A stretch of DNA of 64,000 bases, from the NCBI GenBank assembly GCA_950097015.1, contig CATNEN010000001.1, positions 4,712,001 through 4,776,000 on the forward strand, given 5' to 3'. The notes below the pieces were generated by a model. It ran no database searches. It was not told where the DNA came from and was given only the letters and a program-made list of their open reading frames with translations. The position numbers and the translations under genes are program-made. Shown here piece after piece: positions 1 to 64,000 of the stretch (position 1 is the stretch's first letter; each line of letters opens with the position of its first letter). The DNA comes from Macrostomum hystrix. Taxonomy: Eukaryota; Animalia; Platyhelminthes.

Positions 1-470
1 TGAAGGTGAGGGAAGAGCAGCCCTGCAGGGAGGGAAGAGCGGCACTGAAGGTGAGGGAAGAGCGGCACTGAAGGTGAGGGAAGAGCAGCCCTGCAGGGAG
101 TGAAGAGCGGCACTGAAGGTGAGGGAAGAGCGGCACTGAAGGTGAGGGAAGAGCGGCACTGAAGGTGAGGGAAGAGCAGCCCTGCAGGGAGTGAAGAGCG
201 GCACTGAAGGTGAGGGAAGAGCGGCACTGAAGGTGAGGGAAGAGCAGCCCTGCAGGGAGTGAAGAGCGGCACTGAAGGTGAGGGAAGAGCGGCACTGAAG
301 GTGAGGGAAGAGCAGCCCTGCAGGGAGGGAAGAGCGGCACTGAAGGTGAGGGAAGAGCAGCCCTGCAGGGAGGGAAGAGCGGCACTGAAGGTGAGGGATG
401 AGCAGCCCTGCAGGGAGTGAAGAGCGGCACTGAAGGTGAGGGAAGAGCAGCCCTGAAGGTGAAGGAAGAG
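1..470. repeat. 23-bp minisatellite (GAGCGGCACTGAAGGTGAGGGAA / GAGCAGCCCTGCAGGGAGGGAA variants) in septin intron
   Basis: Directly visible tandem units; begins about 50 bp past the septin donor and runs off the window. Confidence 0.95.
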
Positions 471-522
471 CGAGCAAGGATAGCCATAAATTAGGCCGAC
501 AATCGAGAAGCAGAAAATTCAC

Positions 523-1104
523 CCTCTGTTCAGCGATGAGGTGATCCTCAAACCGAGCCTCGATATAATCAATAATCGGGCACCAACAATTAGAATTATC
601 GACAGCATCGCCGAAGCCAGGCGTATCGATTAGATTCAATCGCAAATGAACACTGTTCTCCTTCAGCAGTACAGTGTGACTCTCAACGTAGACAGTTTTC
701 TTGATTCGTTTAGAAGGTCCCGGATGCTCGGAGTTGTACAATTCCGACAGGAACAAGCTATTTAATAGAGTAGATTTACCAAGGCCAGTTTCTCCAACAA
801 CCATCAGATTGAATTCAAATCCGCGCCTAATAGCTCGCCTATAGATTTGATTTGGCATATTAGCATAGCCAACCTGTTGCTGTTGCTGCGTAGAATCGGT
901 GAAATTCAACAGTGATTTAGTTGTCGATTCTGTGGCCACAGCGGTACCGGATGATAATCCGCTACTACTAGTAGTATTGTACCTACTTGAGATGTTATAT
1001 TTAGCTAGAATATCTTCTCCACCAATAGCGGACGCGGCGGCTGATGAACGAATCGATCTCTGACTATAAGCATCATCTAATGTGCCGCGTTTTGACGATG
1101 CCAT
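523..1104 (-). CDS. SEPT7: Septin-7 (peanut/CDC10-like), first coding exon; remainder lies beyond the window start
   Basis: Not in the ORF track (no stop before position 1). Manual translation from ATG 1104: MASSKRG...[61 protein letters not shown]...[37 protein letters not shown]. Shows the septin P-loop and DTPG motifs in SEPT7-type context. Phase-0 donor GTGAAT at 522; upstream acceptor at 1194-1195. Confidence 0.93.
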
Positions 1105-1224
1105 TTTTTTAATTGTTAGAAAATATCTTTCTTTTTTTATAATTCCTTTGAAGCTGGAAATTTTCCATTGCGTTCTGTTTATACGTCCGAAATCTAAATT
1201 AGAAAAAGTTTAAACTGCTTATTG

Positions 1225-1654
1225 CATGGGTCAGAAAACTTCGGCCCTCGAAGTTCCCAAATCCGGCCCGTTGCCCCTTCCAACACCAACAGTATCCTGT
1301 CTCATCTATCCTTAGTGTGTGTCTTATATGTGTCTTATATCTCCGTTGTCTCATCGTTTCTGTCTTATCTCTCCAATTTCTCATCTCTTCTCTGTCTCAT
1401 CTCTCCCCTTTCTTATCCCTCCCCAGTCTCATCTATCCCGTGTCTCATTTTTTCCCTGTCTTATCTCTCCAATTTCTAATCTCTTCTGTCTCATCTCTCC
1501 CCTTTCTTATCTCTCGCCTGTCTTATCTCTACTGTGCCTTATCTCTCCCGTGTCTCATCTCTCCCCTTTCTCATATTCCTACAGTTAATGAGGCTCGCTG
1601 CCGTCTTTTAGATTCTCTCCGTGACCCGCAAGCTAATAAGTTTGCCGACCCCTG
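1225..1654. mobile_element. Non-autonomous hAT (Charlie/Buster-like) MITE with internal minisatellite
   Basis: Right TIR reverse complement CAGGGGTCGGCAAACT; degenerate left TIR CATGGGTCAGAAAACT; 8-bp TSD GCTTATTG (1217-1224) / GCTTATCG (1655-1662) with central TA. Confidence 0.85.
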
Positions 1655-1944
1655 GCTTATCGGGTTGTTCAATTTTATGCAAATTAATGGCTAGTTACAT
1701 GTGACAAAACAGTCAAAAGAGATTTCGTGCATAAAAATGCAGGATTGTTTTCTAAGAACTAGCTCACACTTTTCAATGTAAATTAGCATTTTGTTTTGAT
1801 AATTCTGACACTAAACAGAATAAATGCTAATATAATGCATGAAACCGATACATACAGTACTTTTAGCAACATATTCAATAAACAAAGTGAATTTAAACTA
1901 TATCTAACAAAAAACTAAATAAAAACCAATTGTGTATGATGATT

Positions 1945-3350
1945 AGAACCCAAACCCTATTAGGATTTGAACCCAAGGTCCCAACCCCAAATAAGTTTGG
2001 AACCCAAGGTCCCAAACCCTAATAAGATTGGAACCCAAGGTCCCAACCCCAAATAAGTTTGGAACCCAAGGTCCCAACCCCAAATAAGATTGGAACCCAA
2101 GGTCCGAACCCCAAATAAGTTTGGAACCCAAGGTCCCAACCCCAAATAAGTTTGGAACCCAAGGTCCCAAACCCAAATAAGATTGGAACCCAAGGTCCCA
2201 AACCCAAATAAGATTGGAACCCAAGGTCCCAACCCCAAATAAGATTTGAACCCAAGGTCCGAACCCCAAATAAGTTTGGAACCCAAGGTCCCAACCCCAA
2301 ATAAGATTGGAACCCAAGGTCCGAACCCCAAATAAGTTTGGAACCCAAGGTCCCAACCCCAAATAAGTTTGGAACCCAAGGTCCCAACCCCAAATAAGAT
2401 TGGAACCCAAGGTCCGAACCCCAAATAAGATTGGAACCCAAGGTCCCAACCCCAAATAAGATTGGAACCCAAGGTCCGAACCCCAAATAAGATTGGAACC
2501 CAAGGTCCGAACCCCAAATAAGATTGGAACCCAAGGTCCCAACCCCAAATAAGATTGGAACCCAAGGTCCGAACCCCAAATAAGATTGGAACCCAAGGTC
2601 CGAACCCCAAATAAGATTGGAACCCAAGGTCCCAACCCCAAATAAGATTGGAACCCAAGGTCCGAACCCCAAATAAGATTGGAACCCAAGGTCCGAACCC
2701 CAAATAAGTTTGGAACCCAAGGTCCCAACCCCAAATAAGATTGGAACCCAAGGTCCGAACCCCAAATAAGTTTGGAACCCAAGGTCCCAACCCCAAATAA
2801 GATTGGAACCCAAGGTCCCAACCCCAAATAAGATTGGAACCCAAGGTCCCAACCCCAAATAAGATTGGAACCCAAGGTCCCAACCCCAAATACGATTGGA
2901 ACCCAAGGTCCCAAACCCTAATAAGATTGGAACCCAAGGTCCCAACCCCAAATACGATTGGAACCCAAGGTCCCAACCCCAAATAAGATTGGAACCCAAG
3001 GTCCGAACCCCAAATAAGATTGGAACCCAAGGTCCCAACCCCAAATACGATTGGAACCCAAGGTCCCAAACCCTAATAAGATTGGAACCCAAGGTCCCAA
3101 ACCCTAATAAGATTGGAACCCAAGGTCCCAACCCCAAATACGATTGGAACCCAAGGTCCCAACCCCAAATAAGATTGGAACCCAAGGTCCGAACCCCAAA
3201 TAAGATTGGAACCCAAGGTCCCAACCCCAAATACGATTGGAACCCAAGGTCCCAAACCCTAATAAGATTGGAACCCAAGGTCCCAAACCCTAATAAGATT
3301 GGAACCCAAGGTCCAAAAACCAGTAAAGATTGGAATTCAAATCCTAATAA
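1945..3350. repeat. 31-bp minisatellite TTGGAACCCAAGGTCCCAACCCCAAATAAGA
   Basis: About 45 tandem units with degenerate edges. Confidence 0.97.
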
Positions 3351-6319
3351 GATTGGAAGCCTGACTGAGGAACTATTAAGATTGGTATCAAAATCTTATT
3401 AATATAGGGACACAAACCTTATTAAGATCCGAATGCATATATTTATTGTATTAGAATGGTACGTACCCAAATATTAGAATGAAAACCCTGGAAAATGAAA
3501 GTCTAAACTTTACAAAATCCACATTTAAGAAGGTAGTAGATTTTGGAAAATTTTGAAGCACTTAAAAGCTTTTTTGGAAAGTATGTGCAGTACATGCTAC
3601 ATACAGTGTATACTGTAACATTTTCATGGTCCACTCAAACTTACAAGGTCTTAACCCTATTAGTTTAGAAAAAGAGTATTTTGCTTGAATGTTTTCAAAA
3701 TAAGCTGTAAAATAACAGTACATGTAGTAAAAATTATATCTAACAGACTAACAGTTAAATAAATAATGAGGACTATTACTTAGGAAATAATAAAAAAATT
3801 AAAAATGTAGGATAGAGCTAAAGAAACAATGTAATGGCCACTTAGTTCCAATAATATTTTACTCCAAATAATACAGTCATGTGGATGGAATGGGTGTATT
3901 TAACAAATGGTTATACTGGTTTACTGGTTAGTTAACTGGTTATACTAACAATAATACAGATTTATTTCCAGTTTAGCATTTTATGAAAACTAAAGCAAGC
4001 TAAACATTGAAATTATATGAAAAATAGTAGTGGTAGAAATATTAAAAATTGCTAGAACATGCTTTAATTTTAGTTGAATTGTGCATATTATAATATAGGT
4101 TTGTAATCAACAATTCAATCATTTTATTCAAGATAACATGCTAAAACAAAGAACAAGAATATATACAACAATAGCTATTAGATTTAATAATATTATTGTC
4201 AAATTTTTCTGTGTAATAATTTATTCTTCTAATACTGGAAATAGAGACATCAATTTTTTATTTGGGCTAGAAATTTAATAGGTAGGCATAGCCTAGGCTA
4301 TAATAGACCTAGCATACATAGCTATTTAAGAAACTTAAATCGAACTAGTAAATAGTAAACTAGTAAAGTCTTATTACTTCATATTATTGAAATTAGGTGA
4401 ATTTTATTCTTAAAAATAAGAAATGGACCAGCTAATATCTACTATCAACACTACTTGGTATTATCCCAAGTCTAGTCAATGAAAATAGCTTATCTTGCAT
4501 TTAAAGAGCTAAGCCTATGCTTATTTTTAATTAGCTAACCAGACAATAATATATTTTTTATTTTTAAACATATTATGAAATTTTAATTTAGGTGAATATT
4601 TTTATAATCACATTGCAAAAGTATACATTATCTATTGGTTACTGTACAGCAACAGTCTGTACTGTATCAATATTCTATGAATAATGATTTTAAGACACAA
4701 CAGTAATTTGCATGGAGCGGAAAAGATCCGCCGCGTATCTCACGTAATTCGATGGGAATTAAAAAAATCGAAGGTATAATGTTACATTTTAAAATAACTA
4801 GAGAAAATGATGCAATAAAGAGTAGTATCACTACCATCTTCGCAGTTCTACTGCTTCAGAGCGTGTTAAAAAAGTTGCTTGCTACGAAATCTTAAATTGG
4901 CCAGCGCTAATACTTATAATATGTTGTTCGTATATTTAAATCAATGAAATGTTAATAAAAGCATATAAAACATAAACCTGTGAAACTATCTATAACATAA
5001 TGCTGCTTAATAAATAGCTTAAACAAATTTGCTTTACTGCAGCTACACCGTGCAACATTTCTTACTTAAAAGTTGGGTTGCTTCGATCGTAGCCAAATTA
5101 TTTGTGTACACAAAAAGCCAGTTTCTTATGTACACACACTAAAAACGCACTCAACGCACACACACACAGTACACTAAAAAGCCAATATATATTATTCTAC
5201 TGCTTGCTATCGACGATCGTACCAACAGTGATCCTAATTAGCTAAAAAAAATACGCATAATTATTGCTTTTTCTGAAGCGTACAGCTGTTACACGAGCCC
5301 CTGTTCGATTTCCTTAATTTAATTTTTTGCCCGCATTATCTACTGAACTTTTACAATCATCTAACTGTACTTAACATTTAAACTAACTACTGCATCACAT
5401 CTAACAACTCTATAGTGTAATGTGGCGTACGTGTGCAGAATTTAAAACAGTTATAAAAAGGGACTGCAAGTGAAAACCAAAAGAGCACAATTTCTTTGAA
5501 ACAGCATGCATCTTAATTCTTTAGAATTCGGTAGCGTTTTACACATTCTCGTAATTAAAATTCTTTCTTTTTGTGTAACACAACCTTGCTGGGACATATA
5601 AACTACTGCATAGTAGCATCTTCTCGTGCGAACTTACTGGAAGGTTCTATTTTTAAAGGCTCAATCTACCCAATTGTAGGAATTTTTTTGCGTTTGAGTT
5701 AAAATAGCAATTTAAGTTTTAAATTTCCCGTCTTGCGCCATGCGGCGCAGGACAAGAATGGTGGTGTACAAACTCTTCTTCGTTTTGTAAATTTACACAT
5801 GCTATAATATATATAGCTGATGCCTTGAATTGTCCCTGAACCAGCGAGATCAACAAGCAGGTCGCGTGCATTAGTACCAACATAACTAGCTTTCTCGACG
5901 TCCCAGAATTTATCCACGCTAATTGCTAGCATATAAAGATATGATGTACTATATATGGGCAGTCGTGTGGTTTGTTGTAGTAAATTGTATTACACTTTTT
6001 TAATGCGGTTCTGGCCATTGTATATGCGTTGCGTATGTATAGATTTTCGTCTGAAATTGAATATTTTTCGTCGATGTATATCGAAATTTACTGCGTTCCA
6101 CTTGAGTGCTGTATATATGATATTCATGAATCGACTATATTGTTGGGATTCTGGGACAGGCCAGTAGGGTTTTATATCTAAACTTTCTAGGTAAACAAAA
6201 ATTTTTTTCTTAGGCAAATTTTGTTTTTTTACGAGATCCACGATATCTAGACAGAAATGTGTCTTGCTTGACTCAGTTTAATAAGCCAAACGCGATTTTC
6301 AGGCATTCAACAGGTGGAA

Positions 6320-8452
6320 ATGTGTCTGTAACAGATTGGAATCTGTGTCTTACAGGTTGGAATCTGTGTCTAACAGGTTGGAATCTGTGTCTAACAGGTT
6401 GGAATCTGTGTCAAACAGGTTGGAATCTGTGTCTTACAGATTGGAATCTGTGTCTAACAGGTTGGAATCTGTGTCTAACAGGTAGGAATCTGTGTCTAAC
6501 AGGTTGGAATCTGTGTCTTACAGGTTGGAATCTGTGTCTAACAGGTTGGAATCTGTGTCTAACAGGTTGGAATCTGTGTCTTACAGGTTGGAATCTGTGT
6601 CTAACAGGTTGGAATCTGTGTCTTACAGGTTGGAATCTGTGTCTAACAGGTTGGAATCTGTGTCTAACAGGTAGGAATCTGTGTCTAACAGGTAGGAATC
6701 TGTGTCTTACAGATTGGAATCTGTGTCTAACAGGTTGGAATCTGTGTCTAACAGGTAGGAATCTGTGTCTAACAGGTTGGAATCTGTGTCTAACAGGTTG
6801 GAATCTGTGTCTAACAGGTAGGAATCTGTGTCTAACAGGTAGGAATCTGTGTCTTACAGGTTGGAATCTGTGTCTAACAGGTTGGAATCTGTGTCTAACA
6901 GGTTGGAATCTGTGTCTAACAGGTAGGAATCTGTGTCTTACAGGTAGGAATCTGTGTCTAACAGGTATGAATCTGTGTCTAACAGGTAGGAATCTGTATC
7001 TTACAGGTAGGAATCTGTGTCTAACAGGTATGAATCTGTGTCTTACAGGTAGGAATCTGTATCTTACAGGTAGGAATCTGTGTCTTACAGGTAGGAATCT
7101 GTGTCTTACAGGTAGGAATCTGTGTCTAACAGGTATGAATCTGTGTCTAACAGGTAGGAATCTGTGTCTAACAGGTTGGAATCTGTGTCTAACAGGTTGG
7201 AATCTGTGTCTAACAGGTTGGAAGCTGTGTCTAACAGGTTGGAATCTGTGTCTAACAGGTAGGAATCTGTCTAACAGGTAGGAATCTGTGTCTAACAGGT
7301 ATGAATCTGTGTCTAACAGGTAGGAATCTGTATCTTACAGGTAGGAATCTGTGTCTAACAGGTATGAATCTGTGTCTTACAGGTTGGAATCTGTGTCTTA
7401 CAGGTTGGAATCTGTGTCTAACAGGTTGGAATCTGTGTCTTACAGGTTGGAATCTGTGTCTAACAGGTTGGAATCTGTGTCTAACAGGTAGGAATCTGTG
7501 TCTAACAGGTAGGAATCTGTGTCTTACAGATTGGAATCTGTGTCTAACAGGTTGGAATCTGTGTCTAACAGGTAGGAATCTGTGTCTAACAGGTTGGAAT
7601 CTGTGTCTAACAGGTTGGAATCTGTGTCTAACAGGTAGGAATCTGTGTCTAACAGGTAGGAATCTGTGTCTTACAGGTTGGAATCTGTGTCTAACAGGTT
7701 GGAATCTGTGTCTAACAGGTTGGAATCTGTGTCTAACAGGTAGGAATCTGTGTCTTACAGGTAGGAATCTGTGTCTAACAGGTATGAATCTGTGTCTAAC
7801 AGGTAGGAATCTGTATCTTACAGGTAGGAATCTGTGTCTAACAGGTATGAATCTGTGTCTTACAGGTAGGAATCTGTATCTTACAGGTAGGAATCTGTGT
7901 CTTACAGGTAGGAATCTGTGTCTTACAGGTAGGAATCTGTGTCTAACAGGTATGAATCTGTGTCTAACAGGTAGGAATCTGTGTCTAACAGGTTGGAATC
8001 TGTGTCTAACAGGTTGGAATCTGTGTCTAACAGGTTGGAAGCTGTGTCTAACAGGTTGGAATCTGTGTCTAACAGGTAGGAATCTGTCTAACAGGTAGGA
8101 ATCTGTGTCTAACAGGTATGAATCTGTGTCTAACAGGTAGGAATCTGTATCTTACAGGTAGGAATCTGTGTCTAACAGGTATGAATCTGTGTCTTACAGG
8201 TAGGAATCTGTATCTTACAGGTAGGAATCTGTGTCTTACAGGTAGGAATCTGTGTCTTACAGGTAGGAATCTGTGTCTTACAGGTAGGAATCTGTGTCTA
8301 ACAGGTATGAATCTGTGTCTAACAGGTAGGAATCTGTGTCTTACAGGTAGGAATCTGTGTCTAACAGGTATGAATCTGTGTCTAACAGGTAGGAATCTGT
8401 GTCTAACAGGTAGGAATCTGTGTCTAACAGGTAAAAATCTGTGTCTAACAGG
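6320..8452. repeat. 21-bp minisatellite AATCTGTGTCTAACAGGT(T/A)GG with an 817-bp higher-order duplication
   Basis: Tandem units; rare variants recur 817 bp apart. Confidence 0.97.
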
Positions 8453-8873
8453 TAAGCACTACATCACCAAAATAATAACAAAAATGAAGTGAATGGCAGC
8501 TTGAATCATGAATTTCTTTTCAATTATCGAAATGAGTTGGAGTATGAAATCTGTCTCTAACCATTTATAGGACACATATACAACTTTTATCTGCACATGC
8601 TCTTGCAGATTTTCTGATGCTTGCCAAAATTATAAAACTGCTTTTTATTCGTGCATGAAAGTTTGATAATTATTTATAGACCGATATCGTATTTAATACG
8701 TTTAATCATACCTAAGCATCAAGTTAATGATAAATATTTTGACGACCAAAAAGATACTAGAAATTATGATAAATGAACAAAATGATGTCAAGCATTTAAA
8801 ACTTTGTTGATTTTCTCAATAAGATAATTTGAATTCAGATTCTCAATCGTCGTTGTTAGGCTCGGTTTAGTAA

Positions 8874-8900
8874 TCAATGCCACTGATAGTAGGAAGCAAA

Positions 8901-8931
<31 letters not shown>

Positions 8932-11900
8932 ATTGTAGTTGAAACTGCCTGGTGATACGGTGGCGGCGGCGGCGGACCTTCTAAGTCCAGATGCCGTTGA
9001 TCCTCAGTCAGATACGAATGCTGATCGTCTGGCGACTCAACCACATCGTCAAGTACACTGCCAGACGAGCCATCGACGACAGCTGCGCCGGCGGCAGTTG
9101 TTGCCGCTGTGACATCGGCTGCCGCGGCTGCAGCCGCCGCCGCGGCGGCCACCGCGGCAGCCGCGCTAGCGTACTGACTGTTGAAGTTGGCCACTGTTGA
9201 TGATTCGCTAAGCAAGCTGCTAACCGGGATGCGGCAGTGAGTGTAGGCAGCCGCCTGCAGCTCCACTGACTTGTCCGCCTGCTGACGCTTCACCTTGTAG
9301 CGTCGGTTTTGAAACCAGATTTTCACCTGTCAGTTCAGGGTATTTAAGAGACGCTTAATTGTTTTAGTAGATTGTATTTTTGAATTGGTCTCAAATTAAG
9401 ACTGAGAAATCGAAACTGCAGAGGGAAGTTTCTAAGAACTGCGTATCTTAGAAAAATTTTAGGAGGCTGGCTATCGGCGAAAATTAGGTTGCGCAGGATA
9501 GCCGAGGAAATTCGACAGGAAGTTGGACACTTTTCATGCAATTGTCTGCTTTTGGGGGATATTATTTGGTTCTCTGCTGTTGAGGGGACATTGGTTCTCT
9601 GCTGTTGGGGAGGACATTGGTTCTCTGCTGTTGGAGGACATTGGTTCTCTGCTGTTGGGGAGGACATTGGTTCTCTGCTGTTGGGGTACATTGGTTCTCT
9701 GCTGTTGGGGGACATTGGTTCTCTGCTGTTGGAGGACATTGGTTCTCTGCTGTTAGGGGACATTGGTTCTCTGCTGTTGGGGAGGACATTGGTTCTCTGC
9801 TGTTGGAGGACATTGGTTCTCTGCTGTTGGGGAGGACATTGGTTCTCTGCTGTTGGGGTACATTGGTTCTCTGCTGTTGGGGGACATTGGTTCTCTGCTG
9901 TTGGAGGACATTGGTTCTCTGCTGTTGGGGGACATTGGTTCTCTGCTGTTAGGGGACATTGGTTCTCTGCTGTTGGGGGACATTGGTTCTCTGCTGTTGG
10001 AGGACATTGGTTCTCTGCTGTTGGGGGACATTGGTTCTCTGCTGTTGGGGGACATTGGTTCTCTGCTGTTGGGGGACATTGGTTCTCTGCTGTTGGGGTT
10101 CTCTGCTATTAGCGTAGTATCCTATAACGCGCATTAATGAGGCTTAGGAAGTGTGTGAGCAATGAGTTTTGAATTTCCGTAATTTGAACCACAAAATTTT
10201 GCCCAATGAACATACACACACACACTCTCTCTCTGAAGTGAAATCAAAATAAGTATACGAATATATAATAATATGCCATCATTATTATATTAGTTATGCA
10301 TAGGTACAGTTTCTGTTCGTTATTCAACTTTCTCAAGTGGAAGAAACTTACTTCGGGGGCGGGTCATTGGTCCGGTCAGATTGAAGAACAGGTTGCAGGC
10401 ATTTTGGTGGGAGTTGTTAGGACTGGATAATCCGTCACGTTCATCAGCTGTCAATCTTTTGACTGCCTTAATTCTATCTATGGGTTGCGAGAGGGTTAAA
10501 GATGAACCAAGGCTCTGAATTGATAATCCAAGTCAGTGGGAGTATAACTACTGGGAACTAATAGTTGTATCTAAGGACCTGATTGGAATGATACTGATTG
10601 ATTGGTCCGCGCGTTAATGGATCCTTCGAGTAGAAGCAAAATTAGCTGAACAAGCGAGACAATGCGTACAGAATGATTGATTTGGGAAGTTTATTAAAGA
10701 AAAGTTAGAGACAACGGACGTGTTGTGACAGATAAAGGGAGAGAGATGTGGGAAGAAATATGAAAGGAGTGAGATGAAGGGAAAAGCATGAAGGGAGAGA
10801 GATGAAGGGGGAGAGATGAAGGGGGAGAGATGAAGGGGGATAGATGAATGGAAAGGCATATAGGTAGAGACATCGAGCGAGAGATGAAGATAGACAAAGA
10901 GAGAGAGAATGGAGAGAGAGAGATGAAGGGGGAGAGATGAATGGATTGACATGAAGGTAGAGACAGAGAGAAGATAGAGATGGATGAAAAGTTAAAAGGG
11001 TGTGAATAGAAGGAGATAATAGAGAATGTGAAACAACTGGACAGATGAGCAGATAGAATGAAATCGAACTAGAAATATTCAAGATTATCCGAAATTCAAT
11101 AACGGACCTTTAAAGATGTCTTGAAAATCTGCCAGTCTACCAATAGACAGTAGGGCATCACACTCTGGAAACGGCAGAAAAAATTTTCCCCCAGCTAAAG
11201 GCAAGTTTATTTATTGTCTAGTTAGGAACATCCAGTTTGAATCCGTTTGATGATGTAACCAGATAGACAAACGATCGACTAGACAAGACAGACAGGGACA
11301 CTTTAGTCTGACTCGAATTCTGTACAAGTAATTTTTCAACACTTTCAAGCCATAGACTAAAGCAATTGACATTGCGCAACTATGGTCATTAACTAACAGG
11401 CGGTTAAACTGGGTGTTTCAAACCAATTAACTGACAAAGAAATGCTCGCCTTACTAAATATGCTGATAACACGTTGCATGAGCCTTAGCAGGTCAGCAAA
11501 CTGTTGCTAAAAATCACCTGTCTAAATCTGTGCTTCACATTTCATTTTGCCTTGTCTAATCATACCTTTGCATTTAACGCGATCCAGGACTTTGGAACTA
11601 GTCATATACATACATCAATGTATACATACATCAATGTATACATACATCAATCATTATGTATCAATCATTCTGTATCAACCATTATGTATAAATCATTCTG
11701 TATCAATCATTCTGTATCAATCATTATGTATCAATCATTATGTATCAATGATTTTGTATCAATCATTCTGTATCAATCATTAAGTATCAATCATTCTGTA
11801 TCAAGCACAATCAATCATTCTGTATCAATTATTGTGTATCAATCATTCTGTATCATTGTTTTTGTATCAATCATTATGTATCAATGATTTTGTATCAATC

Positions 11901-14565
11901 ATTCCGTATCAATCATTATGTATCAATCATTATGTATCAATGATTTTGTATCAATCATTCTGTATGAATCATTCTGTATCAATCATTCTGTATCAATCAT
12001 TAAGTATCAATCATTCTGTATCAATCATTATGTATCAATCATTATGTATCAATGATTTTGTGTCAATCATTCCGTATCAATCATTATGTATCAATCATTA
12101 TGTATCAATGATTTTGTATCAATCATTCTGTATGAATCATTCTGTATCAATCATTCTGTATCAATCATTAAGTATCAATCATTCTGTATCAATCATTCTG
12201 TATCAATCATTCTGTATCAATCATTAAGTATCAATCATTATGTGTCAATCATTCTGTATCAGGCACAATCAATCATTCTGTATCAATGATTGTGTGTCAA
12301 TCATTCTGTATCAATCATTCTGTATCAATTATTACGTATCAATCATTCTGTATCAAGCACTCTGTATCAATCATTCTGTATCAATCATTACGTATCAATC
12401 ATTCTGTATCAATTATTACGTATCAATCATTCTGTATCAAGCACTCTGTATAAAATAAGCTAACCATCGCGTTTGGTATTTAAATCAGCTGTTTGTAATT
12501 GACATAATTAGCTCGTATTAGAAAGAAACAATTGAAATACGAGATCTAGTTGACGATAAGGCACACAATTTTCCCCAATGTTTCTAATAATTACTTATTT
12601 AGAGAAATCATTCCATAACTTAGTCCTCATATTTTACGATCCCTTGTTCTTTAGGAGTTTTTCACAAACTCAGTTTATTACCTCTGTAGAAAATGTGACT
12701 AGATAAACAAATTAAGGGAATTTAAGATGCTTATCAGTTAAAAGGATTTATAATTCAGTTGAAAACACAACTATCTATTTGTATTCGAAATCTAATAAAT
12801 ATTTCAATTCTTTCAAATCCAGGCAACAGTGGCCAAAAAATGAGAACGATGATTAATTGATACAGAAACTCAATTTGTTAGAAAAAATGTTGTTTGCCGA
12901 CTTCACTACAGTAAATGTTTAATGCCACATAACAACTAAAGGGTAAAGAACAGAGTCATGTGGAAGTTTGTGAATAAACCTTTTTATACGAGTGAATAAT
13001 ATCACGACTGATATTATACAATATTATATCATATACAATATAATACAATACACACTAGTAAATAGATGACACAGTTCATAGATAATAAAAAGATCCCAAA
13101 GTAGAATCTAGAACAGATCCCAAAGCAGAATCTAGAACAGATCCCAAACCAGAATCTAGAACAGATCCCAAAGCAGAATCTAGAACAGATCCCAAAGCAG
13201 AATCTAGAACAGATCCCAAAGCAGAATCTAGAAGAGATCCCAAAGCAGAATCTAGAACAGATCCCAAAGCAGAATCCAGAACAGATCCCAAAGCAGAATC
13301 TAGAACAGATCCCAAAGCAGAATCTAGAACAGATCCCAAAGTAGAATCTAGAACAGATCCCAAAGCAGAATCTAGAACAGATCCCAAAGTAGAATCTAGA
13401 ACAGATCCCAAACCAGAATCTAGAACAGATCCCAAAGCAGAATCTAGAACAGATCCCAAAGTAGAATCTAGAACAGATCCCAAAGCAGAATCTAGAACAG
13501 ATCCCAAAGTAGAATCTAGAACAGATCCCAAAGTAGAATCCAGAACAGATCCCAAAGTAGAATCTAGAACAGATCCCAAAGTAGAATCCAGAACAGATCC
13601 CAAAGTAGAATCTAGAACAGATCCCAAAGTAGAATCCAGAACAGATCCCAAAGCAGAATCTAGAATAGATCCCAAAGCAGAATCTAGAATAGATCCCAAA
13701 CCAGAATCTAGAACAGATCCCAAAGTAGAATCTAGAACAGATCCCAAAGCAGAATCTAGAACAGATCCCAAAGTAGAATCTAGAACAGATCCCAAAGCAG
13801 AATCTAGAACAGATCCCAAAGTAGAATCTAGAACAGATCCCAAACCAGAATCTAGAACAGATCCCAAAGCAGAATCTAGAACAGATCCCAAAGTAGAATC
13901 TAGAACAGATCCCAAAGCAGAATCTAGAACAGATACCAAAGTAGAATCTAGAACAGATCCCAAAGTAGAATCCAGAACAGATCCCAAAGTAGAATCTAGA
14001 ACAGATCCCAAAGTAGAATCCAGAACAGATCCCAAAGTAGAATCTAGAACAGATCCCAAAGCAGAATCTAGAACAGATCCCAAAGCAGAATCTAGAACAG
14101 ATCCCAAAGCAGAATCTAGAACAGATCCCAAAGTAGAATCTAGAAACCCTATTTAAATCTAGTACAGGGCATAGGATTGTGGGCCTCACCTGTTGAGCAG
14201 TCATCTTGAGCACACCTGCCAACTGTTCTCGCTCAGGCGCGCTCAAATATCGCTGGTGTCGGAAGCGTCTCTCCAGCTCAAACACCTGAGCCTGTGAGAA
14301 CAGTATCCGCGGCTTCCGTTTCGCCTTCTGAGCTCTCAGCACGATGCCATTGCTGGCGGCATGCTTGGTTGGCGATGATTGAGCATGCCGATGCTGAGCA
14401 GATTGGGCGAGTTTCTCATTGACGAAATCATCCTGATCATCGTCACCGCAGGCTGGAAGGCTGCAGCAGCTGTTGTCACCGAAATCTTCGCCTTGCTCGC
14501 CGTCAACACGGCGATGTCTCGGATTTTTGTCTGCTGACCTTCGGAGTGGACTAGAGTGCAGGCGG

Positions 14566-14599
<34 letters not shown>

Positions 14600-16054
14600 T
14601 GTAGTTTAGCTGATGATTAGCTCGCTGATAGTAGTAATCTGAAAATTTAATTCACGAGATAATTATCGATTAATAAATGTTGCTATGGCTTTTGGAATTT
14701 TGCTGCTTCGTTGTACAGTCAAGACCATAGACTTTGGTCTTGACCAAAGACAAGCTAGATAAGAGGGGATTGCATCCTAGTGGTTAAAAAGTCCGGCTCA
14801 CGACTTGATGGTCGAAGGTTCGATTCTTGACTCCACTGGAACAATTTGTGTCCTTTAGCATGACACTTAACTCTGTATTGCTTCAGTTCGCCCAGTTGTT
14901 AAACCTGGAGTGAGTAATTGAGGGTGTGTGGCGTCCCCCCAGTCCATGGACTGAACAGCCGTACGCAGACTTCAGATGCGCCGCGCAATAGCTGCGGCTG
15001 TGCTGTCGGCTGCACATCTGGCCCAATTAGACATGATCTGCTAGACAAGACCTGTTAGATAAGACGTGTTGGACAAGACCAGTATGAAAAGACCTGTTAG
15101 ACAAAGCCTTTTTGTCCAGACCTGTTAGACAATAACTGTTAGACATGAGCTGTTTGACATGAGCTGTTAGACAAGACCTGCTAGACAAGACCTGTCAGAC
15201 AAGACCTGTTAGACAAGACCTGTTAGACAAGACCTGTTAGACAAGACCTGTTAGACAAGAACTGTTAGACAATACATGTTAGACAAGACCTGTTAGACAT
15301 GAGCTGTTAGACAAGAACTGTTAGACATGAGCTGTTAGACAAGACCTGTTAGACAATACATGTTAGACAAGACCTGTTAGACATGAGCTGTTAGACAATA
15401 CATGTTAGACAAGACCTGTTAGACATGAGCTGTTAGACATGAGCTGTTAGACATGAGCTGTTAGACATGACCTGTTAGACAAGACCTGTTAGACAAGACC
15501 TGTTAGACAATACATTTTAGACATGACACACTAGAGACGAAGTGTTAGACAAGGACATGAAATCTAAACGAACTTGCTAGACTTAAAAAAACGAATTCTA
15601 AATTTTTATTACCTCCTTCATTTGTCGACGATGCACCGGTGGTTTCCAATGCCACCGGCGATAAATTGTCGGCAACGTTGGTAGAGGAAGCGGCTGATAT
15701 TGCAGTAGCCGCAAAATCGTTAACAGCGTTGGATGTAGTTGACATTGTGGCACTGTTGCCATAGTACCAATCATACTGCTGCTGCTGCTGCTGATGCTGC
15801 TGCTGCTGCTGATACTGATAATAGCCATAGCTAGCAGTAGGATAGGTGTTATGACCAAATTTGAGTAGCTGATACGGCTGATAAAACTCGCCTGATTTCT
15901 CAAAATTTGATTCCGTCAGTTGCTTGTTGCTGCCTCCGCCGCCGCCGCCGCCGCCGCCGCCGCTGCCGCCGCTGTTATTGCTGCTATTATAGTAATTTTC
16001 ATAGGCCGCAGTTGATCGATGATAAAAATAGTACTCTGACGCCAGACTGTCCAT
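8874..16054 (-). CDS. NK4: NK4/tinman/Nkx2-5-class homeobox protein, about 447 aa; exons 16054-15613, 14638-14190, 9326-8874
   Basis: Spliced homeodomain [44 protein letters not shown]|[23 protein letters not shown]. Has NK2-class Tyr54 plus the RKPR start and RQxxDxxxEL tail typical of Nkx2-5/NK4. GT-AG introns are phase 1 and phase 0 and consistent. Confidence 0.9.
9567..10108. repeat. 24/25-bp minisatellite GGACATTGGTTCTCTGCTGTTGGG in NK4 intron 2
   Basis: Tandem units visible. Confidence 0.95.
10730..10990. repeat. Purine-rich degenerate repeat (GAGAGATGAAGGGG)
   Basis: Low-complexity GA tract. Confidence 0.75.
11605..12450. repeat. About 14-bp minisatellite TGTATCAATCATT(C/A) in NK4 intron 2
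   Basis: Tandem units visible. Confidence 0.93.
13090..14145. repeat. 24-bp minisatellite AGAATCTAGAACAGATCCCAAAG(C/T) in NK4 intron 2
   Basis: About 44 units, starting about 45 bp from the homeobox donor. Confidence 0.97.
14764..14970 (+). mobile_element. tRNA-derived SINE family A, near full-length copy
   Basis: A-box-like TAGTGGTT, B-box GGTTCGATTC (14817-14826), central TGTGTCCTTTAGCATGACACTTAACTCTGTATTGCTTCAGTTCGCCCAG resembling CORE/Meta-type SINE domains; three further copies in the window. Confidence 0.8.
15040..15530. repeat. 14-bp minisatellite AGACAAGACCTGTT in NK4 intron 1
   Basis: Tandem units visible. Confidence 0.93.
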
Positions 16055-16138
16055 TTCCACACTGTGCTTCTGTGTGTACAGCCGGTGGAACTTCACCACC
16101 TAAAGACCTATAGCCGCTGGCGGAGGTTAGGTAAGTAT

Positions 16139-16369
16139 CACTTATGCTTAAGTGTGCTAAAGGAGTCCTTCAATATAAATGGACTGTACGAGCCGTAAGT
16201 GTCTCTAATAGTGTTTTTTCCTCCCTATTGTAATCGAAGACAAGAGGCCACACTCAACGCTACCCGAATATATGGAAGCGGGTAATATAATGTATATATA
16301 TAGGCTTAGGAATTCTTCTTAAGTGCACTCGAGAGGATCCCTTACTGTCTCTCTCTCTCTCACACTTAG
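16139..16369. promoter_or_regulatory. Cluster of NK2-class binding sites (TAAGTG/TGAGTG) upstream of NK4
   Basis: TAAGTG at 16140 (rc), 16149, 16196, 16320 and 16363 (rc); GAGTG variants at 16251 (rc) and 16326 (rc). Confidence 0.5.
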
Positions 16370-16959
16370 GATCCGAAATAACTTGTGTTTTACACAACCT
16401 CAAGTAAAAACTTTTAATCTCAAAGTCTAAAATAATTCTTTGAAGTCCTTTTTGCTATCAAACTGATAGACTAATCACTTTCTTTTTTTGTTGCTTTTGT
16501 ATAAAATAGAAAAATGGTTGAATTCGCGTTTTTGTAGTTAAATAACCTCCCACAGGGATGGTAGGATAAAAATATGCAGGTGAATTGGGGAAGGATTTGC
16601 TGGTGGATGCGGGGAGGCTGGGTGGACTACGCGATCCCCAGCTGGTCATTGGCTGGTGTTTCAATTTTCTCGCACAGTGAGTGGGGCATGACGGGGGTTG
16701 ACGGAAATGAAATAAAAGTTTTGGCGCTTTCAGAAATGCGTCTCTCTAAACTGTGTTTTCCGGTCCTTTGAGGCTAGTAGGCGATCGACTATAGAGCACA
16801 GTTCTGATCACCTGATATTTACCATGATTTTTCGATGAATTAACGATTTTTTCAGTTCTTTCATTCGCTTCTCTTTTTTCTATTCTAACCCTCATATTTT
16901 ATTATCCTCAACTTCCTCTTCATAATCACATCTACTCTCTTCCTTATCTCTTCTCATCC

Positions 16960-17545
16960 CCAGATATTCTCACCATTATCTATTCTCACCCTTATCTATT
17001 CTCATCCTTATCCATTCTCATCCTTATCTATCCTCATCCTTATCTATTCTCATCCTTATCAAGTTTCATTCTTATCTATTCTCATCCTTATTAAGTCTCA
17101 TACTTATCAATTCTCATCCTTTTCAATTGTCATCCTTATCTATTATCATCCGTATAAATTCTCATCCTTATCAATTCTCATCCTTATCAATTCTCATCCT
17201 TATCAATTCTCACCCGTATCAATTCTCACACTTATCTATTCATTCTCATCCTTATCAATTATCATCCTTATCAATTATCATCCTTATCAATTATCATCCT
17301 TATCAATTATCATCCTTATCAATTATCATCCGTATCAATTCTCATCCTTATCAATTCTCATCCTTATCAATTATTATACGTATCAATTCTCATCCTTATC
17401 AATTCTCATCCTTATCAATTCTCATCCTTATCTATTCTCACCCTTATTTATTCTCATCCTTATTTATTCTCACACTTATCTATTCTCATCCTTATCTATT
17501 CTCATCCTTATCTATTCTCATCCTTATCTATTCTCATCCTTATCT
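16960..17545. repeat. 16-bp minisatellite TCTCATCCTTATC(A/T)AT
   Basis: Tandem units visible. Confidence 0.92.
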
Positions 17546-18109
17546 ATTGTTCGTCTATTGTATTTTATATTTTTTTAAACCTCTAATAGATTTTCTCATC
17601 AATATCAATTTCATAATCCTCTAATCGTATCCTTATCTTTCTTGTCTATTCTGGTCATTAACTGATATCATCCATCGCCATAGCTTACAGGTATTAAAGG
17701 CAATTATATAGCGACTATACCTGTAGTTACACGAAAATCTGCCATGTTATTGTCATGCATTTATCAGGCGAACGGGCATTTTAGGAGAAAAAACACACAG
17801 GAAACAATCGTAAATATACCAATAATCTGTGCCGTTTTTGCAATTTCTATAATACTAACTTGCTCCTGTCTTATAAGAACGGGCAGTATAAGCCAGTCAT
17901 TGTATATACACAAACCAGAGATAGATAATGCCCCACTCATTATGTAACATCCATTTAGATGACTGGAGAAAAATTAGTCTGGGTTAGAAAAATGCTGCTT
18001 GGAACAAAGCATTCAAACTGAATGCCACTGCGGTAATGTAAAAGGCGGACTTTAATACACAGTTATCCGACAATTCTCTCACAATATTCATTTCAAAGCC
18101 TCATTTAAT

Positions 18110-18560
18110 GATTCTCTCAATATCTATGATATTTTCTAGTAAGGTCTATGATCTATTCTCTCAAGATCTATGATCTCCTCTCTTAAAGTCTGTTATATAT
18201 TCTCCTAAAGTCTATGATCTATTTTATCAAGATCTATGATCTATTCTCTCAAAATCTATGATCTATTCACTTAGAATCTATGATCTATTCACTTAGAATC
18301 TATGATCTATTCTCTCAAGATCTATGATCTATTCTCTCAAAATCTATGATCTATTCTCTCAAGATCTATGATCGATTCTCTCAAGATCTATGATCGATTC
18401 TCTCAAGATCAATGATCTATCCTCTCAAGATCAATGATCTATTCTCTCAAGATCTATGATCGATTCTCTCAAGATCAATGATCTATTCTCTCAAGATCTA
18501 TGATCTATTCTCTCAAGATCAATGATCGATTCTCTCAAATTCTATGATTTATTTTTCTCA
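18110..18560. repeat. 22-bp minisatellite TCTCTCAAGATCTATGATCTAT
   Basis: Tandem units visible. Confidence 0.92.
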
Positions 18561-19039
18561 AAATATTCTCTGAAATTATTTAAAAAAGGAATCCATTTTC
18601 AATGACGCACATTTTTATTCTTGAATGTAACACTGGCTGTTTTATAGTAACCAGAGTAAGGCAAATGTATTTTTGTTTCACTTTGCTTATAAGTGTCCTC
18701 TTCAGTTGAAGCGGCATTTTATTGAAAATCAAATCAAATGCTTACAATTGTTTTTTATTGCCAGTGTTTCTTTCATCTTTCCTGAAGTGGAATTCGGAAA
18801 AGATTATATTTAATTTGAAGTGTCTTAGACTTCGATTTAAAATCACTGCCCTCAGATGAAAAAGAGGGGAAAATTTTTGGTTGGCATTTTTTCGAGAAAC
18901 GCTACAGTTAACCAAAAACCCTTTGAAGCTCAAAAGCGGTTGACACAGAATTTTAGTAAAAAAAAAGAATATAAAAAAACTGCTAAAAACGACTACTAAA
19001 ATTCAAACAAATTTATTATGTAGATTTTCTCCGTTCTCT

Positions 19040-19600
19040 CTCCTCTCTCAACTATCCTCTCTCATCAATCCTCCAGCTTCTATCCGTTATCTTCTATCAT
19101 CTATTCTATGTCCTCCATACTCTATCCTCTCTTCACTCTCCCATATCCTCTATCCTCTCTCCTCTCTCCTCTATTCTCTATCTTCTGTCCTCTGTTCTCT
19201 ATCCTCTCTTATCTATCCTCCATCCTCTATCCTCTATCCTCTCGTATCTATCCTCCATCCTGTATCCTCTATCCTCTTTTATTTATCGTCTATCCTCTAT
19301 CCTCGATCCTCTCTTCTCTATCCTCTATCCTCTCTTCTCTATCCTCGATCCTATCTTCTCTATCCTCGATCCTCTCTTCTCTATCCTCTATCCTATCTTC
19401 TCTATCCTCGATCCTCTCTTCTCTATCCTCGATCCTCTCTTCTCTATCCTCGATCCTCTCTTCTCTATCCTCGATCCTCTCTTCTCTATCCTCTATCCTA
19501 TCTTCTCTATCCTCTATCCTCTCTTCTCTATCCTCTATCCTCTCTTCTCTATCCTCTATCCTCTCTTCTCTATCCTCTATCTATCCTCTGTCCTATACCT
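19040..19600. repeat. Pyrimidine-rich 7/21-bp repeat (TCCTCTA-based)
   Basis: Tandem units, degenerate on the left. Confidence 0.9.
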
Positions 19601-20293
19601 AAATGGAGATAATTGACACTATTTAATTTGTTTCTAAATTACATGCAGAAAAGTGTCTACGATTATTTACGTAGGAATATCGGCTCATAGGTAAAAAAGT
19701 CTTGAACAGGTGTTAGGCAGGCAGCTGAGTTCTGTTTTCATTGTGACCTCAGGATTTAAACATCCTGTCTATTGTCTATGAAGAGACGAAACAGAATTGT
19801 ACGAGTATATAGTCGTAATCTGACAGATTCTGCAACAAAAAAAGCTTCATTTAGCTGAAAATTTGAGCGAGTGGGTTTGACACTAGCTGTAGGACAGTCT
19901 GTAGGATTGCGTCATAACCTTCGATTGTACCGTGTGGAATGCGCGTCAAAATGCCATAGACAGTTGGTCAAGGATGTAAATGATAAAGAAGGACATGAGG
20001 ATTGGGAAATTTATTACGATTATATCCGCAATGGACTAGCCTATTTGACACTTCGATTTCTGTTAGGATAATCTGACTTTATTATAGATCATTGGAATTT
20101 TTTGTCTATTACAGATTTGTTGCTTGTCAAAGGGGTCAAGTGGAATCAGGCGATGTTAGACTGGACATCAAAGGCTTTGTCAGAATCATCTGGACGCAGT
20201 TATAAAGCAGTAGATTTTTTCAGTGAATTCTTATAATTCATTGGGTGGCTAATTTCGCTTAATTTCATAAATGATTATTTACCATACGTAAGC

Positions 20294-21697
20294 GATGGTG
20301 GTAGAGAGAGGATGGTAGAGAGAGGATGGTAGAGAGAGGATGGTAGAGAGAGGATGGTAGAGAGAGGATGGTAGAGAGAGGATGGTAGAGAGAGGATGGT
20401 AGAGAGAGGATGGTAGAGAGAGGATGGTAGAGAGAGGATGGTAGAGAGAGGATGGTAGAGAGAGGATGGTAGAGAGAGGATGGTAGAGAGAGGATGGTAG
20501 AGAGAGGATGGTAGAGAGGGAATGGTAGAAAGAGGATGGTAGAGAGAGGATGGTAGAGAGAGGATGGTAGAGAGAGGATGGTAGAGAGAGGATGGTAGAG
20601 AGAGGATAGTAGAAAGAGGATGGTAGAGAGGGAATGGTAGAAAGAGGATGGTAGAGAGAGGATGGTAGAGAGAGGATGGTAGAGAGAGGATGGTAGAGAG
20701 AGGATGGTAGAGAGAGGATAGTAGAAAGAGGATGGTAGAGAGGGAATGGTAGAAAGAGGATGGTAGAGAGAGGATGGTAGAGAGAGGATGGTAGAGAGAG
20801 GATGGTAGAGAGAGGATGGTAGAGAGAGGATAGTAGAAAGAGGATGGTAGAGAGGGAATGGTAGAAAGAGGATGGTAGAGAGAGGATGGTAGAGAGAGGA
20901 TGGTAGAGAGAGGATGGTAGAGAGAGGATGGTAGAGAGAGGATAGTAGAAAGAGGATGGTAGAGAGAGGATAGTAGAAAGAGGATGGTAGAGAGGGAATG
21001 GTAGAAAGAGGATGGTAGAGAGAGGGAATGGTAGAAAGAGGATGGTAGAGAGAGGATGGTAGAGAGAGGATAGTAGAAAGAGGATGGTAGAGAGGGAATG
21101 GTAGAAAGAGGATGGTAGAGAGAGGGAATGGTAGAAAGAGGATGGTAGAGAGAGGATGGTAGAGAGAGGATGGTAGAGAGAGGATGGTAGAGAGAGGATG
21201 GTAGAGAGAGGATGGTAGAGAGAGGATGGTAGAGAGAGGATGGTAGAGAGAGGATGGTAGAGAGAGGATGGTAGAGAGAGGATGGTAGAGAGAGGATGGT
21301 AGAGAGAGGATAGTAGAAAGAGGATGGTAGAGAGGGAATGGTAGAAAGAGGATGGTAGAGAGAGGATGGTAGAGAGAGGATGGTAGAGAGAGGATGGTAG
21401 AGAGAGGATGGTAGAGAGAGGATAGTAGAAAGAGGATGGTAGAGAGGGAATGGTAGAAAGAGGATGGTAGAGAGAGGATGGTAGAGAGAGGATGGTAGAG
21501 AGAGGATGGTAGAGAGAGGATGGTAGAGAGAGGATAGTAGAAAGAGGATGGTAGAGAGGGAATGGTAGAAAGAGGATGGTAGAGAGAGGATGGTAGAGAG
21601 AGGATGGTAGAGAGAGGATGGTAGAGAGAGGATGGTAGAGAGAGGATGGTAGAGAGAGGATGGTAGAGAGAGGATGGTAGAGAGAGGATAGTAGAAA
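20294..21697. repeat. 14-bp minisatellite GATGGTAGAGAGAG
   Basis: About 100 units with a recurring variant block. Confidence 0.97.
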
Positions 21698-23677
21698 AAC
21701 TATCTTTAGGAACAATTTCGTGCCACAGGAAAAAATTTCCAGAAGCAATGCTTGGCATGTAAAACTCGTTGCTTTGCATTAATAATGCATAACATTATAA
21801 ATAATACACATGCATCTATATTGATAGGAATTTGTTTATCAAATTTATTTAGGTAAACTGACGGCGCACTTGACCGCTCCTGTTGGCTTGGAATCCAGCA
21901 AATAGAGGCAAAAATTTTCTTTTCTTCACATAAATTGCGTTTTTTGTCTTTCGCAGAATTATCCACTCAAAAGTCAATGCTTAATGTAAACAAATTTTAA
22001 AACATTCTTCTTGGACAGGTTTAGGAAGACAGGCTGACTGCTGTGGCGTTTAGGGACGGTATGAAAAACAGGAGGAAATGAATTGCCAAACTATACAGAA
22101 ACTTCTGAAAAAAAAAACAAAATTAAATCGTTAACTTTGAATTCCGATAAATTTGCTTCGTATATTGTTATATAAAATAATTATCGTTACAATTTGTAGT
22201 CCGCTACAAACTTTATTTTTGCCGAGTAACCTAAATCGTTACTTTTCAAACCGCTAACTAATTGTTAACGCTGCTCAATACGATATATAGAAATCAATCT
22301 GATCTCTGAAAAAATGTTACTTAAAAAATGCGATTGACATCTGACAGAACAGAAAAAATTATCATGTCTCTTGAGTTCTACTATAAGTAGCAGAGTTCAG
22401 GAAGCTACAAAAATGCAGTTTTGTAGAGGCTGACTTTATTTAAATTATGTCTAACAGTCATCTTTGGTCCAACAGGGTGTATCACGTTTATTAAGAAAGA
22501 AATAATTATGTCATGTTAATTTTAAAAAGGAAATGCAACCAAACGAGGATCCTAAAGAGAGAGGGCATGCATACTTTCAAACGAAGATGCGAAGGTCGAC
22601 GTGGAATGATTGGTGTTCAACTGCTGAATTTTAGTAAACGAAAGCAATTTTACAATTCGAGAGATCTTGTGATTTCTATTGTTTCATTTTTAACCATAAT
22701 TAAACTCATAGATAATTCTGTGGCTTCTCTATTAAAAGCTTCTCTTCTCTTCTCGTTTCTATCGAAAATGTATGCACCAAGGACCACGAGTAAAAACACG
22801 GGAAACTTGGTTTCATAAAAAATATTTAAGGTAGATTTTCACGGAAAATTGCGAGATGGAACTTTTCACTTTTCATTAAAGTGTTGATAACTTTTCATAG
22901 GAAGCAGATCCAAGGCTGTATATCTTATGCAACATATTGCTTTATCGAATTCTATATATATTAATTCATAAATAATTGATCTTCGTGTTATTTTACTTTA
23001 TTTATTATGAAGCGCAACAGCTAGTCAAAGCCGAAATTGACGAACTTAATTTTAGTCACTTTTTAGTGCTCTTCATCTAGTGGTCCTTGGTATTGCGTTC
23101 TCTAGATATGTTTCTCTAGATATATACTCTAGATGGCAGAATGTGTGTGTTACATGTTACATTTATTCGAGTCATCATTGTTCGAATTTTCAACCCGCTT
23201 TTGTAATTTTGTTTGTTAATTTTAGTTATAAAAGGGTTTTCTTAGATACAATTTGCTTGCTCTTATTTAAACACGTTCTGAAAGATGCATTGGGCACCAT
23301 TAAAAACACACCAGCTAGTTTAAAAAGTAACGATATGAGTGTGTTTGTGTTGGCCTGTTAGCCTACTGTCGTGTCACAGGTCGTGTCATGTCGTGTCGTA
23401 ACAATCATATACAAAAAAAACTTCAGCTTATTTCCGTGTCAATGAAGTTTTTAAAAAAATCAACTAGATAAAAAAAACAATAGACCTGAAAGTTAATTAT
23501 CTGATAGTAAAAAGAGACAAAATTGTGGTATTATTTCATTTCATGAAAATTTCAATTCTAATTTTGTAAAGTTTTGATTATAATTTCAATTATGATCAAT
23601 TATATTAGAGTTTGGAAACAATTTCTTTATTTTTATATTTTTTATTTAAAAAGTCACACTCAAACTTCATTTGTTAT

Positions 23678-23850
23678 GTCCATCCATGGACTTGGGATAC
23701 CATTCCCACCCTCAATTACCCATTTAACAGTTGGGTGAAACTGAAGCAATACAGTGTTAAATGTCTTGCTATAGGAGAAAAATTGTTCCAGTTGAGTTGG
23801 GAATTGAACCCTAACCTTTAAGTTGTGAATTTGATACACTAAACACTAGG
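23678..23850 (-). mobile_element. SINE family A, CpG-eroded copy
   Basis: Aligns by eye to 14764-14970 and 37815-37962; no CpG left. Confidence 0.75.
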
Positions 23851-24065
23851 GGTTGGACAGGATCAAGATTTTCAGGATTGGTCAGGATTAGGATTGGGGT
23901 CTTCATTTATTTCTGGGCAGGATTCAGGATGGGAAGAGCCTATGTCTAAGTGGAGAGTCGGAGTTGGAGACTCCTTTTTGTAAGCTTAAGAAGTCAAGAG
24001 TAAGACTTAGAATTGATAAGTTAGACGAAAAATGTATTTGAGAATGTAATTTTATTTGCTTATAA

Positions 24066-24945
24066 GGTACCTGGACACTTCGTCATCTTATAACTTCATC
24101 ATCCAGATGACAATCTGTCCAATATCTCAGAGGGTGGATGATGAAGAGACTTAGACTTGTGGACACTTCGGGTCCCAGGTCATTTCGGTGACAAGACATT
24201 TCGGTGACACAATTGGTCAGATTGGTGACAACTATTTTTGTACCTAAATATGCTAAAAAACAGCCTTCCATTTTAACTTTGCACACATAAAATATAAATT
24301 AAATAATGCTAAAAGTATTATTATTAATAAGAAGCTGCATTGCTCTGATTAAGTCTGGGTTTTACTTTAAATGAGTTAAATTATTAAATTTTTTAATGAG
24401 TAGTCAATAGTTTCAGTATTTATTCGTTGCTAATTAAATGTGTATAATAATCTTTGTTCAAGTTTTGGATTGACAAGGCAAAGCGCAGGCTTTAAGCAGC
24501 TGCTAGATCGTGGAAGGCTGTTTTCTCAGCATATTTAGGTGCAAAAATAGTTGTCACCGAATAACCAATTATTCTGTCACCGAAATGACTGTCACCGAAA
24601 TGACCTGGGACCACACTTTGTCATCTATAAAACAAAAGTTTTCAAAGTTAGAACATAACCACCCTTCCTCACCTTGTGTTGGCACCTATCTTTCAACTCT
24701 TATATTGAAATAAGTTTTGACACCTCTTTTTGACAATTTAGAGTGTGAAGTGTGTTCACACCTCTGCCCCACCACCACACCCTCACTTTATTGATGACGA
24801 ACTTGATTGCTTGTTATTAGTAGATAATGAACTGACCAAACTTTAAAGTATGCCAATTGACTAGATGACGAAGTGTCCTACCTTCCAAGTGGATGACAAA
24901 GTTGTAAGATGACGAAGTTGTAAGATGGCGAAGTGTCTAGGATCC
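24066..24945. mobile_element. MITE (outer) with GG...CC ends and 8-bp TSD
   Basis: TIRs GGTACCTGGACACTTCGTCATCTTATAACTTC / rc GGATCCTAGACACTTCGCCATCTTACAACTTC; perfect TSD GCTTATAA at 24058-24065 and 24946-24953. Confidence 0.88.
24171..24612. mobile_element. MITE (inner, nested) with about 100-bp TIRs
   Basis: TIR GGTCCCAGGTCATTTCGGTGAC...CAGCCTTCCA mirrored at 24511-24612; TSD ACACTTCG (24163-24170) / ACACTTTG (24613-24620). Confidence 0.88.
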
Positions 24946-25091
24946 GCTTATAAATATAAATATTTAATAGGCCTAGTATTATAGAATTTCAGTTGTATTT
25001 TTGGTAGGTTTATGTCTATAATCTGATTGTAGTTATTAAGCATTATATATATTATGTGTCATAAAATATAACTAAAATTATATTATTAACT

Positions 25092-25536
25092 TATAGGCAG
25101 TTGTTATTTGTCCGGTTAACCAGATAAATAGCCATTTGATTATTCGTCTGGTTAACTGAGTTATAACTAACTAAGTTATAAGGGGTTGTAGCACTACCAC
25201 AAGAACCTCTATCATTTGTAAGATAAAATAATAAACAAGCTGCAAAAGGACAGTCATTCAGATTTGAAGTTTGTCTCTCAAATTATTTTTGCTTATCAGC
25301 TAATTAAAAAAATTAAAACCTTATTCCAGAAATTCCGTTGTTTCACGGACTAACTTATTTCAAGGGTATAGTTTGGTCTTTGTGAGGTCAAGACTCAAGA
25401 TGGCTCTCAGCAGGGCAAGAGTGATCCTTGGGAGGATCATTGCTCCTGCTTGTTGAAAGGGGAGAAATTAAGTCCTTTGGTGATTAACCGGTTAACCAGA
25501 CGAATAATCAAACTGGACAAATAACAACTACCTATA
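25092..25536. mobile_element. MITE-like element with TIR TATAGG(C/T)AGTTGTTATTTGTCC
   Basis: About 26-bp terminal inverted repeat plus a second inverted block TTTGATTATTCGTCTGGTTAAC; no clear 8-bp TSD. Confidence 0.7.
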
Positions 25537-25721
25537 TCCATAATGATAAATTTGTTTTTAATTAATGATGACTATATATAAATTGTAATATATATATATA
25601 TATAATGCTATAAGTATAGGCCTATAGTTTATTTGTTACTTGTTACTATTAAAAGACTAAGTTTGGAGTTCAAAAAGTAGTGCAAATCAAATTTTCATTT
25701 TCAGCAAATCAAATATTAATA

Positions 25722-26052
25722 CTAATGTTTGTATCTTGCACCTAGGTCATTGAGCTTGATTCTGTGGCAAGGTCACTTTTATTTGGGATGCTGCCATGGA
25801 GAAAAGGCTTAGGGGCTTATTGTGTAGTTTATACCCTTAGGACAATCTTTAGGGCATAGGGAGAGTGTACACTACCTGACAATGAGAAACTCAGGGCAGA
25901 TGTACACACTTGTATGAGTGTATGCCTGCATATGTTATCTGTATGCATGTGCACCCAGGAGTCAACAAAATGGACAAAATTACATTCTCACTTGTTGTAG
26001 GTCTAGTGTCACCAACTGACATGTCATTATCCATAGCCCTCCTGTTATTATT
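25722..26052 (+). mobile_element. SINE family B, CpG-eroded copy
   Basis: Colinear with the reverse complement of 36705-37035 over about 330 bp, including the ATT tail. Confidence 0.8.
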
Positions 26053-27035
26053 TTAATTTTTATATTCTAATTAATTCAATAGTAGTTACTATTACCTTTA
26101 ATCATTGGCTAGTAAAATGGATTTCCTTAGCTTCCCACACTATTAAAACAACAATAGCTACATACTAAGTTTTTTTATTGGGTTAATTTAATGCAAAATA
26201 AATATTCTGGTTTGTTTAAAGAAAAAATTATATTAAACACCAAAAATTTGTTGTTCATTGATTTGATTGCTGAAAGTAATCACACAATTTTTAATTATGT
26301 AAATTCAAGAAATTAACTATCAAGTAACAGGAAAGAGATAGTTATAATGTAGCACTGCTATTGATCCTTAACCACTTTAAATGGAATCATGTCATTCTGA
26401 GAAATAATGTCATTGATTATGTATATGTTTAATGTGTTCCAGGCATTTCTGCAGTGTCAACATGAGATTCACATGAAAGAAAGCAGAAGAATGAAGCAGT
26501 AACTGTTATGGTTCGCTAGGAAAAAAATACAGTACTGTGGCAATAAGTCTAATAAGTGTTCCAGAAGCCTCCCAGTGCATTCTTGGTTGCACCCAGGAAA
26601 TCAATTGGTTTTGATCCTGATTGGATGGATAGGATTGGATGTGAAAAATATATTATTTGCTACTTGCTTGCTCATGGGCAATGGTAGGTTCTTGGCCCAT
26701 TAATAATGCCAGAATGACTATTTTGGGTTATGTTGTAGCTAATATGTGAGTTCTACCAGTGAATTAATGAAAAAAAATTTCAAATTAGATATTAAAGCAA
26801 CGACACAAACTATTTTTCCAGCATCCAATAACCAGTGCAAACCTATAGGAACTTTGTCGCTTGCCATACAAAACACCTGCCGCTTACTGTTTTTTTCTCT
26901 AATAAATCTTTCAAGTTGAATAGTAATATATATTCAATGTTTTATTTGCAGCTGCTCCTATATAAACAATCTGTTTTCAAGCTCTAAGCATTGCTTTTGT
27001 TTTACCCAACAACAAGAAGGAAGTCTCGGGTAAAA

Positions 27036-30000
27036 ATGGCTGCCGTCAAAGATTCTCCACCAAAAACAGCTGAAACTCGCAGCAGCGTGTTCAAGGCTGT
27101 GTTCTTTACTCTGCTGTTGGACCTGCTGGGATTCACGTTAATTCTGCCACTATTTCCTTCAATATTGGATCACTTTGCAGCTCTGGGAGATGTGAGTTGT
27201 ACTTTCCTACTGAATTCTTTAAGTCTCTCAAGTCGCTTATCTCATCTTCAATCAATAACTCAAACAAAATCCTTACTCTCCCTCAGTCTCTAATCTCACC
27301 ATTCAGTCTCTAATCTTACTCTCAGTATCTAATCTCACCATTCAGTCTCTAATCTTATTCTTAGTCTCTAATCTCATCCTGAATCTCTAACTCCCTCAAA
27401 GTCCTAACTCACCCAATGTGTCTAATCTTATTCTTAGTCTCTAATCTCACCATTCAGTCTCTAATCTCACCATTCAGTCTCTAATCTCACCATTCAGTCT
27501 CTAATCTCACCATGCAGTCTCTAATCTCACCATTCAGTCTCTAATCTCACCATTCAGTCTCTAATCTCACCATGCAGTCTCTAATCTCACCATCACTCTC
27601 ATCTTCTCTAATCTCACCATCAGTCTCAAATCACTCAAAGTCTATAATCTCACTCGAGTTCTCTAATCTCACCATTCAGTCTCTAATCTCACCATTCAGT
27701 CTCAACCCTCTCCGCGCAGGAGCAGCCGCTATTTAGCGAGTTCAAGCGCGCTTCACAGCGGTTTCGTGTCAGCCTTGGCATCCCGGATTTGCCTCAGCAG
27801 CAGCAGCAGCCGTCTAGAAGTTGGGATTCTGTTCTATTAGGCGGATTACTCGGCTCATTGTTCTCCATATTGCAGTTTATTTCGGCGCCACTAGCCGGCA
27901 GTCTATCAGATTACATTGGCCGTTTGCCAGTACTAACAATGTCACTAATTGGCACAGCTGTAGCCTATTCAGTTTGGGCCGCATCTGCCAGTTCATTTGG
28001 CGCATTCCTTGCCTCCAGAGTGATAGCCGGCCTGGCTAGATGCAGTGTCACAGTCTGCACAGCGTCTGTTAGCGACGCTTCCGACACTGAGCACAGGGGT
28101 CGGGGCATGCTCTGGATTGGTCTAGCGTTTAGTTTGGCATTCTCAACCGGACCAATCATTGGCGCCGCCCTGGCCCATTCTATGCGCTCTAATCCTGCTG
28201 GCAATTTCGCTTATCCAGCCCTGCTGGCACTGATGTTCGCTTTGCTGGCTCTGATTGTAGCTAGATTGAGTCTGTCAGAGACTGTTCAACAAGCTGGCAG
28301 ACTCAATGACAGCTCAACAAACACTGGTCGGTTCTATGGCGCTATTAGACTGTTGAATCCTTTCAGATTGTTTGCATTCGACGCTATGCCTTCGGCTGGA
28401 CATTGGGGTGAGAAGTGTAACAGTGTTTAATAGTGTTATAAGTTAATTAATAATTTTATTAATACCCTTAAGGTTTAGGGTTCGAAAACTAGTAAAAATT
28501 TGTGCCATAGGTCCTGGGTTTGAATCTCCTTCAAGGTTAGCCGCAAAGGCTGGGCGCATTTAACTGTAGGAATATGAGAGATGAGACAGGGTAGAGTTGA
28601 GATACGGGAGAGATGAGACACAGGAGAGATGAGACAGGGTAGAGTTGAGATACGAGAGAGATGAGACACAGGAGAGATGAGACAGGGTAGAGTTGAGATA
28701 CGAGAGAGATGAGACACAGGAGAGATGAGACACGGGAGAGATGAGACACGGGAGAGTTGAGATACGAGAGAGATGAGACACAGGAGAGATGAGACAGGGT
28801 AGAGTTGAGATACGAGAGAGATGAGACACAGGAGAGATGAGACAGGGTAGAGTTGAGATACGAGAGAGATGAGACACAGGAGAGATGAGATAGGGTAGAG
28901 TTGAGATACGAGAGAGATGAGACACAGGAGAGATGAGACAGGGTAGAGTTGAGATACGAGAGAGATGAGACACAGGAGAGATGAGACAGGGTAGCGTTGA
29001 GATACGAGAGAGATGAGACAGGGTAGAGTTGAGATACGAGAGAGATGAGACACAGGAGAGATGAGACAGGGTAGAGTTGAGATACGAGAGAGATGAGACA
29101 CAGGAGAGATAACACACGGGAGAGATAACACACGGGAGAGATAACACACGGGAGAGATAACACACGGGAGAGAACACACGGGAGAGATGAGACACGGGAG
29201 AGATAACACACAGGAGAGATAAGACATGGCTGAGATAACACACGGCAGATAACACACGGGAGAGATAACACACGGCAGAGATAACACACGGCAGAGAACA
29301 CACGGGAGAGATAACACACGGGAGAGAACACACGGGAGAGAGAACACACGGGAGAGATGAGACATGGCTGAGATAACACACGGCAGATAACACACGGGAG
29401 AGAACACACGGGAGAGAGAACACACGGGAGAGATGAGACAGGGTAGAGTTGAGATACGAGAGAGATGAGACAGGGTAGAGTTGAGATACGAGAGAGATGA
29501 GACACAGGAGAGATGAGACAGGGTAGAGTTGAGATACGAGAGAGATGAGACACAGGAGAGATAACACACGGGAGAGATAACACACGGGAGAGATAACACA
29601 CGGGAGAGATAACACACGGGAGAGAACACACGGGAGAGATGAGACACGGGAGAGATAACACACAGGAGAGATGAGACATGGCTGAGATAACACACGGCAG
29701 ATAACACACGGGAGAGATAACACACGGCAGAGATAACACACGGCAGAGAACACACGGGAGAGATGAGACATGGCTGAGATAACACACGGCAGATAACACA
29801 CGGCAGAGATAACACACGGCAGAGATAACACACGGCAGAGAACACACGGCAGATAACACACGGGAGAGATGAGACACGGCTGAGATAACACACGGCAGAT
29901 AACACACGGCAGAGATAACACACGGCAGAGAACACACGGGAGAGATAACACACGGCAGAGAACACACGGGAGAGATAACACACGGGAGAGAGAACACACG

Positions 30001-33000
30001 GGAGAGATGAGACATGGCTGAGATAACACACGGCAGATAACACACGGCAGATAACACACGGGAGAGATGAGACACGGCTGAGATAACACACGGCAGATAA
30101 CACACGGCAGAGATAACACACGGCAGAGATAACACACGGCAGAGAACACACGGGAGAGATAACACACGGGAGAGAACACACGGGAGAGAGAACACACGGG
30201 AGAGATGAGACATGGCTGAGATAACACACGGCAGATAACACACGGCAGATAACACACGGGAGAGATGAGACACGGCTGAGATAACACACGGCAGATAACA
30301 CACGGGAGAGAACACACGGGAGAGATAACACACGTGAGAGAACACACGGGAGAGATAACACACGGGAGAGAACACACGGGAGAGAGAACACACGGGAGAG
30401 ATGAGACATGGCTGAGATAACACACGGCAGAGAACACACGGGAGAGAACACACGGGAGAGAACACACGGGAGAGATAACACACGTGAGAGAACACACGGG
30501 AGAGAAAACACGGGAGAGATAACACACGGGAGAGAAGACACGGGAGAGATAACACACGGGAGAGATGAGACACGGGAGAGATAACACACGGGAGAGATAA
30601 CACACGGGAGAGATAACACACGGGAGAGATAACACACGGGAGAGAACACACGGGAGAGATAACACACGGGAGAGATGAGACACGGCTGAGATAACACACG
30701 GCAGATAACACACGGGAGAGAACACACGGGAGAGAACACACGGGAGAGATAACACACGGCAGAGAACACACGGGAGAGATAACACACGGGAGAGAACACA
30801 CGGGAGAGAGAACACACGGGAGAGATGAGACATGGCTGAGATAACACACGGCAGATAACACACGGGAGAGAACACACGGGAGAGAGAACACACGGGAGAG
30901 ATGAGACAGGGTAGAGTTGAGATACGAGAGAGATGAGACAGGGTAGAGTTGAGATACGAGAGAGATGAGACACAGGAGAGATAACACACGGGAGAGATAA
31001 CACACGGGAGAGATAACACACGGGAGAGATAACACACGGGAGAGATAACACACGGGAGAGAACACACGGGAGAGATGAGACACGGGAGAGATAACACACA
31101 GGAGAGATGAGACATGGCTGAGATAACACACGGCAGATAACACACGGGAGAGATAACACACGGCAGAGATAACACACGGCAGAGAACACACGGGAGAGAT
31201 GAGACATGGCTGAGATAACACACGGCAGATAACACACGGCAGAGATAACACACGGCAGAGATAACACACGGCAGAGAACACACGGCAGATAACACACGGG
31301 AGAGATGAGACACGGCTGAGATAACACACGGCAGATAACACACGGCAGAGATAACACACGGCAGAGAACACACGGGAGAGATAACACACGGGAGAGAACA
31401 CACGGGAGAGAGAACACACGGGAGAGAGAACACACGGGAGAGATGAGACATGGCTGAGATAACACACGGCAGATAACACACGGCAGATAACACACGGGAG
31501 AGATGAGACACGGCTGAGATAACACATGGCAGATAACACACGGCAGAGATAACACACGGCAGAGAACACACGGGAGAGATAACACACGGGAGAGAACACA
31601 CGGGAGAGAGAACACACGGGAGAGATGAGACATGGCTGAGATAACACACGGCAGATAACACACGGCAGATAACACACGGGAGAGATGAGACACGGCTGAG
31701 ATAACACACGGCAGATAACACACGGCAGAGATAACACACGGCAGAGATAACACACGGCAGAGAACACACGGGAGAGATAACACACGGGAGAGAACACACG
31801 GGAGAGAGAACACACGGGAGAGATGAGACATGGCTGAGATAACACACGGCAGATAACACACGGCAGATAACACACGGGAGAGATGAGACACGGCTGAGAT
31901 AACACACGGCAGATAACACACGGGAGAGAACACACGGGAGAGATAACACACGTGAGAGAACACACGGGACAGATAACACACGGGAGAGAACACACGGGAG
32001 AGAGAACACACGGGAGAGATGAGACATGGCTGAGATAACACACGGCAGAGAACACACGGGAGAGAACACACGGGAGAGAACACACGGGAGAGATAACACA
32101 CGTGAGAGAACACACGGGAGAGAAAACACGGGAGAGATAACACACGGGAGAGAAGACACGGGAGAGATAACACACGGGAGAGATGAGACACGGGAGAGAT
32201 AACACACGGGAGAGATAACACACGGGAGAGATAACACACGGGAGAGATAACACACGGGAGAGAACACACGGGAGAGATAACACACGGGAGAGATGAGACA
32301 CGGCTGAGATAACACACGGCAGATAACACACGGGAGAGAACACACGGGAGAGATAACACACGGGAGAGAACACACGGGAGAGAGAACACACGGGAGAGAT
32401 GAGACATGGCTGAGATAACACACGGCAGAGAACACACGGGAGAGAACACACGGGAGAGATAACACACGTGAGAGAACACACGGGAGAGAACACACGGGAG
32501 AGATAACACACGGGAGAGAAGACACGGGAGAGATAACACACGGGAGAGATGAGACACGGGAGAGATAACACACGGGAGAGATAACACACGGGAGAGATAA
32601 CACACGGGAGAGATAACACACGGGAGAGAACACACGGGAGAGATAACACACGGGAGAGATGAGACATGGCTGAGATAACACACGGCAGATAACACACGGC
32701 AGATAACACACGGCAGATAACACACGGCAGATAACACACGGCAGATAACACACGGCAGAGATAACACACGGGAGAGATAACACACGGCAGAGATAACACA
32801 CGGCAGAGATAACACACGGCAGAGATAACACACGGCAGATATAACACACGGCAGAGATAACACACGGCAGAGATAACACACGGGAGAGATGAGACATGGC
32901 TGAGATAACACACGGCAGATAACACACGGCAGATAACACACGGCAGATAACACACGGCAGATAACACACGGCAGATAACACACGGGAGAGATAACACACG

Positions 33001-34511
33001 GCAGAGATAACACACGGCAGAGAACACACGGGAGAGAACACACGGGAGAGATAACACACGGGAGAGATAACACACGGGAGAGATAACACACGGGAGAGAA
33101 CACACGGGAGAGATAACACACGGGAGAGATGAGACATGGCTGAGATAACACACGGCAGATAACACACGGCAGATAACACACGGCAGATAACACACGGGAG
33201 AGAACACACGGGAGAGATAACACACGGGAGAGAACACACGGGAGAGATAACACACGGGAGAGATGAGACATGGCTGACATAACACACGGCAGATAACACA
33301 CGGCAGATAACACACGGCAGAGATAACACACGGCAGATAACACACGGCAGAGATAACACACGGCAGAGATAACACACGGCAGATAACACACGGGAGAGAT
33401 AACACACGGGAGAGATAACACACGGGAGAGAACACACGGGAGAGATAACACACGGGAGAGAACACACGAGAGAGAGAACACACGGGAGAGATGAGACATG
33501 GCTGAGATAACACACGGGAGAGAACACAAGGGAGAGATAACACACGGGAGAGAACACACGTGAGATATAACACCTAATAGTCCTTGTGGTAACACGCTTG
33601 ACTTCAGCGTTAAAGGTCGCGAGTTCGAATCATCAATGAATTTTCCCATCCGCAGAGCGCAGCCAAATGCGTCGCATAGCGTCGGTGTACTTTCTGTTCT
33701 TGACTCTGTTCTCCGGCCTAGAGTTCACTCTGCCTTTCTTGGCCCATCTGCGGTTGGGCTTCAGTCGCGGCCAGCAGGGTGTCATGTTTCTATTCATTGG
33801 CATTGTTAGCGCACTACTGCAAGGCGGCCTGGTGCGCAGACTGAAGGCTGGGTCCGAACGCAAGCTGGCTAGCTTAGCCATAGCAGCGCTCCTTCCAGCT
33901 GGCTTGTTGCTAGGCAACGCAACTAGTTACACAATGTTCTATTCTGGCGTTCTATTATTCTCTATGTGCTCCGCCTGTCCCGTGCCAGCATTGACCGCAT
34001 TGCTGTCCCAGTTGGCGCCGCTAGAGTCGCAGGGCCAAGCACTTGGCGTGCTGCGCTCTCTGGGCTCCTTGGCTCGCGCTGTTGGACCACTGCTGGCCTC
34101 ATTGGGTATGTGTGAAAAAATCCTAGTCCGATATTCATTACTAGCCTACTTTTAGTAGACTAAAAAATCCTATCTTTTTATTTATAAAATGATAACTTGC
34201 CTACTCACAGTAGGCTAAATCTAATATTTCATCAAGTTCTTCTAAGCATTATAAGCACCCAATATGGAATTAGTTAACTAAAAAATTGTAACACAAATTC
34301 GCTACTTGCCTACTTGTACTAAGAGGGATGATTAAGAAGTATTCTTTCTCGAGTTTTGAATTTTTATTCACCCCTCGTTTCTCCATTAGCATTCTGGCTC
34401 TACGGGCCGACAATGAGTTACAGCATCGGCGGCCTAGCGGTCATTGTGCCGCTAATGCAACTCCTGCTTAAAGTTCAACAGCCTTCGGCAGCGGAGTTGA
34501 AAACCGATTAA
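27036..34511 (+). CDS. MFSD10: Major facilitator superfamily domain-containing protein 10 (TETRAN-like), about 471 aa; exons 27036-27191, 27720-28407, 33656-34105, 34390-34511
   Basis: VFFTLLLDLLGFTLILPLFP, SVLLGGLLGSLFSILQFISAPLAGSLSDYIGR (MFS motif A), LFSGLEFTLPFLAHLR and QGQALGVLRSLGSLARAVGP match MFSD10. GT-AG phases 0/1/1 are consistent; stop TAA 34509-34511. Confidence 0.92.
27285..27705. repeat. 20-bp minisatellite CAGTCTCTAATCTCACCATT in MFSD10 intron 1
   Basis: Tandem units ending about 15 bp before the acceptor. Confidence 0.92.
28575..33570. repeat. 5-kb compound 14/16-bp minisatellite (GAGATGAGACACGGGA / GAGATAACACACGGGA) in MFSD10 intron 2
   Basis: Mosaic of related monomers; same family as the arrays at 1290-1570 and 55640-56300. 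Confidence 0.97.
33575..33632 (+). mobile_element. tRNA-like SINE head remnant
   Basis: GTGGTAACACGCTTGACT...GGTCGCGAGTTCGAATC (A/B-box layout) with no acceptor stem. Confidence 0.5.
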
Positions 34512-35749
34512 CATGCTTTGTCTAATGCTTACAACATGCTTATATCTTATTTTGAACTTTTTAATAGAATCACGTGAATCATTTTAATCGCTGATTGGTT
34601 TTGAAATCTCTTCTTGATTACTGGCTTGGCTGTAAAATTCTGATATTAATTTTGTTTTTGTGTATTTTGTTAAGCGTTTGACACATTCTTATATTTATAC
34701 TCGCATATTCGCTTTACTCTACTAGATTAGTAGTCTCTAGAATATATTATATAATCAATTTCAAAATTTGTCTTCCAGTTTGCTTGAAAAAACTATTTAT
34801 GCTTCGTCATACCTAGACATTGAGTTGCAATTTCGCTTACTGATGATGCACATGACCAGATTTACTATAAATATCATCAGGTGCTAAAAATTAATGTATT
34901 TAGGCATTTTCCTAGAAATTTAACAACGATCTAAAAAAGAACGTTTAAGATATTTTTTTGATCTTTTAAACGAAAATTAAATTCTATTCTGCTGTGCTAA
35001 ATATTTCTATTTACTTTTGCTTCTAATTGCATACTAGTGAAAGACTACAATTACACTTTTATCCGGACTTCTTCACATATTTTAACAAGTTGCTTACTTT
35101 AAATTAAATTAGACAATTCAAAATGACAGATTGGCTGAAAATTCAGATTTATAGTATTTTTTTTTATTTTAATAAGTTTTTGAAAAAATAATTTTGCACT
35201 ACTTAACAAGAATAGCAGTAGCATAGATAGTAAATAATGTCATATCTTTATAGATTCGTGCATCAAAATAGTTCAAATTCAAATTCTTAAATGAATCAGT
35301 GGAAGATTGTAAGATTCAACAATCAGTGTTCGAAGCCACACCGCGATCTGCCAGATTTTTGGTTGCTAAGTGTACAAGCCTACACAATAAATGCTGTAAT
35401 ATTGATTGTGAGATAGTGTTGGTGGCACAGATAGAAAAATCACATTTGCAAAAATCATCCTACCTAGAAACAAAACAGTATAAAAAATTATAACTAAAAA
35501 AGTTGCAAACGAACCAGTGTTGAATTTGTGGAGAAAAACTTTATAAAAATCGATCAGTTCTTTAACCTACAAAAATATCAAACTACATAATACGGCAGCG
35601 AAATTCTACATCTTACAAATGATACAAGTTTTTTCTAGATTCAAGGATACATTAAAAATGTTTCAGTCAACAATATTACAGAGAATACAAAAACTTGTTC
35701 TGAAAGAAGACAAAAAACGAAACGTCAGCAACGAAACAGATTAGCAGTA

Positions 35750-36285
35750 GAGAGAAGAGATAAGACGGAGTGGGAGAGAAGACATTGGAGGGTAGGGAAG
35801 AGAAGAGATGGGAAGGAAGGGGAGAGAAGAGATTGGAAGAAGGGGAGAGAAGAGATTGGAAGGAAGGGGGAGAAGAGATGGGGTAGGGGAGAGAAAAGTT
35901 GGGGGGGTAGAGGAGAGAAGAGATGGGAGGGTAGAGGAGAGAAGAGATAAGAGGGTAGAGGAGAGAAGAGATGGAAGGGTAGAGGAGAGAAGAGATAAGA
36001 GGGTAGGGGAGAGAAGAGATGGGAGGGTAGAGGAGAGAAGAGATTGGAGGGTAGGGGAGAGAAGAGATTGGAGGGTAGGGGAGAGAAGAGATGGGAAGGA
36101 AGGGGAGAGAAGAGATGGGAAGGAAGGGGAGAGAAGAGATTGGAAGAAGGGGAGAGAAGAGATTGGAAGGAAGGGGGAGAAGAGATGGGGTAGGGGAGAG
36201 AAGAGATTGGAAGGAAGGGGGAGAAGAGATGGGGTAGGGGAGAGAAGAGATGGGGTAGGGGAGAGAAGAGATGGGGTAGGGCAGA
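35750..36285. repeat. Purine-rich about 24-bp repeat (GGAGAGAAGAGATGGGAGGGTAGA) just 3' of the MFSD8 stop
   Basis: Degenerate tandem units. Confidence 0.85.
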
Positions 36286-36318
36286 GATCCTTTAATCCCA
36301 GATGGTCAGGCACAGCAG

Positions 36319-39300
36319 CTAGATTTCAGCGTAGGTCCCGTAGCCCCGCTGTCGAAGTAGGCGCACCCGGTAGACATCGAATGGCACCAGACGCTTGGCG
36401 AAGGCCACCACAGCCACCAGGCTGAGCAGTACCAGCCCTGAGCTGGTCAGAAACGAAGCCTGCGGCCCGTAGCCGGCGAACAACAGGCTGATGGTGATGG
36501 GACCGATGCAGCGGGCGAGACTGCCGCCTCCTGTCAGGATGCCCATCCAAACACCCTGCGGGTAGGGGGTGGTGACGCCATCTATGATAATCCGAATTGG
36601 GATTTCAACTTTCTAATCCCAAAATTGGGATTTTTTAGTAATATACACAGATTGGGATTTCAGATTGGAAATTTTAGAATTGTGAATTTGGGTAATAAGA
36701 AAAAATAATAATTGCAGGAGGGCTGCGGGAAGTGGCACATCATTTGGTGACACTAGACCCGCAGCCAGCGAGGAGGCAATTCTGCCCATTTCGCTGACTC
36801 CTGAGCACACACGCACAGATACTATGCGCAGGCACACGCTCACACATGTGTGTACATCTGCCCTGACTTTCTTATAGTCAGGCAGTGTGCACTTCACTGT
36901 GCCTAGGAGGTTGGCCCTCAAGGACGTAAATTGCACGACAATCCCCCAAGCCTTCTCTCCGCGGCTGCGCCCCAAATGAATGTGGCCTCGCCGCAGAATC
37001 GAACTTAGGGACCTTGGTGCGAGAGGCAAACGCGATAACCGCTCTGCACCGACCCCCCTATAAATTTGGCTAAAAATCCTCAAATTGTGATTTGGGCTAG
37101 GATCTGAGATGTTTAAACTTGGGATTTTTCGAATATCCTATTCCTATTTTAAGGATCGAAGGCCTTTAAGATCCATTTTTTTGGCTTTAATATTCTTGAA
37201 TATGGATTTCAGTAATAAAATAAAAAAGGGATGTAGACTTTAAGATCCCCAATTTTTTATCTTGGCTTTGAAATCCTCAAACTAGAGACTATTCGAACTA
37301 AGATTCCCATTTTAGGATATCCTTCTCTAATTTGGATTTCGTTCTTAAGATCCCCAAAGTGGGATTATTTTTAAATTTGGATTCTCAAAAAGTGAACTCA
37401 CCTGTCTAATTGGACCGAGAATCTTAGTCAGCACAGACGACACCAGCACAATGGCAATAGGATATCCGATAGAGTGCACAGCGATTGCAATAATTCCCAG
37501 GGACAATTTCACAGCCGGCACATGATAGCACCAGGCCAGGTTGGGAGAGCAGCCACCAGAATGGTCTTCGAATCTGACAGCCAGACTGCCGGCCTCAGAG
37601 CTGGTCATATTGGCTATGAAATATGGGCGCAGAGGTGCAGGCGGCCCGAACCAGGGACTGATGAGCATGAACGCAGCGAAGGTTAGAGTCAGCGCGCCAA
37701 TGATCAGGTCGTTCTCTGTCACACTGCATGGATAGAAAGAAAAAGAAAATTTTCTTTTATTTTTCTCTTGCATTTACATAATAATAGTAGTCATACTAAT
37801 AATAATTGTACTTGATTGCACGTACAGTCCATGGACTGGGGGGACGCCACACCCACCCTCAATTATCAAGCAATGCAGAGTTAAGTGTCTTACTAAAGGA
37901 CACAAATTGTTCCAGTGGAGTCGGGAATCGAACTCCCGACCTTCGAGTCGTGAGTCGGACGTAATAAAAACTCGATTGATACTACTAAGCTTCCGTTTAA
38001 AAAGCAACTAAAAACGCGTTTAATACTACTTACATCATTTCATTTAAGTCTTTACATACTAGCGAAAAAAGTAAGACGAATAGAATTTTGTCACCATATT
38101 TTTATTATCAACTGTGAAAAAGGAAAAGAACTTATAGGATTCGAACCAACGACCCACCGAGTCCCGAAACTCACATTCTAGCCCAGAATCTGATTGACAC
38201 AAATGACAGCATTGAGATAAAGCCGCAGACAGCCAGTGCGATGCCATTGTACAGTGACGCCTGCTCCTTGTTCCAAGCGAACATTACCTGACTTAGCGGT
38301 GTCATGATACTGAAATACAATGTGAAAGTGACAGGCCATTTGGTATAGTGCGCAACAATTCGCTGCCATAAAGTAAGTTTCACTGAGCTCAAAGTCCTTC
38401 ACAATCTTAATAGTCATGCAGCTACTGCAATCTGCACTTTGCTGCCTTATCAGCCTTCGTTTCTTAGTCTCTGGAAATTTTTTTTCAATTTCAAGGCAAA
38501 GGTTCATTTTCAAAAAAAAAATTTCTCAAGCTTGCAAACTAACTGACCTCTTTGTGCCCATTTTTGCATTACCAATTAAGAAATTGTAGCTTGTAGGCAA
38601 GTTAGACTGGGCTTACAGTTAACAGGTAACTTCTCCATTGAATAGCGTGGATGAAAATTACAGCTAGCAACATACCCCTGTTAACTGACCTAGCTAGCTT
38701 AATCTTTTGCTACTATTCTAGACATTTCTGGACTATCATTTTAATTTGCTTCGATTCTAAAAGACGATTCTGTCTGGTTCGATTCTATAATACGATTCTG
38801 TCTGGTTCGATTCTATAATGCGATTCTGTCTGGTTCGATTCTATAATACGATTCTGTCTGGTTCGATTCTCTGGTTCAATTCTATAATGCGGATTCTGTC
38901 TGGTTCGATTCTATAATGCGATTCTGTCTGGTTCGATTCTATAATACGATTCTGTCTGGTTCGATTCTATAATGCGATTCTGTCTGGTTCGATTCCATAA
39001 TACGATTCTGTCTGGTTCGATTCTAGAATACGATTCTGTCTGGTTCGATTCTATAATACGATTCTGTCTGGTTCGATTCTAGAATACGATTCTGTCTGGT
39101 TCGATTCCATAATACGATTCTGTCTGGTTCGATTCCATAATACGATTCTGTCTGGTTCGATTCTATAATACGATTCTGTCTGGTTCGATTCCATAATACG
39201 ATTCTGTCTGGTTCGATTCCATAATACGATTCTGTCTGGTTCGATTCTATAATACGATTCTGTCTGGTTCGATTCTATAATACGATTCTGTCTGCTTCGA

Positions 39301-42300
39301 TTCTAAAATATGATTCTGTCTGCTTCGATTCCATAATACGATTCTGTCTGGTTCGATTCTATAATACGATTCTGTCTGGTTCGATTCCATAATACGATTC
39401 TGTCTGGTTCGATTCTATAATACGATTCTGTCTGGTTCGATTCTATAATACGATTCTGTCTGCTTCGATTCTAAAATATGATTCTCTGCTTCGATTCCAT
39501 AATACGATTCTGTCTGGTTCGATTCTATAATACGATTCTGTCTGGTTCGATTCCATAATACGATTCTGTCTGGTTCGATTCTATAATACGATTCTGTCTG
39601 GTTCGATTCTAAAATACGATTCTGTCTGGTTCGATTCTATAATACGATTCTGTCTGGTTCGATTCTATAATACGATTCTGTCTGGTTCGATTCTATAATA
39701 CGATTCTGTCTGGTTCGATTCTAGAATACGATTCTGTCTGGTTCGATTCTATAATACGATTCTGTCTGGTTCGATTCTATAATACGATTCTGTCTGGTTC
39801 GATTCTATAATACGATTCTGTCTGGTTCGATTCTATAATACGATTCTGTCTGGTTCGATTCTAGAATACGATTCTGTCTGGTTCGATTCTATAATACGAT
39901 TCTGTCTGGTTCGATTCTATAATACGATTCTGTCTGGTTCGATTCTATAATACGATTCTGTCTGGTTCGATTCTAGAATACGATTCTATCTGGTTCGATT
40001 CCATAATACGATTCTGTCTGGTTCGATTCTAAAATACGATTCTGTCTGGTTCGATTCTATAATACGATTCTGTCTGGTTCGATTCTATAATACGATTCTG
40101 TCTGCTTCGATTCCATAATACGATTCTGTCTGGTTCGATTCCATAATACGATTCTGTCTGGTTCGATTCTATAATACGATTCTGTCTGGTTCGATTCTAT
40201 AATACGATTCTGTCTGGTTCGATTCTATAATACGATTCTGTCTGGTTCGATTCTATAATACGATTCTGTCTGGTTCGATTCTATAATGCGATTCTATCTG
40301 GTTCGATTCTATAATACGATTCTGTCTGGTTCGATTCTATAATGCGATTCTGTCTGGTTCGATTCTAGAATACGATTCTGTCTGGTTCGATTCTATAATA
40401 CGATTCTGTCTGGTTCGATTCTATAATACGATTCTGTCTGGTTCGATTCTATAATACGATTCTGTCTGGTTCGATTCTATAATACGATTCTGTCTGGTTC
40501 GATTCTATAATGCGATTCTGTCTGCTTCGATTCTATAATACGATTCTGTCTGCTTCGATTCTATAATACGATTCTGTCTGGTTCGATTCTAGAATACGAT
40601 TCTGTCTGCTTCGATTCTAGAATGCGATTCTGTCTGCTTCGATTCTAGAATACAATTCTGTCTGCTTCGATTCTAGAATACGATTCTGTCTGCTTCGATT
40701 CTAGAATACGATTCTGTCTGCTTCGATTCTATAATACGATTCTGTCTGCTTCGATTCTAGAATACGATTCTGTCTGCTTCGATTCTAGAATACGATTCTG
40801 TCTGCTTCGATTCTAGAATGCGATTCTGTCTGCTTCGATTCTAGAATACAATTCTGTCTGCTTCGATTCTAGAATACGATTCTGTCTGCTTCGATTCTAG
40901 AATACGATTCTGTCTGCTTCGATTCTAGAATACGATTCTGTCTGCTTCGATCCTAGAATACGATTCTGTCTGCTTCGATTCTAGAATGCGATTCTGTCTG
41001 CTTCGATTCTAGAATACAATTCTGTCTGCTTCGATTCTAGAATACGATTCTGTCTGCTTCGATTCTAGAATACGATTCTGTCTGCTTCGATTCTATAATA
41101 CGATTCTGTCTGCTTCGATTCTAGAATACGATTCTGTCTGCTTCGATTCTATAATACGATTCTGTCTGGTTCGATTCTAGAATACGATTCTGTCTGCTTC
41201 GATTCTAGAATGCGATTCTGTCTGCTTCGATTCTAGAATACAATTCTGTCTGGTTCGATTCTATAATGCGATTCTGTCTGCTTCGATTCTATAATACGAT
41301 TCTGTCTGGTTCGATTCTATAATACGATTCTGTCTGGTTCGATTCTATAATGCGATTCTGTCTGCTTCGATTCTATAATACGATTCTGTCTGCTTCGATT
41401 CTATAATACGATTCTGTCTGGTTCGATTCTATAATACGATTCTGTCTGGTTCGATTCTATAATACGATTCTGTCTGGTTCGATTCTATAATGCGATTCTG
41501 TCTGGTTCGATTCTATAATGCGATTCTGTCTGGTTCGATTCTATAATACGATTCTGTCTGGTTCGATTCTATAATGCGATTCTGTCTGGTTCGATTCTAT
41601 AATGCGATTTTGTCTGCTTCGATTCTATAATGCGATTCTGTCTGGTTCGATTCTAGAATACGATTCTGTCTGCTTCGATTCTATAATACGATTCTGTCTG
41701 CTTCGATTCTAGAATACGATTCTGTCTGCTTCGATTCTATAATACGATTCTGTCTGCTTCGATTCTATAATACGATTCTGTCTGCTTCGATTCTAGAATA
41801 TGATTCTTTGCTTCGATTCTAAAATGAGATTCTCTGCTTCGATTCTAAAATGAGATTCTCTGCTTCGATTCTAAAATGAGATTCTCTGCTTCGATTCTTA
41901 AATACGATTCTATTTTCGCGTCGATTTTAAATAAACGATTTCAATTTGCATCCAGACTTATTAATAAATATCATTTAAGAACTGAATTTATAAACTCACG
42001 TTTCCAAAGTGGAGAAATTGAAGAACAGGACGCAGAAAGTGAAAACGCAGATCAAAGCCGCCAGGGTATCTGGCTTCGCCTGACCATTGTGCTGCTGCTG
42101 CTGCTGCTCTTGCTGACTGTGTTCCAAAACATCCGACGAGTCTAAACAGAGAAAAAATATTCTTCTTTTATTTAAATGTCTTTATATGGGTATATTTTTT
42201 AAATTAGGTACGAAAAAGCATGACAGCACGAAGTGAGGAGAATAGAAGTGTTACATCCCAGGTCATGCGAACTCAAAGTCTACTCACTTATACTAGCAGG

Positions 42301-45300
42301 ATTGGCCAGCGATCTGTTTTGCGCTATGTCAATTTCGAAAAAGAACTCCTTGAAGAACAGGACGATCAGAATGATGTTTCCGATAGCTGAAATCACGGAT
42401 TTGGGAAATATGATTAAAGCTGATAATTTATTAATTCGCCTTTGTTAAGAACCGGACACTACACCCCAATTCTTCAGACACTTATCCCCAATCCTTCAGT
42501 CACTAATCCCCAATCCTTCAGTCACTAATCCCCAATCCTTCAGACACTAATCCCCAATCCTTCAGACACTAAACCACAATTCTTCAGACACTAATCCCCA
42601 ATTCTTCAGACACTTATCCCAATTCTTCAGACACAAATTCCCAATTCTTCAGACACAAATTCCCAATTCTTCAGACACAAACTCAGGCATAATCCCCAAT
42701 ACTTCAGACACAAATTCCCAATTCTTCAGACACAAACTCAGGCATAATCCCCAATACTTCAGATACAAACTCAGGCATAATCCCCAATACTTCAGACACA
42801 AACTCAGGCATAATCCCCAATACTTCAGGCACAAACTCAGGCATAATCCCCAATACTTCAGGCACAAACTCAGGCATAATCCCCAATACTTCAGGCACAA
42901 ACTCAGGCATAATCCCCAATACTTCAGGCACAAACTCAGGCACAATCCCCAATACTTCAGGCACAAACTCAGGCATAATCCCCAATACTTCAGACACAAA
43001 CTCAGGCATAATCCCCAATACTTCAGGCACAAACTCAGGCATAATCCCCAATACTTCAGACACAAACTCAGGCATAATCCCCAATACTTCAGGCACAAAC
43101 TCAGGCATAATCCCCAATACTTCAGACACAAACTCAGGCATAATCCCCAATACTTCAGGCACAAACTCAGGCATAATCCCCAATACTTCAGGCACAAACT
43201 CAGGCACAATCCCCAATACTTCAGGCACAAACTCAGGCATAATCCCCAATACTTCAGACACAAACTCAGGCATAATCCCCAATACTTCAGACACAAACTC
43301 AGGCACAATCCCCAATACTTCAGACACAAACTCAGGCATAATCCCCAATACTTCAGATACAAACTCAGGCATAATCCCCAATACTTCAGATACAAACTCA
43401 GGCATAATCCCCAATACTTCAGATACAAACTCAGGCATAATCCCCAATACTTCAGGCACAAACTCAGGCATAATCCCCAATACTTCAGATACAAACTCAG
43501 GCATAATCCCCAATACTTCAGATACAAACTCAGGCATAATCCCCAATACTTCAGACACAAACTCAGGCATAATCCCCAATACTTCAGATACAAACTCAGG
43601 CATAATCCCCAATACTTCAGACACAAACTCAGGCATAATCCCCAATACTTCAGATACAAACTCAGGCATAATCCCCAATACTTCAGATACAAACTCAGGC
43701 ATAATCCCCAATACTTCAGACACAAACTCAGGCATAATCCCCAATACTTCAGACACAAACTCAGGCATAATCCCCAATACTTCAGACACAAACTCAGGCA
43801 TAATCCCCAATACTTCAGACACAAACTCAGGCATAATCCCCAATACTTCAGACACAAACTCAGGCATAATCCCCAATACTTCAGACACAAACTCAGGCAT
43901 AATCCCCAATACTTCAGACACAAACTCAGGCATAATCTCCAATACTTCAGACACAAACTCAGGCATAATCCCCAATACTTCAGACACAAACTCAGGCATA
44001 ATCCCCAATACTTCAGACACAAACTCAGGCATAATCCCCAATACTTCAGACACAAACTCAGGCATAATCCCCAATACTTCAGACACAAACTCAGGCATAA
44101 TCCCCAATACTTCAGACACAAACTCAGGCATAATCCCCAATACTTCAGACACAAACTCAGGCATAATCCCCAATACTTCAGACACAAACTCAGGCATAAT
44201 CCCCAATACTTCAGACACAAACTCAGGCATAATCCCCAATACTTCAGACACAAACTCAGGCATAATCCCCAATACTTCAGACACAAACTCAGGCATAATC
44301 CCCAATACTTCAGACACAAACTCAGGCATAATCCCCAATACTTCAGACACAAACTCAGGCATAATCCCCAATACATCAGATACAAACTCAGGCATAATCC
44401 CCAATACTTTAGATACAAACTCAGGCATAATCCCCAATACTTCAGACACAAACTCAGGCATAATCCCCAATACTTCAGATAAAAACTCAGGCATAATCCC
44501 TAATACTTCAGACACAAACTCAGGCATAATCCCCAATACTTTAGATACAAACTCAGGCATAATCCCCAATACTTCAGACACAAACTCAGGCATAATCCCC
44601 AATACTTCAGACACAAACTCAGGCATAATCCCCAATACTTCAGACACAAACTCAGGCATAATCCCCAATACTTCAGATACAAACTTCAGGCATAACCCTC
44701 AATCCTTCAGGCCCAACCGCAATGCTTCAGGCGCATGAGACTCTGACCCATGAGGAAGGAGAGCAATCCAGCAGTTGTGTACATGTTGATCTGCAGGGCG
44801 GCCGAGTGTACAGGTCCCGGATAGCCCAACAGAGTGAAAACTGCTTGGACTGCTGGGCCAACAATGAAGCCAAGAGACTGGCAGATGGACACTTTGGCCA
44901 TGACTTCAGTTCTCTCGGCCACCGTGGTAGCACCGGAGACAAAGCTCCGAATGACCGCTCCATTGCCGGCGCCCAGACCAATCACAAAGCGAGCAGCTAG
45001 CAGAACAAATCGACGATTGGTTGGAAAGGCGTGTACATAGGCGTACAGGGCGCTGCCAACCAAGCTTATCACCAGCGAGATTAGGATTGGAGTCTTGGCC
45101 TGTTTCATCACATTGAACAGTAGGCCCAGGATAGGACTGGCGATAAACTGGCCTAGACTAAAGGCTGCCACAACCCAGCCAAGGAAGGCCTCATTTGATT
45201 GGCTGTCAACCTGAGCGTGTTTTTTATTGGCTAGGACTGAGATTCACAATTCCAGATAGCTGGATATTTATATTAAAAGACTTACCTGCTGTAGATAGGG

Positions 45301-46011
45301 CCAAATCGAAGACAAACAGATTGAGAAACCCAAGCTAGAAATGAAGAATGTGATGTAGCACAGCCTGATAGATTTCCAGCGATAGCTAAAGTCTGTATTG
45401 CTTGCACTTTCCTTCATTCGGGTTACTCTAAAATTGATTTTTTAGATTAAAAGACATTAGATATGTACTGCAACGTATAGTGTCCACTTTGAGTTCATAA
45501 TTGAGTAGAAAAATACCTACACATTTTACTTAATGTTAGCTACAAATAGATACATATAAATGTAACCATTATAATTATAAATGTTTTTTAAAAGGCAAAA
45601 ATGTAAAGAATAAATGTAAGTAACACACTGTAGCAATAACACCAAAACAGAATATCTGTTATTCATTTTTAGACATTGATTTCGTTATTTAAAATATTAT
45701 TTAAACCTAAGAATTACATTTTTTAATTGTACTCTTACTTTTAGTTTTACTTTTAAAATGTATCTAAAAAACCAAGAATAGAACTAAGAAGCTGTCTATA
45801 TTTTTATAACCATTGCCTTATTTAGTATAAAGTTCACAATCAAAAAGATAATCGTTTCAAAAATACGTAATAAATTGTATCTAAGCTCCGTTGCTCAGGA
45901 TTTTCACGACAATAAAAAAACTTACGAATTGTCATAGTCTGTGGTTGCATCTGAATAAACGCCAGCAAGCAGAGGCGAATCTTCTTCATCTGCGTTGATT
46001 CGATGAGCCAT
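36319..46011 (-). CDS. MFSD8: MFSD8/CLN7 lysosomal MFS protein, about 541 aa; exons 46011-45926, 45427-45286, 45210-44748, 42386-42288, 42141-42000, 38309-38175, 37723-37402, 36555-36319
   Basis: N-terminal dileucine EDSPLL; RWKSIRLCYITFFISSLGFSICLSSIWPYLQ; FLGWVVAAFSLGQFIASP; ETIMTPLSQVMFAWNKEQASLYNG; KILGPIRQ|GVWMGILTGGGSLARCIGP; C-terminal YAEI. All seven GT-AG introns are phase-consistent. Confidence 0.93.
36705..37058 (-). mobile_element. tRNA-derived SINE family B, intact CpG-rich copy (about 355 bp)
   Basis: Minus strand GGGGGGTCGGTGCAGAGCGGTTATCGCG...GGTCCCTAAGTTCGATTC (A and B boxes), unique body, ATT tail; second copy at 25722. Confidence 0.82.
37815..37962 (-). mobile_element. SINE family A copy in MFSD8 intron
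   Basis: Matches 14790-14960 including the B-box; internal deletion. Confidence 0.8.
38745..41910. repeat. 28-bp minisatellite CGATTCTGTCTGGTTCGATTCTATAATA in MFSD8 intron
   Basis: About 110 units, each with two CGATTCT-led halves. Confidence 0.97.
42460..44710. repeat. 33-bp minisatellite CTTCAGACACAAACTCAGGCATAATCCCCAATA in MFSD8 intron
   Basis: About 60 units, preceded by related 21-22-bp units. Confidence 0.97.
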
Positions 46012-47985
46012 AAAGTATTATTACGAATATGTACTTCTAGATTTCCCTTTAATTTTAGCTAACGCGAATTAGTACATATTACTAAAACTGTTTTTTTCGT
46101 AACGATTATAAATAGTTGTTTAATAGGCAGAGTTAAAAAAACGTAATATGCCATTAAAAATAAGCTAAGTAGTTCCATTCTTTTGTATTATGAGATTAAT
46201 TGTAAAAATATGAGCGTTTATAAATACTAATCTTCATTGTTCAATCTTCATTCTCGTCTAATGTTTAGTTTGTTTAATTTATTAGCCTCATTTACGAGTT
46301 TTATACATGTTGATATTCTAGTACCGAGAAGTAAGAAGTGGATTTTTTATGTATGAAATTCTGATATCGAAGTTTTAGACCAAGAATGAACTAACAGACA
46401 TTTTTAACTTTGCCTGGATAAAAAACCCACGGCTGCTGGCCCCTACATATAAGCCTTAGGTATTTTAACAAGTTATGCATCATCTTTTTAAATTGTTTGT
46501 TGAATACATAAATAACAAAGCAAGACCACAAATCTTAAGTCTTAATTCTTTATGGAGACAATCAGTTTTAGAAGTCGTGCGACCCGAGTTAAGAAGCAAC
46601 TGTTCATTGAGCTGCACATGCTTACCGGCAATACAATACTATGGTGAATATTGTATTTCATAAAAAGAAACAACTTGTTTTTTTCTTACGGAGACAAAAT
46701 AGACAAACAAAATCTTATAAAATTAAAATTCTGCATATTTTCTGAATGAAGCACACACACACACATTTGTTTAATAAAACAGGCATGCAAGATGCAAGAT
46801 ACATGCAAACTTCATACGCTCGTAGTAGATAAAACAATAGTTGAAAAGCAAACACAAAGCGCTACTTGCAATAAATATGACGGCACTGCTTATTTAACAT
46901 GTTTTAAATACTTTTACATACTAATAATACAATGCTATAATTCTTAAGAATTTAAATTTAATACTCAGCTGTGCTTTTTATGAATATGTTTATAGCAAAT
47001 AATTCATTGCACTACAACTTATTAAAAAATTTAGAAAGCGATTTTTACATCAGAAGACTGTTCGCAGAGAAATGGCCTAGCGGCTGCAGTGTAGGAACTA
47101 CAAAGGAAGACAATTGTATATGGTTATTAAAAAATTACGAAAACAAACTACTTTTAATAGTACACCGTACTATTGCTAAAGTAAATAAGCTTAGCAAATA
47201 AATTAAACTAAGGATAGGGAAGAACAATTAATCGAATGGCTAGGTTAGTTTCGAAAATGAAATAAAATAGCTTCAAAAAAACCAATTTCAGCACCGTTTT
47301 GTTTATTCGCTGCTGTTCATTATTGTTAGCTACAGTCAAGAAAAGACAAAAAACTAATTGTTCACTATATATATACAGCAAGCAAAATGAACAAAAGAAT
47401 GAAAGCCATGTTTTGTAAAGTAAAAATCCTATTAATTAATAATAAATGAGGGATTAAAATATTGTGGATTAAACTGCACACCTAGTCACCTATCCCCACT
47501 ATGCTAGAATGAACATGAGTGGGAATCGAACTCGCGATCTTTAGATTAAGTTAGATAAATTTACAAAATGCGCTTTTTAAAGTATTTTTGAGAGCTGTAA
47601 AAACGCTAGAAAAAGTACAACAGCTACTATGTCAACATATTGTTTAACAAAACCTGTTTGCTGAGAAAAGCATTAGATGAATAAAACAAAATATTTCGTA
47701 TCAGTATAACAAACAACTGGAGAGAACTAGGACGAAGAATGGCTATTGAAACATGCTTGTTGTTCAACGAAAAAAGCAGTTATTATTGATATATTACACA
47801 AAATTGAGTAAGCTGATATAACTTGCACATTCATTTAAACAATACATTCTTTTTCAATTAAGTCCTTATTAAAAAATTGTTCGCACGGACAGACTGAAAG
47901 ATATGAAATAATGGCATCGATTCTACGGAGATTTAAAAGTTCAATATTTTAACAGCTATTTCAATACAGGGCGTAACTGTAATAA

Positions 47986-48458
47986 AGGGAATCCCATGAG
48001 AGGGGAATCCCAGGACGGAAAAATCCCATGACAGGAGAATTCAACGCAGGGTAATCCCAGGATGGGGAATCCTACGACGGGAATTCCAGGACAGGGAAAT
48101 CCCATAACAGGTAAATCTTATTCCATAGGATAAGTAAATCCTAATTTTCTGCAATCCTCCAAGAATAGTGAACGAGAGGGATTCTACCATGACAGGAGAG
48201 GAGAATTCAACGCAGGGTAATCCCAGGACAGGGGAATCCCACGACGGGAATTCCAGGACAGGGAAATCCCAAAACTGGTGAATCTCATTCTATAGGATAA
48301 GTAAATCCCAATTATCTGCAATACACCAAGAAGAGTGAAAGAGGGATGTGATTTATTTAATTTAGACGAGATTTATGCTACAGAATTAGAAAAATGCCCA
48401 AATCTTAATTCTTGGAAACGGGAATCCCAAGAAAACAGTAGAGTCCATCATTCCCATG
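47986..48458. repeat. Degenerate GGGAATCCCA repeat with an about 165-bp tandem duplication in the TACC 3' UTR
   Basis: 48026-48185 resembles 48188-48350. Confidence 0.75.
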
Positions 48459-48459
48459 G

Positions 48460-51400
48460 TTACTCAGGCGCCACCTTGTGCAGAAGGGTGTCACAGATGC
48501 TGGTCAGTTCGGCATTCTCCTTAGCTCTCTGGTCTAGTTGGGCTTGCAGATTCTGAGCCTGCAATTCGGCTTTGCGTAAAACAGCCTGCAGTCTGACAGC
48601 TTCGCTCTCCGAGTTGCGCTTCTGTTCTTCGATCACCCGATTGGCCGCGTCCAGCTTCTCCTCGGCGTGGGCCTTGAGGGTCTGGTATTTCTGCTCGTTG
48701 CGCTTCATCCGGGCCTGATATTCCTGTACGCACTTCTTCAGGGTCTCCTCGTTCTTCTTCAAGGCTTCTACTAGGAGCTTGGATTTCTCGAAGCGTCTAT
48801 GGAGATCGGAGAAGGCCTTCTCCACATTGCGAAGGTCTTCCAGGGCCTTTCAGGTGGGCGGGATTCGGTTTAAAAAGGAGGATAAAAAACTATTTCCTAG
48901 AAAACTAGCTAACACGAACATTTTTCTATTTTATGCAAGTAAAAAATTTCTAAAATTTATACATAAAAGACGTTTATGACCATTTATGACCAATTCCGCA
49001 AACATTCAGATGGTCATGACCAATTCTACGAACATTCAGATATCCATGACCAATTCTGCTAACATTCAGATGGTCATGACCAATTCTGCAAACATTCAGA
49101 TGGTCATGACCAATTCTGCTAACATTCAGATGGTCATGACCAATTCTGCAAACATTCAGATAGTCATGACCAATTCTGTTAACATTCAGATGGTCATGAC
49201 CAATTCTGCAAACATTCAGATGGTCATGACCAATTCTGCAAACATTCAGATAGTCATGACCAATTCTGTTAACATTCAGATGGTCATGACCAATTCTGCT
49301 AACATTCAGATGGTCATGACCAATTCTGCAAACATTCAGATAGTCATGACCAATTCTGTTAACATTCAGATGGTCATGACCAATTCTGCAAACATTCAGA
49401 TGGTCATGACCAATTCTGCAAACATTCAGATAGTCATGACCAATTCTGTTAACATTCAGATGGTCATGACCAATTCTGCTAACATTCAGATGGTCATGAC
49501 CAATTCTGCAAACATTCAGATAGTCATGACCAATTCTGCTAACATTCAGATGGTCATGACCAATTCTGCAAACATTCAGATGGTCATGACCAATTCTGCA
49601 AACATTCAGATGGTCATGACCAATTCTGCAAACATTCAGATGGTCATGACCAATTCTACAAACATTCAGATATTCATGACCAATTCTACAAACATTCAGA
49701 TGGTCATGACCGGAATTGGTCATGACCGATTCTGAAAACACAGGCCATGACCAAACACTCACCTGATCTCTATCTCTAACAATATCAGCCACCTGCTGAT
49801 CTGTTCGCTTCTTCTGATCGGCCACCTGTTGCAGGCAGCGTTCGTATTCTTGGAAAACAAATTTAGCGCCCTCCAGTTCAGTTCGCAGGCGCTCATTCTC
49901 TTCGGTCAATTGTTTCAGTCGATTCGACTGATCGGCTGAGGCTGATTGAGTCGAGTCTTGAAGAGGCTGTTGATGCTGCATGTTAGCTTTGTTGAAGGCG
50001 GCACTTGTAGTTGATTCAGAAGCAACAGCGGTTTGCAGCTCAGTAGGTTGCGGCGGTGGAGGAAGCGATGAGAAACTGCCGGCCTGCAGATGTCATATAA
50101 GTTTGAAAACGAGTGACTGAACCCTGAACTTGAGGATCTGAGGAAGAGTGACTGAACACTGAAATTGAGGATCTGAGGAAGAGTGACTGAACCCTGAACT
50201 TGAGGATCTGAGGAAGAGTGACTGAACCCTGAACTTGAGGATCTGAGGAAGAGTGACTGAACCCTGAACTTGAGGATCTGAGGAAGAGTGACTGAACCCT
50301 GAACTTGAGGATCTGAGGAAGAGTGACTGAACCCTGAACTTGAGGATCTGAGGAAGAGTGACTGAACCCTGAAATTGAGGATCTGAGGAAGAGTGACTGA
50401 ACCCTGAACTTGAGGATCTGAGGAAGAGTGACTGAACCCTGAACTTGAGGATCTGAGGAAGAGTGATTGAACCCTGAACTTGAGGATCTGAGGAAGAGTG
50501 ATTGAACACTGAACTTGAGGATCTGAGGAAGAGTGACTGAACCCTGAAATTGAGGATCTGAGGAAGAGTGACTGAACCCTGAACTTGAGGATCTGAGGAA
50601 GAGTGACTGAACCCTGAACTTGAGGATCTGAGGAAGAGTGACTGAACCCTGAACTTGAGGATCTGAGGAAGAGTGACTGAACCCTGAAATTGAGGATCTG
50701 AGGAAGAGTGACTGAACCCTGAACTTGAGGATCTGAGGAAGAGTGACTGAACCCTGAACTTGAGGATCTGAGGAAGAGTGATTGAACCCTGAACTTGAGG
50801 ATCTGAGGAAGAGTGATTGAACACTGAACTTGAGGATCTGAGGAAGAGTGATTGAACCCTGAACATGAAGATCTGAGAAAGAGTGACTGAACACTGAACT
50901 TGAGGATCTGAGGAAGAGTGATTGAACACTGAACTTGAGGATCTGAGGAAGAGTGATTGAACACTGAACTTGAGGATCTGAGGAAGAGTGACTGAACCCT
51001 GAACTTGAGGATCTGAGGAAGAGTGATTGAACACTGAACTTGAGGATCTGAGGAAGAGTGACTGAACACTGAACTTGAGGATCTGAGGAAGAGTGATTGA
51101 ACACTGAACTTGAGGATCTGAGGAAGAGTGATTGAACACTGAACTTGAGGATCTGAGGAAGAGTGACTGAACACTGAACTTGAGGATCTGAGAAAGAGTG
51201 ACTGAACACTGAACTTGAGGATCTGAGGAAGAGTGACTGAACACTGAACTTGAGGATCTGAGGAAGAGTGATTGAACACTGAACTTGAGGATCTGAGGAA
51301 GAGTGATTGAACACTGAACTTGAGGATCTGAGGAAGAGTGACTGAACACTGAACTTGAGGATCTGAGGAAGAGTGACTGAACCCTGAACTTGAGGATCTG

Positions 51401-54400
51401 AGGAAGAGTGATTGAACACTGAACTTGAGGATCTGAGGAAGAGTGACTGAACACTGAACTTGAGGATCTGAGGAAGAGTGATTGAACACTGAACTTGAGG
51501 ATCTGAGGAAGAGTGATTGAACACTGAACTTGAGGATCTGAGGAAGAGTGACTGAACACTGAACTTGAGGATCTGAGAAAGAGTGACTGAACACTGAACT
51601 TGAGGATCTGAGGAAGAGTGACTGAACACTGAACTTGAGGATCTGAGGAAGAGTGATTGAACACTGAACTTGAGGATCTGAGGAAGAGTGATTGAACACT
51701 GAACTTGAGGATCTGAGGAAGAGTGACTGAACACTGAACTTGAGGATCTGAGGAAGAGTGATTGAACACTGAACATGAAGATCTGAGGAAGAGTGACTGA
51801 ACACTGAACTTGAGGATCTGAGGAAGAGTGATTGAACACTGAACTTGAGGATCTGAGGAAGAGTGATTGAACACTGAACTTGAGGATCTGAGGAAGAGTG
51901 ACTGAACCCTGAACATGAAGATCTGAGAAAGAGTGACTGAACACTGAACTTGAGGATCTGAGGAAGAGTGATTGAACACTGAAATTGAGGATCTGAGGAA
52001 GAGTGACTGAACCCTGAACTTGAGGATCTGAGGAAGAGTGACTGAACCCTGAACTTGAGGATCTGAGGAAGAGTGACTGAACCCTGAACTTGAGGATCTG
52101 AGGAAGAGTGATTGAACCCTGAACTTGAGGATCTGAGAAAGAGTGACTGAACCCTGAAATTGAGGATCTGAGGAAGAGTGACTGAACACTGAACTTGAGG
52201 ATCTGAGAAAGAGTGACTGAACCCTGAAATTGAGGATCTGAGGAAGAGTGACTGAACCCTGAACTTGAGGATCTGAGGAAGAGTGACTGAACCCTGAACT
52301 TGAGGATCTGAGGAAGAGTGGCTGAACCCTGAACTTGAGGATCTGAGGAAGAGTGGCTGAACCCTGAACTTGAGGATCTGAGGAAGAGTGACTGAACCCT
52401 GAACTTGAGGATCTGAGGAAGAGTGGCTGAACCCTGAACTTGAGGATCTGATGAAGAGTGGCTGAACCCTGAGCGTGAAGATCTGAGGAAAAGGCAAATG
52501 ACTAAATGTTGAGCAATGATATATTTTTTAAATGCTAGAAATCGAAGTAAGAAACCTAACAAATATTTTAGGATTACCTGGTAGAAGTCGTGCCAGTACA
52601 ATATTCAGAAAAGAAACTCAGAAAACTAGCTTTTTATGGCTAAGAAAACGCACAGTTGAGCAATAAAGCAGAAACAAGCAAGATTAGTAGCGATGGAAGT
52701 GAAAATGGCTACAAGAAGTCTGCTAGTTTTACAATACTAATACTACATATGAGGTGGAAGAGGGTTACGACCTACAAGCAGAGAGAAGGGTGGGTTGAAT
52801 AGACAGAGAAGATTTAAGTGTACTCTATAGCCTAACTCACTGTGAGCAGGAAGCTATAGTGTACAAGATAAATCTAATCTTTAAATAGTAGAGCAAGAGA
52901 TAGAAAAGAGGCGACAAAAGAAGGCCAATGTACACAGTCGCCCAACAACTAAATTCTAAATGCATTGCAGTACATTATTGTAGGCACATTTTGAGTCTAC
53001 ACAGTCTAACGTGCTTTCAAAAGCAGCGCGTGCAATTCTTTATATATCATCTCAGTGGCAATTAAGAGGGCTCCGAGATGAAATGAAATTGAATGCTCCG
53101 AGAGAGAATGATGGAGAGACTGAGGGAGAGGGGAGAGAGACTGGGGAGAGAGACTGGGGAGAGGGGAGAGAGACTGGGGAGAGGGGAGAGATAATGAGGG
53201 AGAGGGGAAAGAGAATGAGGGAGAGGGGAGAGATAATGAGGGAGAGGAGAGAGAGAATGAGGGAGAGGGGAAAGAGACTGGGGAGAGAGACTGGGGAGAG
53301 GGGAGAAAGACTGGGGAGAGGGTAGAGATAATGAGGGAGAGGGGAAAGAGAATGAGGGAGAGGGGAGAGATAATGAGGGAGAGGAGAGAGAGAATGAGGG
53401 AGAGGGGAAAGAGACTGGGGAGAGAGACAGGGGAGAGGGGAGAGAGACGGGGGAGAGGGGAGAGAGAATGGGAGAGGGGAGAGAGAATGAGGGAGAGAGG
53501 AGGGAGACTGAGGGAGAGGTGAGAGATAGAATGAAAGGGAGAGGGAGAGGGAGAGAAGGGGTCGGAGAATGGAGAGTTAAGAGCTAGATAACGAGAGTGC
53601 GGTTAGTGCAAGAGTATGAAATCGTACAACTCACATCAGCATTATTGTCCCTGGCCAAGTGTTGCTTATCAAAGCCGCTATTTGAAGATTGCTTTGAGAC
53701 GGCTAGCGGAGAAATCGGTGCCTGCAGTGTAAAAGAACTGGCATTTAAAATCAGGAATACATTCACAATTCAGGCTACTAATTGAGTAGTAAGAAACGAG
53801 TGCAAGCAGGATTATAAGAAAAAGTCTAAACTAAAAATGTTCAAAATTCAAACGTGATTGGTGCCTAGAGAAATGTAATGTTAGGTGAGGAAAATATTGA
53901 ACAAAAAAGCAAACAAAATATAAGCATTCGAGGTAAGTCGGCAGCTGAAAAGTTGAAGAAGCCAAGCTGTTAAAAGAAAACAATATCAGGCTTTCCAAGA
54001 AACCTACAGCCGCAGCAACGAGTGCCACATCGTCATCACGATGAGCTTCGGCTAGTAAAGTGCAAACTTTCTCAGCGAAATTAACATCCGGCATATTCTG
54101 TTGAAGAAACTGGCGAACTTCATTGTCATTGTCATCTTCGGCTAGAAGATTTGCGTCGCTGCGCGGGGAATTCAACGAATGAAATTCCTCGTTGTCTTCT
54201 TCTTCATCATCATCATCTTGAACATTTTTGCTGTTTATGAATGCGGCATTATCATTAACATTTCCTTTGCTGCTGTTGCTATTGCTCGGACGATCCCAAT
54301 CCTGTTTTTTGTTTGTTTTATTGCGTTGAAGGAGAATAGAAACAATATTTCTATTTGGAGAAATGACGCTATCGGTAATCGCAACGAGCTGTATTCTATT

Positions 54401-57066
54401 TTTAGAAACAGCAGTAAGTGTTTCCTAAACTTTTGCATTCTATTTTTAGAAACAGCACTAAGGGTTTCCCAAACTATTGCGCTCTATTTTTAGAAACTGA
54501 GATGACTTTATTATGGCATACTGGATTGATAACGGTTTGTTCGTTAGTTGCCAAATTGTTTGTTCGGCACTGTGATGAATTCCTTAACCAGTTCGTATTT
54601 CTCTTTTTAGGAACAGTACTGGTTGGTCTATGGAACACGTTTTTTGCTATTGGTAGAAACAGCACTACGGAATTTCCATTCGATTGTGTTGAGTTCTATT
54701 TTTAGCATTGGGGATTCCACGAACGATATGAATGACTAATGAATGACAGCTGTTGGGTTATGTAAACAAAAAGGATTTTGTTATTGATTAACTAATAATT
54801 GCATAAACAAATAAAACAAATGTCACCCTTTAAAAGTAAACAAAAATTTGGTCCAAAAAGCCTTCTCATACGGAGAACTCAAAGCTAAGGCACTCGCAAA
54901 ATATTGTCTTAAGAAGCCAATTAGCCAAAATCCTGAATTGCTCAAATTTAAGCAACAATAGGCATATGAAAATATGGATTAAAAAGCCTATTGAATTTAA
55001 CAAACCTCGCTAGAAGTTCGACTAGCAGAAATTACAGTTGCATTAACAGCTGTTGGAGGACTGTCGAGTTGTTGATCAGACGAATAATCGATAGTCGTCT
55101 GTTGTTGGTTGCCAATGTGAGCGACCTTAAGAAGTAAATAAATTTATTTGAAATCTTACAATTAGTAATTTTATATTAGACAACAATTTTGTTTTCAGAC
55201 CAGCCTTTCATTTCACTTAAAAATGATCTTATTTATTTCTAACTGAACACTCAAAGTGAAAATTAAAGTTACAGAAGCGAAAAATTCACAGAAAGCTACA
55301 ATCTTTTGTTAAAAAATCATTTCGTACTAACTTAAAATTTGTTATCTAATGCAAGCTAAGTTAATACACAATTATTGGCACACTATCGCTAAGAGAACAC
55401 AAAGATATATACTTACTGAACTTCAAAAAAATATCGAGAATGGAACCTTGAAAGACGTTTGAATTCAAAGAAAGACAAAAGATTAAATATTTACAATTAT
55501 ATAAATATATATATATAAGTCTTCTTTGCCGATTAACTAAAGCAGGGGTCGGCAAACTTATTGGCTAGCGGGCCAAAGAGAGAACCTAAAATACGACAGC
55601 GGGCCGCATTGACCGTGCCAATACGAGTACGAGAAGGGGAGAGATAAGACACGAGATAGATGAGACAGTAGATAGATAAGACACGGGAGAGATGAGACAC
55701 GAGATAGATGAGACACGAGATAGATGAGACACGGGAGAGATGAGACACGAGAGAGATGAGACAAGGGAGAGATGAGACAAGGGAGATATGAGACAAGGGA
55801 GAGTTGAGACACGGGAGAGATGAGACACAGGAGAGATGAGACAAGGGAGAGATGAGACACGGGAGAGATGAGACACGAGAGAGATTAGACACGGGAGAGA
55901 TGAGACAAGGGAGAGTTGAGACACGGGAGAGATGAGACACAGGAGAGATGAGACAAGGGAGAGATGAGACACGGGAGAGATGAGACACGAGAGAGATTAG
56001 ACACGGGAGAGATGAGACAAGGGAGAGATGAGACAGGGGAGAGATGAGACACAGGAGAGATGAGACAAGGGAGAGATGAGACAGGGGAGAGATGAGACAC
56101 GGGAGAGATGAGACACGAGAGAGATTAGACACGGGAGAGATGAGACAAGGGAGAGTTGAGACACGGGAGAGATGAGACACAGGAGAGATGAGACAAGGGA
56201 GAGATGAGACACGGGAGAGATGAGACACGAGAGAGATTAGACACGGGAGAGATGAGACAAGGGAGAGATAAGACACGGGAGAGATGAGACATGAGAGATG
56301 AGTCTCCGAACTCACGACTTGAAGGTAGGAGTAGATGGGGTAATTGAGTGTAGGTCTGGCATGCCCCCAGTCTATGGTGTGAACAGCCGGACGCAGCTCT
56401 TGATTCTGGCTCGATTGGGGCAGGATTCAATATTTTTTCTTACAATAAAATGTAAAGAACCAAGTGTTTACACAAGACACTCACCAGCATTGAACTGGGC
56501 GGAGGTTCGGGCCAGACCAGACCATCGGACGACTGTTGCTGTCTGTCTTGCATCATCTGCTGCATTTTCTGTCGCTTGAGTTCGCGAATTCTTTCTCTGA
56601 TAGCTGAAGAAGAAGCAGCCGGAGACGGCTTATCATCCGCGGCAGCGGCAATGTTGGCATCGTTTGAAATGGCATCGTTGCTACTAGAAGCAGCAGCTGC
56701 GCCGGCGGCAGACGCTGATAATCTTTTAGAAGAGGCTGGCAGACGAAAAGTCGCTGTAGACAATGGCCTAGAAGATGATGCGCCAGAATTTCGCCGATGA
56801 TCCAAAGCCGGCGGAGGCGGCGGTGGTTGCAGATCGTCTTCAGTTAATAGTGCCGCAGTGTCGCAGCTGTTATTATTGCTACCAGTACTGATTGGAGCCA
56901 TGGGTGGCACCGGCAGTGCGGGACTGTGCATCATGTGGTTACGACGTGACGGTGCAAACGGATTGGCATTCTCATCGCCAACTGTCGGATACTGATTTGA
57001 CAACTCGCTGCCATCGCCAGAGAATGCTGGGGGCGGCCACACACTATCATCAATTTCCATATCCAT
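48460..57066 (-). CDS. TACC: Transforming acidic coiled-coil (TACC) family protein, about 596 aa; exons 57066-56485, 55125-55006, 54301-54008, 53721-53635, 50083-49763, 48846-48460
   Basis: C-terminal TACC domain ALEDLRNVEKAFSDLHRRFEK...KKNEETLKKC...YQTLKAHAEEKL...KENAELTSICDTLL. N-terminal NPF...MMHSP motif resembles TACC SPD-type repeats. All introns phase 0 GT-AG; middle exons are supported mainly by splice signals. Confidence 0.85.
48976..49710. repeat. 30-bp minisatellite ATGACCAATTCTGCAAACATTCAGATGGTC in last TACC intron
   Basis: About 24 units. Confidence 0.97.
50111..52490. repeat. 35-bp minisatellite GAGTGACTGAACCCTGAACTTGAGGATCTGAGGAA in TACC intron
   Basis: About 68 units, ending about 27 bp from the acceptor. 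Confidence 0.97.
53100..53575. repeat. Purine-rich GA repeat in TACC intron
   Basis: GGGAGAGGGGAGAGA-type units. Confidence 0.85.
55543..56300. mobile_element. Second copy of the hAT MITE (one end) with expanded 16-bp minisatellite
   Basis: Intact TIR CAGGGGTCGGCAAACTTATTGGCTAGCGGG at 55543, colinear with rc of about 1585-1654, followed by a GAGATGAGACACGGGA array; second TIR not found. Confidence 0.8.
56304..56396 (+). mobile_element. SINE family A, internally deleted remnant
   Basis: CTCACGACTTGAAGGT...TAATTGAG...CCCCCAGTCTATGG...GAACAGCCGGACGCAG matches the head and tail of 14764-14970. Confidence 0.65.
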
Positions 57067-57462
57067 TTCCTGCTGCTTCTGTTGCTGAGCTGTGCGATAC
57101 GAAGGAAGAGAATGAATGTGATTGAAAATCTGCTGTTAGGATTGTGTCTCTTCCGAGTTGAAATTTCTGTTAGGATTGTGTCTTTGTTTAGTCTTTTTGG
57201 TCTTATTTTTTTAGATTTTGTTTCTACCAAGTCTAAATTTTTGTTACGATTGTGTCTCTTTGTAAGTCAAAATAGATGTTAGGATTGCGTCTCTTGTGAG
57301 TCAAAATAGATGTTAGGATTGTGTCAGGAGGGTTGGTGGCAGAGTGGTTCACTCAATTCAAGTAACTCAATTCAATTGAGTAATTTTTTAGGTCTCATCA
57401 ATCTTATTTATCTCATATGTTATAATGTCGAATAAAAGTAAAATATTTCAGCAATATCTTAC

Positions 57463-57528
57463 CTGCTATAAAAAGTATTTTCCTTGCTTGAGCAGACAAA
57501 CTATTGTCAGATGATTCACAATGCTATG
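57463..57528 (-). other. Putative non-coding 5' UTR exon of TACC
   Basis: Acceptor TTTTCCAG and donor CAG|GTAAGA; contains an in-frame stop relative to Met57066. Confidence 0.5.
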
Positions 57529-58310
57529 CTGGAAAAGTTGTTGTAAATTATAGATTTCAAACTTACTAAGATAGGGCTTTGTTTATTTTCTAAGAAATAT
57601 TTAAATTTTGTTTGAATACACTTTGAATTCTTATAATGCACCAATTTTTGGTTTTTATGCACCAAATGCACCGAAAATATAACAGTTATAATGAAGTGAA
57701 GAAGGGAAGCGAAAAATAAGTATAAATACCCGAGAGAGAAGGCAGGAAACTAACGTTTTGTCTTGACCTTGAGAACAGCATTCAGAATAAGAAAGCTTGA
57801 ATATTGAAGTGATGGCCTTAAAGTTATCTGAAGAGACATCGAAAAAGAGAAGTAAAACAAAAGCTGTAAACATAGATCCACTGGTAAAGCTCAAGATGGA
57901 CTGAAGACTGAATTTAAGATTGAATGAAGAGTAATTGAAGAGTGATAAAGAAGGATAAAAGACAGATAAAGAGTGATAGAGAGTGATAAAGACAGATAAA
58001 GACTGATAAAAAGTACTTATAGAAATAATACAGTAAAGTTATAATTAAGAAGTGAATATAGAGAATAAATATTGGCCATATTGAATAATGCTACCAGATT
58101 AAATACATAAGTACGCTACCAATTGAATTTGAAATAAGAAAGTACATAACGTGAGTAAACTGAAGACACTCATAAGTTTGATATAAAGGCAGTATTTTAA
58201 TAAGTTTATAAGTGCTACGACAACTTTGGTAACAGCAGTAGGATTTAAAAATACAAGAAAATAGCCCTACAACAACTTTGGTAGCATTATTAGGATTAAA
58301 AGTTTATTAA

Positions 58311-58853
58311 CAGTATAACTACCAAGGGGGGGAGGGAATTTTCCTCCCCACTGACAATTTTTTTGCTGAACAAGAAACAGGTCGCCAGCTCTTCAGACTG
58401 TCAAGATATTCAATGTTTCTGGCCAAAGGTCTGATTTTTCCCATAAGAGCTAGTGTATTTCATACACCCCTATACAGGAATTTGCAATATGACTTAGTGC
58501 AGCCATTCCAGACCTTCAAACTTTATCAGCATGTCACCCGAATGTGCCTGCATTAGATCTCTGTTTTTGGTAGTCACCTACCTTTATCTAGATGGACTGC
58601 GGGACCTTCAAATGCAAAAAAATGTGGAAATAGGCCACTCTGGACACCCTGATGCGAATTTCTAAAATCTCACTGCTGAAGCTTAAATATTAGGCACAGC
58701 TCAACTACAGTACACCATCGCCTAGTCTGTCAACCAATCAGTCAGCACCTTACGCGGTTAGCTTTCAGGTGCTGCCAAAAATGTTCTCAGGTTGGGGAAA
58801 TTCCCCCCCCTTGGTATAAAAATGGGCGGCAAAATGGCTTGGTAGTCCTACTG
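58311..58853. mobile_element. TTAA-specific MITE (piggyBac-like target), 543 bp
   Basis: TTAA on both sides (58307-58310, 58854-58857); TIR CAGTATAACTACCAAG / rc CAGTAGGACTACCAAG; extra asymmetric internal inverted repeat TACCAAGGGGGGG. Confidence 0.82.
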
Positions 58854-60769
58854 TTAAGAAGTCAGGCCTACAACATGTTATAATGTCAAATAAGAGTAAA
58901 TTATTTCAGCAATATCTTAACTGCTATAAATAGTATTTTCCTTGCTTGAGCAGACAAACTATTGACAGATGATTCACAATGCTATGCTAGAAAAGTTGTT
59001 GTAAATTATAGATTTCAAACTTAACAATATTATGACTTTGACTTGTGTTCATCAAAAATATGGCAACTATATTTTATCCATCTAGCTATAGCTAACTTTT
59101 ATTTGAAAAACTAAAAAAATGATAATAACTTGTTATAACATAACAGTACACATGTTTATTGTACATTTTTGCTAGTATTCATATGATAATAACAAAAAAG
59201 CAAAATCAACTGCTCAATCCTAACTACTATTTATTTTAGTCATCCTAAAAAAGTCTTGACCACTAACTTCATATCCATACTAGCTAAGCTAATGACTAAT
59301 CATTAATTTAATAAACTTTAGACAATGGCAAAAATAAGAATTTAGTGAGTAAGTTAGCAAATTAAAAATTTAAATGCTTATTTATTCTTAAAGAGAAATT
59401 TATTTACATTTTTCATAACCATAGCTGCATAGCATAGCTATAGGCCTGACTGATTTCTCAATCTATAGGCCTAGGCCTACTTGATAGCCATATACAAGGA
59501 TACATGGGCTCTAGATAGACCTAGAGGAAGGCAGGTCTATATTTTTATAGATGTCAAGTTAGAGCACTAAAAAATATAACAATTTACAAAGTAGGACCTA
59601 GGTAATTATTTTTTTAAAGCTACCACATCAAACCTTTTAATAGTGCACTTTCCTTATATTTGGAGCATGAACAATAATATATGAAGGCCTACTGACTGAC
59701 AGTGCTCTGTGACTGTGACATGTGACAAATGATATGTTTTTTTGTCTTTGCAGAACTCTCCACAGCTGGAGGCCGAATGAGTAAGCTGGTTATTTTGGGT
59801 TGATTCTTAAACGAAACAGATTATGTATCATATGTATGATGGAGATGACCTCAGCCAGCACAACTACAACTAGACCAACACTACACCTCCTACACCAAAG
59901 CAACGATATTTATCTAAAATTTAAAATTAAATCAGGAATAGAAACTACGCGTGCAAAATTTCAGCGTTTGATCGCCGTGTCGAAATTATTCATGTATCTT
60001 CATAATTTTTTGTTTTAAAAGTTACGCACTTATTCACAAAGCACGAGTATTTAAAAGCGAACCATTCTTAGAAACACATGAACTTTTCAGAAATCCAAAT
60101 GAATGCTGCATGCAAAGTGCAAAAATATTTCATTGATTACTGTATGCGTCGAATATATTGTATGCGATTGGATATATGATACATTAATGTACAATTTAGA
60201 CAATTAGGTCTAATTTGGTTTGTACATTAACCGGAGATATGCCACCATTACAAGAACAATTTTCATGCATAATTTAAAATACTAACCTTCGAAGTTGTGT
60301 TCATAAATATATAAGGCCACGGTGCAGAAATCTGCACATCTGTAAAACATACTGATGTACAACACCTGTAACTAGAGAATCGCGAGAATAATTGCTGCGT
60401 TAAATACAGATGAGATTTTTTGGTGCAATTTATGAAAATATACGTCCCACTTGAAGTCACAATTTTACTGACAAGGCAGGCAGTACTATACACACGCATG
60501 GACAGGGTACCTGCGCATGAAAAATGGAAGTTTTTACATGAAAAATGTCGATAGTTTGACGTATGAAAAGTATACATAAAAACGACTGTTGTAAATAATA
60601 CATCTTACGGATTAACAGTGAGTTTTTTAAGTTGGCACCCACTTACTGATTATTAAAGCAACGAATTTTAACAATTACAAGCGATTATAGAGCACGTGCA
60701 TACTGTGATACATCTACATGTATCAAAGTTTATCAACAGAGCAACGTTAAGCCGGGAAAAGCCAGAAAT

Positions 60770-61546
60770 CTATGCAGTGCTAGTTGCGATTAAGTTTCTT
60801 TCGAAAGATGAACTGAGCTCGATTGTGGCAACTCGCTTCTTCAGAAGGCGCTGACTGAGGGCATCCAGGTTGACTCGGATCAACACGTGCTGACGAAGAC
60901 AACCATTGTTATCACCAATCGCTGTCTCGTTTTCAGCGTACAGTAGCTGAGGATTGCTGGTCGAATTGCCGCTTGAGTAAGCCGATGTCAGTTGAATCTC
61001 TTCGCACACCTTGCTTATCTGGCGCGACATCAGAGGAAACGTCGCAGAATCGTTTAGCATTTTGGACAACACCGCCGGCAAAGCCGTAGTATTTCTAGCT
61101 GCTGATGTGCGCGTCACAAACAGCTGTTTGCCGTGTCGCATCATATAGTCAAAAGCAACCGACTGAGCGTCTGGATCGCATCGCAAATCGGTCAGCTCTT
61201 CAAGAAGGTACGCCATGATGTCGTTCAGGGCGTGCCGCCTTGGTGTGAGTGGCTGCAGCTCCGATACCGATCTCATCGAAATCTGCAGCTGGGAATAATT
61301 AGCGTGCTCGATCACGCCGGCAGTGGTGCACAGGTAGCAGACACGGTATTTCCAGCTAGCCAGGCTGCCCTGTGGAAGCCTGAGCACATCTTCAAGCGCA
61401 ACTTGCTCGTAGCTCGGCAGCGGAGGCGCGTATCGACACTGATGCTCGTTTTGCAGTCGAATTTCTTGCAAAAGACGCCGAAACAGACGAGGAGGCCTTG
61501 GTAAACTTCTGAGTTTAGAAGTCGGCTGTGTGACTCGCTTCTTCAT
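60770..61546 (-). CDS. Intronless hypothetical protein, 258 aa
   Basis: Non-repetitive GC-rich ORF within AT-rich flanks; ATG at 61546; family not recognised. Confidence 0.65.
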   Translation of the reverse strand: MKKRVTQPTSKLRSLPRPPRLFRRLLQEIRLQNEHQCRYAPPLPSYEQVALEDVLRLPQGSLASWKYRVCYLCTTAGVIEHANYSQLQISMRSVSELQPLTPRRHALNDIMAYLLEELTDLRCDPDAQSVAFDYMMRHGKQLFVTRTSAARNTTALPAVLSKMLNDSATFPLMSRQISKVCEEIQLTSAYSSGNSTSNPQLLYAENETAIGDNNGCLRQHVLIRVNLDALSQRLLKKRVATIELSSSFERNLIATSTA

Positions 61547-62154
61547 TCCTATAAGCGGCACTACTTGATGTCAAGGTAGTCTGGTAGTATTTTTCTAAAT
61601 TCATTTTCGACCTGTGCTATATTTATAGTTTAGTAAGACGGTACTAAAACGGTCGATGTTATAGTAAGTTATATTTTTAGATACTCGTTCATGATTCTTT
61701 CACAGAATATTACTTTGCTTTATCTTATTTAATTGTCTTATCTTTACATGTAGTACATGCATACACGCATGTTTTATGTAGCATTATGCACACCTGGTTC
61801 GTGTTTTAACTGTTGTTTTTCTACAATTGAGATAAAACTTGTCGTTGATTAAAGAGAATAGCGAAAGCTGCAATTATTTGAGTCGAGAAAACACTAGCTT
61901 TGTAACCGTCAGGTGCGCGCGTGGCCTTTTGACTCAAAGTAAGACGTCAAAACATTTGGTCTTCTTTCGGCTCTATTAATGCTGTTTTCGTCACTTTTAG
62001 TACCTTTTGAGAGAGTCTCAAAGAGCTCACGATTTCATTATCGAAATTCTCCAAGGTTATAGTGTCTGAGTGGCTTAGTTATAACTATTGACACTAATAA
62101 TCGGCCTTTACATAGCATCAAAGCGCAGAATTTATCCCTGTGATGCTAAGGATT

Positions 62155-62168
62155 GTTGCCTAGGTAAA
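62155..62168. promoter_or_regulatory. RFX X-box-like element GTTGCCTAGGTAAA
   Basis: One mismatch to GTNRCC(N0-3)RGYAAC, about 420 bp upstream of the DPY-30/ankyrin ATG. Confidence 0.5.
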
Positions 62169-62587
62169 ATTCAGCCCCATAATTTTTCCTATCCTAGTTC
62201 TATAGGCTGCATGACCTGCGTGTTCTCATCTGCTGGGCTGCCTGAGTACATCGACTAGATTACCAGAAGGTAATTTCTCTTCCCAATATCAAAGTTTCTG
62301 CTCTGTCTCTATGCATTGTACAGTCCACAGTGAGTGCAATCAAATCTGCTCCTCCAAGAGTATTTTCTTCCCCAACGTTTCGTCCTCGTGTACGAAGCGC
62401 TTCTGTTGAGCAGCCCACAACCCCACCCAGTTGCTAGGAGCTGGTAGTTAGGGCCGCAAAAATGCCTGTCCTGTCACATATTTTACAATTTAAGTGTCTA
62501 ATTCCATCGCGCAATAACCCTAAAGCCTCAGAAAACAACCAGAAGCCGCGAGTAGCTAATAAAGACGAGCAAGACGAGCAAAAAGCA

Positions 62588-64000
62588 ATGTCCTCCGAAA
62601 TTGACATTAACTCAAGCCAGGTGACTCCGGCTAATGCCGATGTACACAACATGTTTCTACGAGTGGGCGGCAAGCCCAAGACCGCTTCTGTTGTCATCGA
62701 TGAGCAACAGAACCCCGACTCCGTGTACGCTCGAGCCACAGTCGGCAGCGCACTGGCACTTGCCATGTCGGAGGCGGCCGCTGGTCGTCCTGACGATCCA
62801 ATCGAGTTTATCGCCCAGCGTCTCTTTAACTATCAGCGCACGGTGGAGCATTGCCGCGAACGCGACCAAGAGGTTGAACAGCTTCGTCAGATGCGCATTC
62901 GCCAGCTGCAGGAGGAGGCCCGTCAGAAGGCCATCGCCGAGGAGCAACGGCTTCAGCGGGAGCGCGAAGAGCAGAGGCGTCGCGAGGAGCTGGAGCAGCT
63001 GAGGCAGTCAGTTCCTATGGAGGCTTTCATTTTGCCGGCGAAAAGAAGCGAGACACGAAACAAAACCGGCGCCACGCCGTTGCACACGGCCGTCAGATCG
63101 GGCTGCGATGCGGAGACTCTTCTAAAGATGCTTCACGAGGGGCATAATTTTTGCAACCGAGACGCGCAGGTGAGACAATTGCGTCATTTGCTCGTATTAG
63201 AGGTGAACTTTGAGAGTATAGGAAAGATAGGGTAAAAAAGAGAGAGAAAAAGTAGAAGGCTAGATTCCAAGAAAAATCTAGTAAGTCACCCAGAACAAAT
63301 AACAGATTTGTCTTCCCTGTCTCCACCATCGCCAAGGGCATGAACATTCGCGACGCGGCGCAAGCCAGCAAAAACGACGCCGTCGTCAAGGAGATCGACA
63401 GCCTAGTGATTCGCTGGATGCGCGAAGAGAAACTGGACCACCTGCGCTGGCTGCTGGCAAACGATTACGGCAGCACTTTTCCCAGCCTGAAGAAGGCCTT
63501 CGGACCGAAGCTGAAAGGCCTGCCAGAAGCTAGCAAGCGCATTGTGGACGCGGTGCCCCAATTCGAGGCGCGCTATCGAGAGCTGTGGAAACTCAGCGCG
63601 AAGGGCACGCGAGAACATCTCGAGCAGCACTGCGGCCAACTGCGGGAGCAGCAACACCTGGAGGATTTGTTCTCCCGCACCAGAGAGAATCTCTCAGCCC
63701 TGCACATTGCTCTGCTGTGCAAGAACCAGGAGGCGGCTCGCTATTTAGCCACGGAGCATCCGGATCTGATGCGAATGCCCGACCATTTCGGTCGCCTACC
63801 GTTGCACTACGCCCACGGAGCTGGTCAAAATTTTGTTGAAATCTTGCGCAACGCCGCGGGCAAGTCAAGCGAGGACGACTCGACTGTTCTGGATGCTTTC
63901 GGCTTCGCACCGAGCGTCTACGCCAAGCGATACGAACTTCTACCGGAGGCGCCGAACTACGGCAGCCCTGAACCACTTCCGGGTTCACGTGGTGGCGACG
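62588..64000 (+). CDS. DPY-30-domain (DYDC-like), coiled-coil and ankyrin-repeat protein, 3' partial; exons 62588-63169, 63337->64000
   Basis: DSVYARATVGSALALAMSEAAAGRPDDPIEFIAQRL (Dpy-30 motif), E/R/Q-rich coil, GATPLHTAVRSG. Exon 2 is open to the window end with LSALHIALL, DHFGRLPLHYA and DAFGFAP ankyrin-like units; phase-0 GT-AG intron. Confidence 0.82.

Follow-up and report, generated by a model that had tools for sequence, protein, structure and literature searches.

CpG depletion ahead of the MFSD10 trans-splice site in Macrostomum hystrix as a possible footprint of germline methylation on an outron

In a 64-kb window of the M. hystrix genome, by which we mean the whole stretch of DNA analyzed, a 3.4-kb region upstream of the MFSD10 spliced-leader (SL) site is strongly depleted in CpG, and loss of CpG by C-to-T transition in this region is real. 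Judging from the sequence we put the probability at roughly 0.6 that this domain is the footprint of germline 5-methylcytosine (5mC) restricted to the 5'-most 1-3.5 kb of a housekeeping transcription unit, here likely a discarded outron.

The depleted domain and the MFSD10 spliced-leader site

The features of the locus are as follows.

21700-23436, unstranded: CpG-rich single-copy flank (observed/expected ratio, o/e, 1.04; HMM; X1 depth mostly about 60)
about 23437-26800, plus strand: CpG-depleted domain, probable outron, upstream of the MFSD10 trans-splice site (o/e 0.23; HMM segment 23440-27025)
26053-26800, unstranded: single-copy core of the domain (1 CpG vs 16.9 expected; X1 depth 68-90)
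26952-27192, plus strand: MFSD10 exon 1, with the SL attached at 26952 behind an AG acceptor, an ATG at 27038 and a reading frame
27722-28412, plus strand: MFSD10 exon 2 (o/e 0.73; 68% identity to M. lignano protein P0001; Pfam MFS_1)

There are 24 CpGs in 23440-26800, of which 20 are left after tandem masking where 87.4 are expected, and the ratio of 0.23 that results compares with 1.04 just upstream, the gene-distal (5') edge at about 23437 being abrupt. The flank beyond this edge is presumably the unmethylated promoter side of MFSD10. The loss affects CpG specifically, since GpC o/e inside the domain is at a normal level (0.97). The initial annotation had described the region as CpG-free, which is too strong for a CpG-poor domain in which 21 of the CpGs sit in 24081-25501, largely occupied by high-copy inverted-repeat elements; its count of a single CG in 25503-26800 is correct (at 26514, vs 32.2 expected). 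The inverted-repeat elements were absent from that account.

Run X1 is a DNA run, while X2, X3 and X4 were judged to be RNA-type from their spliced or exon-limited contigs. An X2 contig (record 16; one contig, one run) starts at 26951 with 22 loose letters that match the SL published for M. lignano (PMC8629364) and joins onward to MFSD10 exon 2, and an X3 contig (record 24) ends at the same junction with 22 letters beyond. A leader is therefore found directly before exon 1, joined at an AG acceptor as expected of SL trans-splicing, and its position at 26951 places the depleted domain upstream of the trans-splice site and outside coding sequence. The domain had been located earlier as lying 5' of the MFSD10 coding exons, which is right as to position but missed the SL site downstream of it; the name MFSD10 is supported by the M. 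lignano match listed above.

RNA-type contigs also lie inside the domain, one from X2 at 23668-24042 (4 gaps and 4 differing letters out of 379) and one from X3 at 26416-26575 (0 differences), both unstranded, low in depth and from one sample each. Another low-depth X2 piece lies upstream of the edge (22485-22663), and X2 has no cover on 26188-26935, which counts neither for nor against transcription. A further X2 contig, at 23297-23491, was considered as a hint of the start site and set aside, given its 9 other letters, 5 gaps and two variants common to a second DNA contig.

CpG loss in inserted elements

The insertions in the domain comprise two SINE-like and three inverted-repeat elements, listed here with the copies used for comparison.

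14752-14960, plus strand: SINE-A-like copy A1, in an intron of the Nkx homeobox gene, 6/8 CpGs kept, a third control
23680-23850, minus strand: SINE-A-like copy A2, all CpGs lost (9/9 against A3, 8/8 in the three-way alignment)
24060-24960, unstranded: MITE1, high-copy inverted-repeat element with aligned arms (X1 depth 15,000-85,000 vs about 60 for single-copy DNA)
24171-24612, unstranded: MITE2, younger nested inverted-repeat element of 442 bp (arms 91/98 identical)
25050-25570, unstranded: MITE3, high-copy inverted-repeat element with partial CpG loss (o/e 0.43)
25722-26054, plus strand: SINE-B-like copy B2, all CpGs lost (16/16); at 25930 and 25947 the family letters bring CpG back
36705-37058, minus strand: SINE-B-like copy B1, CpGs intact, in an intron of the second MFS gene
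37815-37962, minus strand: SINE-A-like copy A3, CpGs intact (0/7 lost)

Relative to B1, the segment 25727-26054 of B2 has lost each of 16 CpGs (7 to TG, 7 to CA and 2 to TA), the equal numbers of TG and CA indicating that both strands are affected, and relative to A3 the loss in A2 amounts to 9 of 9 (4 TG, 4 TA, 1 TT). Together 25 of 25 CpGs are gone, nearly all by transition, and the initial annotation, which gave about 16 and about 8 CpGs in the intact copies and none in the eroded ones, described these pairs accurately. In the three-way comparison of SINE-A all 8 are lost from A2, and 2 of 15 from A1 and A3 combined. Elements A and B are high in copy number (X1 bin depth up to 294,000 for SINE-B and 2,700 for SINE-A, with single-copy DNA at about 60-68), short and non-coding, in keeping with SINEs, and contain A/B-box-like motifs, matched by eye to what we take to be the consensus. 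A tRNA head was sought with ARAGORN (0 genes) and Rfam (0 tRNA matches), and no target duplication of the two elements was identified.

Loss from the inverted-repeat elements is less complete. MITE1 has an o/e of 0.42, counting the nested element, and MITE2 keeps most of its CpGs. The latter is flanked by an 8-bp target duplication, one copy of which has TG where the other has CG, and its empty site (joint 24162-24613, 450 skipped) is found in 7 contigs of X1. By sequence class it is single-copy DNA that is most depleted and the inverted-repeat elements that are least so (o/e 0.3-0.43).

C>T is found at 30 of 48 CpGs vs 36 of 199 other C positions (Fisher p 4e-9), and the probability of losing all 25 CpGs at the non-CpG rate is 5e-10. 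Such CpG-specific C>T and G>A change, on both strands, above background and in excess of age, argues for deamination of 5mC as the probable source of the loss, as had been proposed. There is no excess at CpA (16/73 vs 20/126 at CpC+CpT, p 0.34); RIP-like or transposon-targeted hypermutation was rejected on this lack of a CpA preference and on the single-copy cores being the most depleted.

Among 63 classified rows (40 + 23, from the best 40 of 165 and the best 40 of 244, the 17 left out, at 60195-62783, being run X2 differences in genes outside the zones) there are 10 where a CpG is restorable, and at these 71-99% of X1 depth has the CpG. Copies of these repeat families in other parts of the genome thus retain the CpGs, as read from X1 family letters, and with the third copy A1 they uphold the earlier view that position counts for more than element identity.

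Polarized zones across the window

HMM segmentation of the 64 kb yields exactly three zones, lying upstream of MFSD10, of TACC and of a septin gene, the last two being:

57528-59773, minus strand: second zone, upstream of TACC (HMM), with an abrupt distal edge
3463-4717, minus strand: third zone, upstream of the septin gene (HMM; Pfam Septin), with an abrupt distal edge at 4717

All three end sharply against CpG-rich DNA on the gene-distal side, where o/e drops from 1.03, 1.25 and 1.84 to 0.00 within a single 250-bp bin, and recover gradually toward the exons; the sample is three genes from one window, and P values for the deserts refer to stretches picked after the fact. The TACC and septin zones had not been noticed previously. 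The core of the TACC zone (58829-59773) has 0 CpGs vs 21.9 expected, and the zone also contains an eroded inverted-repeat element (58320-58816, family letters). From the lengths of assembled contigs we infer a TACC SL site at 57528; the RNA-type contigs of X2, X3 and X4 all fall outside the desert core, a gap that is uninformative either way. A CpG-rich, probably SL-spliced gene (61596-60134) has its end only ~360 bp from the TACC edge, on the upstream side, and the zone could therefore be intercistronic. The septin zone has 1 CpG vs 21.7 expected, and the gene has a putative acceptor near 1153 and an ATG at 1103. Within the septin segment a tandem array (1964-3314) keeps 18 CGs, with no TG/CA variants at the two contexts listed, and tandem arrays in downstream introns likewise keep CpG; such arrays are weak controls because they homogenize. 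An 8-letter motif is enriched in the zones, for which the literature searched held nothing relevant.

Coding exons, introns and the Nkx gene (identified by a homeodomain match) are largely spared, with coding exon o/e at 0.72-0.96 except for MFSD10 exon 1 (0.44); that exon aside, the loss does not cover coding exons in the manner of gene-body methylation. No zone is present at the Nkx gene, the Dpy-30-motif gene, the orphan gene or the second MFS gene. Of the 5 SL acceptors known or presumed, 2 are without a desert (the orphan gene at 61595, which has no Pfam or Atlas match, and the second MFS gene near 46036). The latter had been labeled MFSD8, for which a PDB search gave no confirmation; Pfam makes it an MFS_1 transporter. 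That MFSD10, TACC and septin are broadly expressed is assumed from gene family.

Origin and meaning of the zones

In the explanation that we favor RNA polymerase II would start in CpG-rich unmethylated DNA near 23300-23440 and DNMT3/DNMT1 would methylate the DNA just downstream of the start in germ cells, where deamination of 5mC would then give C-to-T changes. Insertions in the zone would lose CpG over time, old SINE-like copies fully and the younger nested element partly, and methylation would fade ahead of the coding exons. Against this reading stand the two SL acceptors that lack a desert, the CGs kept by the tandem array of the septin segment and the possibly intercistronic position of the TACC zone. 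Reviews, as excerpted, state that both DNMT1 and DNMT3 have been kept in M. lignano, whose 5mC is low.

The SINE pairs had been put forward as built-in controls and, although the loss that they reveal is real, they are not matched in age. Non-CpG change in the eroded copies is ~2x that of the intact ones, with 10 private changes in A2 and 6 and 5 in the other two copies over 114 columns of SINE-A, so that the intact copies are somewhat younger and imperfect as controls. These figures, together with an excess of non-CpG C>T (36/199) over T>C (12/223), are what one would expect if CpG decay or AT bias were uniform across the genome and the eroded copies differed only in being older. However, a model in which the SINE-A copies share one CpG rate while branch lengths vary freely is rejected in the three-way comparison (LRT 9.8, p 0.002), the probability of 5e-10 given above speaks against it as well, and non-coding DNA outside the zones has an o/e of 0.7-1.3, hence no uniform decay. 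Age alone is rejected as the cause of the SINE loss, the objection that the copy is simply old having thus been tried, and an explanation by age is largely refuted. Very improbable, too, is that the zones record ancestral methylation that has since ceased. The youngest element, MITE2, does keep most of its CpGs, but the young target duplication and a ~150 bp duplicate (95% identical) have each lost one CpG in the zone copy, thin evidence from single events, and new CpGs are not back in the 1-kb cores, which is thin as well.

Methylation might instead lie on the promoter side, with a short outron and a methylated zone 5' of the start as in centipede and mealybug. The MFSD10 start site could be on either side of the domain, the zones are outside all mature exons and the TACC core is without an RNA contig, all of which would fit; still, we hold this to be unlikely given that in 3/3 zones the sharp edge is on the gene-distal side and borders CpG-rich DNA, that RNA-type contigs occur within the MFSD10 domain, and that promoter methylation in arthropods accompanies low expression (PMC7343188, as excerpted), whereas both MFSD10 and TACC are expressed. 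Less probable again is a nest of at least 5 insertions that draws silencing which spreads to neighboring DNA. The five elements of the MFSD10 domain and one more in the TACC zone suit this, and exclusive transposon methylation is described for a trans-splicing animal in the available portion of PMC12460157. Yet single-copy DNA is the most depleted (1 vs 16.9 and 0 vs 20.2 expected) and the inverted repeats are the least, identical families retain CpG elsewhere, and spreading would not yield one abrupt gene-distal edge each time.

The literature searched contains no map of a 5'-limited methylation pattern for any free-living flatworm. The excerpted text of PMC7343188 describes 5'-biased gene-body methylation over the first three exons in Planococcus citri and Nicrophorus vespilloides, which is similar in marking the front of some genes, broadly expressed there and presumably here, and sparing tissue-specific genes and most transposons. 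There the signal is enriched in exons and was measured, whereas here it is in non-coding DNA ahead of a trans-splice site and is read from mutation. By the same excerpts promoter methylation in Strigamia maritima and P. citri is also upstream of the first annotated exon, but goes with low expression and transposon methylation, while here the genes are expressed and repeat families keep CpG. The mosaic gene-body methylation of annelids and mollusks (PMC11292947, PMC10658182, both in part) is alike in being CpG-specific, on transcribed housekeeping genes and in affecting transposons inside the methylated region; it extends over whole gene bodies, unlike the 1-3.5 kb front eroded here, downstream of which introns and exons are CpG-rich. 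The chaetognath Paraspadella gotoi, spiralian-related, combines trans-splicing with a lack of ordinary gene-body methylation, but its transposons are targeted by identity (PMC12460157, same portion), whereas here position dominates and single-copy DNA is hit worst.

Relative to known 5'-biased gene-body methylation what would be new is a footprint on the outron, not on exons. It is possible, at somewhat short of even odds, that Macrostomum gene-body methylation has shrunk to a sharp-edged band running from housekeeping promoters, mainly on the outron, which would spare coding sequence from CpG mutation. Since such a band would begin at the promoter, its abrupt CpG edge would mark hidden starts of trans-spliced genes and operons from sequence alone. 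This would constitute a third state between whole-gene methylation (annelids, mollusks) and loss (planarians, parasites), bears on the tie between trans-splicing and loss of gene-body methylation proposed in PMC12460157, as far as excerpted, and amounts to a concrete prediction of the location of the low 5mC in the flatworm stem-cell model. Since outrons are discarded, promoters of trans-spliced genes are difficult to map (PMC3333190, in excerpt); in practice the CpG edge would, if the proposal is true, locate them.

CpG loss in the domain upstream of MFSD10

After masking of tandem repeats the domain, a CpG-depleted stretch at 23437-26800 upstream of the MFSD10 trans-splice site, has a CpG observed/expected ratio (o/e) of 0.23, compared with 1.04 for 21700-23440, while GpC is normal (o/e 0.97). 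The initial annotation had called the whole domain CpG-free, which goes too far, since 24 CpG are present; 21 of these fall in 24081-25501, made up mostly of high-copy inverted-repeat elements (arms aligned) with depths of up to 85,000 in the DNA run X1, versus ~60 for single-copy DNA. The single CG reported for 25503-26800 was recovered, where 32.2 are expected from C and G content.

Repeat copies compared
14752-14960, SINE-A-like copy A1, Nkx intron
23680-23850, SINE-A-like copy A2, domain
37815-37962, SINE-A-like copy A3
36705-37058, SINE-B-like copy B1
25722-26054, SINE-B-like copy B2, domain
24060-24960, inverted-repeat element MITE1, domain
24171-24612, inverted-repeat element MITE2, domain
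25050-25570, inverted-repeat element MITE3, domain

Pairwise alignment reproduces the complete CpG loss claimed for two SINE pairs: all 16 sites of B1 are gone from B2 over 25727-26054 (7 TG, 7 CA, 2 TA) and all 9 of A3 are gone from A2 (4 TG, 4 TA, 1 TT). As the eroded copies are somewhat older (non-CpG C>T at 36/199 sites, T>C at 12/223) these pairs, put forward as built-in controls, serve imperfectly, yet CpG loss does exceed the non-CpG rate: C>T changes affect 30/48 CpG sites, near saturation, versus the 36/199 elsewhere (Fisher p 4e-9). No CpA preference was found (p 0.34). The probability of losing all 25 CpG at the non-CpG rate is 5e-10, and by arithmetic 25/25 losses require a CpG rate at least ~5x background. 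The third SINE-A copy, A1, makes a three-way test possible, in which A1, A2 and A3 carry 6, 10 and 5 private non-CpG changes per 114 columns and have lost 2/8, 8/8 and 0/7 CpG, respectively; the data reject one common CpG rate even when branch lengths are left free (LRT 9.8, p 0.002), in a comparison that is blind to sites lost identically in both intact copies.

Family letters from X1 restore a CpG at 10 of 63 classified difference rows (40 + 23, the best rows of two longer tables), each in 71-99% of X1 depth, and among window-to-family changes A>G and T>C predominate (49 vs 15 and 44 vs 25), indicating that the families mostly retain CpGs that the zone copies lost. Within the domain, erosion is complete in the SINE-like copies, and MITE1 and MITE3 stand at o/e 0.42-0.43. 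MITE2 is nested inside MITE1 (an empty-site joint skips 450 letters in 7 X1 contigs); its arms are identical at 91/98 letters, most of its CpG are retained and one CG/TG change separates the two copies of its 8-bp target duplication. Such graded erosion argues that loss depends on position and residence time.

Three zones and known or probable spliced-leader sites

A two-state HMM run on the non-tandem DNA of the window returns exactly three low-CpG segments.

Low-CpG segments (HMM) and the genes that follow (Pfam)
1851-4711, ahead of septin
23440-27025, ahead of MFSD10
58221-59773, ahead of TACC

In gene-oriented 250-bp bins o/e drops to 0.00 at the gene-distal edge, from 1.84 (septin), 1.03 (MFSD10) and 1.25 (TACC), and in all three zones climbs back gradually toward the exons. 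The edge lies ~2.2-3.6 kb from the first acceptor, insertions accounting for part of this distance. X1 depth over the cores of the MFSD10 and TACC zones is 68-101, as for single-copy DNA.

Exon 2 of MFSD10 is 68% identical to a Macrostomum lignano protein; the other matches (73 of 74) range from 31 to 49%, rodent MFSD10 among them at 40%. Together with the spliced leader described next, we take this to indicate a Macrostomum species other than M. lignano. A contig of the RNA-type run X2 starts at 26951 with 22 loose letters that exactly match the 3' portion of the spliced leader (SL) of M. lignano, as printed in the available part of PMC8629364, and runs on from 27192 into exon 2; a contig of X3, also RNA-type, ends at the same place. 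The available text of PMC10468722 describes the SL as highly conserved across the genus. This makes 26952 the trans-splice site of MFSD10 and the domain its outron (RNA 5' of the acceptor) and/or promoter. Since the upstream neighbour, Nkx, is on the opposite strand, a promoter of its own is probable for MFSD10. Transcription within the domain is weakly hinted at by two RNA-type contigs found there (X2, 23668-24042; X3, 26416-26575). The two MFS transporter genes are arranged tail to tail in 26952-46036, and the MFSD8 label given earlier to the second could not be confirmed.

For TACC, contigs of X3 and of the RNA-type run X4 reach 89 letters past exon 56483-57089, a length that would correspond to a putative 66-bp TACC exon at 57463-57528 plus the same SL piece of 23 letters. 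A 149-bp stretch with this short first exon (57417-57565) is duplicated at 58875-59023, in the desert core, with 95% identity; the duplicate has an altered donor, a retained acceptor and its one CpG changed to CA, and could be an alternative SL acceptor. The palindrome AGGCCT has 7 of its 13 non-tandem occurrences in the MFSD10 and TACC zones (24969, 25618, 58864, 59442-59473, 59685) and was not found in the septin zone; GGCC is 2.3-fold enriched in deserts. This enrichment is no simple product of CpG decay.

Genes without a desert, and further repeats

An expressed single-exon orphan gene of ~257 aa (61596-60134, minus strand; no match in Pfam or Atlas) lies directly upstream of TACC; a Dpy-30-motif gene stands head-to-head with it, no more than 480 bp away. 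The orphan gene is probably SL-spliced, with an outron of at most 480 bp, and has o/e 1.14 and no desert. None is seen either at the Dpy-30-motif gene, which has o/e 1.04 and RNA starting at 62076. That the orphan gene stops ~360 bp before the TACC edge leaves an operon reading open, possibly of orphan, TACC and second MFS gene. The last lies 2.4 kb past the TACC stop and is desert-free, as would suit a gene placed downstream in an operon.

The Nkx gene likewise has no desert. This homeobox gene (8877-16100, minus strand; Pfam Homeodomain), which we take to be NK2-type, has an intron within the homeodomain and several introns filled by minisatellites; upstream lies a long gene-free region, also desert-free. 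Another counter-example is tandem array 1964-3314, inside the septin segment, which retains 18 CG. Minisatellite arrays of 0.4-5 kb occupy many introns (28576-33573, 38750-41911 and others), with a related 16-bp unit at 1331-1574, 28576-33573 and 55637-56291; the latter two each adjoin the end of a common dispersed element, which suggests that a mobile element spread them. Further tRNA-like boxes, seen by eye in introns and spacers (28480-28560, 33574-33640, 38125-38175, 47500-47545), are probably heads of other SINE families.

Origin of the footprint

Deamination of 5mC is established, textbook chemistry, and for this reason we hold it very probable that the footprint derives from 5mC at all. 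Our preferred reading, with a probability of about 0.6, is that germline CpG methylation begins directly past a promoter that is itself unmethylated and tapers off over 1-3.5 kb; in trans-spliced housekeeping genes it would then fall on the outron. Methylation lying upstream of the start site is an unlikely but serious alternative, spreading seeded by transposons is about half as probable, and a fossil footprint is less probable still. Last comes age alone, which the somewhat older eroded copies favor and which we regard as very improbable given the rejection of a single CpG rate and the minute chance of 25 losses at the non-CpG rate.

According to the accessible portions of reviews (PMC9246332, PMC10658182, PMC11292947), M. 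lignano retains DNMT1 and DNMT3 with low 5mC, and genome-wide methylation patterns are unknown in free-living flatworms; the accessible literature on Macrostomum methylation or 5mC and on outron DNA methylation was not found to describe the pattern. Methylation starting past the promoter would resemble a mode known from some arthropods, 5'-biased gene-body methylation, which the available part of PMC7343188 places on the first three exons in P. citri and N. vespilloides; here it is read from a mutational footprint. The coding-exon feature is absent from the flatworm zones, making the pattern a variant, not a member, of the arthropod class, and the zones are also unlike the transposon-only methylation of a chaetognath as outlined in the available part of PMC12460157. 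The feature is real, and its placement is unusual and directly testable.
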